Source of the DNA: Geosiphon pyriformis uo1
Taxonomy: Eukaryota > Fungi > Glomeromycota
NCBI GenBank assembly: GCA_016748015.1
Contig: JAAOMT010000348.1
Coordinates: forward strand, 4,441-68,440
Direction: 5' to 3'
DNA: 64,000 bases
Part shown: piece after piece, positions 1 through 64,000 of the stretch
How the letters are laid out: every line of letters begins with the position of its first letter
Numbering within the stretch: position 1 is the first letter of the stretch
Program-made: the position numbers and the translations under genes
Notes under the pieces: generated by a model
Databases searched by the model: none
The model's input: only the letters and a program-made list of their open reading frames with translations
Told to the model about the DNA's origin: nothing

Positions 1-1200
1 TTTTTATTATATAAACCAATTTTTTTAAACCAATAATACTTATAACTTTTAAAACGACTTTATTGTTTACACAATTCAAAAAAGTATATTGATTAATACA
101 AAGCCCTAACAATAACCCAAAAACTATATACTTTTTAGTTTAATTTTTTATAATAACATCAATTTTAGATTTAATTTTATTAGGCTTCAAAACCAGTTTT
201 TCATTAACTATTAAATAATCTAATACTATCTTATAAAACAGTTTTTTCAACATATTTCTGATTATGCAGTCTTTATTCAAACAAATATTTTCCATTTTTT
301 TTTTAATTGCTTATTTAATAATAATTGTTTTAACAGTTTTAAACTTATACAATTTGGATTTGTAATAATTTTTTCTAATTTTAGACAAATAATTGAGAAT
401 ATTTATTAACTTAGTTTTATTTTAAATCATAATTTGTATCTTAGAAGTCTTATTCCTATTAACAACTAGCCAAATATAAAACAGAGTATTAGTTTTAGAT
501 ACATCATTAGATTTAAAAAATTTTATTACTTTGGTAATTAACAATTCCAATTTGAAAAACTTTAATAACTGTTTGTTAAAAAAATATTTAATCTTACTAT
601 ACTAATGTTTAAAGAATATTTTGTTAGCTGATTTTACTATTACATTTTTTAAGAGATTTTATATAATATTTAGATTACTTTTTTTACTTGTTTTATTGAA
701 CTTATTTATTATTAAAGAGAGTTTAATTAAAAAAAAATTATGAAAATTATTTTATTTACTACTATTAGCATTTTCAATTTTAAATTTTCAATAATTTTTA
801 TTAATTTGCTTGTGTATATTATTCAAACAAACTTTTAAAAAGCCACTCAGACCAACCAAAACCAAATCAGTTTTGTAATTAATATTAAAGAAGTCAAATA
901 CAAAGTTAATTCTATGTTTAATGATTGCAAATAACAAATTTTTATTTACAAAAATGTAATCTATAACCTTCTTAACACTTTTAAAGTTGTATTAAATAAA
1001 AGTTTTAATCAGTAAATATTTACTAAAAAAATTAACCAAACCCAAATTCACACAAAACTTAAAACTTACAATTTCTTTAAATTTATTTTTATTAAAATCT
1101 CTATTCAGAACTATAAATATATAATAATTCTACTCTTCAACTTACCAAAATAAATTCATTGTTAATATTATTTAATATTACCAAAGATTCAAAATCTGAA
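1..1200 (-). mobile_element. Heavily degraded non-LTR (LINE-like) ORF2 fragment: APE-type endonuclease and following linker
   Basis: Minus-strand translation gives decayed APE motifs LNRDFN (GDFN-like, ~1091-1108) and KVIDYIFV (~945-970), followed by coding-like IIRNMLKNCFYKIVLDYLIVNEKLVLKP (~180-270). Many stops. Confidence 0.55.
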
Positions 1201-1895
1201 ATAATGAAATTTAATAATCTAAATAATCCAAATATTAATATATTTAGTAAATATAGTTTTTAAAGTATATATAAGACTATTTTAATAAGTTTGAGTAAAC
1301 AAAAAAAACCAGCTAAATATATAGTCTCAAAATGTGTACATAAACCATTTTTTTGTAGAACTATGAACACTACCAAATTTTTATGACATTATTTAAAAAC
1401 TTTTTATTAAACAGTATATGTTACAATAGAAAAATATCATAAAAAAAGACAAAATATTCAGAAAAATTACAAGTTAATTGAAGAAATATTTTAACAAATA
1501 AAATTGTTATTTTATTTAATAATTTTTGGCCAATTTAATTAGAAAACTGCTCTAGTTTTTCATAATAATTACTATTGATATTAATAATAAAAAACTTTAT
1601 AACATAATTATTATTTGGCTTATTAACTGCCAACAACTATTTCTTATAGTAAAAAACTTTGAATTAATTGATATATTTTAATATTTGAATTTTACTTTTT
1701 AACTTGTTTGTGCTAATACAATTAAAAATAGAGTTATAGAATTCTATATTTTAAATAGACAAAAATTAAAAGTAAATAGTATTTTTATTATAAAATGTCT
1801 TTTTTTTTTATTCATACTTATAATATAATAGATATATTTAGATATTATCAAGGCCAAAATATTCTTTATATTAAATTTTTGGATATTTTTTAATA

Positions 1896-2532
1896 NNNNN
1901 NNNNNNNNNNNNNNNNNNNNNNNNNNNNNNNNNNNNNNNNNNNNNNNNNNNNNNNNNNNNNNNNNNNNNNNNNNNNNNNNNNNNNNNNNNNNNNNNNNNN
2001 NNNNNNNNNNNNNNNNNNNNNNNNNNNNNNNNNNNNNNNNNNNNNNNNNNNNNNNNNNNNNNNNNNNNNNNNNNNNNNNNNNNNNNNNNNNNNNNNNNNN
2101 NNNNNNNNNNNNNNNNNNNNNNNNNNNNNNNNNNNNNNNNNNNNNNNNNNNNNNNNNNNNNNNNNNNNNNNNNNNNNNNNNNNNNNNNNNNNNNNNNNNN
2201 NNNNNNNNNNNNNNNNNNNNNNNNNNNNNNNNNNNNNNNNNNNNNNNNNNNNNNNNNNNNNNNNNNNNNNNNNNNNNNNNNNNNNNNNNNNNNNNNNNNN
2301 NNNNNNNNNNNNNNNNNNNNNNNNNNNNNNNNNNNNNNNNNNNNNNNNNNNNNNNNNNNNNNNNNNNNNNNNNNNNNNNNNNNNNNNNNNNNNNNNNNNN
2401 NNNNNNNNNNNNNNNNNNNNNNNNNNNNNNNNNNNNNNNNNNNNNNNNNNNNNNNNNNNNNNNNNNNNNNNNNNNNNNNNNNNNNNNNNNNNNNNNNNNN
2501 NNNNNNNNNNNNNNNNNNNNNNNNNNNNNNNN
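1896..2532. other. Assembly gap (N run)
   Basis: Run of n; hides most of the H1 5' LTR. Confidence 1.
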
Positions 2533-2703
2533 AAAAAAAATTTACAAAAGAAATTATTAATTGAATTTCTGTTTATTATTTAAAAAACTTAACCAAAACT
2601 TTTAGATTCCAAAATCTTCAAAAATTACCAATATTTTCAGCTATTAAGCATTAAGTTATAAGTTTATTATTTGTTTGAACATTCCAAATAATTATTTGTA
2701 ATA
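2533..2703 (+). repeat. 3' part of H1 5' LTR (A-type)
   Basis: Matches the LTR end seen at 26231 and 35364 (ccaaataat...tgtaata) and is followed by a decayed PBS tttgatgttc. Confidence 0.75.
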
Positions 2704-2767
2704 TTTGATGTTCTTTGTAAAATATAATTTAACAGAAAACTAGTGTTAACAGCAATTATTCAGAAAA

Positions 2768-4027
2768 GTGGCAGAATCAGAAATAATAGAAACAAATTAC
2801 TTAAAATTTGCAAAAGCTTTATTTTGACACAATTAAACTTACTTTGAACTGATCAGTGATAATTGGCCAACAAAATCAGCTTTTAATTGTTATGTTAACA
2901 AAAAAATTGTATACTACTTAAGAGACCAAAGAAATCTAAAAGCCACTTTTAAGAATTTTTATAATAAATTATTACAAAGCACTACATTTTTATTAAATTA
3001 TCTGTTTGCACTACTAATTACAAAAATAAACAGAAAAATTAAAAAATACATCCAACAAAAATTTTTTATTACTTTTGCAAACAAAAAAAAAGGAAAATTA
3101 GAAATTTCAACAGGAAAATCAAAGAAAATATAATTGTCTACTTGGAAAAAACCAAGAGTTATTTATTTATTAACTTATCATATTACTACACACTTAAAAG
3201 TATTATCTACATAACATTAGCAATTACATTTACAACAGCTCAAAAACATTATTAGCAAGAATACTATTTTAAAATAAACAAAAAAAAAACAAATTATTAG
3301 GAATGTAAAGTAATTACTTTGAAAGATTTAAATCACAATTAACAATACTATTAAGACTTTGATTACTACCATTTTAACCAAATTTTGAATCTATTAGTCT
3401 TTGAAAAAAAACTAAATTAAAAGAAAAAAAAGATAATAATTAGGAAAGTAATTATTAAAATCTAATCTTAGATAACCCAGAAATACAAACTCCAATTGTT
3501 TAAACTCTGTAAAACCTGAACAATCTAAACCCTACTTCTATTTTTTAACAAAACTTATCTTCAGTTGATTATAATCAATTCACCAGTTGCATTAATTGCT
3601 ATACAATAACAACAATTTTAACAATAATCTTAACAACAATCACAACAATAATTATTACTTATACAAATAATATATGTACCAATTGCTAAATTAGAAAAAT
3701 TCACTGGTAAAGAGAACAACACTTAAACATGGCTAAATGATATGAAAAAAACCATTACAACCAATGAATAGAATAATGCCAAAGCATTTTAAGCTATTTT
3801 GTACTTTTTCTAAAATACTGCTAATTTATAATACTAAAATTTGTCAACAAACTTCAAGATTTCAACATGTTCAAAACTGTATTTTTACAGTATTTTAGTA
3901 ATAATAATAGCATAAATTGCTTGTTAATTAGCTTTATTACTATTAAATAAAGTAATATGGAAGCAGTTATTACTTATTTAAAATATTTTTACAGAAATTT
4001 ATGCCAAATTTAAGTAATTAATGCTGG
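2768..4027 (+). pseudogene. gag: H1 gag, N-terminal half
   Basis: PIAKLEKFTGKENN...LQYFSNNNSIN matches the gag of D, A and E; many stops. Confidence 0.8.
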
Positions 4028-4879
4028 TGTTATAGGTGATTATTTGGGGTCTTAGATCAAATAACAAACCCATAACTTGGTGCTCAAAAGCTATTTGCAT
4101 TGTTAATAATAGTTTTAAGTAGTTGATATCTGAAGGTTTTTCCAAATGAGTCCTTTGTATAATGGACAGAGATTCTTTGTTAATAGTATTTGCAGTTTTT
4201 CTGTAAGTTGTTTCCCAATTTCTTTCTCAGCTTGGTGGCCAGATTTATTCTGGCAGTCATGCTCTTCTGGTAAGCTATTCAATAATATATATAATCCTAC
4301 CCTTATTTTTGGGTCTTTTATCAGGCTATCATGATGTCAATAACTCAGTGCTTTTAACCTTTAATCAATTAGTATACAATAATAAAATCAAAGAAAAAAA
4401 TAAAAAAAATAAAGAAATGTAAAAAATTAAGTCAAGGCGAATTGCAAATTAGTATCCTGTCAATAGAGCTATTGTTCCAGTGTAGTTAAGTATTAATTAT
4501 TATCAATATGAAGAGTTGATAGTGGAAGTGAGTTTAAGATAACAAATAGTTATTTATTGTGGTTTGGAAGGTTGTTTAGATCAAATCTAAACTGAGAGGT
4601 TTGTATTTTCAGCTTCTAATACTACTGCTATATATACATAATTGAAATTTCTCAATTCCTCGATTCTTCATAACAGGAGTCTTGGAATTCCTGAAATTTT
4701 GCAATTTCTTTGAGAGGAATCCTGGAATTCTGAAATCCTGCAATTCCTTGTGTAAAAATTCTGTAATTCCTAGAATTCTGCAATTTCTGAGAGAAATTCT
4801 AGAATTTCACAATTACTACGTCTACTTCTGATTGGCTAATAATTATGCTAATATATTTCTTATATTTCTATGAGTAACA
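4028..4879 (-). repeat. Element A 3' LTR (A-type)
   Basis: TGTTA...TAACA termini; near copy of 21361-22223. Confidence 0.95.
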
Positions 4880-4895
4880 TTATTTCTTCCTTTTA
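4880..4895 (-). promoter_or_regulatory. Polypurine tract of element A
   Basis: Minus strand AAAAGGAAGAAATAA immediately before the 3' LTR. Confidence 0.85.
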
Positions 4896-5045
4896 ATATT
4901 GAGCTCCATTGAAATCCAACTCTTTTAATTCTCCTTCTTGAAGTATTTCCTGAATTTTGTTTTCGAGAATTACTTGTGTTATTTGAGTCTGTAATTTTTC
5001 AAATTAAGCATTGGTGATCTTTCCCAATTGATTACTGGTAACCAT
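4893..5045 (-). pseudogene. Element A ORF3, C-terminal part (separated from the N-part by element B)
   Basis: VTSNQLGKIT...ELKELDFNGAQY*; homologous to 57966-58304. Confidence 0.8.
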
Positions 5046-5895
5046 TGTTATGCGATGGTTTTCTTAGTATATTTAATTGCCAATATCCCATTTTAATTGC
5101 AATCAGTCTCTCGTAAGTTCTTTAATTCTATTTGTGTGATAATGTTACTGTTATACTGAAGGCTTTCTCTTTAATGTCGCAATGTAGATTATTTTTCAAT
5201 TTCTGATTGTTGTGTGTATTTATGTACTCCTTCTCAGAAGCTGAGCTGAAATCTATCCACTGTCTGGGGTCTTCTTTGAGGCTATCCTTGCAATTGCCTG
5301 ATGTGTTTCTCTAATCTAAAAACACAGAATATTAATAGTCTTTGGCGCTTTTCCTAATTCTCACAATAAAGCTTTTATCAATTAGTAACAATGTGAATAA
5401 TCTTGATCAGGGATTATTTTTCCAAGGGATTCAGCTAATGAATAATAGTTTTATTCAATAAATAATACAAGTGAGTTTCTTACTACTTTGGAGTTATGAT
5501 AATTCAGTTTTAAATATTCTTTTTTATTTTTTTTTGATTTAAAGGTACAATTTTAAAGTGGAGTTTGTTGGATAAATTGGATCTATTGCTTGATAAGTTA
5601 TGATTTTTATTACTTGATTGACTTTTCTTAATATTAAAGCTACTGTATATATATATGTTTGTAGTTCTACAAGAAAACACATTGTAATACTTTCTTTTTA
5701 ATATTTTAACCTGGTGTTTGCTGTTATCACCAGTTGGTGTTAGCTGCTATTGTGAACTGGTGCTTGCCACTATCACAAGATGGTGTTTACTACTATATTA
5801 ATTATTATCTTTCTAAGATTATTACTGCACTATATTATGATTGAATAGTTTATATTATTTTTATGATTCTTTTGCTAAATTCTTAAACCATAACA
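5046..5895 (-). repeat. Element B 3' LTR
   Basis: TGTTATG...CATAACA termini; near copy of 12242-13091; PPT AAAAGAAGGGGATAA at 5896-5910 on the minus strand. Confidence 0.95.
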
Positions 5896-5908
5896 TTATC
5901 CCCTTCTT

Positions 5909-6391
5909 TTAAGAGTAAGCTCTGTCAAAATCGAAATTAATTTCTTCATTAAATTCTAAGTTACTATAGTGGTTCAATACTGTGTTATTAATTTGTTGTT
6001 GTAATTCTTGAAATTGCGAGTTAGTAAGTTGTTTAATACTGTTGATTGTTATTATGTTCATGGTTGAGTCCAACAATAGTTTGTGACAGTTTTCAAATGC
6101 TTTGAAAATTCTGTAAACTGTTTTTGAATGAAATGTAGTATTGGTTTTTCCAAAGTGGCCTGAATGAATATCTGAGTGCATGTTAAATAAGATAGTTTTT
6201 TTTTCATCCATGGTTATAACTCTTAATGAATTATCTGAATTTTGTCGATTTCGGTAATAAAGTATGTGATTTTGGATGAAATAGTGTTTTGCTAATTTTT
6301 AGAGTTTAATTAGCTTTTTTACTGGCATTTCTTTGTCTATTTGTAGTGTTTCCAAGTATTGACTGAGGTTTTTGTAAAGGTAGTTGTTTAT
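5909..6391 (-). pseudogene. Element B integrase N-terminus fused in frame to ORF3 C-terminus
   Basis: MHSDIHSGHFGK (the two His of HHCC) runs directly into TNTTFHSKTVYRIF...FDRAYS*; no DDE core. Confidence 0.8.
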
Positions 6392-6420
6392 TGTTATTGT
6401 GGTGGGTGGGTTGGTGATTT

Positions 6421-7943
6421 TTATGTATGTCTTATTCTTGACAAACAGTCAACATTAGCATTTTTGGTACCTTTTTTGTATTTGATAATATAATTGTATA
6501 GTGCTAACATTTGTGACCATCTGGCATATTTTCTTTTTAGCACTTTCTTGTTATTTAACCAGACCAGATCTCTATGATCTGTAATAATCTCAAAGGATTG
6601 GTACTGTAAATATGTGTCAAAGTGAACACAACTCCAGACTACTGCTAAGCATTCAAGTTTGTGTGCTGCGTAGTTTTGCTCTGCCATACTGAGACTTCTG
6701 CTGGCATAAGCAATTATATGTTCTCTTCCATTATTATCTTTTTATAACAGAATGGTTCTAAGTCCAGTTCCAAAGACATCTGTGGCCAAAATGAATTTCT
6801 TGTTGAAATTCAGATAGATTATTATTGGTAATTCAATGAGGTTTTGTCTAAGGTACTCAAAAGCTTTTTGTTGTGCTTTAGTCTATTCAAATTTCACATT
6901 TTTGGATAGTAGGTAATTAAGGAGTTTAACAATGTTTGAAAAGTTTTCTACAAAGCAGTAGTAGTAAGATACGAGTTCTAAAAAACTTCTAACTTCTGAA
7001 ACATTTTGAGATACTGGAAAATTTTTTACTTTGTCTATTTTTGATGGATCTGGTTTTATTCTATCTTTTTCAACTATGTATCCTAAAAATGCTAGCTCAT
7101 TTTTCCCAAAAAAACATTTTTCTAGATTTAGTTTAAGTCCAGCATGTCTCAATCTCTTAAAAACTTGTTGCAATATTGGAGATGATCCGTGAATTTTGAC
7201 AAGAAAACATTTGTATCATTCAAGTAGACAACAATAGATTGGCACAGGATTCTGAAATAAATTATATCCATTAGTCTTTGGAATGTCACAGAAATGTTTA
7301 TCAATCCAAATAGCATTACATTGAACTCATAATTGCCATTTTGTGTTGTGAATGCTGTTTTATGCCTGTTCTTTGGGTCCATTTCCACTTGCCAGTACCC
7401 ACTGGTCAAATCAAGTGTAGAAAACCATTTTGCTTCTTCAAAAATGTCAAAGATTTTGTCAATTAACAGTATTGGGTATGAGTCTTTGGTTGTTTTGCTG
7501 TTTAATTTGTGATAGTCGATGCAAAATCTAATTTTTCTGTTCTTTTTCCTTACTAAAACAACTGGTAAGAACCATGAACTCATTAATGGTTGGATTATTC
7601 CTTTTTCCAATATGCTTTGGACTTTTTCTTTGATAAAATTATGCTTCATTAGTAGGACATGGTAAGCACATTGTTTTTCAGGTCTGGTGTCTCCAGTGGG
7701 AATTTGGTATTGAACCAAGTTGGTTCTTCCAAATTCACTATTTTGTGAAAATATATCAAAGTATTTTAAAATTAATGCTTTTAATTGTTGTTGTTGGTTA
7801 GGATCTATTGTTCCAATGTTTAATTTGGCCAATTCTTCTGGCATAAATTGATAGCATTCCAACGGTTGCTGCCAATTTATTGAAGTGAGTTCATAATAGA
7901 GGGTAATTTCTGGGAAATTTAGAATTTTTTGTGGTGTTGACAC
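6421..7943 (-). pseudogene. pol: Element B reverse transcriptase and RNase H
   Basis: RFCIDYHKLN, LDLTSGYWQV, VYLND (decayed YLDD), NYAAHKLECLAVVW, TDH, NANVDCLSR. Confidence 0.95.
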
Positions 7944-8249
7944 GTTTTCTAGTTCTGTTCCAAGGTATCTAATAATGGTATCTTCCAGAATGCAGACGGA
8001 TTCTTCTGTGGTGTTTGTGATAAGAATTTTTATCTATTGAGCTTTATTAGTTGGAATAAAAAGGTTAATAAGTCCTATGAAAAACTGTTGGCAAGTTTCT
8101 GAGTAGGGCTCAAATATTAGGTCTTTTTCTTTAATTGTCTTTTTTATTCTTATTTCTGATTTTCTATATAGTAGGAGTGTGATGGACCACTCAGTTTTAA
8201 TTACTTTGTCTTTTTTCTCTATTGTTTCAGCAAAATTCACTTCAATTCC

Positions 8250-8640
8250 TTTTTCTGTTGATCTAAAATCAAAAGTTCCTTTTGTTGTTTGTAACAATTC
8301 CTCACGATTTTTCACTAACATGAATTTCCCAATTTTTACCAATAGTAAGAAAATTGCTTGTGCAATTTTTTCCTTAGATTCAATGGTATAAGGCTTTTCT
8401 GAATTGTTCTGTAGCAAAACCATCAAATTTCCAGTGTATCTGGAGTCAATTACTTCTCCTTGAACACTTATTCCTTTTTTCACGAGACTTGATTGCAATA
8501 CTATTTGAATTATTATTCCTGGTGGAATTTCAACCACTATTTTCAGGTTGATTTTGGTGATGCTTCTGGGTGGTAATGTTGTGGATTTGTCTTCTGGATA
8601 ATGTAGATCGAATTCAGTGTCAGTTGGATGAGCTCTTTTG
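8250..8640 (-). pseudogene. dut: Element B dUTPase domain
   Basis: AHPTDTEFDL, QSSLVKKGI, VIDSRYTGN, KIAQAI, TKGTFDFRST correspond to dUTPase motifs 1-5. Confidence 0.9.
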
Positions 8641-9689
8641 GGTATTATTCCTAAGTGCCCGTTGTCAAAGTATTAGATGTCAATCACCTGTTTTAGGTCA
8701 GTATAGACTACAAATTTTTCTGACTCAGGACTGTCAGGTGAGTCTTGTTGATTTATTGATTGATTTTGAGACTGCTGATTCTCAATTCCCATTTTTTTTT
8801 CTAAGTCTCTTTCATCTTGACATTTTTCACAGCACTGATTTTGGCATAAGATAAGATAGTTTTTACAGAGGTAAATGTTAATTTGAGTGAGGTATTGTTC
8901 TTGCTCTTGTTAAATGGGGCATAGTTGTTGGTAGTAGTTCTGGAATTCATCTACTGAGTCAAACATATTGTAGTTAGTGATTTCATTGGCTACTTCAGCT
9001 GACTCTTTTCAATGTCGTATTTCTTCGGCAGTTCCTCCTCTTACTTTGGCCTGTACAGTGTTGTACAACTTGTCTTTGTTGTGTGAGTAGTGCTGTAGTC
9101 TTTTTAATGCTCTGTTGAATGCTGCTTTGAACAGCATTCCTTCTCTTATCCAGTTACAGATGAGGATTGTGCATTGGCAAGTTGTGTCACATGTTTTTCC
9201 TCTGCCTAATATGTCGTTTCAGTTACACCCTCTTGGTAATAGTTCTACACAAGTGAAGCATGGTTCCTTATCCCATTTTCCGTGTCTTTCTGAATAACTG
9301 TATTTTTCTTTGTTACAATGATTACAATAGTAGTGGGTAAGATTTCTTGGGTCTTTATCTGGTGTGCTACATGCTATCATAGACAAAAGTTTTTTTTTGC
9401 AAACTGAGCATTCTAGCTTTGGTTTGCATTACTAGTGGTTTTTTTGTAGACTTACCTGGTTCCATTCGGATTTTTTTTTACTGGTTCATATTGGTACAGC
9501 TGGTAGTCCTGTTCTTTAGTCATCAGCCCAAGAGAGTTGATAGGTTTCGATGGCTGGTAGTGCTGGATTTTCCTTAAATTCAAAGGTAAGTCTTTAGTTG
9601 GTGCTGGGTTTTTGGAAGTGGCCACAGATGGCTGAAATTCTGGCCTGGTGGCTATTATAATTGATCAGAAACTCTTGGGTGGTCCAGTT

Positions 9690-10118
9690 TAAGATGGTGT
9701 TGGCTTTTGTTAGCCAGTCATTCCCTACTAATGCTTGATATTGTGTAGTGTCCATTATTAATACTTTTGTAGATATTACTATGCTGTTAATTTTGAAAGG
9801 AAATGAGTTGATTTTGCCATAAAGCAGCTTTGTACTTCCATCAGCTATTATAATTTAGGACATTGCAGCACAATCAACTTTGAAACCCAGTTGGTTTACT
9901 AGTTGAAGCATTACAATGCTTCTAGTGGATTTGTTATCTAAGATAAGTTTGATTGGGGTATTGTTTACAGTGGCTTCTGTATATATAGCAGTGATTGGGT
10001 GTTTTTTGTCCAATGCTGTTCCACTGAACATAGCCTCGTTTTCCTCTAATTCAAAAGGAAAAATAGCTGCAAGGCTGCTATTTTCAGTAGCAATTGCTGG
10101 TAGTATTGTTTGGCTCAA
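9690..10118 (-). pseudogene. Element B retroviral-type aspartic protease
   Basis: VNNTPIKLILDNKSTRSIV (decayed LDSGS) and downstream QALVGNDWL. Confidence 0.85.
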
Positions 10119-10199
10119 TTTGTTGGAGGAATTTTCGGTTCTGTTTATGTTTCTACTATCATTGTTTCTGATGATCAGATTTTCTGGTATATTAAGATA

Positions 10200-12159
10200 A
10201 GTTTGTTGATAATTTTGGTAGTTTAGATTGGTTTGCTAACTGGTTCTAGCGCAGTTTGGATTCTTCTGGACCAATGCATTCTGGTTCTACATGGGCTGAT
10301 TTCAGAGCTTAGAACACTAATTTGGGTTGGCTATTATGGGCTGTTGCTGGTAAGTTCTTTGATTTTGATACATGGTGGGATATTGGTATGGTATTGGCGT
10401 GTACTGGTTTCTGGGCATTTGAGGTGGCATGTAATAATTATTTTTGCATGCTTCCTGCATCATTCACGTTCAACATTGATTAATCAAATGTCTTATGTAT
10501 TTGCAAAAATTACAGGTACACATTTCTGTTTTGAATTCCTGGTGTGACAAGTAATTATTTCGACTGTTGCTGACTTCTTGGCTGCATCTTTGGAGTAGTT
10601 GGTATGTATTTTTTCTTGGATCTAGAATGAAGTAACTTTCTATTTTCTTAGAGAGTTCTTTCTCTAATTGCATTACTCTTTTCTTTAATGTTTCTGTCTT
10701 ATTTTCCTCTATTATCATGTTAATCATTTGACTATGGTTAGCTTCTTTTTCAGCCAATTCAAGGGCTCTGGCGAGTGTAATGGCTTCTGGTAAGGAATTA
10801 GGGTAGGCAGGGTGTACTCTTCCTAAAATGCTGCCTTTTAATTCTCTAATAAACTGATTTAAAACCTAAAGATCAGTGTAGTATTTTTGTTCAATCACTT
10901 CAATTTAATGGCGAATTTGATTGAATTGAGCAAGGTATTAGGTGACAGTTTTACTGGTACCTTGCTTGATAGTATTGAATTTGTTCTGTAGTTGGATTAT
11001 AGCATTTAGGTCACTAAAATACTTCTGAAGTGTATTTTTAAATTCAGTGAAGCTTGTGGGTTTTGTTTCCAGGCTTTGATACCATGAGTCGACTGTGCCT
11101 TTTAGGAAGAAAGATAATGTTTGAATTGCTCTTTGGTTGTTCCAGTTATTTGCCTGGATGGCTTTTTGCACTTCTTTGAGCCATGTGTATATGTCTGTTT
11201 CTTCTTTTTCTCCTGAGAAATCTGTTAGTTTTGCAATGTATGATGTGGCCATTTTGTCGCCATTTTCTGCTAGTGGGCTTATTGGTCTAAGAGAAGGTGA
11301 GATGATATTTCCTTGAATGTTTCTAAAGATGGCTTCTCTTATATCCAGTTCTTCTTCTTGATTACGAGTTTCTTGATTTCTGAACTGGCTGCTTGTTTCA
11401 ATAACCAGTCTTGTGATTGTTTTTTTGCTGGTCTCTTTTTCAGATTTTGATTCAGACTTCTCTTCATGGTTTTCAAACTCCATTCCAAATTTTGGCTGAA
11501 AAAGAGGGTTTTGGAATAGCAATGAATATCCTTCTGTAATTGGTATGTCTCCCCAGTTATATTGTTTAATTTTATCAGTATAATTAGGAGTTCTTGGCAT
11601 TTGTGGAGTTGATGTTGATAATGATGCAGCTCCTAATGGAATCTGTATCTTATTTTCTGGTGAAAAATGGTATAATTTATTTTTTGGTAAAAAATGATAT
11701 GATTTATTTTCTGGTGAATAAATACGTTGTTTTTTTTATTGATTGAGTAACAATTTTCTTTGGTATTTGAGCAAGTGTTCTTAGTTTTTGCTGGTTACTT
11801 TCCTGATTAGTTTCTAAATTTTTTTTGGTTTTGTTGGCATGTTCCCTAGTGTTTCCTGTAGATATTAAAAAATTTTTGTTGGCGTATTGCTCAATTTCTC
11901 GATAAATTTTGACAATAGTTGTGGCTATTACTGCTACTTTTTTTGTAGTGTATTGTGATAATTCTCTATACAATCCAAGTTTTGTGTCATGTGGTTCTTC
12001 TTTCTTTCCTATATAATAATTTATTTTGGCATTGATATAATAAGTGAGAGCAGATTCTACTAGACAACACCCTTCTGATAATCCAAGATTACTTTGATTT
12101 TGTGTGTAAATAGCACAGCAGAATTCAAGAACAGTAAGATTAGGGGTTTTTGTCACCAT
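10200..12159 (-). pseudogene. gag: Element B gag
   Basis: YIAKLTDFSGEKEE...LKGTVDSWYQSL...LQNKFNTIKQG retrotransposon-gag pattern; decayed knuckle CNFCKYIRHLINQC. Confidence 0.85.
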
Positions 12160-12226
12160 TTTTGTCTCTTCCTTTTTAGCAATAAATTATTGCTAATTAT
12201 TATTTCTTTTTTGATTTTCTTTTTTT

Positions 12227-12239
12227 GTAGGGTTCACTA
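12227..12239 (-). promoter_or_regulatory. Primer-binding site of element B
   Basis: TAGTGAACCCTAC (decayed TGG...) 2 nt inside the 5' LTR. Confidence 0.7.
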
Positions 12240-12241
12240 AA

Positions 12242-13091
12242 TGTTATGGAATGGTTTTCTTGGTATATTTAATTGCCGATATCCCATTTTAATTACAATT
12301 AGTCTCTCGTGAGTTCCTCAATTCTATTTGTGTGATAATATTACTGTTATACTGAAGGCTTTTTCTTTAATGTTACAATGTAAGTTATTTCTCAATTCCT
12401 GATTGTTGTGTGTGTTTATGTACTCCTTCTCAGAGGCTAAACTGAAATCTACCCACTGTCTGGGATTTTTTCTAAGGCTATTTTTGCAATTGTCTGAGGT
12501 GTTTCTCTAATCTAGAAACATGGAATGTTAATAGCCTTTGGCATTTTTTCTAATTCTTACAATAAAGCTTTTATCAATTAGTAACAACATGAATAATCTT
12601 GATCAGAGATTATTCTTTCAAGGAATTCAGCTGATGAATGATAGTTTCATTCAATAAATAATACAAGTGAGTTTCTTACTACTTTGGAATTGTGATAATT
12701 CAGTTTTAAATATTTTTTTTCATTTCTTTTTGATTTAAAGGTATAATTTTAAAGTAGAGTTTGTTGGATAAATTGGATCTATTGCTTGATAAGTTATGAT
12801 TTTTATTACTTGATTGACTTTTCTTAATATTAAAGCTACTGTATATATATATGTTTGTAGTTCTACAAGAAAACACATTGTAATACTTTCTTTTTGATAT
12901 TTCAATCTGGTGTTTGCTGCTATCATTAGTTGGTGTTGACTGCTATTGTGAACTGGTGCTTGTTATTATCACAAGATGGTGTTTGCTACTATATTAATCA
13001 TTATCTTTCTAAGATTATTATTGCACTATATTATGATTAAACAGTTTATATTATTTTTATGATTTTTTTGCTAAATTTTTAAACCATAACA
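12242..13091 (-). repeat. Element B 5' LTR
   Basis: Near copy of 5046-5895. Confidence 0.95.
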
Positions 13092-13572
13092 CTATATCCA
13101 TTGCTTTGTTGAGTAAAATTTTTGGTTAATCCTGAAATGCTGTGTGTATTCAGTATATAGCTCGAGCTTGTATGGATAAGTTGTTTTTTCCCACAAAATG
13201 TTTTAGTTGTTGTAGTATTGTTGTGTCAAATAACTGCTTTGTTTTATCCATATATAAGTTCTGAATATTCACATATTGTCCCAAGTAAAAATAACAATAG
13301 TTTCTTGGAAATTGTTGTATTCACCAATTCCAAGTTTCTTTAATCAACTCTTGGTATATTGACTCTTTTGTCAATTCTTTTATTGCCAATTTTATTTTTG
13401 CAATGATTTTGTCGATGGTATTTTCTGGTTTCTTCTGTTTTCTGTGTTGTAATGTCTTTCTAGTATCTTGATATCAAATGGTTTGTTGATTGATTGTAAT
13501 TTCCATTTCTTGGTGTTGGATCAATTAAAAGAGTTGTTGTGCTAGTAAGTGAATATTGTCTGTAATTTCCAT
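13092..13572 (-). pseudogene. Element A ORF3, N-terminal part
   Basis: AAAAATG start at 13572; MEITDNIHLLAQQLF...; homologous to 33869-34498 and 57743-58304. Confidence 0.8.
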
Positions 13573-13639
13573 TTTTCTGATATTTTCTATCACATTTATC
13601 ATGTCTTTATATATTCTTTTAATGGATCAATTTAACGTG

Positions 13640-15009
13640 TTGTTGTCAATAATAATAATTGGTTCCAGATTTTGTGGAATCTTATCTGGTTGAACTAGTA
13701 TTCTCTGTACTTTTAATTGTGAAATATTACTGGTGGATGATAGTGTGGTGTTGTGGTATGGTTTCAATCAATTTTCATGTGCTGCTTTGGTTAAAATTTT
13801 GTTGTCCAGTCTTAATTTATAAGCTCCATTTCCTAAAATTTCTTCTATGTGAAATGGTCCATCTTATTTGAGGTCGAATTTTCCATTCCATTGTTTTTCT
13901 ACTTTGGTACAATATAAGAGTACTTTGTTTTCAATCTTGAATTCAACTAGTTTGTCTAGTAGTTGACTATCATGTCTTTTTATCTGTTTCTTTTGTGACT
14001 TTTGAATATTATCAGCTGCTCTTCTTTGTTTGTTTTCCAATGTTTCTATTAAGTCATATGTTCTTCTCAACAATGTTTCTTGAAAATTCTCTTCTGTTAT
14101 TGGTTCAGCTGGATATGTATTAATTTTTCTCTCTACTGGTAATGTTGCTGTTCTCTCATATACTAATTCAAATAGTGTTGCTTATGTAGTATCTTGTTTT
14201 ATTGTCCGATAAGCAAATAATACTAATGATATGAATAAATCCCATTTATCTTGGTTTCCTTAGCTGATCTTAGTAATTGCTTTACACAATGTTCTGTTAA
14301 ATCTTTCAACTAGACTGTTTGTTTGTGGATGGTAGGATGATAATAGTGGTCTTTTAATTCCGAATCTTTGGCTCAATTTTGCCAATATTTTATTCACAAA
14401 ATGAGTTCCTTGGTCTGATAATAATTCTTTTGGACATTCATATTGACAAATCAAATCTTGATGAATGAATTCGGCAATGGATTCTGCATCCACTCTTTGA
14501 ATTGCTTTTGCTTCTGGCCATTTAGTGAGATAGTCTATGGCTACTGCAATATATCTGTTTCCTCTGCTGGTAATTGTTAATGATCTGACTAAATCAATTC
14601 CAATGTGATCAAATGGTTGTCTTACTTTGATTGGTCTTAACAGTTCACTTGGATTTGTTCCTCCTTTTTTTTGACAAGCATCACAATTTTGAACATATTA
14701 GATGATATCTGAATACATTAATGGCCAATAGTATCTTTTTCTGGTTCTTTCCATGGTTGCTTCTTTGTAGAAATGTCCCGCTGTTGGATTTGAGTGCATA
14801 TTGTATAAAATTGTCTCTTTTTCTGGCTCTGTAACTACTCTGGTTGATTGATCTAAATCTTTTTTATTCTTCTGATAAAGTATATTTTGGTAAGTAATAA
14901 AGTATTTTGATTGTTGTTTGATACTATTGCATTCCGATTGAGATAATTTCTCCTTGAACTGTTGAGTATCTATATAATGTTTGAGTTGTTGATATTTTTG
15001 TATGTTCAT
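13640..15009 (-). pseudogene. Element A integrase
   Basis: MHSNPTAGHF...CDAC (HHCC), GIDLV, LLSDQGTHF, HPQTNSLVERFN, DGPFHIEEILGNGAYKL (GPY/F); no chromodomain seen. Confidence 0.95.
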
Positions 15010-15070
15010 TTTTTGTTATATTTTCGTTAGATTTGGTTTGGTTTTGTTATATTTTTGGATTGAAATGTTA

Positions 15071-16330
15071 TTAAATTTGTCTCATTTATGACAAACCGTC
15101 AGCATTTCCGTTGTTTTTTCCTTTTCTATAATATATAATATAAGTATATAGTAAGAGTGCCATTTTCCATCTTGATTGTCTGTCATCTCCAAATTTTTGT
15201 TTTTGGAGTGATGTCAATTCCTTGTGATCTGTATACACCTCAAATTTTTGGCTCAAGTATTCTTTCCATTTCATGACTGCCCAATAAATTGCTAAATGTT
15301 CTAATTCTGGTGTTCCATAATTCTTTTTGGCTGGTGTTAATCCTCAGCTGGCATATGCAACTAAATGTTCTCTTTTATCTGATCTTCTCTGAGATAGTAC
15401 TGCTCCCAATGCTTGACTTGATACATCAGTAATAATGATGAATAGTTTGCTGTGATCTGGATAGATCAATACTGAAGCTTGGATGAGCTTTCTTCTTAAA
15501 ATGTCAAAAGCTTCTTGCTGGGTTTCAGTCCATTTATATTTTATATTCTTGGTTTGAAGATAATTGAGTGGCTGAGCTATTTTAGAAAAATCCTTAATGA
15601 AGCGACAATAATAGCTTGCAAGTCCCAAGAATGATTTTAGTTTCATCACATTGGTAGATACTGGAAAGTTCTTTACTATCTCTATCTTTTCTGGATCTGT
15701 TTTTATGCCATCTTTGCTGACTATATGTCCTAAAAATTTCAATTCTGTTTTTCCGAAAAAGCATTTTGTGGCATTTAACTTTAGTCCTGCTTGCCAGAGT
15801 CTTTCAAATACTTGTTGTAGATGATAGAAATAATCATCAAACATCCTTGAGAATACATTGGTGTTGTCTAAGTATATGACTACTGATTTTCACAATAAGC
15901 TGGTGTAAACAATTTTCATAAGTCATTGAAAGGTGGCTGGGGTATTGGTTAAGCCAAATGACATCACTTCAAATTCAAAATTCTCTTCTCTTGTTATAAA
16001 AGCTGTCTTTTTTTTGTCCGCTGGATCCATGGCTACTTGTCAATAATCACTGTCTAGATCCAGTGTTGAGAACCATTTGTTTCCATTGAAAGCATCAAAT
16101 AACTCTTGAATTCATGGAGTTGGATAGCTGTTTTTACAAGTTACTCCATTGAGCTTTCTATAATCCACACAGAAGTGGATCTTTCTATTCTTTTTACAGA
16201 TGAGTACCACTGGTAATGACCATAGACTTATTAATGACTGAATTAGCCCATTGTCAAGCATTTGATTGATTTCTTGACAGATGATCTTATGGCTGGCTGG
16301 TGGTACTCTGTATGCTCTTTGTTAAATTGG
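15071..16330 (-). pseudogene. pol: Element A reverse transcriptase and RNase H
   Basis: FCVDYRKLN, VIYLDN, FLGHIVS, FLGLASYY, ITDVS, VAYAS, YTDH, NADGLS. Confidence 0.95.
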
Positions 16331-17974
16331 CATTGCATCTTCAGTCTTGATTTGGTGTTGGATGATGTCAGTATGGCCAAATTCATTTTTGCTGGCAAAC
16401 ATGTTGTTAAAATTGCTGAGCAACATCTTGAGCTGCATATATTGAAGTGGGTCTAAGTTTCCCATGTTCATTTGTTCCAATTGTTCTGGTTGGAGCAAAT
16501 AATATTCATTTCGTCTGTATATGGTTTGTGAAGTAATGTCGACATATTTGCACAGCTGTGGAAAGCCTGGTACAGTGTTTGGTGGCTGGTCTTCTATTTC
16601 TGTGGTCAAATATCTGATAGTGGTTCCTTCTGGTATCTCTACAACATTTTCTGTATTGTTGTAAATGGGAATTTTAATGTGATTATGGTTTTTGGCTGGT
16701 ATGTCGAGATTGATGAGTCCAATCCCTTCTGATTTACAAAGGCTTGCTTCTGCTTCAAAAATCTGTGCTTGATTTTTCACCTTTTTTTCTATTGCTATCA
16801 TGTACTGGTCATATGGTAGAATAGAAATTGCTTGACCGATTGAGATAAATTCTCTTTGGCTAATAGTTTTTTCTTCTATCATATTAACCAGTACATCTAT
16901 TTTATCTATGGATCCAAATTCCTGGATTTCTCTTGCTGTTATTCCTAATTCTTCTCTATTTCTCACTGACACTAACTGAGCTATCTTAACCAAAGGTAGG
17001 AATATTGCCTGTGCTATTTTTTTGTTTGGCTCTATAATATAGGCTTTTTCTGAGTCATTTTGTAGCATTGCCATGATATTTCTCACATATCTGGTATCAA
17101 TTATTTCTCCTCTGATATTTATTTCTTTTTTTGCTAGTTGAACTATGGTTGTTGCTAGAATTTCCAATGCTATTTTGAGATCAATGCAGGTGTGCAAATG
17201 TGGTTCCAATTTTATGGCATCTTTTTCTGGATACCTCAGATCAAATCCGACATCAGTATCATGTGCACATTCTAGCATAATACTTTCATCATTGTCACTG
17301 TACCATTTCAACTCTTGTTCTTTTGAGAGATCTGGTAAGGCAATGTATTGTTCATAATTGGGATTAGAGTCTGAATTTGAGTTAATTTCATTGCCATATT
17401 GAACTAAGCTGGAATCATTGTTGTCATCGTTATTGGAGTTTGAATCGGAATTGAAAATTGATTCTGATTCCGATGTGCAGTTGCTGATTGGTTTGATTTC
17501 TTCTGGGATTGTGTAGATCATGCATGGTGGTAAATTGTAAATGAGATTACACTCATTGCAATACTGAAAGTCACATGGAATCAAACAGTGGTCACATAGT
17601 TGAGTGTTTAGCTGTGCTAAATGCTCTTTCTGTTTTTCTCTTGTGGGTACCAGATTTTGGTAATGCTTGTGAAAGTTTTCTGAGTTGGTTTTAATGTTGA
17701 GGAAAGCATCTGGATTTGGAATCAGAATAATGTCAACTTGTTTAGGCAGGTTGTTTTTAATTTTCAGGATTTTGCTGGACATGGCTCCTTCTACTTTGGC
17801 ATTAGCCATTCGCCAGATTTTGTCTTTGTTGTGTAGATAACCTTCTAAGCGAGAGATTGCTTGGTGCCAGGTGGCTGTTATTGGCATGCCATGACTTACC
17901 CAATCGCTGATGAGAATCATGTATTGGCACAAAGTGTCGCATATTCCTCTCCAACCAGGAATGTCATTCCACAT
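16322..17974 (-). pseudogene. dut: Element A longest open segment: Cys-rich domain, dUTPase (~16900-17290) and dUTPase-like linker
   Basis: 550-aa ORF with CDHC..CNEC, DVGFDLRY, IIDTRYVRN, KIAQAI, AREIQEFGS; dUTPase motif 2 (SRSSL) is deleted in this copy. Confidence 0.9.
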
Positions 17975-18559
17975 TCCTTTGTCGAGTAAATGTTCGCCAC
18001 AAGTGAGACATAGTTTGTTGTCCCACTTGCTTTGTCATTTTGGGTAGCCATAGTGTTCTCTATCATATGGCTTGCAATAATAGTGAGTCCTCATCCAGTA
18101 GTCTTCATTAGGTGCAATCCATGCTCCCATGGAAGAGAGTTTCTTCTTATAGTCCTGACATTTTAAGGAAATGTAAGGTGGCTCCTTTACTGGCTCACAT
18201 AAGTATTTTCTTTCCCAGCCACTGGTTATTTTCTTGGTGACTTTGTCAGTTTCTTCAAGTAAGTCTTCTTTTTTTCCCTTTCTTTTTTCTTTCCAGCTTG
18301 TTGGTATTGATTTGTTTTCATTGTTATTGTTCTAAACGTCGATAGTAGTCTCCCAGGTATGTTCTTCTGTTTTTTTTCTTTTTCCCTTTACATTGTTCTT
18401 TTTTTCCCAGTCTAGAATTGGTGGTAGCTCATTGTGTTCGACGTCAGCCCATGATACTTAGTATGCCTCTCAAGTAAGCTTTAGTTTTTCCTCCTCGAAA
18501 TCAATAAGTGGTGCTGATGACATGATATTGTTGGGTTTGAAATGGCCACATGTTGCCGG

Positions 18560-18920
18560 TACTTATGTGTGTTGGCTATTTTAGCTGAGTTAGAGTTCCT
18601 AAGTGATCCAATTTAGTGTTGCATTGGTTTTAGATAACCAGTCATTGTCCACTAATGCCTGATATTGCATTGCTTCCATTACCAAGACTTTGATGAGAAT
18701 GATAATACCATTAACTTCAAATGGGAAGTTGTCAATCTCACCAATAGAAGTTTTGGTGGCTTCATCGGCTGTTATAATCCTTGCACTGGCAGCTCAGTCA
18801 ACTTGGTGACCTAATTGATCTATGAGTTGTCATGTAATGATACTGCTTGCTGAACCACTGTCAAGAATCAGTTTGATGAGGTGACCATCAACTTTTGCAT
18901 CAGTATACATAACTGTGATA
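18560..18920 (-). pseudogene. Element A aspartic protease
   Basis: VDGHLIKLILDSGSASSII at ~18841-18895. Confidence 0.9.
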
Positions 18921-19174
18921 GGCTTCTTTTCCAATACAGCTTCACTAAATAATGGCGTGGCTGAGGGTTTCTCAAATTCAAAGGGAAAAATGGCGTCTAG
19001 AGCTTTGTTTTCAGTAATTGTTGCTGGGAGAATATTGGTGAGTGTTGTTTGCTGATTGAATTCTGGTTTGTTGGAGGTGGCATTTTCTGGGGTGACCAGA
19101 AGACTTAAATAGTTCTGAGAATTCAGGTTTTGGGTGGGACCAGTACTCGAATTCCAAGAGCATAATCCAGCTGG

Positions 19175-21301
19175 TTAATAAGAAGAGTTGGGGATCAGTT
19201 GGTGAACAACCATTGCTGATCTCCAGTTTTGAGTAATTCTAGGTCTTGGGTTTTCTGATGTCATAGTAGCTGAGTTTTGGGGTGGTGTTTGAATTTGTTG
19301 GAGTTGATAGATCACTTGAGACAGTGGCTGATAAATTACTTGTGGCTGTGGTGAATAAATTGTTGGGTTTTGATAAATTGGAAGTTGATATACTGGTGGT
19401 TGATAGATTAATTGTTGCGTCATTGGTAGGTAAGTAGTTTAATATTGTGCTGAGTTTAATTGATAATTCGGAGTTGAGAACTGGTGATCAGAGTTTTGAT
19501 ATTGATTTTCCGATCATTGGTTATTTAAATATTGGCAGCAGTTAATTTGGATATGTTCTTGTTTACCACAATAGTGGCAAATACATGTTTCCTGTTGCCA
19601 CTGTTGATTGGTCGATAAAGATGGACATAGTTGATTTTGGGCACAATTAGAGTTTCCTTAATTATTGTGTTGTTGTAGAGACTAATAAATAGTGTGATTG
19701 TCAGCTAAGTATCCTTTCAATTTCTTATTAATTGATTCACTGAACTTCTCCAATTTGGAATCCAATTCAGATAATTCATTCATCACTAGATTAACAGCTT
19801 GGACATGGTTGGCCTCTGACTCAGCAGATTCAAAATCTTTGGCATATATAACTGCGTCTTGAAGTGTACCTGGATGTAACAGACATACATGTTGCAAGAT
19901 GCTGCTGCACAGACCATGGATAAGCTGGTTGAAGATCTGTAGTGCTGTGAAATAGTTGGCGTCAATTGCTTGAATTTGGCACAGATTTCAATAGAAGTGT
20001 CCCAGATAAGTGGTGACTGTTTCAGTTTCTTCTTGTTTCATGGTGGTGAACACATTGACTAGGTAATTAATGCTGTTATTGTTGCTAAAGTAGCTTAGGA
20101 ATTCCATTTTGAAGGCATTAAAATCTTGTGGTTTATTATTCAAGCTCTGATACCATGAATTGGCAGTATCTTTGAAAAAGTAGGAAATGGCTTGTATTGT
20201 TTGGGTGTCATTCTATTTGTTGACTGTGATGGCCTTTTCTACATTATTTAGCCATACTTGAGCATTGTCTTCTTCACCAGTAAAGTTGTCAAGTTTTGCG
20301 ATTAGTGTGTAGGCCATTGAATCTAAGTTAGGTTGTTGTGGTATCTGTTGAAGTGGTTGTTGTTGTACTGGTTGTTGGAGTGGTAGTTGAAGTGGCTGCT
20401 GTATGGGTTTGGCTATTGGATTAATTGGTGGTTGATCAATGACAATTATCAGAGGTAAGTTTTGCTGATTAATTAATTCGGAGTTTGGATTGTTTTGCCT
20501 TTGATGATTTACAGTTTCGATTTCCGAATTTTCTAGATTTAGATTTTGCTGAGTTTGAAGATTCGGGGTTTCAACTTCCAGGTTTTCAGTGATCAGATTT
20601 TGGTAAGTAAATTTTTGTTCCTCAGATTCTTTTTCTTTTTCTTTTTCTGATTCCATCACTTTTCATAGATCAGAAATTCTGAAATCTGATGGCAGTGGTG
20701 GTGATCAGAGGCCTGATGGAGTTGGTGATTGCGAGTTAAATCCTTCAAAGTATTTGCCATATGGTTCTAGTAAGTCTGTTTTTCTTTGTTTACTTTAAAA
20801 TAGAAATCTTCCAAATGCTGATGTCATGTTTGATGTGGATGCGCCTATAGATGTAATATTAATGGCACTTTTAGGTGTATAGTGGTATGATAGATTAGTT
20901 GGGGATTCAACTCTTGTTTTTTTCTAAATAAGTGGTTGTATTCTTTTAGGTATTACTACTGGTGTTTGTAGTTTTTCTTTGCCTTTACTAGCATATGTAA
21001 TTAGATATCTTTGCTGTGTGTGATGCTCAATTTTTTTGTTGATCTCAGTGATGATAGAGGCAAAATTGTGATTTGTTGGCAGGTTGGTATTTTGAATTAA
21101 TTCACTGTAAAAGGCTGTTCTTGCTAATTCAGTATTTACTGGTGTTCCCAACAGATATGCAATTTTTTCATTGATGTAGAAGTTGAAGGCTGATTCGGCA
21201 GATATATGATTGTGGTTTAATCTCAAGTGTGGATAATAGTGTTAAAATAAGAATTTTGCAAATTCTAGATGGTTTGCTCTTATGTTTTCTGATTTTGCCA
21301 C
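19175..21301 (-). pseudogene. gag: Element A gag with CCHC zinc knuckle
   Basis: IAKLDNFTGEEDNAQVWL; CHYCGKQEHIQINC at ~19538-19580; Gln/Pro-rich tail. Confidence 0.9.
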
Positions 21302-21346
21302 TTTTAGATTTGTGTTGATGCTGGTTCTCTGTAGAATTATATCTTA

Positions 21347-21358
21347 CAGGGAGCACTA
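21347..21358 (-). promoter_or_regulatory. Primer-binding site of element A
   Basis: TAGTGCTCCCTG (decayed TGGTGCTC) just inside the 5' LTR. Confidence 0.75.
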
Positions 21359-21360
21359 AA

Positions 21361-22223
21361 TGTTACAGATGATTATTTGGGGTCTTAGGTCAAATAACAA
21401 ACCTGTAACTTGGTGCTTAAAAGCTACTCATATTGTTGATAATAGTTTTAAGTAGTTGGTATCTGAAGGTTTTTCCAAATGAGTCTTTTGTATAATGAAC
21501 AGAGATTTTTTGTTGATGGTATTTGCAGTTTTTCTGTAAGTTGTTTTTCAATTTTTTTCTTAGCTTGGTGGCTGGATTTATTCTGGCAGTCGTGTTCTTC
21601 TGGTAAGCTATCCGATAATATATATAATTCTACTCTTATTTCTGGGTCTTTTACCAGACTATTATAACATCAATAACTCAGTGCTTTTAACCTTTAATCA
21701 ATTAGTATACAATAACAAAATCAAAGAAGAAAATAAAAAAAATAAAGAAATGTAAAAAATTAAGCCAAAGTGAATTGCAAATTAGTATCCTGTCAATAGT
21801 CATAATCAAGAGCTATTGTTTTAGTGTTGTTAAGTATTAATTACTATTAACATGAAGAGTTGATAGTGGAAGTGAGTTTGAAATAATAAATAGTTATTTA
21901 TTGTGGTTTAAAAGGTTGTTTAAATTAAATCTAAACTGAGAGGTCTGTATTTTCAGCTTTTAATACTACTGCTATATATACATAATTGAGATTCTTCAAT
22001 TTCTCGATTCTTCACAACAAGAGTCTTAGAATTTCTGGAATCCTGCGATTTCTTTGAGAGAAATCCTAGAATTCTGGAATTCTGCAATTTCTTGTGTAAG
22101 AATCCTGTAATTTCTAGAATCTTGCAATTTCTGAAACAAATTCTGGAATTCTATATTTACTACATCTACTTCTGATTGGCTAATAATTATGCTAATATAT
22201 TTTCTATATTTCTATAAATAATA
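21361..22223 (-). repeat. Element A 5' LTR
   Basis: Near copy of 4028-4879; the outer terminus has decayed. Confidence 0.95.
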
Positions 22224-25200
22224 CTGATTACTTTACAGTATTACAGATTTTAAATTAATTTATTTATGAATTAAGTAGCAGTTTGTTACAATAAGTACAT
22301 TTAATACACCCAAATATTCTTTAAAATATAGTTATATATGCCTAAGATTTTGAATTGGTCAAACTTGAAGCCAATTACATTCAAGCCATAAATTTAATAA
22401 TAAACAAATTATCTAAATTAGATTCTAAGCTGAAACAATTCAGTGACTTTATTAATTAGAAATTAGAAAAATACTTAGTTAAAAATCAAGCAATTTATCA
22501 GTCTTTTTAATATTATGACAATTCAGGAAACTCCAATCACTTCTAAAATTCATCACATCTATTATTGTTATTATTAAATCAACTATAACAACAAAAAATA
22601 CATAATTGTTATTATTGTAATAAACAAAGCTATTTAAAAGCAGATTGTCACTTCAAATTTAATAACCAATAATTAGAAAATCAATATTAAAACTCTGATT
22701 GCAAGTTTAAAACCCAGAATTATATCAACAATTTATTATTAGAATTATATTTATATTAATTATATTACTTCCAAATAATACAACAACTTATATATATACT
22801 TCCAGTTTATCAAATTTCAGCACTAATAATCTATTAATCATAGCCATAAGTAATATATTAAATTCAATCAATTTAAATACTGCCACAAAACTTAGCTTAA
22901 ATAACAACTGAAAATCAAAAACTGAAAATCATATACACACAACAAAACTAAAAATTAGCAATGATTATGCACCAATCAATTTCTAGTTTCATAAATTAAG
23001 CATTAAAATTATGTTCAAAAAATTCAGAAAATAAGTACATCTAAAATTCGAATTCCCAAAACTATTTAAATTTCTTAGTTATCCCAAAAAACACTCAATT
23101 CAACAAATCAGAACAGCTAAAACAACCATTTTTCAATAATATTTTACTAACAATAGTTATTGAAAACAAGTTACTTGCAGTTATCTTTTTTTTTAAATTA
23201 GAAAAATCCTTAACAACATCTTTTTTTAGTAGAACTATTCTTAATACTAAATTGATTACTGCTATATATATGAATACTAAAATTAATAACCAATTCATCA
23301 AGCTAATTCTTGATAGTAGATCAATAAACAGTATTATTACACAACAACTTATAGACCAATTAGGTTGCTGAGTTAATCAAACTGCCAGTGCTAAAATCAT
23401 TATAGCTAATAGAATAACAAAAACTTTTATTGATAAAATTGATGACTTTTTATTTAAAGTCAATAATATCATTGTACTAATCAAAGTTTTAGTCATAAAA
23501 ATCACACAATACCAAGCTTTTATTGGTAATAACTGGCTGTTCAAGACTAATACAATACTTAACTGAACTACACAAAAGCTACAGCTTAGTTAAAATAGTT
23601 AGTATACTTAAATACCAGTTATCTGTGGTCATTTCAAAACAACCCAATTACAATCGTTGATTGAATTTAAGAAAAAAATAAACAAATTATTTGAAAAGTC
23701 TGTCAAGTTTCATGGGCCAAAAAAGAGCACAATAAACTGTCACCAATACTCTTTTGGAACAATAAAAGAAAAAGAAAGAAAAAAAACTCTCAAAACACTA
23801 CTATTACTAAAAAAACAGCCCAACAGTTGGTATGTACTTTATTCATCAAAACAAAAGAAAAAACCATCTTATATTTGTCTTAGATATATTGATTATAAAA
23901 AAAACTTTTTTTCATGTAAGCTTAGATTTTACCAAAAGAGAACTACTAAAAACATATTCACTATTATTGTAAACTATATTACAGAAAATTTTTTGGTTAT
24001 TCAAAATGACAAGGAAAATAGGACAACAAATTATGTTTTACTTGTGAAAAAACATTATTTAACAAAAAAATATGGAATAATATTTCTAATTAAGAAGAAA
24101 TGTACAATACTTTGTATCAATATACAATTTCCATAAATAATTGAATAAACTAAAAAATGTCTTTTAATGCTATATAGAACTAAGTGCTCTTGTATTTGAA
24201 TTGTTATTCACATAACAAAAACAAGATCTAGAAAATAACAAATACCAAAGTCAAAGACATTTTATTCAATAAAATATTGATAATTAAAAACAATCTACCA
24301 GAATCTATTAATACTATTCTTATCCTGAACTCAAACATTTTTTTTAACATTCTAAGTAATCCAGAACAATTTTACAAACATTACCAAGATCTAACACCTA
24401 TTCAAAATAAGCAAAAGCAGTATTTAGAACAATTAAATACTAAACTTTGTAAATATTGTCTAATTTTTAGTGATTTTAAATATTGTAATAATTGTAATTT
24501 TATTTACAATTCACTTTTATACATGATCTATTTAATTTTCAAAGAAAAAAAACCAATTAACAAGTGTGTTTTAGAATCAAAATTAAAATTTAATTATAAT
24601 TCAGTTTTTAACAATAATAACAATAACAATTTTAATATTATTTATTATAATAATAACAACAATAATAATTCAAACTCTGACAAAAATCTCAAACAATATA
24701 TTGTGTTCTCAAAAGCAGAAACTCAAATGGTTCAGTAATAATAATAAGAATATTATGCCAAAATATGCACATAATATTAATATAGAATTTAATTTTAGAT
24801 ATTTAAAAAAAACTGTTATCTGATTGGAATTTTATTTGCACACTAGTATAAATCTAAAAATAGCACTGAAAATTTTAACAGCAACAATAATCCAATTAAT
24901 TTTTAGATCAAGTTTAGTAAAAAAAGGGATTAATATTAGAAAAAATAATTGATGTAAGATATATAAAAAATATCATTACAATACTACAAAATAACTTAGA
25001 AAAAAGATATATTATTAAACCAAATAAAAAAATAGCACAGGCAATATTTTTGTTTTTGGTTAAAATAGTTCAATTAGTATTAGTAAAAATGAGAAAAAAA
25101 TTAGGAATTATGGCAAGAGAGAAATAAATGAATTTGGATAAACAAGTAGAATAGAGATATTAATTAATATAGTTGAAGAGAAAACAATTGATAAAAAAAA

Positions 25201-25373
25201 ATTATTTTTATCAATTAATCCATTTCAATTCTATTATATGATCAGTATATATTAACTATAGAGAAAAAAATAAAAAATTAATTCCAAACTTTTAAAGCAA
25301 AACCAAACATTTATGAATCAAGAAAAATTGACATTATTAATCTCTATATACTAGCCAAAAACCACAAACACAT
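22224..25373 (+). pseudogene. H1 gag C-half, protease, Cys-rich domain and dUTPase (strongly decayed)
   Basis: Knuckle CYYCNKQSYLKADC (22607-22648), LILDSRS (~23303), LCKYC..CNNC, KIAQAIFL (~25030). Confidence 0.85.
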
Positions 25374-26231
25374 TGTTATTTATAGAATATAGAAAAAATA
25401 TTAGTATATAAAATAGCCAATCAGAAATAAATGTAGTAAATATGGAATTCTAAGATTCTTTTTAGAGAAATTGCAGGATTCTAAAAATTTCAAGATTCTT
25501 ATATGAGAAATTGCAGGATTCCAGAATTTTAGGATTCTTCTTAAAAAAATTCCAGAATTCCAGAAATTCCAGGGTTCCTGGTAAGAAGAATTGAAAAATT
25601 GAGGAATCTCAATTATGTATATATAGCAGTAGTAATAGAAGTAAAAAAAAAGACAGACCTTTCAGTTTAGATTTGATTTAAACAATTTTTCTATTTATAA
25701 ATATCAATAAATAATTATTCACTATCTCAATTTATTTTCTACTGTTAACATTTCATGTTGATAATAACTGATATTTAATCATACTGGAACAATAGCTCTT
25801 GATTATAGCTATTGATGGGATACTAACATTTATTGTCTTGGCTTATTTCTTTATTTTTTTCTATTTTCTTTTGTTATTTCTTTGTGTTTTACTAATTAAT
25901 TAAGGATTAAAAAAAACTGAGTTACAGACATCATAGGGACTGATAAAAAACCCATAAAACAAAAATAGAACACTTATAATTGAGAATAGCTTACCAGAAG
26001 GATTACCAGCCATCACACTAAAAAAAAATTCGATAGAATTACAATTCCAAAAGACTACTAACACAACAATTGAATCTCTGTTCATTATACAAAGGACTCA
26101 ACCAAAACTTTCAGACAATCAAAACCTTCAGATACAAACAATCTTTAGATATTATTAACATTAACAAGTAAATTAGCACCAAGTTATGGGTTTGTTATTT
26201 GATTTGAGGTCCCAAATAATAATCTGTAATA
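25374..26231 (+). repeat. Element D 5' LTR
   Basis: TGTTA...TAATA; GAATTCCA-type repeat array followed by TATATATA at 25618-25625. Confidence 0.95.
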
Positions 26232-26295
26232 TTTGGTGCTTTCTGTAAAGTATAATTCAACAGAAAACAAGCACCAACAACAACTATACAAAACA

Positions 26296-29200
26296 GTGAC
26301 AGAATCAGAAAAAACAGAGACAAACCATTTGGAATTTGCAAAATTCTTATTTTAGCACTACAAAAGTCATTTGAAATTAACAAATAATAATTGGCCAGCA
26401 GAATCAATTTTCAATTGCTATATCAATAAAAAAATTATATATTACTTAAGAAAACAAGGAGATTCAGAATCCGCCTTCAACAATTTCTTTAGTGAACTAC
26501 TTTAAAACACCACATTACTACAAAACTATCTATTTGCATCAATAATTACAGAAATAAACAAAAAAATTGAAAAATACACCAAACAAAAATTTCTCATCAC
26601 TTTTGCAGACAAAAGGAAAGGAAGATTACAAATACCAGTAAGAATCCCAAAACAAATACAACTACCTATTTGGAAAAAACAAAAAGTTAATTCTCCAGTA
26701 AATTCATTATATTATCACACATCTGGAAGCATTATCAATATAATATTAACAGGCATGTCCACAATAAATACAACAATACTATTAAATAAAATTCTATTCT
26801 AAAGTAAACAAAAGAAAGCCAAGTTATTGGGAACATATAACAATTACTTTGAAGGATTCAAATCATAATCTCTAACACTATCAAAAATTTGATTATCATT
26901 TAAACAGCCAGATTTTGGAGCTGTCAGTCCATAAGAGATAACCAATTTTGAGAAAAAAAAAGACAGCAATCAAGAAATAAATAGTCAAAATCTAATCCCA
27001 GAAAACCTGGAAATTCAAACTCCAATCATCCCAACTCAGCAAAATTAGAATAATCCAAACACTGCTCCTATTGTTCCCCAAAACTTACCTTCAATAATCC
27101 TGATTGATTCACCTTTAGTCCCACCAATTATCAAACAGCAACAACAATTACTATTACCTTAGTAACAACCACAACAGCCATTTTAACAACCATAACAACT
27201 GCAACAACTGCCATTCATAGCTTCAATAATATATGTTCCAATTGCGAAAATCAAAAAATTTACTGGCGAGAAGGATGACACCCAAGTATGACTCAATGAT
27301 GTGAAAAAAGCCATTACAGCCAACAGATGAAATGATGACAAAATTTTTTAAGCAATTCCCTATTTTCTTTAAGATATTGCTGATTTATGGTATCAAAGTT
27401 TAGCTGCCAAACCACAAACTTTTCAATAATTTAAATTGAAATTTGTAAGATATTTTAGTAACAATAATAGTATCAACTGACTGACAAATATCTTTACTAC
27501 CATCAAACAAGGAGAAACTAAAGCAACTACTTAACTAGGATGCTTCCATAGAAATTTATGCCAAATACAAGTAATTGATGTGAATTACTTTATAGCACTA
27601 CAGATTTTGAATCAATTTATCTGTGAACTATACAGTAGCATTCTCCAATACATATGTTTATTATATCTATCTGACTTTCAAGCTACCATCACTCATGCCA
27701 GAGACTTTAAATTAGCCAAACTCGAAACCAACCATGCTCAAGCTATCAATCTAGTAATGAATAGATTATCTGAATTAAATTTGAAATTAAAACAATTCAG
27801 TAATTCTATTAATTAAAAATTAGAGAAATATTTAGCTAACAATCAGGCAATTTATTAATCTCCACAATACCACAATAATCAAGAAAACATGAATTGTTTC
27901 TAATCTTAGCCATATTTATTACCATTGACCAATTAGCAATGGCAGCAGAAAACACATGTTTGCCACTATTGTAGTAAACAAAAACATTTGAAAATCAACT
28001 GCAGATTAAGGATAGATAACCAACAATCAGGAAATCAATATTAAAATCATGATTGCCAGTTTCAAACTCCAAATTATTAATCAAACCCAAAACCATATCA
28101 ACCAAATTATCTACTCATGACACAGCAGCCAATCTATCAATTACCAATTTATTAGCCTTTAGTATCTGTAATTTATTAATTGCAGTCTTAATCTATCTAT
28201 TAGCCACAGCTTTAAGTAATCTATTAGCCCCAACTAATTCAAATACTGCCACCAAATTCAGCTCAGATAACATTAAAAAATTTCAGATCAAAGATCACTT
28301 AAAACTAAAGATCAATGATGGTTGTCTACTAACCAATTCCCAGTTTCTCAACCCAATAATCAGGATCTTGCCAGTAGAGTTTGAGAACTGGATATATTCA
28401 AAATCTGAATTCCCAGCACTACTTAAGTTTTTTGGTTATCCCAAAAGACACCTCATCCAACAATTAGGAACCCAACCAGAAACAGCCATTTAACATTAAT
28501 ATTTCATTAACAACTAGTACCAAAGACAAATTATTTGCAGCTATATTCTCTTTTGAACTTGAAAAAACTACTCTAGTTTCATTATTCAGTGAAGCTGCAC
28601 TTAACACCAAACTTATTACTGCAATGTACACTAATGTCAAAATTAATGGTTATCTCATCAAACTAATCTTAGATAGTGAATCAGCTGGCAGTATTATAAT
28701 ATGACAACTTATGAACCAATTAGGTCACCAAGTTGATCATATGGCCAGTACCAAAATTATCACAGCTGATGGAGTGACCAAAACTCTCATTGACAAAATT
28801 GATAACTTACCTATTGAAGTCAATAATATTATTATACCAATCAAAGTTTTGGTAATAGAAGCCACACAATATTAGGCTCTTGTTGATAATAACTGGCTAT
28901 TCAGGACCAATGTTATACTTGATTAGACCACATAGAAGCTCCAGCTCAGTTAAAATAAGCAACACATCTGAGCATTAGTCATGTATGGACATTTCAGAAC
29001 TCTTTCAAAGAAAGAACAACTATTGATCAAGCTAAAAGAAAAAAAAAAACTTACCTGAGAAGCCTATCAAATCTCATGGACCAATAATGAGCACAATGAA
29101 TTACAGTTTATACTCTTATAAGATGACAAAGAAAAGAAAAAGCAAAAAGAAGAACTTATCTAGAATAATAATCAAAAATTGTAAACTGACAACAATCAAA

Positions 29201-32200
29201 ATGAGCTGATACCAAGTTGGAAATAGAAAAAAACCAAGAAAGAGAAAGAAAAAAAAAAAGAGCTATCATCAGCAATCACTACAAATTATACTCCATATAC
29301 CTATACTCTACTACAACTGTTTAACTATTGCCGACTAAAACTAATATGCATTGATTGTGGCAAGAAATTGTCATTAATGGGCACATGCTATGGCAATGAT
29401 GAAGAATACCCAACAGCAACAAAATTCTATTGTCACTCATGTATTCTTAAATGATTTAGATGACCAAAAAGACAAGAGAAATGGGACAACAAACCATGTT
29501 TGGCTTGCAAAGAAACTCTTTTTAATAAAGAAATGTAGAATAACATTCCTAAAAGAGGAGGAATATGTAACAAATTGTGTCAATACACAATTCTAATCAA
29601 TGACTGGGTACACAAAATAACATCAATAGAAGCAGCCTGAAGAAGAGCAGTAAAACATTTGGATAGATGTCCCCATAATAATAACAAAATATGACACATG
29701 GCACCTGCTAAAATCAAAGGAGCATTACCAAAAGAAATAAAAGTGATTAAAAATAATTCACTAAAACTCATAGAACTCGATTGAGATCCAAATTCAGATA
29801 TTGTACTAGATTCTATATACTCAGAACAATTCTATGAACACTACCAAAAATTAGCACTCACAAGAGAAAAGCAGAAACAATGCTTAAAAGAAATAAACAC
29901 TCAACTATGTGACCATTATTTGATTCCATGTGACTTCTAATATTGTAATGAGTATAATTTTATCTATAATTTATCATTACACATGATCTACACAATTCCA
30001 AAAGAAAAAAAACCAATCAACAACTGTGTATTGGAATCAAAAGTACTGTTCAATCTCAATTTAAACTCTGATAATAATGATAACAAAAATAACAGTTTTA
30101 GCTCTATTTAAAATGGCAATAAAAATAACAATAATTCAAGGAACAGAAATTTAAATGGTTCAGCAATAATAATAAAAGTATTATGCCAGAATGTACATAT
30201 AATACCAATACAGAATTTAATCTGAGATATCTTAGAAAAAATGCCATCAAATTGGAACCACATTCACGCATCTGCATTGATCTTAAAATAGCACTGGAAA
30301 TCTCAACAACAACAATAGTTCAATTAGCATTTAAGAGTAGTTTAGCAAAAAAGAGAATCAACATCAGAGAAGAAATAATTGATGCAGAATATGTGAAAAA
30401 TATCATTGTAATGCTACAAAATAACTCAAAAAAGGCCTACATAGTAGAGTTAAACAAAAAGATAACACAAACAATATTCTTGCCTCTGGTTAAAATAACT
30501 CAATTAGCATTAGTGAGAAACAGAGAAAAATTAGGTATTATAGCTAAAGGAATACAGGGAATCAGATTCATGAGTAGAATAAATGTACCAATTAATATGG
30601 CAGAAAAAAAAGTTATTGATAAGAGAGAAATTATCTTCAACTATTAATTAATTTTTATTCTATCATATAACCAGTACATATTAGTTATAGAAAGGGGAGT
30701 AAAAAATCAAGCTCAGATTTTTGAAGCAAAAAACTACTATATGTAAACCAAGAAAGATTGGACTTACTAATTTTTACATATCAGCCAAAAGTCTGAAACA
30801 TATTAAAATTTCTATTTACAACACAACAAAAAATGTTCTTGAAATACTAAAAGAAACTACCATCAGATATTTAAGCACTAAAGTTAAAAAACAATTACCA
30901 AACCCCATTTTAGACTTTCTATAACTGTGTAGATATATAAATATTATATTACAAACAATATATGAATAAGAAAAATATTATTTGCTTTAATCAGAACAAT
31001 TGAAACAAATAAACTTGAGAAATCTAAATCCACTATAACATATGTAGCTTAAAATGTTACTCAACAATTTCAATGACATTTTTGCTAGTAAAAACGAATT
31101 TGACAAAACCAACATAATTCAGTATCAGATAAAAACTGAAAATGCAATGCCAATCAAACAGAGAGCATACAGAATACCACTAACAAGCTATAAAATCATC
31201 AAACAAGAGATTAATCAAATATTAGACAATGTGTTAATTCAACTATTAATAAGTTCATGGTTATTACCAGTGGTACTAATCCATAAAAAAAATGGGAAAA
31301 TATGCTTTTGTGTGAACTACTGAAAACTTAATGAAGTAACCAAAAGAGATAGTTACTCAACTCTAAAAATTTAAGAACTGTTTGATGCTTTTGGAGAAAA
31401 AAATTAGTTCTTAACTTTAGACTTAAACAGTAGTTACTGGCAAGTAGTTATGAAACCAGAAGACAAGAAGAAAATGGCTTTTACAACTTTAGAAAAAAAT
31501 TTTGAATTTGAAGTTATGTCATTTGGCTTGATGAATGCTTCTGCCATATTTCAACAGTTTATGAAAATTGTCTATACTGGACTGCTATGGAAATCAGTAG
31601 TCATATATTTAAATAACACTAATGTGTTTTTCAAGACATTTGATAATCATTTGCACTATCCAATAAGTATTTGAAAAACTAAAAAAAGCTGAATTAAAAT
31701 TGAATACAATCAAGTGTTTTTTTGGGAAAACTGAATTCAAGTTTTTGGAACATGTTGTAAGCAAAGATGAAATCAAAACAGATCCAGACAAAATTAAGAT
31801 AGTTAAAAATTTTTTAGTATTCACCAATTTGACTGAATTATAAGCATTCTTGGGATTTGCAAGATACTATTGCCACTTCATTAAAGATTCTCCAAACTGG
31901 TTTAGCTATTATACCAGCTTTAAACAAAGAACACCAAATACAAATAAATAAAAACTCAGCATTAAGCTTTTAACACATTAAGAAAAAAGCTTATTTAAGC
32001 TCCAGTACTAATCTATTTGGATTATAGTAGGCTATTCATAATTACAACTGATGCATCAAGTTAAACATTAAGAGCAATACTATCTTAGAAAAAACTGAAT
32101 GGAAGAGAACACCTAGTAATATATGTTAATTACAGCTTAAATCCAACTGAAAAAAACTATAGAACACCAGCATTAGAATACTTAGCAATTTGTTAGACAG

Positions 32201-32406
32201 TTATAAAATAAAAAAAATACTTGAACCAAAAGTTTGATGTGTATATTGATCATAAAGAACTAACTTTAATCCAAAAGCAAGAATTTAAAGATGATCATCA
32301 TGTTTAATAGAAAATAGAACTTTCACTATTTAATTATATAGTACATTACAAAAAAGAAAAAAAAAATGGAAATGCTAATGGCTTGTCACAAATAAGACAA
32401 ATCTAA
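26296..32406 (+). pseudogene. gag-pol: Element D ORF1: Gag (CCHC 27961-28002), protease (~28620-28950), Cys-rich domain (~29340-29990), dUTPase (30183-30575), RT and RNase H
   Basis: CHYCSKQKHLKINC; LILDSESAGS; IIDAEYVKN; CFCVNY; VIYLNN; TTDAS; YIDH; ends NGLSQIRQI*. Confidence 0.9.
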
Positions 32407-32436
32407 GAATATTTCTACTCAAAAATATAACAAAAG

Positions 32437-33815
32437 ATGAATATACAAAAATATCAACAACTTCAACACTATATTAATATCCAGCAGTTTAAGAAGAAAT
32501 TATCTCCAAAAGAACAAAGCCATATTAAACAACAATCTAAATATTTCATTACTCACCAAGAGATACTTTATTGGAAAAACAGAAAGAATTCAGATCAACC
32601 AACTAAAGTAATTACAAAACCAAAGAAAGAAACAATATTGTTCAATATGCATTCAGATTTAACAGCAGGACATTTTCATAAAGAAATAATCATAGAAAAA
32701 ACCAGAAAAAGATACTATTGGCCATTAATGTATCCAAATATTATTCAATATGTTCAAAATTGTGATGCTTGTCAGAAAAAAAAAAGAACAAAACTCAGCA
32801 AACCATTAAGACCAATTAAAGTGAAACAACTATTTAACCATATTAGAATTGACTTAGTCAAACTATTAACAATAACTAACAAAAAAATAGATATATCACA
32901 GTAGCCATGGATTATCTTATTAAGTGGCCAGAAACAAAAGCCATTTAAAGAGCAGATGCTGAATTCATTGCTAAATTCATTCATCAAGATTTAATTTGTC
33001 AACATGGATGTCTAAAAGAACTACTATCAGATCAAAGAACTTACTTCATAAACAAAATACTAGCAGAACTAAGTCAAATATTTGGAATTAAAAGACCATT
33101 ATCATTATTATATCATTTATAAACAAATGGGTTAGTTGAAAGATTTAACAGAACATTGTGTAAAGCAATTGCCAAAATCAGCCAAGAAACCAGAATGAAT
33201 AAAATTTGTTTATATTATCAATATTATTTGTTTATTGAACAATAAAACAAGACACTACATAAGCAATACTATTTAAATTAGTATATGATAGAACAACAAC
33301 ATTATTAGTTGAGATAAAAGTTAACACATATCCAACAGAACCAATAACTGAAAACAATTTTCAGGAAATATTGCTAAGAAGAACATATAACTTATGGAAA
33401 CTCTAGAAAACAAATGACAAAAAGCAGCTGATAACATTTAAAAGTCACAAAAAAAACAAAAAAAAAACATGATAACTAACTATCAGATAAACCAGTTGAA
33501 TTCAAGATTGGAGACAAAGTACTTTTATATCATACCAAAGCAGAAAAACAATAGAGTAGAAAATTTGACCCCAAATAGAACAGACTATTTCACATAAAAA
33601 AAATTCTAGAAAATGAAGCTTATAAATTAAGGTTAAACAACAAAATTTTAATCAAAACAGCACATGGTAATTGACTGAAATTATATTACCATATAGTATC
33701 ATCACTCACCAATAATATTTCACAATTAAGAGTACAGAGAATACTAGTCCAATCTAATAAAATTCTATAAGATCTAGAACTAATTATTATTATTAACACC
33801 AACATATCAAATTGA
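32437..33815 (+). pseudogene. Element D integrase (separate ORF with own ATG)
   Basis: MNIQKYQQL...MHSDLTAGHF...CDAC, IDLV, LSDQ, NGLVERFN. Confidence 0.92.
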
Positions 33816-33868
33816 ACAACTAAAAGAATATAAAAACATGGTAGATATAACAAAAGCAACAAAAAAAA

Positions 33869-34498
33869 ATAGAAATACCAAACCATATTTACACTTTAGC
33901 TCAACAACTCTTTCAACTAATACAATAATAAAAGATGAAAATTACAATCAATCAACAAATTATCAGATACAAAAACACCAAAAAAGAACCACAAGATAAA
34001 ATACGGAGAAAAACAGAAAATACTATTGATAAAATAATTACAAAGGCAAAATTGGTAATAAAAACACAACCAAAAGTTATTCAATATTAAGAGTTGATGA
34101 TAAAAACATAGAATTGATAGACACAACAATTTTCAAGAAACTTTTGCTATTTCTATTTGGAACAATATCTGAATATTCAGAACTTATATATAAACAAAAC
34201 AAAGCAATTATTTAATCCAGGAATATTACAACAACTTGAACAATTTGTGAAAAAAAACAATTTAATCACATAAGCATGAACCATTTATTGATTACAAATC
34301 GAATTTCAAGACCAACCAGAAATCTTACTCAATTCAACAATAGACTTTATTACTGTTAACCAAATGAAAAAAATAATCAATGCCCAATTTGAAAAATTAC
34401 AGAACAAGATAACACAAGTAATTCTCGAAAAAGAAGTTCAAGAAATATTTAAAGATAGAGCATTAGAGTTAAGGAATATTGACAGAGCTCAATATTAA
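33869..34498 (+). pseudogene. Element D ORF3, unknown function
   Basis: Start decayed to ATA; ends NIDRAQY* at the PPT; collinear with ORF3 of A and E. Confidence 0.8.
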
Positions 34499-34512
34499 AA
34501 AAAAGAAAATAA

Positions 34513-35364
34513 TGTTATTCATAAAATATAAGAAGAATATTAGTATATAAAATAGCTAATTAGAAATAGATGTAGTAAATATGGAATTTTAAAATTTCTC
34601 TCAGAAAAATTGCAGGATTCCAAGAATTTCAAGATTCTCATATAAGAAATTGCAAAATTGCAGAATTGCAGAATTTCTCTCAAAAAGATTGCAGAATTCC
34701 AGAAATTTCAGAATTTTTGGTAAGAAAAATTGAGGAATTAAGGAATCTCAATTATGTATATATAGCAGTAGTAGTAAAAAAAAAGAACAGACCTCTCAAT
34801 TTAAATTTAATTTAAGCAATCTTCTACATCACAAATATCAATAAATAATTCACTTTCTCAAATTTACTCTCTACTATCAATGCTTTATGTTGATAGTAAT
34901 CAATACTTAATACATTAGAACAATAGCTCTTAATTATGACTATTGATAAAATACTAACTTGCAAATTGCCTTGGCTTATTTTCTTTATCATTTTTTTTAT
35001 CTTTTTTATTTCTTTTTGTTTTATTAATTGATTAATGATTAAAAAATGCTGAATTATAAACGTTATAGGGACTGGTAAAAGACTCATAAAACAAGGGTAA
35101 AACACTCATAATTGAGAATAGCTTACCAGAAGGATTACTGGCCACCATGCTGAAAAAAAAATTTGATAGAATTGCAATTCTAGGAGACTACTGACACAAT
35201 AATTGAATCTTTGTCCATTATACAAAGAACTCAACCAAAATCTTCAAACAACCAAAACTTTCAGATACAAACAATCTTTAGATATTACTAATGTCAACAA
35301 GCAAATTAGCACCAAGTTATGAGTTTGTTATTTGATTTGAAATCCTAAATAATCATCTGTAACA
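34513..35364 (+). repeat. Element D 3' LTR
   Basis: TGTTA...TAACA; near copy of 25374-26231. Confidence 0.95.
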
Positions 35365-37574
35365 ACATTAAAATTTCAATATACAATACAACCAGAAACT
35401 TTATAGAAATATCAAGTAAAACTACTATCAAATACTTAAGTACTGAAGTTGAAAACCAATTACCAATCATTATTTCAAATTTTTTACAACTGTATAGATA
35501 TGTGGATATTATATTACAAACTATATATAAACAAGAAAAATATTATTTCTTATAATCAAAATAATTAAAACAAATAAACTTGAGAAATTAAAACCTATTT
35601 TAATATATGCAACTTAAGATACTACTCAACAATTTCATTAATATTTTTGTCAATAAAAACAAATTTGGTAGAACTGATATTATACAAGACCAGATTAAAA
35701 CTAAAAATGATATGTTAATTAAACAAAAAACATAGAAAGTACTATTTGCTAATCATAAGATTATTCAACAAGAAATCAATTGAATGTTGAACAATAAGTT
35801 AATTTAACTATTAATAAGTTTATGGTTATTATTAGTGATATTTGTTCAGAAGAAAAATAAGAAAATCTGCTTTTGTATAAATTATAAAAAACTTAACAGT
35901 ATTATTTGTAGAGACAGCTATCTAATTCCATAGATCCAAAAACTATTTGACATTTTTGGAGGAAAGAAATAGTTTTCAACATTGGACTTAAATAATGGTT
36001 ACTAACAAATAGTCATGAATTTAGCTGATAAAAAAAAGACAGCATTTACTATCAAAGAAAAAAATTTTGAATTCAGTATTATGCTATTTGGCTTAACTAA
36101 TATTTTAACTATTTTTCAACATCTCATGAAAATTGTTTATACAGAATTACTATGAAAATTAGTAATAATTTATTTTGATAACATTAATATATTCTCAGAA
36201 ACATTTAATGATTATCTTTATTATTTCTAATAAGTGTTTAAAAGATTAAAACAAGTAGAGCTAAAGTTAAATGCCATTAAGTATTTTTTTAGAAAAACTA
36301 AACTCAAGTTATTGGAACATATTGTGAGCAAAAACAGCATAAAAACAAATTCAAACAAGATTAAAATAGACAAAAACTTCTTANNNNNNNNNNNNNNNNN
36401 NNNNNNNNNNNNNNNNNNNNNNNNNNNNNNNNNNNNNNNNNNNNNNNNNNNNNNNNNNNNNNNNNNNNNNNNNNNNNNNNNNNNNNNNNNNNNNNNNNNN
36501 NNNNNNNNNNNNNNNNNNNNNNNNNNNNNNNNNNNNNNNNNNNNNNNNNNNNNNNNNNNNNNNNNNNNNNNNNNNNNNNNNNNNNNNNNNNNNNNNNNNN
36601 NNNNNNNNNNNNNNNNNNNNNNNNNNNNNNNNNNNNNNNNNNNNNNNNNNNNNNNNNNNNNNNNNNNNNNNNNNNNNNNNNNNNNNNNNNNNNNNNNNNN
36701 NNNNNNNNNNNNNNNNNNNNNNNNNNNNNNNNNNNNNNNNNNNNNNNNNNNNNNNNNNNNNNNNNNNNNNNNNNNNNNNNNNNNNGTTGTCAAATAAAAA
36801 AAATACTTAAATTAAAAGTTTGATATATATATAGATTACAAAAAATTAACATTAATCCAAAAGCAAAAATTTGGAAATAATTACTATGTAAAATAAAAAA
36901 TAAAACTATTATTATTTAATTATATTGTATATTATAAAAAATAAAAAAAAATAAAAATACCAATAGTTTGTTATAAATAAGACAAATTTAAACATTTCAA
37001 TCCAAAAATATAACAAAAAATAAACATACAAAAATATTAACAACTTCAACACTATATTAAAACTTAACAGTTTAAGAAAAAATTATCTTAAAAAAAACAA
37101 AACAACATAAAACAACAATCAAAACATTTTATTATTTACTAAAATATACTATATTAAAAAAACAAAAAATATTTAAACCAGTTACTTAAAGTAATTACAG
37201 AACCAGAAAAAGAAACAATACTGTTTAACATGCACTCAGATCCAGTAGCAAAACATTTTTATAAAAAAACAACCATAGAAAAAACCAGAAAAAAATATTA
37301 CTGGCCATTTATGTATTTAAAAATTATCTAATATATTTAAAATTGTGATGCTTATCAAAAAAAAAAGAGAAACAAGATCCAGTAAACTGTTAAAACCAAT
37401 TAAAATAAGACAACTATTTGATTAAATTAGAATTAACTTAGTGAAACCATTAACTATAACTAGTAATAACAATTAATACATAGTAATAATCATAAATTAT
37501 CTCACAAAATAGCCAGAAGCAAAAGCAATTCAAAGAGCAAATACAGAATTTATAGCTGAATTTATTTACCAAAA
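35365..37574 (+). pseudogene. pol: H1 RT, RNase H end and integrase N-half (gap inside)
   Basis: CFCINYKKLN, IYFDN, LLEHIVS, MHSDPVAKHF. Confidence 0.85.
36384..36785. other. Assembly gap (N run)
   Basis: Run of n inside H1 RT/RNase H. Confidence 1.
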
Positions 37575-38363
37575 TATTACTCATAGAATATAGAAATTAA
37601 ATATTAGTACATAAGCCAATCAGAATAGACATAGTAAAAGTGGAATTCCAGGATTTTTTTCAGAAGAATTGCAGGATTCCAGAATTATAGAATTCTCATA
37701 TAAAAAATTACAAAATTTTTGGAATTCTAAGATTCCTAGCTAGAGAATTGAGAAATTCAAAAATAGTTATTATCAACCAAAATAGAATTTTATCAATAAA
37801 ATATCTCTTCAATTCTTTAAATTCATATTATTATCTACTACTTAATCTGTTAGCACAATAGTTTTGATCATGGCTATTAACAAGACACTTATTTTTTATT
37901 TTATTTTCTTTATTTTTTTATTTTTTTTATTTTTTTTTATTTTTTTTTGTTGTTTACTAAATTAATTAAAAAAATTAAACACTAAGTTATTAACGTCAAA
38001 AATAGTCTGGTAAAAGATCAAGAGTATAAAATTTATAAATTAATAAATAGCTTACCAGAAAAACATGACTGCCAGAATAAATCAGCCATCACACTAAAGA
38101 AAAAAATTTGACAGAATAACTATTCTGGAAGGCTATGAACACTAAAACATACCAACTCAAAGATTGAAAAAGAAAATTAAAAACATTATACCAAGATATT
38201 AACATTGAATTTCTGTCTATTATACAAAGAACTTAACCAAAACTTTCAGATTATAAAAACCTTCAAATACAAAATCTTTAAAAACCAACATTATTATATC
38301 AATTGAACACCAAAGTTACAGATTTGTTATTTGTTTCTAAATCCCAAATAATCACTTGTAATA
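37575..38363 (+). repeat. Solo LTR (A-type) in H1 integrase
   Basis: TATTACTCATAG...TGTAATA (decayed termini); flanked by CAAAA on both sides; no internal region. Confidence 0.9.
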
Positions 38364-39478
38364 CAAAATTTGATTTGTTGATATGAATATCCAAAAAAAT
38401 TGTTATCAGACCAGAAAATCCACTTTATGAACAGAATATTAACAAAATTAAGCCAAAAATTTGGAATTAAAAGACTATTATTATTATCATATCATGTATA
38501 AACCAATAATTTAGTCAAAAGATTTAACAGAATATTGTGCAAAGTAATAGCCAAGATTAACCAAAAACATCAAGACAAATAAGATTTATTTATACTACCA
38601 GTATTATTTGCTTATTGGACAATAAAGCAAAATACTACACAAACAATATTATTTAAACTAGTCTATATTAAAACAGCAATATTACAGTTAAGATATATAT
38701 TAATATATATCTAACAAAACCAATAACAGAAGCTAACTTTTAAAAAACATTGCTAAAAAAAACATATGACTTAATAGAAACTTTAAAAAACAAAAGACAA
38801 AAAACAGTTAATAATATATATAAATTACAAACAAAACAAAAAAAATGACATGATAACCAATTATTAGATAAACTAGTCAAATTTAAGATTGAAAACAAAG
38901 TACTTTTATATTGTATCAAAGTAAAAAAACAATAGAATAAAAAATTTGACTTCAAATAGAACAGACTATTTTATATTAAAAAAATTCTAGGAAATAGAGC
39001 TTATAAATTAAGATAAACAACAAAATTTTAGCTAAAGTAACACATAGAAATTAACTAAAATTATAATACAATATAATATTATTATTTACCAATAATATTC
39101 CACAATTGGAAATACAATAAATACTAATTTAACCAAATGAGATTCCACAAAATCTAAAACCAGTTATAATTATTGATACAAACATGTCAAATTGATCTAC
39201 AAAAACAGTATATAAAAAATTAATATATACAATAAAAGCAAGTAAAAAAATGGAAATTACTGACAATATTTTCTCATTTGTACAACAATTATTACAACTT
39301 ATTTAACATCAAAAATCAAGTCTAGAAATTATTATTAACAAACAAGCAATTTAAAATAAAAACAAAAGAATAAATCAAAAATCTCAATATTCCAGATATT
39401 ATATTTCTGGAAATCTAGTAAACAAAATAATAGAAAAAGTGGAAAAGACTCTAAAAACTTCAAGGATAGTAATATTAG
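38364..39478 (+). pseudogene. H1 integrase C-half and start of ORF3 (ATG 39250)
   Basis: LLSDQKIHF, LVKRFN, ILGNRAYKL; then AAAAATG MEITDNIF, cut by element C. Confidence 0.85.
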
Positions 39479-40429
39479 TATTACCAATAAAATTTTAGCT
39501 ATTAATTAGCATGAAATTACCTTCATAATTCCTATTATATATTAGCATATATTATTATTATTTCGATTATTACTTATTATTTAATCAAATTATCAAATAT
39601 TATTACTCAATTAATAAACCAATTTGTACCATAAAAATTAAAATGATCAAATTACACAATACTCTGAACCATTTAATATAGTTAAAATTCGCCGAAATAA
39701 TTAATAGTTTGTACAAATAACTTGTAGTTCACCAAAATATATCTTTAGTTTGCCAAAATTAAAGCAAAGAAAAAAGTGCAAGTTCAAAGACTAGTATTAC
39801 AACAAGTTGTATAAAAAAAAAGCTTTTCTCTTCAAGAAAATGTATCTTTTTATATCATAGTATAGTATTTTACTTTAGATATCTTAATTATAACAAATCA
39901 TTTTTTACAAAAATCAAATAAAAATTAAAATATTCTAAAACCAAATTCTTAAATTATTACACTTAAAATTCTTTTAGCACAATTAACGTTTTGAAATTAA
40001 TTAACTACCAATTTCAATAAACTGTTAGTAACTCCAGGTCTGAATAGAAAATGTTTCTTTTGATAAAATCTTATTTTTTTTACATTTTTTTTATTTTTTT
40101 TCTCTTTTCTTACTATAATTATTAGAGTAGTCTGCAGACAAAATTTCTGTAGAAAAGTTAACTTTCACAGCAAAAGTAACTACACATTTTTAGTAAACTT
40201 CTAGATAAGCAATTCCTGAGAAGAAGTTGACATTTATTACAACATAATTACACAAAAAAACTGGCACAGAATTAGTCATTTTACTTATAAGTTCAGCAGT
40301 TCAAATTATAGAAGATAATTTGAAAATAAATTCAGTTATTGGAGGTTCAACTGCTTCCAAAAAACATAAAATTAGCAACAGACAAACATTAACAACATTC
40401 AAAAAAAAGACCAAAAACCTTTGGTAACA
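39479..40429 (+). repeat. Element C 5' LTR
   Basis: TATTACC...GGTAACA; near copy of 50299-51262. Confidence 0.93.
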
Positions 40430-40901
40430 TTTGGTGCTCTCTCACAGAAATAACATAGCAACAGCAAATTTAAAGTAGTGACCACACCAAACACAATAAC
40501 TCTAAAATATTATCAATCAATTTACATTCACTGCAAGCAAAGATTCAACATTTAAGACGGAATTGAAATTTTTAAGAAATCACTATACCAATATATTAAA
40601 AACTGCATCAACAATTATTTTTTTGGAAACTACAATATTTCAAAAGTCAGAAACAACTTTTACAATATTTTATTGTACTATTTACTATTGAGAACTAAAG
40701 ATTTTAACAGTGAAATACTTGTTACTTACTTTCAAGAACTTAACTTTAACATTATCCAGTACTGTAAAAAAAAGTATCTAGTACAATCCAAATACTTTCT
40801 TAACTTTAAATCAGAAACAGAGACAAGCAACAAAGGCAAAAAAAATTGAAACAACACTCAAAAACTGCTCCAAACACTCTAAGAATACCAAAAACAACTG
40901 C

Positions 40902-41890
40902 TGTTATCAGAGATTTTTGGTCTCTTTTCTTGAATGCTGTTAATGTTAATTTGCTGTTAATATTAATTTGCTGTAAATTTACATTTCCAAGAAGTAGTTG
41001 AACCTCCAGTAACTGAATTTATCTTCAAATTATCTCCTATAATTTGAATTATTGGGCTTATAAGTGGAATGGCCAATTTTTTGCCAGTTACTTTATGTAG
41101 TTCTATTGTAGTAAACATTAACTCTTTCCTAGGAATTGCTTATCTGGAAGCTCACTAAAAATGTGTAGTTACTTTGCTGTGAAAGTCAACTTTTCTACAG
41201 GAATCTTGTCTGTAGGCTACCTTAATAATTATAATAAGAAAAAAAAGAAAAATAAAAGAAATATAAAAGAAATAGAATTTTATCAAGAGAAACGTTTTTC
41301 TATTCAGGCCTGGAGTCACTAACAGTTTATTGAAATTGGTAGCTAATCAATTTCAAAACGTTAGTTGTGTTGAGAGAATTTTAAGTGTGATAATTTAAGA
41401 ATTTGGTTTTTCGAATATTTAATTTTTATTTGAATGTGTAAAAGTGATTTGTTTCAATTAAGATCTCTAAAGTAGAATGCTATAGTAAGATACTATAAGA
41501 AGATACATTTTCTTGAAGAGAGAAGCTCTTCTTTTATATAACTTGTTGTGGTACTAGTTTTTGAACTTGCACTTTTCTCTTTGCTACAATTTGGGTGAAC
41601 TTAAGATATATTTCAGCAAATTTACAAGTTATTTCACTGAACTATTGATTATTTCGGCGAATTTTCATTAATTTCGGCAAATTTTGACTATGTTAAATGG
41701 TTCAGGGTATTGTGTAATTTGATTATCTTAATTTCTAGAGTACAAATCTGATTATTGATTAAGTAATAATATTTAATAATTTGGTTAAATAATAAGTGAT
41801 AATCGAATTAATAATAATGTATGCTAATTAATAATAGGAATTATGAGAGTAATTTCATGCTAGTTAATGACTAAAATTTTACTGGTAACA
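40902..41890 (-). repeat. Solo LTR (C-type), inverted, in element C gag
   Basis: TGTTA...TAACA; perfect TSD CTGC (40898-40901 / 41891-41894). Confidence 0.95.
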
Positions 41891-42240
41891 CTGCCAAATA
41901 CTTGCAAACACCTGAACAAGGAACCAGCATTAAATTATTACTTTTTATTATACCATTTCCAATTTCACTTGCTTAACCATAAACACCAAGTTCACCACTT
42001 ATCTGTTTCTTCAGACCAGAAGATTTTTAGTTACCTAAAAATCTTACTCAACAGCAAAAACCAATATCAATTAGCACTAATATTATTAATTATTTACAAG
42101 AAAATAAAAGTAATCATTCAAAAAACTTAGAAAGTAAAGAAACTAAATCAGAACAAGAAAAAACTACAGAAAATGAAAAAAAATGGCAACTGTTTATATT
42201 GCAAAAATCCCAAATTTACTGGTGAAAATAATAATACCAG

Positions 42241-43222
42241 TGTTACTGGAGGTTTTTGGTCTCTTTTCTTAAATGTTGGTAATGTTGATTTGCTGTGAAT
42301 TCACGTTTTCAGGAAGTAGTTAAACCTCCAATAACTGAATTTATCTTCAAATTATCTCCTATAATTTGAACTGCTGGGCTTATAAGTGGAATGGCCAATT
42401 CTTTGCCAGTTACTTTATGTAGTTCTATTGTAGTAAACGTTAACTCTTTCCCAAGAATTGCTCGTCTGGAAGCTCACTAAAATGTATAGTTACTTTGCTG
42501 TGAAAGTCAATTTTTCTACAGGAATCTCGTCTGTAGGCTACTCTAATGATTGTAATAAGAAAAGAAAAGGAAATAAAAGAAATATAAAAGAAATAAAATT
42601 TTGTCAAGAGAAACGTTTTCTATCCAGGCCTGGAGTCACTAACATCTTACTGAAATTGGTAGCTAATCAATTTCGAAATGTTAGTTGGTTTTTGAATTTT
42701 TTTCCAAGTGCAATAATTTAAAGAATTTGGTTTTTCGAATTATTTGATATTTATTTCTTTTTGTGTGTATAAGAACGGTTTTAAGAGATAAATCTAAAGG
42801 AAGATATTTTTTTCTCAAAGAAAGAAGCTTTTCTTTTATACAACTTGTCGTAACACTATTCTATGAATTTGAACTTTGCTATTTTCTACAATTTTGCTGA
42901 ACTAAAGATACATTTTGGCAAACTACAAGTTATTTCTGCGAACTTATTAGATATTTTGGTGAACTATCAATTATTTCGGCGAATTTCTATAAATTTCAGC
43001 AAACTTTTGAATGTTACATAGTTTGAGGTATTGCATGATTGATCATCGCAATTAGGTTACATTTGTGTTGTGTACAATTTGGGTTATTAATTAAATGATA
43101 ATTTCGGACATTCTTTGCTAATGTAATAAGTGATAATTTGAAACGATAATATATGCTAATTAATGATTGGAATTATAAGATAGTTTCATGCTAAATGATA
43201 TCTCTAATTTCGTCTGGTAACA
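42241..43222 (-). repeat. Solo LTR (C-related subfamily), inverted, in element C gag
   Basis: TGTTA...TAACA; perfect TSD CCAG (42237-42240 / 43223-43226); one half diverges from the other C-type LTRs. Confidence 0.95.
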
Positions 43223-44219
43223 CCAGCTTTCAAAAATGGCTTAACAAAGTCCAAAAAGCAGAAAATGCAAATAAATAAAATACAGCAAAAATGTTCAAAG
43301 CAATTTCATACCTTCTTTAAAAAATTATAGAAGAATGATTTGAAAACTTAGAAGAACCATTTGGAAACTGGCAAGCATTCAAAAATGCTTTCTTATAACA
43401 ATTCACTGACAACAACACTTTTATCACTCTCCAAAATCACTTTTACAATATTAAACAAGAAACATCTAAAACTGTTATAACCTATCTTGGAAGATTTAAT
43501 AATCTTCTTAGACAAATTTGACAATTAGAAATCAATTAATACTATTTCAATGCCCAGATTTTGGATCAGTTTATAGCAGAATTAAAAGACAAATTGATCA
43601 AAAAAATTTGCCCACCTGCTCTAGAACACTTAGCAATAGTCATTAAACATGCAAAAAACTATAAAATAACAATAGAAGAAGCAAACCATATCAAACTTGT
43701 GAATCTTGCTATTAAAAAAACCAGCTCAGCAGCTGAAGAAAAAATTGATCAGCTTACAAAAAAGGTTGAAAACTATCAATAACAGCAACAACAAACACAA
43801 AAATATTAACCACCACAACAACAAAACCAAACCAACTACCCATTATTATTAAACAGTTAAAACCAAAGTTGTCATTATTGTGGAATTCTAGGACATTGGA
43901 AACAAGACTGCAAAAAGCTACAAAGAAACCAACAAAACAGGAGTAATTAATGTTACTTTTCAACATAGCAATTTCATTATCAGCCTTCACTACCAGTCTA
44001 CTATTTCTCAAGATTCCAACAGCAAAACAGTTACTATTAACCTTCTTTTAGCAACAATATCAACAACCTTTACCAATTCAACAGTATCAACAGCCACTTA
44101 TACAACAATATTAAGTACCTGTCCAAAGATTGATTTAACAAAACCAATTCACACCCCAAAATTAATTCCATAATAATAATAACAGAATCAACTTAAACAA
44201 CTAGTTGGTTTCTCAAAAT

Positions 44220-44409
44220 TCTGGTCAGTAAAGATCCAATTACTACCACACTCAATCCAGTTATCTTACAATGCCAAAAGAATCAGATTTTTAACAAACT
44301 GCACTTTCTAAAAATCTGGTTAGTAAAGACCCAATTACTATCACACTCAATCCAGTTATCTTACAATGCCAAAAGAATCAGATTTTTAACAAACTGCACT
44401 TTCTAAAAA
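44220..44409 (+). repeat. 95-bp tandem duplication in element C gag tail
   Basis: 44220-44314 is repeated at 44315-44409. Confidence 0.95.
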
Positions 44410-47400
44410 TAAAGTTGCAGTACCAAAATTAAACTCTTTCAACAATACTATTCCATTAGTCCAAATTGCTCAAAATACCAATTTTTCAGATATATTTCTA
44501 TTTGAATTTGAAGCCAATGAATCACCATTCTTGTTTAGCAATATAGCTGTCAATGAGCAAAAAACAATTATTGCTATATATACTGAAGCTAAAGTGAAAG
44601 GAAAACAAATCTGCTTAATTCTAGACAGTAGATTAGCTAAAAGTATTATTATTACCTACCAACTAATGCAACAACTCAACCAAAATATTGACAGACCAGC
44701 CCAAACAGTAATTGTTATAGCTGATAGTATAAAAAAAACCCCAGTAGGAGAAATTGATAACTTTTTTTTCACAGTTAATAAAATCACTATTTCAGTCAAA
44801 GTTTTAGTCATGAATGCACTCCAATACCAAGCTTTTGTTGGAAATGATTGGTTTCTCAAGACCAATGCAAATTTAGATTGGGAAATTCAGGAATTGAAAA
44901 TTTCGTATTAAGAACAATATACCAAAGTACCTACCATTTGTAGTATTTTTAATAAAAAATCTGAAAAAGTCCCAGTATTCGAATTTAAAAAAGAGAAAGA
45001 ACTACCAATCACTGAAACCTTTATGGCTCTTGGATTAATATCCAATTGGGCTGAGAAAACAGAACAAGAACTCTTTGAGGAAACCAGAAGATAGAATATA
45101 GTTAGATATTTTACATCAAAACTATGAAAACAACCATTTTATATCCTACTTAAATGCAAAAATTGCAGCAAGAAACTTTTATCAATGGGAGCATGTATCT
45201 CCTCAGAAGAAAAATATGAAACTTGTACCTATTACTACTGTAAAACATGCCATAAAAAATGATTTAGATATTCCAAACAAAATGGAAAATAGGACAACAC
45301 TTCTTGTCTTACATATAAAGATATGTTATCAGAAGAATGCAACTGGATTAATGTTGCAATAAAAAGAGGAGTATGTGATCAAACTTGTCAATATGCTCTA
45401 TCAATCTCGGAAAAAGTGAGAAGAAAAACACTTTTTAATGCAACATACAACAGTGTTTTTAACAAACTCTACCATTACCTTTATAATGCTGAAATGATCT
45501 TTAATTTAGCAATGGCTTTAATCAATAAAGCCACACAAAAAGATGTTTGCCAAATAAAAGAAGCTAATTATATTGAATACACAATAGAATTACCTAAATT
45601 TAACTATAAAGATGAAGTAAAAACATATCACCAGATTACAAGCCATACTTATCTAACCCAAAAAGCTCAAATTCAATGATTGAAGCAAATAAATATTCAA
45701 TTGTATGAAGAATACATCATGCTTTGTAATGACAAATAGTGTTCAGAATGCTATGCTCTTAGCATCTTTTTACTTAACAAAAATGACTAAGAAGAAATTG
45801 AGTTTAAAGAATCTAGGCTAATAGAAGAAATTACAACAACTCCAATCTATCTTACTAAAAATCAGTCTGTTATACAACTCATATACTTTAACAACAATAG
45901 ACAAAGAATAAAACCAAAAAAAGCCCACGATATAGATGTTAAATATGATCTATAATACTCAGGAAAAGATATTTTAGTTCTCTAACCAAAATCCTTAACC
46001 AAAATCAACTTCAAAATTGCTCTTAAAATACTATCAGGAGCAATAGTACAAATTGCTTCTCAATCATCATTGGCAAGCAAAGAAATCAATGTTAGAGGAG
46101 GAGTTATAAATGCAGAATATACTGAAGATATTACCATCATGTTACAGAATAAAACAGACAAACCATTTAGGATTGAACATGCAGAAAAGATTGTCCAAGC
46201 AATTTATCTATCCTTAATCAACATTTTGGGTTTATAATTAGTTAACAACAGAGAATTATTATTTCACTTTTTGGAGAACATCACGAAATTTACACTTGCT
46301 CAAAACTCACTATTACTTAACAAATCTTTGAATCTAATAAACAAATCTGTTTAAAACATAAAATTTCAATTTCAAATGTTTATATTCTTAAAGAAATGAA
46401 GAAATTTTGAGTTATATTCTACAATCCCAACAATTACTTTATTGTCTTATTAAATAAATTAAAAATTAGAATTATATATAGCAATATCTTTCAAGATGAA
46501 AACTCTTAAACTGTCTCTAATTTCATTGAAATTATAAGACATATCTTACTTTTCAATCCAAATATTATCTCTACTATTGAAAGCTACTACCTTTTGAAAG
46601 AAAAACTTTCTCGAATCAACATGAGTCTTTTAGAACCCCAACAACAAAGACAACTGAAACAGCTAATAGTTTAATTTGCAAATATATTTACAAAAAACAA
46701 CAATGACTTAGAAAAACTGATATTGTCTAACATCAAATCCACACAAGAGATGCTTTACCAAAATGACAACAAGCTTATTAAGTACCACCTGCCAGTCACC
46801 AATTCATCAGAGAAGAGGTCCAAAGAATGTTCAATAACAGATTGATTTAACCATCAAGAAGTCCATGGGTCTTACCAATAGTTTTGATTAAAAAGAAAAA
46901 TAGAAAAATCAAATTTTGTGTTGACTATTATCAATTAAACAGTGTAACAATTAAAAATGCCTACCCCTTTCCAAGAATTGATAACATGCTAAATGCTCTA
47001 AGAAAAGCCAAGTTCTTTTCAACTTTAGACTTAAAAAATGAATACTGGCAAATCGAAATAGACTCAAAAGATTGACCCAAAACAGCATTTTACTATCCAA
47101 AAAAAAAACTATAAGTTCAATGTTATGTTTTTTGAACTCTGCAATGTACCAACAACATTCTAGCAATTTATAAATGTTGTTTACAAAAAACTTTTATGGC
47201 AATTAGTAGTTGTTTATCTGGATAACACTAATGTGTACTTACCAAGCTTTGAAGTTCATCTTATCTATCTGTAAAAAGTTTTTCAATAATTATAGAAAAC
47301 AAGATTAAAATTGAACATTGAGAAATATCACTTTGGAAAAACAAGTTTAATTTTTTTTAAACACATAGTTAACAAAAATAGAGTCAAACCAAATTGTAGA

Positions 47401-48083
47401 ACAATTAGTGCTGTCAAAAACTTTCAAACTTCCAAAAATACTACAGAGTTACAAAAATTTGTGAAATTAGCCTTATATTATCGAAAATTCATAAAAAAAT
47501 TCTCAGAAATTGCCAAACTCCTTAATTATTTTATCAACAAAAACATGTTATATTAATAAACTAAAAAACAGCAGAAAGTCTTTGAAACTCTCAAAACAAA
47601 ATTAACAACAGCCCCAGTTTTTGTTTATTCAAACTTCAACAAATGGTTTCAACTAGCCATTGATGCTTCACACAGTATTTGGTGCTATTTTATTACAATT
47701 AGATCAAAATAGCCAGAAACAAGTTATTGTTTATATTAGTAAAACACTCAAACCAACAGAATTCAAGTATGGCTCAACTGAATTAGAAGTTGCTGCAATC
47801 ATTTGGGCTTTTAAACACTTTCAATAATACTTGAAAAATAGAAAAAAATTTGATATTATAACTGACAATATTGGTCTCAAATAGCTTAATAAAAAGAAAA
47901 CTGAACAAAGTGCCAAACAGTTTCAATAGAATAACTTCCTAGCAAACTACAAATATATTGTACACTACAAACCAGGAAAACTACACACTAATGTTAACAA
48001 TCTTTCAAGAATGAAACAAGATTAACACTAACAGCAATCTTATCACAACTTATCAACTCATCAACAATAATAACCAAACAACA

Positions 48084-49460
48084 ATAGATTCCAAAAATTA
48101 CAACAACATTAAAAACTATTTGGAAACTTTTACTATGCCAGAAAATTGGTCTTCAAGTGAAAAAAACCGATTACAACATCAATCAAAACAATATTTTATA
48201 CATTACAACAAAATCTATTTTAAAAATTGCAGAAATTTAAACCAATCACTCAGATTAGTACAGGAAAATGAAAAAAAAACAATCTTATACAACATGTACA
48301 CTCATCTATTATCAGCACACTTGGGAAGAGATGAAACAATTCAAAGAACTTTTAAATATTATTTTTAATCCTACATGTAAAAAAACATTTGACAATATAT
48401 AAAATCTTGTAATAATTGTTAAAAAAGAGAAAGAACTTGCTCCACAGAACCTTTAAATTCAATCAAAGTTGGACAATTTTTTAACAGAGTTGGAATTGAT
48501 TTAGTCAGACTATTATCTATTACAACCCAAGAAAATCATTATATTGCAGTTGTAATAAATTATTTCACTAAATAGTCTGAAGCTAAAGTTATTTAAAGAA
48601 CAGATGCAAAATCAGTAGCAAATTTTATTTATAAAGACATTATTTGTAGACATAAATGCTTAATTGAACTTTTATTTGATCAAGGAACCCATTTTGTAAA
48701 CAACTTAATATAAAAAATTTGTAAATAATTCAATGTCAAAAGACTTTTATTATCACTTTATTACCCCTAAACAAATAGACTTTAGAATGTTTCAACAAAA
48801 CATTATATGAATCTTTAGCCAAAGTTTCAACAGATTTTGAACAGGAATGGGATATTTTTATTCTATCAGTGTTATTAACATACAGAAAACTAAAACAAGA
48901 TACTATAAAACACATATCATTTGATTTTATTAATAAAAAAACAGCAAGATTACCAATTAATTTCACAGTGAAAACATATTCAGTACAACCAATCAATGAA
49001 GAAAACTTCTAAAAAACACTCCAAAAAAGGGCCTATACTCTTTTTAGTATACTGGAAGGAAAAAAACAAATAGCAGCCACTCATATTGAACACTTTCAAG
49101 CTTAACAAAAAGAAAGGCATGACAATAAACTGTTACCAGTTGTCAACGAATTTAAAGTTGGAAATAAAATTCTTTTACACAGAACTAAGGCTAAAAAACA
49201 ATAAAGTGAAAAATTTAAACATAAATGGGATAAACCATTTTATATCTACTAAATTTTAGACAATAGATCATACAAGTTAAGACTTAATAACAAAGTACTA
49301 GCAAAAGTTGTATATGGAAATTGATTGAAACATTATCATTTCAGAAACAATTCTAAACCTTTAATTTCACAAATTGGTACATATTTCTTTTTAATTAATC
49401 TTAAAAATATTCTCTGAAATTTAGAACCAATAGTTATAATAAAACAACAACCAAACTTGA
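48084..49460 (+). pseudogene. Element C integrase (separate ORF)
   Basis: MYTHLLSAHLG...CNNC, GIDLV, DQGTHF, WDKPFYI...GPY/F-type tail. Confidence 0.9.
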
Positions 49461-49611
49461 ATACTTAATTTAACATTTTTATAATAATCTCTTTAAAATA
49501 CACAAAAATAGTAAATAATTACAAGAAACATTCAAACCCAAAAACAAATAAAAACCCCATATTCAAAAAATAATTTTTTTTTATTCTTTTTATTAATTAG
49601 TCACTTTTATC

Positions 49612-50287
49612 ATGATTATTCTCTGAAATATTCAACAAATATTTCAAAAATTAATATTAGCTTTAAAAACACTTCCTGATTTATTCATAATAATTAATGG
49701 AAATCAAATTAATTACACTTAAAAAAAAACCACAACACCAGTAGTAAATAATTTTCAAAATTATTATCCTTATAGAAAAAAAACAAAAGATTACTCTGGA
49801 AATCAATTACCAAAACTTTTGAAACAAGCACTAAAAGAAAACTTTTTATTTGCTCCTATTGACATTCTACCAAATGCCACAATCCAACAAAAACTTCTAT
49901 TATTTTTAATGAACAAAACAATGAACATACTCTTATTTATAGATATTTTCATATTAGAAAAACACTCTATGAATGAAAACTAGAACTTGAAGCAACCAAC
50001 ATTACTCCTGAAGCTATACAAAAACAAATTCACAATAAATTCAAGACAGCAGCTGAACCAACAAATACTTGCTACAAACTTAGAGCAGTATTTAGACTCT
50101 ATGATTTATTCAATACTTGTGAAAACGTCCTACAAAATCTAATACTTCACCCAATAAAGATTCAATACATTGGAAAGCTTACAGAACTAAAATTTCAACA
50201 ATTTTTAGACCAAATCACTTCAATTATCTTGGATTACTATTTTGACATTACAAATAGTGCTTAAACTTTGATAAAGTTCAGTCTTGA
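49612..50287 (+). pseudogene. Element C ORF3, unknown function
   Basis: ATG at 49612; IIINGNQINY...LRAVFRLYDLF...IGKLTELKFQQF...FDKVQS* ending at the PPT. Confidence 0.72.
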
Positions 50288-50298
50288 GGAGAAGATTA

Positions 50299-51262
50299 TG
50301 TTACCAGTAGAATTTTAGCTATTAATTAGCATAAAATTACTCTCATAATTCCTATTATTAATTAGCATATATTATTATTATTTCGATTATCACTTATTAT
50401 TTAATCAAATTATCAAATATTATTATTTAATTAATAACCCGATTTGTATTATAAAAATTAAGATGATCAAATTACACAATATCCTAAACCATTTAATATA
50501 GTTAAAATTCGCCGAAATTGATGAAAATTCGCCAAAATAATCATTAGTTTGTAGAAATAACTTGTAGTTTACCAAAATGTATCTTTAGTTTGCCAAAATT
50601 AAAGCAAAGAAAAAAGTGCAAGTTCAAAGACTAGTACTACAACAAGTTGTATAAAAAAAAAGCTTTTCTCTTCAAAAAAATATATCTTCTTATATCATAG
50701 CATAGTATTTTATTTTAGATATCTTAATTATAACAAATCATCTTTTACACATTCAAATAAAAATTAAATATTCAAAAACCAAATTTTTAAATTATTACAC
50801 TTGAAATTCTCTCAACACAACTAACGTTTTGAAATTGATTAGCTACCAATATCAATAAACTGTTAGTGACTCCAGGTCTGGATAGAAAACGTTTCTCTTG
50901 ACAGAATTCTATTTTTTTTACATTTCTTTTATTTTTCTTTTATTTTTTTATTTACAATTATTAGGGTAGCCTACAGATAAGATTTCTATAAAAGAGTTGA
51001 CTTTCACAGCAAAGTACAATTTTAGTGAGCTTTTAGATAAGCAATTCCTGGGAAAGAGTTGATGTTTACTACAATGTAATTACACAAAGTAACTGGCACG
51101 GAATTGGCCATTTCACTTATAAGTCCAGCAGTTCAAATTATAGGAGATAATTTAAAGATAAATTTAGTTATTGGAGATTTAACTGCTTCCAGAAAACGTG
51201 AAATTAACAACAGACAAACAGTAACAACATTCAAGAAAAAAGACCAAAAACCTCTAATAACA
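50299..51262 (+). repeat. Element C 3' LTR
   Basis: TGTTACC...TAACA; near copy of 39479-40429. Confidence 0.95.
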
Positions 51263-54200
51263 GCAGACATTCCTACAATATTTCAGTAATAATAATAGCA
51301 TCAACTGATTGGCAAACACTTTTACCATCATTAAGCAAGGAGAAAATGAAGCAGTCACTACTTACTTAGGACACTTTCACAGAAATCTGCACCAAATTTA
51401 GGCAATCCAGGCTGATTATTTTACAGCACCCTAAATTCTAAATCAATTCATTTAAGATCTATGCAGTAGCATTTTTCAGTATGTATGCTCAATGCATTCA
51501 ACAGATCTTCAAGCTGCAGTTACAAATGCAAGAGACTTTGAAGCAGCTGAATTAGAAGCCAATCACACTTAAGCAGTAAATTTAGTAATGAACAGATCAT
51601 CTGAATTGGATTCCAAATTAAAACAATTTAGCAAATCAATTAATCAGAAATTAGAGCAGTACTTAGCTAACACCAATTAAGCAATTTATCAACCCCCACA
51701 ATAATGCAACAATTAAAGAAATAAAAATTGCTTCCAAAATCAGTTGTGTCCAAAATCATCCTCGACCAATCAACAGTGGCTACAGGAAACATGTGCATAC
51801 TATTATTGTGATAAACAAAAACATTTACAATTTAAATGTCAAAGAAAGATAAGTGACCAGAGATCAGCTAATCAGTATTGAAACTTCAATCGCCGATTAC
51901 AAACTCAGAATTATGTCAGTAATTAATCACCAGAATAATATTAACCAAATTACGTACTTATGACACAGCAGCAAATTTATTAATCATCAATTTATCAACC
52001 AACAACACTTGTCATTTATTAACCACAGCCCTAACCCATTTATCAGCCATAATCTTAGGTAATTTATCAGCCCCAACAAATCCAAACACTCCCAAAACTT
52101 ATCTTAAAATGGAACCCAAAGGCCAAAACTAATACAGCAAAGCTGAAAATCATCAATAGTAGTTCATTAACTAATCCTCAGTTTCTCTATACAACCATCA
52201 GAATTGCGACAATAGAATTTGGGCACCAAGTACACCCAAAACCTGAATTCTTAGAACTATTTAAGTCTCCTAGTCACCCCAAAAGACACTACATCCAACC
52301 ACCTGGAATCCAACCAGAAACAGCCACTTACCAGCAATATTTCACCAACAACTGTCATTAACAACAAGTTACTCACAGCTATCTTCCCATTCAAACTTGA
52401 AGAACTGACATCTACACCCTTGTTCAGTAGAGCTGCACTCAAAAAAAAACCAATTCCCACGATGTACACTGACACCAAAGTTGATGGTCATCTTATTAAA
52501 TTGATCCTAGATAGTAGATCAGCTGGCAGCATCATCACAAGACAGCTCATGGACCAATTAGGTTGCTGAGTTGATTGAACTGCCAGTGCAAGGATAATTA
52601 CAGCTAATAAAACCACCAAGACTCCAATTGGTGAAATAGATAACTTGCCAATAGAAATCAATAGCATTACTGTACCAATCAAGGTATTAGTCATGGAAGC
52701 CACTCAATATCAAACACTCATGGACAATGATTGGCTGTTTAAAATCAACATGACACTTTACTAGAACATCTAAGAGCTCCAGCTTAGCCAGAATAGATAA
52801 TACACATGTGTACTAGCCATGTGTGGCCACTTCAAATCCATTACTATGCCATCAGCTCCACTTATCAAATTCGAAGAAACCTATTTGGGAAGCCTATCAA
52901 GTATTCTTGGGCTGACAAAAACCACAATGAGCTACTACCAATATTTTTGTAAGACAATAATAAGAGAAAAAAAAAGGAAAAAGAAGAACTTACTTGGAAT
53001 GCTGACTAAGTCTAGGAAACTAATAATAATCAAGATGAATTAGCAAACTGGGAATGAGAAAAGACTGACAAGGAAAAAGAAACAATACCTACCAGCTCCT
53101 TTTATAATTACTACACCTACACTATACCACAATAATCTACCTACTGTCGGCCAAAACTTATATGCATTGATTGCAGCAAAAAATTGTTATCAATAGGCAC
53201 ATGTTATGACGATAATAAGAAACATCAAATGGCAACCAAATTTTACTGTTGTCCATACATCATAGAACACTTTGGACAATTAAAACAGCAAAGAAAATGG
53301 GACAATAAACTATGTCTCGCATGTGGAACTATTTTGCCTAATGAAAAAATATGGAATGACATTTCTGGATGCAAAGGAATATGCGATGAGATGTGCCAGT
53401 ATATGATTCTAATTAACAACTGGGTACACAAGGGAACACCAATTGATGACGCCTGGAAACAAGCATTGTGACAATTAGAAAGATATTCCCATAATGAAGA
53501 TGAACTCTGGAGAATGACGAGTGTGAAAGTAGAGGATGCGACAACCAGTGAACTACTGGAAATCAAAAACAACTCTCTATTTTTTTCTAAATCTGAATAC
53601 ATCCAAACTTTTGATGTCTTTGGTAATATTGAGGATAACTCAAAAGAATTTCATGAATATTATCAGCAATTAGCATCTACTAGGAAAGAACAAGAGCAGC
53701 ATTTAGAGCAGTTAAATACTCAATTATGTTAACATTGCTTAATTCTTTGTGACTTCCAGTATTGTAATGAGTGTGATCTCATTTATAATTTACCATCATA
53801 CATAATCTACATGATTCCAGAAGAAGAACCAATCAGCAGCTGCACATCAGAATCAGAATCAGTTTTCAATTCCAATTCAAACTCCAACAATGTTGACAAT
53901 AAAAACACCAGTTTTAGCTCTGCTCAATATAGCAACAAAAATATCAATGATTCAGACTCTGATTTAAACCCCAGAATATACATCACACTTCTTGATCTTT
54001 TTAAGAAGCAGGAACTCAAATAGTATAGTGACAATAATAAAGGTATTATGCCAGAATGTGTGCATAATATTGATGCAGGGTTTGATCTGAGATATTTGGG
54101 AAAAAAAGCCATCAAATTGGAACCAAATTTGTGCACATATATTGATTTCAAAATAGCTCTGGAAATTCTAACAACAACCATGATTCAATTAGCATCTAGG

Positions 54201-56272
54201 AGTAATTTAGTGAAAAAAAAATCAACATTAGAAGAGAAATAATTGATATAGAATACATAGAAAATATCATTGTCATGCTACAAAATAATTCAAAAAAAGC
54301 CTATATTATAAAGCCAAATAAAAAGATAGCACAGGCAATATTCTTACTTTTGGTAAAAATAGCTCAATTAGTTTCAGTGAGAAAAAAAAAAGAACTAGGT
54401 ATCACAGCTAAAGGATTATAGAGATTCGGAGCAACAGGTAAGATAGATATACCAGTCAATATAACAGAGGAAGAAATTGTTGACAAAGAAGAAATTATCT
54501 TAACCCATCAATTAATTTTTATTTCACTATATGACCAGTATATGTTAGCCATAAAAAGGGAAGTAAAAGATCAAACTCAGTTGTTTAAAGCAGAAGCCAT
54601 CATTTGCAAATTAGGAGAGATTGGACTCACTAATCTCTACATATTAGCTAAAAGCCCCAAAAACATCAAAATTCCCATCTACAACACAACTGGAAAGGTC
54701 ATCAAAATACCAAAGAAAACCATTATTAGATATTTAACCACTGAAGTTGAAAATCAACCACCAAACTACATTCCAGATTTTCCACAGCTTTGTGAATATG
54801 TGGACATCACATTACAAACTATTTACAGATGAAGCAAAAGTTATCTGCTCCAACCAGAACAATTGGAACAGATGAACATAAGAAATTTAGACCCACTCCA
54901 ACAGATGCAACTAAAAATGTTACTCAACAAATTCAATGACATCTTTGCCAGTAAAAACAAATTTGGCAGAACCAACATAATTCAGCATCAGATCAAGACT
55001 GGAGATACAATGCCAATTAAACAAAAAGCATATTGAGTACCACCAGCCAGCCATGAGATTATTCATCAAGAAATCAATTGGATGTTAGACAATGGGCTAA
55101 TTCAGTCATCAATGAACCTATGGTTATCACCAGTGGTACTGGTCTATAAGAAAAATAGAAAAATCCGTTTTTGTGTAGACTACCAGAAACTGAATGGAGT
55201 GACAAAAGGAGACAGCTACCCAACTCCAAAAATTCAAGAGCTGTTTGACACTTTTGGAGGAAAAAAATTGTTTTCAACATTGAACTTAGACAGTGGTTAT
55301 TGGCAAGTAGCCATAAAGCTAGAAAATAAAGAGAAAATGGTTTTTACAACACGAAAAAAGAATTTTGAATTTGAAGTAATGCTATTTGGCTTAATGAATG
55401 CTCCAGCAACATTTCAATGGCTTATAGAAATTGTCTATACCAGGCTACTATGGAAATCAGTAGTCATATACTTGAATAACACTAATGTGTTCTCAAAAAC
55501 ATTTGATGATTATCTGCATCATTTCCAACAAGTATTTGAAAGACTCAGAAGAGCCAGATTGAAACTAAATGCAACTAAGTGTTTTTTTGAAAAAACTGAA
55601 CTCAAGTTTTTGGGACATATTATAAGCAAAAATGGTATAAAAACGGATCCAGATAAGATTGCAATAGTAAAGAACTTTCTAGTACTAACTAATCTGACAG
55701 AACTAAGAGTATTTTTGGGATTTATAGGCTATTATTGTCATTTTATTAAGGACTTTTCTAAACTGGCTCAGCCATTTCATCATCTACAAACTAAGAATGT
55801 CAAGTATGAATGGACAGGAGCTCAACAAAAAGCATTTGACACACCAAGACAAAAGCTTATTCAAGCTCTAGTGTTAATGTATCTAGATTACAGCAAACCA
55901 TTCATCATCACCACTAATGCATTAGGCCAAACATTAGAAACCGTACTATTACAGAAAGAACCAGATAGAAGAAAACATCCAGTAGTTTATGCCAGTAGAA
56001 GCTTAAGTTCAGCTAAAAAAAACTATGAAACTTCAGCACTAGAGCATTTAGCAATCTATTGGGCTGTCACCAAATGGAAAAAATACTTAAGCCAAAAGTT
56101 TAATATATATACTAATCACAAAGGGTTGACTTCAATCCAGAAGCAAGAATTTGGAGATGATTGTTATGCAAGATAGAAAATAGCACTATCACCATATAAA
56201 TTTATAGTACATTATAAAAAGGGAAAAGACAATAGAAATGCTGACAGTTTGTCACGAATAAGACAAATCTAA
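51263..56272 (+). pseudogene. gag-pol: Element E ORF1 remainder: gag C-half, protease, Cys-rich domain, dUTPase (54048-54440), RT-RNase H (open 55082-56176)
   Basis: LILDSRSAGSII; DAGFDLRY, ASRSNL; RFCVDYQKLN, NAPATFQ, VIYLNN, VYASRSL; ends DSLSRIRQI*. Confidence 0.92.
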
Positions 56273-56304
56273 AAACATTTCAACCCAAAAAATATAACAA
56301 AAAG

Positions 56305-57680
56305 ATAAATACACAAAAATACCAACAACTTCAGCATTATATAAATACCCAATTGTTTAAGGAGAAATTATTTCAAAAAGAACAAAACAACATAAAACAG
56401 CAATCAAAATATTTTATCAATCATCAAAATATATTTTCCCAAAAAAACCAAAAAAATTTAGACCAACCAACCAGAGTGATTACAGAACCAGAAAAAGAAA
56501 CAATACTGTTCAATATGCACTCAAATCCAACAGCAGAACATTTTTATAAAGAAACAACCATGGAAAGAACTAGAAAAAGATATTATTGGCTATTAATGTA
56601 TCCAGATATTATCTAATATGTTCAAAATTGTAATGCTTGTCAGAAAAAAGGAGGAACAAGACCCAGTAAATCATTAAGATGAATCAAAGTGAAACAACCA
56701 TTCAATCATATCGGAATTGACTTAGTCAGACCATTAACAATTACCAGTAAAGGCAACAAATATATTGTGATAGCCATGGACTATCTCACTAAATGGCCAG
56801 AAGCAAAAGCCATTCAAAGAGCAGATGCAGAATCTGTTGCTAAATTCTTTTATCAAGACTTAATCTGTTAACACAAATATTCAAAAGAACTATTATCAAA
56901 TCAAAGAACTCATTTTGTGAATAGAACATTAGAAGAATTAAGTCAAAGATTTGGAATTAAAAGACCATTGTTATCATCATACTATCTACAAACCAATAGA
57001 TTAGTTGAAAGATTCAATAGAACATTGTGGGAAGCAATTGCCAAAATCAGCCAAAAAAATCAAAATAAATGGGATTTGTTCATATCATCAGTATTATTTG
57101 CTTACTGAACAATAAAGCAAGATACTACACAAACAACACCATTTGAATTAGTATATGATAAGACAGCAACACTACTAGTAGAGATAAAAGTATGAACATA
57201 TCCAAAAAAACCAATAACAGAAGAAAATTTCCAAAGAACATTGTTGAGAAAAACGTATGACCTAATAGAAACACTAGAAAACAGACAACAAAAAGCAGCT
57301 GATAATATCCAAAAGTCACAAGAAAAGCAAAAAGAAAGACATGATAACCAACTATCAGAGAAACCAGTTGAATTCAAGATTGAAGACAAAGTACTTCTAC
57401 ATTGTACCAAAGCAGAAAAACAATAGAGTAGAAAATTTGACCCCAAATGGGACAGACAATTTTACTTAAAAGAAATTCTTAGAAATAGAGCTTATAAATT
57501 AAGGTTGAACAACAAAATTTTAACCAAAGCAGCATATGGTAATCAACTGAAACAATATTACCATATAGTATCATTATCTATCAGTAATATTCCACAACTA
57601 AGAGTACAGAGAATACTAGTTAAACCAGATGAGATTCTATAAGATTTAGAACCAATTATAATCATTGAACCAAACACATA
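56305..57680 (+). pseudogene. Element E integrase (separate ORF)
   Basis: MHSNPTAEHF...CNAC, GIDLV, MDYLTKWPEA, LVERFN. Confidence 0.92.
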
Positions 57681-57742
57681 AAATTGAACAACCAAAAGAG
57701 TATATAAAGACACAGTATATGTGACAAAAAGACAGCAAAAAA

Positions 57743-58304
57743 ATGGAGATTACTGAGAACATTCATTTACTAACACAACAACTTTTCCAATTGATCCAAC
57801 AACAAGAGATGGAAATCACAATCAGTTAACAGACTATCAAATATACAAATATCAAAAAAAAACCACAAGATAAAAAATAGAAAAATACAGAAAACATTAA
57901 AAACTTGGGATTAGTGGATACAACAATTTCCAAGAAATTTTTGTTACTTCCACTTGAGATGATACTTGAATATTCAAAACTTATATATAGATAAAACAAA
58001 ACAATTATTTAACACAGCTATACTGCAACAACTAGAACAATTTGTGGAAAAGAACAATTTGACAACACAAGCAAGAACTATCTATTGGCTACAAACTGGA
58101 TTTCAAGACAGATCAGAAATTTTACTTAATCTAAAAATAGATTTTATTACAGTTAACCAAATGGGGAAAATAACTAACACCCAATTTGAAGAATTACAGA
58201 ATAAGATAACACAAGTAATTCTCAAAAAAAAAGTTCAAGAAATACTCAAAAATAGAGAATTAGAGTTAGGAGATTTGGGAAATTTCGACAGAGCTCAATA
58301 TTAA
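57743..58304 (+). pseudogene. Element E ORF3 (internal deletion near 57898)
   Basis: AAAAATG MEITENIHLL...; open C-terminal 112 aa ending GNFDRAQY* at the PPT. Confidence 0.82.
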
Positions 58305-58317
58305 AAGAAGAAAATAA

Positions 58318-59181
58318 TATTATTCATAAAATATAGAAAATATATTAGCATATAAATTAGCTAATCAGAAGTAGCCATAGTAAATGTGAAATTCTAGGAT
58401 TCCTCTCAAGAGGAATTGCAGGATTTCAGGAATTTCAGGATTCTCATACAAGGAATTGCAGGATTCCAGAATTCTAAGATTCCTCCCAAAAGAAATTACA
58501 GGATTCCAGAAATTCCAGAATTTCTGGTGTAAAGAATTGAAAAATTAAGGAATTTCAAATATGTATATATAGCAGTAGTACTAGAAGTAGAAAAGACAGA
58601 ATTCTTTAGTTAAAAAAAAAGACCTCTCAGTTTAGATTGGATCTGAGCAATCCTTCATATCACAAATAAATAATTATTTAATATCTCAAACCCACTTTCC
58701 ATTATCAACACTTTATGTTGATAGTAATTGATACTTAACCACACTGGAACAATAGCTCTTGATTATGGCTATTGACAGAATACTAACATTTATTGTCTTG
58801 GCTTATTTCTTTATTTTTCTTTTATTTTTTGTTATTTTTTTGTTGTTTACTAAATTGACTAAAAAATTAAGTGCTGAATTACAGACATTATAAAGACTGG
58901 TAAAAGACCTGTGAAACAAGGATAGAACACTCATAGATTTGAAAATAGCTTACCAGAAAGATTACTGACCATCACACTGAGAAAAAAATTCGACAAAATT
59001 GAAATTCTAAAAGGCTACTAAAACAACTATTAAATTTCTGCCTATTATACAAAAGACTCGACACCAAAACCTTCAGAACAATCAAACATTCAGATACCAA
59101 CACCATCATCATAAATAGCTTCTAAGCACCAAGTTATGAGTTTGTTATTTGCTTTGAAATTCCAAATAATCACCTATAATA
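58318..59181 (+). repeat. Element E 3' LTR (A-type)
   Basis: Homologous to the D LTRs; termini decayed to TATTA...TAATA; preceded by PPT AAAAGAAGAAAATAA. Confidence 0.92.
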
Positions 59182-60312
59182 ACATTATAAACATTGTTTA
59201 AAAGAAGAATTTAAATATTAACTGGCACAAAGTCAAGAATTATTTGGGTGTTTTAGATAATATATGTACTAATACTTTTACTGACACTGTTTTTTTTTTT
59301 TCTTGGTATTTTTTTTTCTAATTGAAAAAGCATTACATGTTGGCCAAGAGTGGTATTATTTTTAATAATTCTAAATATTTTATTCATAAAGTCTTTTGGT
59401 CTATTTATTATGTGCATTGAAAAGTTGGTTCTGGTTTTAAAGTTTTAGATAATAGTTTATTATCAGACATTGATTGGCTTAGCTCATCTTTGGTATGGTA
59501 TTCTAATTCACATATGGCTGTTAATTTTACTAGTAAGCCTATTACTAGTGCCCACACATATTTTATGAAAGCTTTGCATTATTGACTACCAGTTGCTGTT
59601 CAAAAGCACCTATATAACAAGTGTTATCCCAGTGTATTGTGTTTGTATTGTGATAATATTGAGATTTTAGATTATGTTTTTTCTTGTGTAATTAATGTTT
59701 CTGCTCATTATCAATTGTTAAATGCCCATGCAACTGCTTGGAGTGTAATTTCTGGTCTTTTTTGGTTCTTTTCATGTATGTCTTAATTGTTGTTCTTCTG
59801 TGTTTTGAATATTGCAATATGTATAGTTTTTTGTAAGAGTTTTGTCTTTAAAAATTGGCTTTAAGAAACTGTATCTGTCTTTGAAAGTTCTAAGATTACA
59901 AATTAGAAGATTGTGAACTTTGTGAGTAATTTTTGTCTTGCTTTTAGAAATAAGATTTGGTTGGTCTGTACTAAGCATTATACTTTTATGAAAAAAAATA
60001 GACTGGTATTATGTAATAGTTTAGCTCTGATTTTAGTTTTTGGAGTGTTTTTGATGTTTTTTGCTAATATGGTCAAATTGCTTGGTATTGCTGAGACATT
60101 TGGTGCTAGTTTTGAATTATGTAAATCTTGTTTATTTTTTTCAGATATTGAAAATCCAGTTTTAGTTTATATAGGTGTTTAGTATTGTTTTAATTAGCTT
60201 AAATGACTGGTTATATATAGAAAATACATGATTTACACCTAATTTAGATTGATTATTTAATGTATTATACTAGATAATATTTGGACTTTACTTGTTAAAT
60301 AAATAAAAAAAA
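59182..60312 (+). mobile_element. 3' end of a non-LTR retrotransposon: RNase H end, C-terminal Cys domain, 3' UTR and A-rich tail
   Basis: NWHKVKNYLGVLDN (decayed WxKVKgHsGxxgN RNase H motif, ~59220-59262); CLYCDNIEILDYVFSC (zf-RVT-like, ~59638-59687); stop at ~60182; A tract at ~60301-60312. Confidence 0.75.
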
Positions 60313-60779
60313 TAATAATAGTAATAAAAAAATTTGGAAATAGAAGAATAGTTTATATTATTAATAAAAAATAATACATTAATATAATTTTATATCTTAT
60401 ATTAATATTTTTAAACTTTAATATTAGGTATCAATTATATTTTTTAATAATTTTTATTAAATAATTTTTAAAAATAATAATTACAAATAAATACTAATAA
60501 ATAATCTTTTATTACAAAAATATTTAAATACTTAAAAAAACTTAAGAAGAAAAATAAGTAAATTAAAAAAAATTAAATATTTAAAAATGATTTTAATTAT
60601 TTTTATCAATATATGTTTTATATATTAAACATGTTTTTTTAAAGTTAAAAAATATATTATTTATATAATTATTTTCTAAAAATAAAGTAACTAATTATAT
60701 AACATCAGTAATTAATATATATGATAATTAATAAAAATTATAATTTTTAATTGTAACAATATTAAATTAATATTAAAAA

Positions 60780-61910
60780 GTCCTGATTTTTGTTAAATTA
60801 AATATTATTATATTTAAACTTAATTTAATTTAAAAATATTTTTGTTAAATAAGTAAAAGTTAAAAGCTATTTTAATATCTTAAACAATAAATAAACTAAT
60901 GTATTAATTAATTTAATTATGTTTTAGAGTTTATTTTTCTAGCAAATATTAAAAAAAAATTTTTAATAATAACTAATTAGATAGTTTTTACTAATATTAT
61001 TATTTTATTAAATTTACAAATAATATAATTAAGCACTTTTTGTAAAAAATTGATTTAAGTTTTAAGATTATGAATTTTTTATCTATTGGATATATTAATT
61101 GATATCTTATTATTTTAATTTAATATTCTAATTTTTATATAGCTATTGGTTTTATAAATAAATTTTTTATTGATTTATGCATATATTTAATAAAAGCTTT
61201 ATATAAAAAATTACCAGCTACTATCAAAAAACAATTGTATAATAGTAAATATTCAAACATATTATGTATACAATATAGAAAAGTAAAATTTTTAGACTGT
61301 ATTTTTATTTATAGCTTAAATTTGTTTATTTATTAAGAGTTATTAAACAAATAATCTTTCTTTTAAAAGTTTTTAATTAGTATTAATTTGGTATTTTTAA
61401 TAATGTTTTAGTTATTAATTTAAAGTTTTTTTAATATTAGCTTATATTTAATTTTATATAAAAAGTTTATTTATAAAAACTGATAAATAAAAATTAAACC
61501 AGTTTTTAATAATATTAAGACTATTATATTAAAACTGATTAATTTTATATAAAAATTAGTTATAAAGATTATATATAATTATTTAATTTAAAGTTATAAA
61601 TAATGATAAAATAAAAAAAAATTATTAAATAATAATAATATAATATGTATTAATATTTCAAATTTTTTAAAAGTAATAATTTATATTTATTAAAAGTTAT
61701 TAAAAACATATTATTAGTTTTAGATTAAAAATTAGTATATATATTTTTTTAATATAATTATTAATATATTTATTAAAATAGTTTTATAGTATTGTTTTAA
61801 TTAATTAAATAACTAATTATATATAATAAGTACATAAATTATATTTAATTTAGAATTTTAAATAGTTGTATTATATTAGATAGTAATTAAATTTTGTTTA
61901 TAAAAAAAAT
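60780..61910 (+). mobile_element. Second, far more decayed copy of the same non-LTR 3' end
   Basis: VKVKSYFNILNN (~60853), YLIKALYKKLPATIKKQLYN (~61183); 3' UTR 61787-61909 aligns with 60180-60312. Confidence 0.65.
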
Positions 61911-62274
61911 TTATTATAACTATTTTTTTGATAATTTATAATACTTTAATTATAGTTTTATTATTTTTATTACTTATAAAAAAATTTGCATTAAAATTTT
62001 AATATTTATTATTATTTTGAATATATATTAATAAAATATTTATAAAATTTATTAAAATTAATTAAGTTGTTTAAAATATAAAAAAACAATATTTTAAGTA
62101 AATTACTAAAAAATTTTTAGAAATTAACAAAAAATATAATATTATTACTATAAAATATTTACAATTAAAAAAAACTTTTTTCTTTTCTTTATCCAAAATT
62201 CTTCAAAAAGCACATTTCTGAAAAATAAGTTTTTTGTTTTTTTTAATATTTTTTTACCTAATAATTCTTTTTTT

Positions 62275-64000
62275 ATGAAGTTAAAAGCTGTTTTAAGTGG
62301 CAACATATCAAAAAAAAAAGCCCTCAAAAGTGTCTTTTATGGTCTTGCTGGTGGTTTTTTTTTACAGAAAAAGAAGATTGTTCTTGGTGTTATTAGAAGT
62401 TTTTGGTCTCTTTTTTTAAATATTATTAATGTTAATTTGCTGTTAATTCACGTTCTCAGGAAGTAGTTGGACCTCTAGTAACTGAATTTATCTTCAAATT
62501 ATCTCCTATAATTTGAACTGCTGGGCTTATAAGTGGAATGGCCAATTCCTTGCCAGTTACTTTATGTAATTACATTGTAGTAAACGTTAACTCTTTCCCA
62601 GGAATTGCTTGTTTGGAAGCTTACTAAAAATGTGTAGTTACTTTGCTGTGAAAGTCAACTCTTCTACAGGAATTTCGTCTGTAGACTACCCCAATAATTA
62701 TGATAAAAAAAGAAAAGAAAATAAAAGAAATGTAAAAGAAATAGAATTTTATCAAAGAAAACGTTTTTTATCCAGGCCTGGAGTCACTAACAGTTTATTG
62801 AAATTGGTAGCTAATCAATTTCAAAACGTTAGTTGTGTTGAGGGAATTTCAAGTGTAATAATTTAAGAATTTAGTTTTTGAATATTTAATTTTTATTTGA
62901 ATATGTAAAAGATGATTTGTTTTAATTAAGATATTTAAAGTAGAATGCTATGATAAGATACTATGGGAAGATATAAGAAAATACATTTTCTTGAAGAGAG
63001 AAGCTCTTTTTTTATACAACTTGTTGTAATACTAGTCTTTGAACTTGCACTTTTCTCTTTGCTACAATTTGGGTGAACTAAAGATATATTTCGGCAAATT
63101 TACAAGTTATTTCACTGAACTATTGATTATTTCGGCGATTTTTCATTAATTTCGGCAAATTTTGACTATGTTAAATGGTTCAGGGTATTGTGTAATTTGA
63201 TCATCTTAATTTCTAGAGTACAAATCGGATTATTGATTGAGTAATGATATTTGATAATTTGGTTAAATAATAAGTGATAATTGAAATAATAATAATATAT
63301 GCTAATTAATAATAGGAATTATAAGGGTAATTTCGTGCTAATTAATAACTAAAATTCTACTGGTAACATTGGGAATATCAAATACTTTGATAATAAGAAA
63401 AATGTTTTTTTGATCAAATCTAAGTCTGATAATAATGTGTATTCTAATGTGGATAATTTGTCTGAAGATAATAAGAGAGTTGACATGTCTGGTATTCTTA
63501 ATAGATTTTTTCTAAGCTTGGCTATTACCACTCCTAAAGCAAAACATATCAATACTAATGCTGTTTTTGGTTTTCTTAACTTTGATATGGATAATAATGA
63601 TAAGGTTTTTCTCTCTTCTCACCTCCTAATCTCTTTAGATAGAAAATAAATCAACCCTAAAATTGCTAAAACTTAGATAAAAGTTACTATTAAAAAGTTG
63701 TTTGCTTTGGATATCAATTTTTCAGCAATAGAAGACAAATTTGTAATGATAAACACTCAGAAAATTAGGAGAATTTTTTTAATTGTTAATAATTTTGAGA
63801 GGGCCATTACTTCCTTAAAGTTTGAAGAGATTATTTGATTTACTTTTACTTTAAAACAAAGCATAAAGAAGGCTGTATCATTGGTCAGAAAAAAAAAGAT
63901 TGCCATAAACAGCAATCTCAAAAGACAAAAAATTTATTCAAATTGGATCATAGTAATTAAAAAAATTCTTATAGATATACTGAAGAAAATAATCATTGTA
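62275..64000 (+). pseudogene. Probable ORF1 of a non-LTR retrotransposon, split by a solo LTR; continues past the window end
   Basis: Frame rejoins across the LTR (KKIVLG|NIKYF). Basic N-terminus, acidic/Ser linker, then FALDINFS and IVIKKI strands. The LINE ORF1 assignment rests on context and recalled resemblance. Confidence 0.55.
62388..63368 (-). repeat. Solo LTR (C-type)
   Basis: TGTTA...TAACA; perfect TSD TTGG (62384-62387 / 63369-63372); close copy of 40902-41890. Confidence 0.95.

Follow-up and report, generated by a model that had tools for sequence, protein, structure and literature searches.

A decayed Ty3/Gypsy lineage in Geosiphon pyriformis with integrase in a frame separate from Gag-Pol and its possible expression by termination-reinitiation

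Textbook LTR elements and retroviruses bring integrase into the particle as part of Gag-Pol. The window analysed here (64,000 nucleotides of contig JAAOMT010000348.1 of Geosiphon pyriformis) contains Ty3/Gypsy copies with integrase in a frame of its own, and the locus raises the questions of whether this split is a genuine layout or a product of decay and, if genuine, how the enzyme would be made. Element D, proposed in the first-pass annotation as the uninterrupted template, proved to be uninterrupted. This Ty3/Gypsy copy at 25374-35364 has a pair of LTRs (83% identical), ACAT as its 4-bp target duplication and no nested insertion. Its features are as follows:

25370-25373 and 35365-35368: target duplication ACAT flanking D
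25374-26231, forward strand: 5' LTR, with TG...TA ends decayed from TG...CA
26232-26243, forward strand: primer-binding-site-like sequence adjoining the 5' LTR
26244-32406, forward strand: cistron 1, decayed, ending at TAA 32404-32406
Order in cistron 1: Gag N-terminal extension, capsid core, CCHC knuckle, protease (PR), Cys-rich domain, dUTPase, beta-type linker domain, RT, RNase H (RH)
Landmarks in cistron 1, forward strand: capsid core from 27226, CCHC knuckle at 27961-28002, protease around 28666
29341-29960, forward strand: Cys-rich domain without a known family, found in each of the three LTR families, with a coding-type codon-position signal
30180-30575, forward strand: dUTPase, between PR and RT
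30585-30900, forward strand: post-dUTPase domain, with dUTPase homology unsupported
32407-32436, forward strand: A-rich spacer of 30 nt from the RNase H stop to the integrase ATG, with no overlap and no ATG
32437-33815, forward strand: cistron 2, stand-alone integrase with Met, H2C2, D-D-E and an SH3-like end, no chromodomain
33813-33815: integrase stop TGA, common to D, B, H and A
33869-34498, forward strand: cistron 3, ORF3, about 209 codons, directly 5' of the polypurine tract
34499-34512, forward strand: polypurine tract (PPT)
34513-35364, forward strand: 3' LTR

The window holds six copies, of which A, B, D and H belong to family 1, C to family 2 and G to family 3. The absence of evident LTR similarity between families was confirmed, forced global alignment giving 45-50% identity between families, compared with 83-91% between the two LTRs of an element. 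The other five copies are:

2559-39477, forward strand: element A, family 1, hosting B, D and a solo LTR; RNase H stop near 36989
2559-4027, 22228-25373, 35369-37572 and 38368-39477, forward strand: the four pieces of element A
4028-22223, reverse strand: element B, family 1, three cistrons, with C nested in its ORF3; RNase H stop near 15073
5046-13092, reverse strand: element C, family 2, deleted from early integrase to mid-ORF3; RNase H stop near 6423
39478-51262, forward strand: element G, family 3, with two inverted solo LTRs in Gag; RNase H stop at 48023; ORF3 at about 49600-50264
51263-59181, forward strand: element H, family 1, lacking its 5' part; RNase H stop at 56270
55037-56176, forward strand: longest RT-RH frame of H

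The layout had been described as shared by all six; six copies and three LTR families were indeed found, but the whole three-cistron layout is intact in B and D only. In H, neither the 5' LTR nor the front of Gag is present. Element A is missing its 3' LTR as well as the end of ORF3, and an N gap covers part of its RT-RH. In C most of the integrase is gone (38 of 275 core positions were recovered), as is the front of ORF3, and in G the end of dUTPase seems to be absent. A single frame holds Gag, zinc knuckle and PR in elements D, B and A, while H has a private shift.

Direct LTRs, a primer-binding site (PBS), a PPT, a short target duplication, the PR-RT-RH-IN order, an RVT_1 reverse transcriptase and a Ty3-type capsid and integrase assign the copies to Ty3/Gypsy (Metaviridae); the canonical placement of integrase inside Pol, which is typical rather than defining, was not observed. 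Among solved structures, the integrase profile matched Ty3 Gag-Pol best (PDB 7q5b, E 3e-51). Yeast Ty3 resembles the window elements in its LTRs, PBS, PPT, domain order and capsid type, but its integrase lies within a 1547-aa Gag-Pol, whereas in the window the enzyme has its own frame and Met and is followed by ORF3. A chromovirus assignment was rejected, as the window integrases end directly past the SH3-like part and no chromodomain was present in P0246 or P0320.

Comparison of the window copies supported the three-cistron layout proposed initially, through a shared RNase H stop, a separate integrase Met and an ORF3 in its own frame. A shared-stop test on projected alignments of these copies, used in place of a consensus, gave a run of 3445 nt without shared stops from the Cys-rich domain to RNase H, ending at the shared TAA 32404. 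Integrase (32431-33813) and ORF3 (33748-34496) form separate shared-stop-free runs in frames that differ from that of cistron 1. In all six copies, the RNase H end motif is followed by a stop after 5-6 codons, and the spacer from that stop to integrase measures 30 nt in D, 61 in B, 32 in H, 28 in A, 29 in C and 58 in G. All three relative frames occur among these spacers, with five of the six copies out of frame (+1 or +2). Among stand-alone integrases of at least 400 aa, 79 of 81 begin with Met, 75 of the 81 at one aligned column, and the DNA of relatives L085 and L093 shows a stop, a spacer containing in-frame stops and then a Met-initiated integrase.

In the RT tree, the window copies sit inside a clade made up of sequences from Glomeromycota and soil, in which 38 of 42 database polyproteins end without integrase, 35 of these at most 30 residues past the RNase H end motif. 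Because most of these polyproteins lack integrase and most stand-alone integrases start at one aligned Met, the split is, judged from sequence, lineage-wide and extends far beyond the G. pyriformis genome. The six copies were monophyletic on RT (support 1.0; aLRT of 100 for five copies, computed, as all aLRT values, on the IQ-TREE topology), and with the common RNase H stop and ORF3 homology this agrees with the first-pass view of a distinct lineage whose layout predates the split of the families. Support for the wider clade was an aLRT of 84 on the IQ-TREE subset and weak (0.21-0.59) in the integrase tree. The clade lies among integrase-fused Gypsy-type proteins, the references being database hits rather than curated clade types. 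A metagenome scan returned 78 loci, of which L009 and L049 alone fell within the clade, and no integrase was seen in these two; viral scans gave six loci, all outside the clade, and no integrase locus. The locus L017 was dropped as support for a split element, since it lies outside the clade and has an open, in-frame spacer and a decayed integrase.

The description of the lineage as accessory-rich holds for the window copies but not for the wider clade, where dUTPase is absent from most members, three members carry a Nudix domain and L093 lacks ORF3. The first dUTPase scored 38-63 bits against PF00692 (cut-off 22) and is strongly constrained (transversion columns by codon position 2/0/19); its five motifs were seen in alignment with relatives. 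The proposed second dUTPase-like domain found no support, with an hhalign probability of 0.7-0.8% against dUTPase, rank 171 of 1001 against shuffles and no relevant match in a Pfam search. No match was found for the Cys-rich domain in Pfam or PDB. A dUTPase between PR and RT is already known from published elements: as far as the accessible text of these sources goes, this position and extra ORF3s occur in fungal and rotifer elements (PMC2864245, PMC5408684, PMC6431247), so that the earlier statement that dUTPase and 3' genes are normally lacking applies to canonical Ty3/Gypsy elements only. PosPlaTy3-5, Phanerochaete elements and Tuber Tmt1, set beside the window by description only, carry dUTPase between PR and RT and, in some cases, an "additional ORF", and the accessible text mentions no separate integrase (PMC2864245). 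Bdelloid rotifer LTR elements likewise combine dUTPase with an optional family-specific 3' ORF3; in the portions consulted, however, their integrase lies in pol and their ORF3s are of Env, GDSL, DEDDy or TM type, whereas searches with the window ORF3 matched neither a Pfam family nor a known fold (PMC5408684).

The ORF3 profile matched all three families among 9751 segments (H, E 3e-43; C, 7e-29; G, 3e-9), and its start codon is ATG in B, H and A and ATA in D. Unlike other coding parts, ORF3 showed no third-position transversion excess in D, B and H (24/18/26 by codon position, P 0.23). No membrane helix was detected in five ORF3 proteins (highest 19-residue hydropathy 0.27-1.18), and the structure model is helical with moderate confidence (mean pLDDT 61). 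Foldseek against PDB and viral libraries gave no E below 0.001, the best VIA-align Z was 4.5, and two ESM Atlas queries showed low recognition without credible matches; since the model is moderate, an absent fold match does not amount to a new fold. ORF3 is thus predicted to be a soluble helical protein rather than Env, which sets the elements apart from Env-bearing errantiviruses and retroviruses and leaves the label "retrovirus-like" unsupported. The helical core, the lack of a membrane segment and the mixed charge might weakly suggest an adaptor binding protein or nucleic acid. A likeness between motifs of the L085 and window ORF3s was noted by eye and is unproven; the pair scored below shuffles, hhalign gave 0.2%, and the L085 fold had a pLDDT of 36.

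The copies were killed through heavy C>T/G>A decay. On one rival reading the split is an artefact of CAA or TGG turning into stops, with ORF3 as unselected sequence. Among 138 stop-bearing codons, 105 have CAA, CAG, CGA or TGG in another copy, and a capsid Trp stop (27328) common to three copies indicates that decay can create shared stops; the missing codon-position signal would also suit an unselected ORF3. However, the RNase H stop falls at an identical position across the three families and is matched there by dozens of undecayed relatives, integrases have separate Met starts and ORF3 homology crosses families with unrelated LTRs. The artefact reading of the integrase split is therefore largely refuted, and the reading as a whole is extremely unlikely. 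As for the type of decay, Neurospora-type RIP consists of C>T changes focused on CpA, and it was rejected here because CpT is mutated about as often as CpA in the LTR pairs, with CpC mutated too.

In these dead copies the Gag-Pol frame terminates at RNase H, with integrase and ORF3 as separate downstream frames; a few ribosomes would probably restart at the next ATG past the stop, giving integrase at low yield, and the enzyme would then reach the particle or the cDNA in trans, recruited by way of RNA, Gag or RT. Judging from its family, the dUTPase may limit uracil in cDNA; a Nudix hydrolase occupies the same PR-RT region in some relatives. ORF3 probably acts as an optional helper, soluble and translated either from the shared RNA or from a subgenomic RNA. 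To this reading of a dead Ty3/Gypsy lineage with split layout, its integrase expressed by termination-reinitiation and recruited in trans, we give about an even chance. Restart is favoured by the family-1 spacers, which are around 30 nt (B, 61), A-rich and free of ATG and YAG acceptors, and by 7 of 38 clade proteins with ends permitting an ATG that overlaps the stop (background 9%, P 0.058), together with the end of P0061 and the start of P0258, compatible with one overlap; each is recorded on a JGI contig of 6268 bp, probably the same one. In the accessible text, coupled restart in a fungus reaches 2.5-4.4% and tolerates 1-10 added bases (PMC2699510), and TURBS-type restart is efficient over roughly 30 nt (PMC10275272), so that the longer spacers of L085 (102 nt), L093 (117 nt) and G argue against it. 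The hypovirus CHV1, HvV190S and the non-LTR element SART1 restart after a long ORF at an overlapping or close ATG, a mechanism that works in fungi, whereas the window spacers of 28-61 nt have no overlap; an LTR-element case does not appear in the consulted parts of these sources (PMC2699510, PMC10275272).

Three other routes would leave the enzyme's production to RNA processing or recoding. Foamy-virus Pol and retroviral Env are made from spliced or internally started subgenomic RNAs, and integrase (with ORF3) might be as well, the layout remaining unchanged, a possible but doubtful route. T-rich YAG motifs lie 28, 27 and 9 nt 5' of the ATG in L085, L086 and L093, such a splice would skip an upstream ATG in the L093 spacer, both features being more in line with splicing than with restart, G has a branch-like motif and CAG directly past the stop, and LTR-element ORF3s are described in the available text as typically using spliced messages (PMC5408684). 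Nevertheless, YAG is absent from the family-1 and C spacers, the 131-nt spacer 5' of the L085 ORF3 has no AG at all, overlap-type ends would be unneeded and AT-rich DNA yields splice-like motifs by chance. Fusion through stop read-through or programmed frameshifting is very unlikely: spacer length is a multiple of three in D, L085, L093 and L017, and the L017 spacer is open, but the out-of-frame window copies, the extra in-frame stops in L085 and L093 and the position of L017 outside the clade speak against it, and no conserved Met would be required. A splice joining RT-RH to integrase in frame, restoring a normal Pol, corresponds to the Rhizophagus clarus gene models P0058, P0059 and P0062, which lie inside the clade; in all three models, however, the conserved motif at the end of RNase H and the Met of integrase have been cut out, the sister protein P0055 retains the motif and stops, and the Met conserved in stand-alone integrases is against it, making it highly unlikely.

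An extension of the restart reading would be a polycistronic LTR lineage of mycorrhizal fungi, with three cistrons on one genomic RNA read by serial restart, ORF3 as a TAV-like transactivator or integrase adaptor and the free integrase possibly a step from Gypsy to Ginger1; we regard it as unlikely. Caulimoviruses with TAV, in the accessible text, also have several cistrons per RNA and a 3' accessory gene (PMC10275272), but ORF3 had no fold match in the viral library. Ginger1 shares, as far as described there, a stand-alone Gypsy-type integrase, H2C2, DDE, TG...CA ends and a 4-bp duplication, but has inverted repeats and no RT (PMC6839031), and the LTRs, Gag and RT of the window elements distinguish them; their LTRs and RT rule out an identity as Ginger1.

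In the openly searchable literature, no paper was found that describes LTR elements with integrase on a cistron of its own. For annotation, gene callers bridge both frames with invented introns, as in the three R. clarus models, and free integrase frames may be miscounted as rve-type DNA transposases, rve having been used to define Ginger (PMC5751038). The family is very abundant in the matching sequencing run, where 61,836 contigs match D, and LTR elements are given as 41% of the G. pyriformis genome in the accessible text of PMC11952901. Restart, if true, would be an unusual route for an LTR element to produce and package integrase. Since textbook delivery relies on Gag-Pol, a broad and successful lineage that makes its integrase apart must use some other means of producing the enzyme, setting its dose and bringing it to the ends of the cDNA.

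The window is made up of nested, decayed LTR retrotransposons in AT-rich DNA, and its self-comparison yielded six element bodies belonging to three LTR families:

25374-35364, forward strand: element D, family 1
4028-22223, reverse strand: element B, family 1
51263-59181, forward strand: element H, family 1, 5' part missing
four pieces, forward strand: element A, family 1, host to B, D and one solo LTR
5046-13092, reverse strand: element C, family 2, inside B
39478-51262, forward strand: element G, family 3

LTR identity is 83-91% within pairs and 45-50% between families under forced alignment, and target duplications measure 4 bp. As the first-pass annotation held, only D is free of both nested insertions and large losses; the three-cistron layout it assigned to all six copies (Gag to RNase H, integrase, ORF3) is whole in B and D and not whole in the others. 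The longest frame of B (570 aa), used as a query, found 26 proteins, all from Geosiphon pyriformis (31-78% identity), which suggests that species or a near relative within Glomeromycota as the host. Between 2559 and 63371, all insertions with readable flanks sit within other elements of the same lineage, despite integrases without a chromodomain: A hosts B, D, a solo LTR, and G, B hosts C, and G hosts two solo LTRs. No matching target duplication was found in the flanks of G (39360-39477 and 51263-51450); to its left lies A, broken in ORF3, and to its right H, beginning in Gag, so that G links two family-1 elements, through either LTR-LTR recombination or an assembly join. The N gaps at 1896-2532 and 36384-36785 give rise to long, spurious ORFs in each of the six frames.

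In all six copies, a stop codon lies 5-6 codons past the RNase H end motif, and integrase starts 28-61 nt beyond it, with all three frames represented; D and B begin it with ATG, and the other four copies (H, A, C, G) with ATA. This split layout, with a free integrase, is almost certainly real. Upstream, capsid, CCHC knuckle, and protease are in frame with one another in D, B, and A; H carries a private shift. When four copies are projected together, the frame running from the Cys domain to RNase H is free of shared stops over 3445 nt and closes at 32404, and a Pfam scan of 34 frames found pieces of Gag, dUTPase, RT, and RNase H. Transversions, a class of change not produced by decay, were used as a coding test. 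They fall mostly in third positions in Gag, PR, the Cys domain, dUTPase (2/0/19 by codon position), RT-RH, and integrase, a bias absent from the LTR controls; the dUTPase and the Cys domain were therefore maintained by selection. The domain following dUTPase is also coding by this test (P 0.04), and its proposed identity as a second dUTPase-like domain found no support in homology. Over the Gln/Pro-rich Gag-PR linker (28050-28490), a second frame of about 150 codons is open in D, B, and H, probably as a by-product of codon use.

Transitions, on both strands, account for 87-97% of the differences between paired LTRs (123/141, 88/91, 72/74, and 89/102). In these pairs, CpA and CpT change at similar frequencies and CpC is affected too; CpG is almost absent (observed/expected 0.07). 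This pattern differs from RIP focused on CpA and suggests that cytosine methylation or deamination acted in a wide range of contexts. Across four coding stretches, 105 of 138 stop-bearing codons are CAA, CAG, CGA, or TGG in another copy, and the ORFs are short because decay turned such codons into stops. Decay can also yield shared stops, as seen at 27328, where D, B, and A have a common stop and relatives have Trp.

Relatives have the same kind of junction. The RT-RH tree, built from 115 of the 120 homologues listed (665-2000 aa), 87 loci, and the window copies, contained a clade of 51 (SH-like 0.996) uniting all six copies with 38 integrase-less proteins, three loci, one truncated protein, and three R. 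clarus gene models, which reach integrase through deletion of the RNase H end motif and Met. Named members come from Rhizophagus, Cetraspora, Funneliformis, Paraglomus, and Entrophospora. Nine further integrase-less proteins were placed beyond this clade. IQ-TREE, on a 69-row subset, moved two of these nine, P0088 and P0080, into it (aLRT 84), with P0051, which has a fused integrase, as the sister row. When a clade integrase was searched against proteins below 684 aa, a design favouring short proteins, 81 of the 120 matches listed, most of them without DNA context, were at least 400 aa long; Met came first in 79 of the 81, in the same aligned column in 75, and an integrase tree grouped all 81 with the window copies, with weak support. 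DNA context for the junction came from two loci. L085 presents RNase H with an acidic tail (an N run, one frame change), a stop, integrase 102 nt downstream, and, after a further 131 nt, an ORF3 of 146 aa, followed by PPT, LTR, PBS, and Gag; L093 presents RNase H, a stop, 117 nt, integrase, PPT, and LTR, without ORF3. In one sub-branch (L085:2-1146, L009:2007-2687, P0074, P0096, P0100), an acidic, Cys/His-containing tail of 320-360 aa, with no Pfam match, sits between RNase H and the stop. L085, L086, L087, and L093 are fungal-type retrotransposon contigs within bacterial genome records, likely contaminants of those assemblies.

Most clade members have neither dUTPase nor Nudix. The former was listed for P0054, P0057, P0063, and P0088 (in P0088, after RNase H), and the latter for P0048, P0061, and P0091, where this MutT-type domain replaces dUTPase upstream of RT; both enzymes serve to clean the nucleotide pool. 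Passages in PMC2864245, PMC5408684, and PMC6431247 already place dUTPase between PR and RT in fungi, rotifers, and planarians.

ORF3 of D (33869-34498) occupies the stretch from 53 nt past the integrase stop to the PPT. A profile built from 14 database proteins (G. pyriformis models in all three cases checked) matches D, B, H, C, and G. A single open frame with common start and stop, and protein similarity between families with unrelated LTRs, argue for a selected gene; against this, transversions among D, B, and H show no third-position excess. The predicted structure is helical (mean pLDDT 61), with no membrane segment in the sequence and no match among Pfam, PDB, or viral folds. Although profile comparison established no link between the ORF3 of L085 and that of the window, family 1 and L085 have a similar short motif at the extreme ORF3 end, before the PPT (34478-34512; L085:3020-3065), possibly a cis-element.

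Fusion of integrase by read-through or frameshifting is unlikely, because the frames vary and extra in-frame stops occur in L085 and L093. There is about an even chance that ribosomes would terminate and then restart at the integrase ATG, which fits the short ATG-free spacers; 7 of the 38 relatives have overlap-type ends (ATG over stop; P 0.058), which are consistent with it, and a passage in PMC2699510 gives 2.5-4.4% for restart in a fungus. Production from a subgenomic RNA, such as by splicing, is a more doubtful route, better suited than restart to the long spacers with T-rich YAG of L085, L086, and L093. Separate branches may have separate mechanisms of integrase expression. By analogy with foamy viruses, the free integrase could be brought to the cDNA via RNA or Gag.

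A literature search, conducted outside Repbase and GyDB, found no description of a split integrase. The lineage is a real variant of Ty3/Gypsy, apparently undescribed, whose lasting trait is the free integrase; dUTPase, the large Cys domain, and ORF3 are variable.

Follow-up and report, generated by a model that had tools for sequence, protein, structure and literature searches.

Integrase, usually part of Pol in Ty3/gypsy-type LTR retrotransposons, is encoded in the elements described here by a separate gene, which starts at its own ATG beyond a stop codon that closes the RNase H frame. In relatives the stop, the spacer, the independent ATG and the intact integrase domains can all be seen, and we regard it as almost certain that the split of integrase from Pol is real and ancestral. 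Judging from the sequences of relatives from mycorrhizal fungi and soil, the split is widespread. It departs from the cited accounts of usual LTR elements, in which integrase lies within Pol and reaches the particle as part of a Gag-Pol or Pol precursor.

Elements and junctions in the window

The window, the whole stretch of 64,000 nucleotides analysed here, contains dUTPase-bearing Ty3/gypsy-type LTR elements, which self-comparison showed to be nested (copy B within A, copy D within H). Pfam searches of 22 open frames returned Gag, dUTPase, RT, RNase H and integrase domains, with Gag matched in B and integrase following RT-RNase H, and the best match to a solved structure was Ty3 Gag-Pol (7q5b, E 3.8e-51); protease found no match in the decayed window frames scanned and is present in intact relatives. 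Copies D and B have paired LTRs with TGTTA...TAACA ends and 4-nt target duplications (ACAT/ACAT and CCAT/CTAT, respectively). Copy D (+ strand) runs from a 5' LTR that starts with TGTTA (25374..26231, right end approximate, the ACAT duplication flanking the element) through dUTPase (30135-30647) and a decayed RT-RNase H (31174..32403) to an integrase gene with its own ATG (32437..33686), open for 155 codons and then broken, and closes with a 3' LTR ending in TAACA (34513..35364) that is 83% identical to the 5' LTR. Its RT-RNase H frame finishes with the decayed equivalent of the RNase H end motif N-x-x-A-D-x-L-S-R and a four-codon tail (32365..32403), followed by the TAA at 32404..32406 and by a 30-nt, A-rich, ATG-free spacer (32407..32436), which is in frame with integrase and yet contains a second in-frame TAA.

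The sequence-only reading had proposed that in all six copies a TAA falls four codons past the LSR-equivalent motif of RNase H, and that integrase begins anew behind a spacer, at ATG or at its decayed form ATA. Re-reading of the coordinates confirmed the stops (D 32404-32406; A 15071-15073, - strand; E 56270-56272; H1 36989-36991; B 6421-6423, - strand; C 48023-48025), the spacer lengths (30, 61, 32, 28, 29 and 58 nt in the same order) and the starts, which are ATG in D (32437) and A (15009) and ATA in E, H1, B and C. On the - strand, stop and spacer of copy A occupy 15010..15073, the spacer carrying an internal duplication, and its integrase gene (13687..15009) has premature stops; copy B, of a second family, has its stop and G-free spacer at 6392..6423 and an N-terminal integrase remnant at 6134..6391, the remainder being deleted. 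On the + strand, stop and spacer lie at 56270..56304 in E, 36989..37019 in H1 and 48023..48083 in C, which represents a third family, and the integrase genes at 56305..57576 in E, 37020..39013 in H1, where it is decayed and has a similarity gap at about 37590-38357, and 48084..49411 in C, where it is likewise decayed. Every spacer holds 0-2 G and no ATG; decay has also turned the R codon of LSR into TAA in A and H1. Overlap of stop and start, or proximity within about 14 nt, as in SART1 and CHV1, is absent from the six copies. Since D, A, E and H1 belong to one family and their spacers align as one sequence, apart from slips in A-runs and the duplication in A, the window offers three independent junctions and not six. 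The argument that spacers in all frames point to a separate gene is therefore weak inside the window, where slippage of one shared spacer is at work, although it holds in the relatives.

Beyond the integrase of copy C lies the remnant of a further ORF (49914..50306, + strand), with 31% identity to a 230-codon frame that follows integrase in the closest intact relative, L003; copy B shows a weaker match to the same frame at 5930-6151. Very AT-rich tracts at 36227-36823, where the RT-RNase H of H1 is interrupted, and at 1744-2583 are open in most frames on both strands and are likely simple-repeat expansions. A repeat of about 990 nt is present in five copies and in both orientations (39471-40429, 40898-41893, 42240-43223, 50292-51266 and 62385-63371), and these are likely LTRs of the C family, some of them solo. 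A small hairpin with an 8-nt loop covers the LSRI codons before the stop (32383-32400 in D, 56248-56269 in E, with equivalents in A and B); it does not go beyond synonymous shuffles and is not general among relatives (0 of 27 with z < -1.5).

Integrase as a separate gene in intact relatives

The proposal, made from the window, that integrase is encoded apart from Pol and begins at a start of its own found support in intact relatives. A search for longer proteins gave two matches, the best of them an integrase of 433 aa, in which the Met lines up with the ATG of D and A, and a length-limited search with this protein listed 120 stand-alone homologues of 311-453 aa, some of them from Rhizophagus. 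An N-terminal integrase profile was then compared with cluster representatives under no length limit: among the best 150 matches, which were those assessed, profile column 1 is residue 1 of the protein in 97, 23 extend upstream and 30 do not contain the profile start. The top matches are Geosiphon pyriformis proteins, and two proteins of this species resemble families C and B and have Met where the window copies carry ATA, so that the host is likely a fungus of the Glomeromycota.

At the DNA level, relatives were taken from the best 80 of at least 539 confirmed metagenome stretches (L-numbered loci). ATG stands at profile column 1 in 42 of the 42 loci in which the profile matched from its start, and its context is distinctive: a purine at -3 in 86%, as against 162/252 internal Met codons, and G at +4 in 86%, as against 84/252. 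The integrase domains of the relatives are intact (HHCC, DDE and C-terminal), with H72, H79, C109, C112, D139, D199 and E235 invariant in 44/44 and SH3-type matches at the C-terminus. Of 43 loci examined, 26 yielded an RNase H end motif, and every one of these is split, with frames distributed 8/8/10, stops that are TAA (18), TAG (5) or TGA (3), and gaps of -11 to +827; this count includes five near-duplicate pairs and L020, whose stop may be premature, and leaves out as doubtful L067 and L072, which look like decayed fused elements, and L019, L047, L056 and L073, which have no clean start. In seven more distant loci RNase H and integrase are fused. Two elements, L016 and L038, are complete and have separate open frames for Gag, Pol and integrase plus one or two further ORFs, and in L003 the spacer is 24 nt long and free of both G and ATG.

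A sample collected by RT, without regard to integrase, gave the same picture: of its top 75 matches, 60 end past the RNase H motif without integrase, 10 are without integrase and with the motif unmatched, and five carry integrase: three gene models from Rhizophagus clarus, a frog model and a single true fusion. At ranks 76-120 integrase sequence is present in 25 of 45. Viral contigs yielded no RT-RH relative and only three weak integrase-core matches.

The relatives show several further peculiarities. ORFs that follow integrase inside the element occur in L003 (2456-3145), L016 (7458-9179), L010, L018 and L033, with no convincing Pfam match in those scanned. Pol extends some 285-405 aa beyond RNase H in L013 (2-3274), L023 (2-4441), P0364, P0370, P0372, P0382 and P0383, and further still in L038 (3361-6705); the tails of the three loci scanned, L013, L023 and L038, contain no Pfam domain. 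An in-frame stop lies just 5' of the RT frame at L038:3358-3360, L011:870-872 and L041:1585-1587; in L038 it separates Gag-protease from RT-RNase H in an otherwise intact element, and could reflect readthrough, another restart or a mutation. The Pol proteins P0321, P0322, P0323, P0329, P0375 and P0386 have PF00293 (NUDIX according to one source) in place of the dUTPase of the window families. The split also matters for annotation, as gene callers bridge the RNase H-integrase junction by introns that drop the RNase H end: the public fungal gene models P0315, P0316, P0319, P0223, P0225 and P0148 do so at differing places and are likely annotation artefacts.

Decay as an unlikely source of the stop

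The window copies are heavily decayed by C>T and G>A changes (CpG observed/expected 0.02-0.18), and in two of four copies of one family the CGA of LSR has become TAA, so that the Pol stop might be seen as one more product of C>T decay, or as inherited from a dead ancestor. We give this almost no credence, and the intact relatives appear to have largely refuted it already. L016 and L038 are split although their gag, pol and integrase frames are open and their terminal repeats are 100% and 96.8% identical, the same organization is suggested by the 60 RT-first matches that end without integrase, and in trees the window families nest among split elements. The decay rates can moreover be measured: CAA has become TAA at 19/86 sites in D, 4/69 in A and 3/66 in E, and the joint chance of this change at one site in all three is about 6 in 10,000, if they are independent, whereas ATG has become ATA at 13/36, 2/28 and 6/31 sites. 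At such rates ATA starts are expected and an identical stop in all copies is not, and the view that random decay does not give this pattern is borne out by the CAA>TAA rates together with the intact split relatives. When copy E was compared with a public DNA run (3413 contigs), G was found at 56307, that is ATG, in 60% of the depth (47 contigs), and of the seven A>G places in all, none fell at 56271-56272 in the Pol stop. Nor did family members show CAA in place of the stop, there being no T>C at 56270 among the T>C rows listed (six of ten).

An RNA motif in one related lineage

In 15 loci (L023:4460-4506, L008:592-638, L013:3294-3341 and 12 more) a motif is formed by an outer stem, a purine-rich bulge of 11-12 nt, an inner stem of six pairs and a CANNGYGA loop; it ends 6-35 nt 5' of the integrase ATG. 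Across 14 aligned copies, a set that omits L020 for its near identity to L023, pairing holds in 94% of cells and two-sided changes occur in 9 of 12 pairs, including all six of the inner stem, a covariation reached by 0 of 500 shuffles, for a structure derived from the same related sequences; no two-sided change backs a 2-pair pseudoknot. A covariance model finds only the 15 known sites in 364 kb, and its best match in the window is not significant (E 0.16). Rfam gave no match in 16 loci at the gathering score and none at E up to 10 for the L023 motif, and the pattern was matched in neither viral contigs nor prokaryote genomes. Twelve carriers were placed in the integrase tree, where they make up one clade (SH-aLRT 96) together with an integrase of Rhizophagus irregularis, a species in which Gypsy elements are reported as expressed (bioRxiv 10.1101/2021.03.30.436303); two carriers, L013 and L023, have Pol tails of 285-315 aa. 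Candidate roles for the motif are those of a translation element, a nuclease block or a binding site for integrase or Gag.

How integrase may be made

The sequence-only reading had named reinitiation, an internal promoter and a separate transcript as possible routes, and the comparative data favour the first, short of proof. Termination-reinitiation best explains the synthesis of integrase, and we hold it, with modest confidence, to be the likely route of translation. The Pol protein would terminate just past RNase H, and integrase would be a separate cistron on the full-length RNA. In the window families the post-termination 40S would slide over an A/C-rich, G-poor, AUG-free spacer of 24-32 nt (up to about 60 nt) to the first AUG, a step modelled on the proposal for LINE-1 ORF2, and in other lineages stop and start would overlap outright; those with long AUG-rich spacers probably use another route. 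Reinitiation would yield integrase at or below the level of Pol and with no protease cut. The putative way into the particle, suggested by analogy with foamy virus Pol, would be through binding of integrase to its own RNA, to Gag or to RT, rather than as Gag-Pol.

The junctions themselves argue for this mechanism. Eight of 26 overlap or abut (TAATG twice, ATGA once, AUG-n2-stop twice, AUG-n5-stop twice and a 2-nt gap once), and their forms match the AUGnxUGA, UAAUG and AUGA patterns described for coupled termination-reinitiation (PMC5972666). Among the short-tailed Pol proteins of the RT-first sample, 14/60 terminate in [NHYD][GE]-stop, the trace that AUG-nn-stop would leave in the protein (read from protein ends rather than DNA), versus 3/443 at control positions; those with the trace have tails of 4 to 25 aa, and at least three changes are forced on the tree. 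The ORF 3' of integrase is also coupled in L010 (-4) and L018 (-8), where it overlaps the integrase stop. The window families and L003 constitute a class with short A/C-rich spacers that is closest to the LINE-1 model. The 16 short spacers contain 4 ATG versus 11.3 expected, and within the last 50 nt 5' of the integrase start there are 9 versus 26.5, with no depletion further upstream; this is not decisive, because a subgenomic RNA with a short leader fits it equally well. Against reinitiation stand the lack of stop-start overlap at the window junctions and the long, ATG-rich spacers of some relatives (7 ATG in 365 nt in L011, 3 in 278 nt in L059, several in the 727 nt of L038). The TURBS motif 1, UGGGA, occurs upstream of the stop-start once versus 1.0 expected in 41 loci and once versus 1.6 in 39 loci, and no general hairpin 5' of the Pol stop was found across the relatives tested.

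Those long spacers, which are not simply scannable, would be accounted for if integrase were translated from its own subgenomic RNA, whether from an internal promoter, by a splice that joins it to the 5' leader as in foamy virus Pol, or by a nuclease stalling at an RNA structure. We consider this possible though not probable: an ATG depletion limited to the last 50 nt, the conserved structure just 5' of the ATG in 15 loci and the additional ORFs 3' of integrase all agree with it, but the 60 nt before the ATG show no enrichment in 41 loci of YAG (56 vs 59.1 expected), CTRAY (9 vs 9.9) or TATAWA (5 vs 6.4), and it leaves unexplained that the Pol stop is pinned to the AUG despite varying tail lengths. 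Internal ribosome entry at the spacer, independent of Pol translation, is to our mind improbable. A-rich internal ribosome entry occurs in yeast, the window spacers are A-rich and predicted to be largely unpaired, and the structured motif ends close to the ATG, so either might be IRES-like; however, spacer sequences vary across lineages, the eight overlapping or abutting junctions are essentially spacerless, and the motif is absent from the window.

It is most improbable that a Pol-integrase fusion is still made, through readthrough of the stop, a frameshift or a small intron. Four of the 26 junctions, including that of L003, are in frame without an extra stop, and RT-RH runs on into integrase in three gene models of R. 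clarus, but these models do not contain the RNase H end motif and their junctions differ from one to the next. The strict Met in a start context would also be unexplained. Furthermore, 18 of the 26 junctions are out of frame, and extra stops occur in four of the eight that are in frame, and in copy D. A sequence-level search for an intron restoring the fusion came out in favour of a separate ORF, a GT-AG intron that keeps the motif being possible in only 5 of 24 intact junctions and at unrelated places. Fusion routes fail because of these out-of-frame junctions, extra stops and few motif-keeping introns.

Comparison with known elements and origin of the split

The elements resemble Ty3/gypsy elements (Metaviridae, e.g. 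yeast Ty3) in their TG...CA LTRs, target duplication, Ty3-type Gag and RT-RH-IN order, and in an integrase with HHCC finger, DDE core and C-terminal GPY/F-type region; dUTPase before RT is a feature shared with dUTPase-bearing elements of fungi, for which this position has been noted (PMC6431247). They differ in that integrase lies outside Pol, with its own ATG and with further ORFs downstream, whereas Ty3 Pol includes integrase (PMC5911963), and since integrase within Pol belongs to the canonical layout they are better regarded as a variant than as canonical Ty3/gypsy. An enzyme ORF located at or shortly past an upstream stop on one RNA is also found in SART1 (overlapping stop-restart), LINE-1 (63-nt spacer) and the hypovirus CHV1 (UAAUG), all described as cases of termination-reinitiation (PMC5972666; PMC2699510). 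Here, in contrast, the junction is inside the pol region of an LTR element, the upstream ORF is long and itself often behind a frameshift or stop, and the mechanism is a proposal made from sequence. Foamy virus Pol, too, is produced separately from Gag and has to be packaged by a route of its own, through the genomic RNA (PMC7828637); there, however, splicing sets off the whole Pol precursor with integrase kept inside, whereas in the elements described here the break falls between RNase H and integrase, with no enrichment of splice-acceptor or branch-site signals before the integrase ATG. Tat LTR retrotransposons also have a pol-type domain in an ORF of its own within a Ty3/gypsy element, but that ORF encodes an accessory additional RNase H (PMC10508981) and not the essential integrase.

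Ginger1 DNA transposons share with the split elements an integrase of gypsy type that stands alone and carries, ahead of its H2C2 finger, an N-terminal motif of the YPYY type. This motif is described in Ginger1 and some Gypsy lineages, in an account that leaves the route from Gypsy to Ginger1 undecided (PMC2836005), and our integrases begin with a YPYY-like pattern formed by Y6, Y12, P19, Y/F37 and Y45, as read without alignment to the published motif. One protein combining integrase and Ulp1, P0251, has its Met at the same column as the split integrases and groups with two of them (94/93, on a long branch; 92 in another tree), which we take as a lead, coming from a single sequence, to a possible link with Ginger1. 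Unlike Ginger1, the split elements carry LTRs, Gag and an RT directly upstream. Terminal inverted repeats were not seen in them, and the C-terminal Ulp1/OTU domain is missing from the L016 and L038 integrases; it was detected only in P0251 and weakly in P0235.

A quick RT tree needs four changes between split and fused, and a careful integrase tree places 18 of the 21 fused rows to one side of a branch (93/99) and the other three among split rows. The deep branches of both trees are poorly resolved, and the trees do not establish that the split arose only once. At a shallower level, the integrase tree groups the window families with L003 as their nearest intact relative (100/98).

Our searches of openly accessible literature turned up no account in which integrase forms an ORF of its own behind RNase H. 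With a widespread, apparently active group that breaks the integrase-in-Pol rule, it becomes possible to test by what means a third and a fourth cistron are expressed from one eukaryotic RNA, and how an integrase that is not fused to RT finds its cDNA. Speculatively, and with the odds against it, an old fungal group of polycistronic LTR retrotransposons may have freed integrase from Pol and evolved several routes to its expression (stop-start overlap, scanning of an A-rich spacer, and in one lineage a hitherto undescribed RNA fold before the AUG that drives translation or captures integrase for packaging), and it may have been a stepping stone from Gypsy to Ginger1. A survey that took the rve domain as determinant for Ginger DNA transposons (PMC5751038) could, depending on its filters, have counted split integrases as Ginger.

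P0201 (Haliotis asinina), P0228, P0252, P0258, P0261 and P0282 are long proteins with repeated integrase N-terminal/H2C2 modules, to which P0201 and P0228 add C2H2 fingers and P0252 adds THAP and D-Tyr-tRNA deacylase; these are likely domesticated integrase modules. Finally, P0230 (Lichtheimia ornata) and P0277 are stand-alone integrases of 526-546 aa that form a branch of their own.

Follow-up and report, generated by a model that had tools for sequence, protein, structure and literature searches.

A stretch of the genome of the glomeromycotan fungus Geosiphon pyriformis (assembly GCA_016748015.1, contig JAAOMT010000348.1) raises the question of whether an open reading frame in the env position of an LTR retrotransposon, between integrase and the 3' LTR, is a gene, and what its product could do. 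The whole 64,000-nucleotide stretch analyzed is referred to below as the window, and the frame, flagged at positions 57743–58304, as ORF3. An earlier note, made from the sequence alone, took it for one of several copies of a conserved gene encoding a soluble helical accessory protein.

ORF3 copies in a nest of LTR retrotransposons

The window is AT-rich and consists of nested LTR retrotransposons. The elements carrying ORF3 have paired LTRs, a polypurine tract (PPT), and the gag-protease-RT-RNase H-integrase order of Ty3/gypsy elements. In three of them gag, protease, dUTPase, RT, RNase H, and integrase could be read in this order with stops written as X; the dUTPase of carrier elements is located between protease and RT (Table 1). 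A profile of 61 ORF3 sequences, searched against all six frames of the window, found ORF3 at exactly six places, namely in elements A (split in two), B, D, H1, C, and E. Each copy lies downstream of integrase sequence in a dUTPase-bearing Ty3/gypsy element, five of the six reach the PPT, and the same six-frame search revealed no ORF3-like sequence inside the LTRs of the window. The motifs quoted earlier (ITINQQTIRY, ARTIYWL, etc.) were all present where they had been placed.

The claim that a sense ORF follows integrase holds for these six places, but the flagged copy itself is not open, and none of the six is intact. The copy in E has stops within its first 50 codons (57743–57895) and lacks 77 nt relative to that in D, and its last 112 codons are open; it is a dead remnant, a pseudogene. 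The copies in B and H1, which had been listed as partial, are indeed so; in B, a deletion has fused the integrase zinc finger to what is left of ORF3, its last ~80 codons.

The reported ending of ORF3 on the PPT is correct for clade A/D/E/B, but in family C the frame runs on into the LTR. Intact C-type proteins pass through the PPT and end in ...SLEEEIMLPVEF or ...MLPDEIRDII, and the LTR at 42241–43223 opens with codons for the end of the 239-residue C subtype. Before the PPT lies a conserved DNA motif that clade A/D/E/B reads as D-G/R-A-Q-Y-stop; C and the metagenomic locus L001 described below read it in a frame shifted by one, which gives E-L-x-L-E-E-x-I-M-L-P. FDKVQS, offered as the C terminus of family C, is out of frame, and the terminal match between families is this DNA motif read in two frames.

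Several other features of the nest were recorded. The long first ORFs of A, E, and C contain an unannotated cysteine-rich stretch between protease and dUTPase (16700–18000 on the minus strand; 53000–54000 and 44900–45600 on the plus strand). Element B has young-looking LTRs (91% identical), yet one deletion (5909–6400, minus strand) has removed its integrase core and most of ORF3, fusing the flanks into an open frame of 129 codons; B is possibly a non-autonomous derivative. Three C-type LTRs located in a row at 39471–43223, two of them in opposite orientation, are probably solo LTRs inserted into the 5' end of element C. The cut ORF3 of H1 and the cut gag of E are linked by element C, which suggests recombination between two insertions. 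The long six-frame ORFs listed at 1896–2532 and 36384–36785 are due to runs of N (assembly gaps).

Table 1. Coordinates of ORF3 copies and associated features in the window and, where indicated, in metagenomic locus L001
Feature	Position	Strand
ORF3 of element E, pseudogene; stops in 5' part, 77-nt deletion with frameshift; 57966–58301 open	57743–58304	+
Spacer of 55 nt from integrase TGA to ORF3 of E; TATATAA 42 nt before ATG	57688–57742	+
Integrase of E, separate decayed ORF; H2C2 zinc finger, rve core, SH3-like tail	56305–57687	+
Rest of gag-protease-dUTPase-RT-RNase H of E, decayed; final stop conserved across families	51270–56272	+
PPT of E, overlapping the ORF3 stop codon	58303–58314	+
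3' LTR of E; U3 with TTC-n-n-G(A/G)A repeat array ahead of TATA box	58318–59181	+
ORF3 of element D, full length in one frame, broken by stops	33869–34498	+
ORF3 of element A, 5' part; element B inserted into ORF3	13092–13572	-
ORF3 of element A, 3' part; ends at PPT of 3' LTR	4893–5045	-
ORF3 of element B, last third only; deletion joins it to integrase zinc finger	5909–6151	-
ORF3 of element H1, 5' third; truncated by C-type LTR	39250–39470	+
ORF3 of element C (divergent family), frameshifted; frame continues through PPT into 3' LTR	49612–50318	+
RNase H/integrase junctions	56272/56305; 32406; 15077 (-); 6433 (-); 48025; about 36990; L001 774/799	
U3 repeat arrays	58390–58540; 22221–21900 (-); 13095–12770 (-); 50298–50700; L001:3380–3600	

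Conservation and relatives of ORF3

Conservation at the protein level across families, as claimed earlier, was borne out by an end-to-end alignment of family C with family A/D/E (hhalign probability 95.3, E 2.1e-8, 187 columns) despite only 20% identity. Between the decayed window copies, dN/dS was 0.14 for D-E, 0.23 and 0.36 for the two parts of D-A, 0.25 for D-H1, and 0.48 for D-B, the latter from a gappy alignment. Since transition-rich decay alone lowers dN/dS, the substitutions were permuted as an added test. In the ORF3 frame, 35 of the 91 codons changed between D and E were synonymous (null 0.23, z 3.6), as were 30 of 94 between D and A (z 3.0). The other two sense frames gave z < 0, so that the ORF3 frame was the only sense frame with a synonymous excess; the mirrored antisense frame reached z 3.0 (D-E) and 1.5 (D-A). 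The controls were not clean, with LTR z of 2.0 and 2.7 in two of six frames and z 2.1 for the integrase tail on 41 codons. The LTR comparison 34513–35362 versus 58320–59181 gave its codon-like z of 2.7 in one antisense frame, which may be noise of six tests.

Two outcomes had been named that would speak against a separate gene, namely a lack of codon constraint between families and a match to a known integrase C-terminal domain. Neither was observed: the constraint is present, the SH3-like tail lies inside integrase, before its stop, and ORF3 has no such match in Pfam. ORF3 is kept in the same place over its full length in at least six families. Judged from sequence comparison, ORF3 is a real, conserved stand-alone accessory gene located between integrase and the 3' LTR in a dUTPase-bearing Ty3/gypsy lineage.

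Relatives came almost entirely from the same fungus. With the D copy as query, all 81 protein matches were named as Geosiphon pyriformis hypothetical proteins, and so were all 120 matches listed for the C copy (the best 120 of 146). When 1.84 billion representatives were searched with a profile, 116 matched; 10 proteins were looked up, of which 8 were from Geosiphon and 2 were metagenomic. Among 100 newly found relatives, 17 were less than 50% identical to the five reference ORF3s. A third search, of 5,177 candidates, yielded 100 matches at E <= 10; Geosiphon was named as the source of 98, and 2 had no species name. Near-full-length stand-alone ORF3 accounted for 103 of the 363 proteins fetched. 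At 50% identity, the 130 well-covered relatives clustered into six groups; a seventh is the B type, seen in fused gene models only.

In a metagenome scan, 2 of the 592 candidate stretches were confirmed (L001 and L002), both with ORF3 behind integrase. L001 has the order RT-RNase H, stop, integrase with one internal stop, 316 nt, an intact 230-codon ORF3, PPT, and LTR. In L002 the integrase tail is followed by an extra 137-codon ORF (398–811) without a Pfam match, and then by ORF3. Because of this extra ORF, some members of the lineage may have four cistrons. A check of whether homologues always follow integrase gave this position in six of six window copies and two of two metagenomic loci, and in all eight ORF3 is a sense additional ORF of the kind termed aORF-3S.

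In trees of RT-RNase H DNA and of ORF3 protein alike, A clusters with D/E, and L001 with C. The trees are quick and unrooted, the former with 6 sequences and the latter with 10 proteins, in which Geosiphon proteins stand in for the window families. They fit the inheritance of ORF3 together with pol across families. No relatives were found on viral contigs with one metagenomic member as query. The kinship with a large protein family of arbuscular mycorrhizal fungi, suggested in the earlier note, was not confirmed, as the profile searches gave no protein named from another fungus among the matches looked up; the sole hint in that direction was a Mucoromycota cluster with an Atlas score of 0.90, below the Atlas trust mark. 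No description of the ORF3 family or of the split integrase in these fungi was found in a literature search covering mainly openly accessible papers.

Cistron structure, predicted protein and possible roles

Integrase lies outside the Gag-Pol frame in all seven loci inspected (six in the window and L001). A stop occurs 4–5 codons after the RNase H motif, and integrase begins about 24–33 nt later, or further in A, behind a short A/C-rich spacer; a second in-frame stop precedes integrase in A, D, and H. Integrase is therefore not the last domain of a Pol polyprotein in the carriers. This separation is a variant architecture, and the carriers stay in Ty3/gypsy. Since integrase is a separate ORF beside ORF3, the element has three cistrons.

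In all four copies of clade A/D/E/H1, the commonly annotated start of ORF3 is located 53–55 nt behind the integrase TGA. In A and D there is a further in-frame ATG upstream of it, 23–24 nt behind this TGA, which many Geosiphon gene models use as the start. Only in A and H1 is ORF3 in frame with integrase behind one TGA and free of further stops. In C, L001, and L002 the distance is 143, 316, and about 700 nt, respectively, with stops or another ORF between. A TATA-like motif was found at -40 to -42 in four of the six upstream regions, all from clade A/D/E/H1, against a background of 0.054 per 50 nt; it is absent upstream of ORF3 in C and located at -126 in L001. This motif may be an internal promoter of ORF3. 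No conserved splice acceptor was seen in the upstream regions. The similar short spacing at both cistron junctions suggests termination and restart, and read-through of the TGA appears possible only in clade A/D/E/H1 (in frame in A and H1).

The ORF3 product has 210–245 residues and 0–3 cysteines. The basic stretch at residues 31–70 contains 6–11 K/R in nine of ten proteins and 5 in the tenth, basic residues are also conserved in the predicted helix 95–109, and the last 35 residues form an acidic tail with 6–8 D/E. Two metagenomic members are acidic overall (pI 5.4 and 5.9). In a full-length model built from 14 sequences (pLDDT 68), a weak helix and hairpin at the N terminus are followed by a disordered linker that leads to a helical core. 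When modeled separately (154 residues, from 61 sequences), this core consisted of eight helices, with a pLDDT of 93.6 and a pTM of 0.88. Together with the low hydropathy of all ten proteins, this all-helical core agrees with the earlier view of ORF3 as a soluble helical protein, and the lack of a membrane segment argues against Env. Residues common to most families are Y-x-Y..IG..L, G-K-T-N, R/K-A..R-L-Y..F, LL, and N..G.I/L-T..F, among which no obvious catalytic set was recognized.

The core matches no known family or fold at threshold. Searches of Pfam, PHROGs, and PDB sequences gave no such match, and the rows below threshold included importin-5 (E 0.02–0.2) and phrog_23683 of unknown function (20 of 61 members, best E 0.0004, C family only). 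At E <= 0.001, Foldseek matched neither the full model to any entry of PDB or BFVD nor the core model to any entry of BFVD. The best VIA-align Z was 5.3 for the full model and 4.5 for the core, so that the core had no structural match at Z 5 among 48,161 chains. Four of the best 50 structural rows for the core were ParB-type DNA-binding domains (Z 3.2–4.3, rmsd 3.1–4.7, 59–95 residues aligned), namely Spo0J (Z 4.3, rmsd 4.7, 91 aligned), KorB (Z 3.4, 95 aligned), ParB (Z 3.3), and VirB (Z 3.2), tied in rank with unrelated helical proteins. DUF1016_N (PF17761) was the Pfam family matched by most members (5 of 61, all from family C, best E 0.0028), at 13–18 bits versus the Pfam cut-off of 32.8; it also appeared in the Atlas list at 0.85. 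An hhalign comparison with eight DUF1016 proteins, an 8-sequence profile, gave a probability of 0.6%, E 0.09, and a score of 16.7 versus a shuffled maximum of 19.6. These are weak, non-significant hints of a ParB/DUF1016-type helix-turn-helix in the modeled core.

The U3 repeat arrays are family-specific: every LTR family carries a motif, chosen by eye, that the other families lack, with 3–6 copies in A/D/E, 4 in C, 5 in L001, and 2 in B. These arrays may resemble heat-shock, forkhead, and E2F-type sites, and the motifs may simply be sites for host factors. Perfect palindromes are no general LTR feature, being clear only in E3 among the 13 LTRs examined.

Our tentatively preferred reading is that the ORF3 protein could be a nuclear DNA-binding accessory regulator of the element's own transcription. 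It was chosen because of the basic linker, the helix-turn-helix hints, the acidic tail, the place beside the 3' LTR, and the family-specific U3 repeats. From its N terminus, the protein would have a short helix with a hairpin, then a basic linker leading to a compact core of eight helices, and finally an acidic tail; the helices around the conserved G-K-T-N...R-L-Y..F stretch would form the helix-turn-helix. It could be made as the third cistron, either by ribosome restart 23–24 nt behind the integrase stop or from the internal TATA promoter. The basic linker would carry it into the nucleus, where it would bind the family-specific repeats in U3 and, by analogy with foamy-virus Tas, raise transcription or hold off silencing. 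Extra ORFs at this position have been proposed to act like retroviral accessory factors (PMC7264820). A more far-reaching version, which we regard as speculative and on balance improbable, is that the lineage is built like a complex retrovirus. Its cistrons would be Gag-PR-dUTPase-RT-RNase H, integrase, and ORF3, the last encoding a helix-turn-helix protein, possibly derived from bacterial ParB/DUF1016, that drives or protects transcription via the element's own LTR repeats. If so, a self-recognizing helix-turn-helix ORF3 would help to explain the LTR burst in Geosiphon-like genomes.

It is rather unlikely that ORF3 is instead a partner of integrase, bringing integrase or cDNA into the particle or nucleus, or tethering integration to chosen chromatin. 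The position of integrase in all seven loci speaks for such a partner, since integrase outside the Gag-Pol frame needs another route into the particle, and no chromodomain was found on these integrases. The constant 53–55 nt to ORF3 in the four copies of clade A/D/E/H1, stop-free and in frame in A and H1, fits a variant in which some integrase-ORF3 fusion could be made by read-through of one TGA, as in SIRE1, whose env-like ORF lies behind a single stop and is expressed by stop suppression (PMC2829016). However, the longer gaps of 143, 316, and about 700 nt in C, L001, and L002 contain stops or another ORF, and none of the 363 fetched proteins joins an integrase tail to the ORF3 N terminus. 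The joint loss of the integrase core and most of ORF3 in element B is uninformative on the partnership.

RNA binding, unlikely in our estimate, would make ORF3 a silencing suppressor or an RNA chaperone or coat for the element genome, possibly derived from an RNA virus. The closterovirus coat protein family was the top Atlas match of a metagenomic member (score 0.91), but this match shares only 138 of 256 features, the recognition value of the query was below the mark, and the other Atlas query did not list this family. Closter_coat was likewise matched by no member among the 25 Pfam families listed. The absence of filamentous plant-virus coat proteins from the best 50 VIA-align rows does not exclude them. 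The basic linker would suit RNA binding, as would the fast evolution of ORF3, with 17%–42% identity between families versus 54%–76% nucleotide identity of RT-RNase H.

That ORF3 is a captured fragment of a host or bacterial gene, a passenger without a role in transposition, is highly improbable: no function could be assigned and all window copies are broken, but at least six families keep ORF3 in one position and over its full length despite an identity of about 20%, under codon constraint and with an RT-like tree. An Env-like membrane or cell-to-cell movement protein, suggested by position only, is barely credible and as a membrane protein largely refuted, since none of ten proteins has a hydrophobic segment (maximum 19-residue Kyte-Doolittle mean 0.27–1.29), cysteines are few, and no Env family was matched in Pfam.

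Comparison with known systems

Extra ORFs before the 3' LTR are common, and almost none has a known job. Those in sense orientation that lie between pol and the 3' LTR form an established class, the aORF-3S, which includes the env-like ORFs of Athila, Bagy2, and SIRE1 (PMC7264820). Like ORF3, aORF-3S are sense ORFs present in most copies of a family and of unknown function; however, those described in that source are from plants or insects and often have transmembrane segments, whereas ORF3 of the Geosiphon type is fungal and soluble, has no Pfam match, and lies behind a separately encoded integrase. ORF3 represents a real, undescribed family of soluble proteins within this known kind.

The LTR elements of bdelloid rotifers are alike in having dUTPase in pol, a non-Env ORF3, and variety at the level of families (PMC5408684). 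Rotifer ORF3s, as presented there, are recognizable enzymes (GDSL, DEDDy) or membrane proteins, whereas the fungal ones matched none of these in Pfam and appear to have been inherited across families rather than swapped. The accessory gene Tas/Bel1 of foamy viruses is also located near the 3' LTR, and Tas is a DNA-binding activator of the LTR and of an internal promoter (PMC517496, PMC8670036); our searches listed no match to it in sequence or fold, and a comparable activity of ORF3 is suggested by analogy. GENE23 of maize Grande, an aORF-3R, is an accessory gene in the 3' internal region with a nuclear product and its own promoter, but it is antisense and from a plant, and homology with ORF3 was not seen (PMC7264820). 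DUF1016_N (PF17761) and ParB/KorB/Spo0J have a spacing similar to the Y.x.IG...G.K...R.Y..F of ORF3, and weak structural rows; they differ in being bacterial and no retrotransposon genes, and their scores are below every threshold.

About 100 or more Geosiphon "hypothetical proteins" are genes of retrotransposons and not of the host. LTR elements make up 41.2% of the G. pyriformis genome (PMC11952901), and an activator or anti-silencer encoded by the elements, if that is what ORF3 is, would be a candidate cause of this high share. Since many intact natural copies exist, ORF3 is directly testable. Set beside the systems above, the ORF3 family is old (20% identity), probably inherited with pol, and soluble, with a domain that is confidently folded in prediction yet unmatched.
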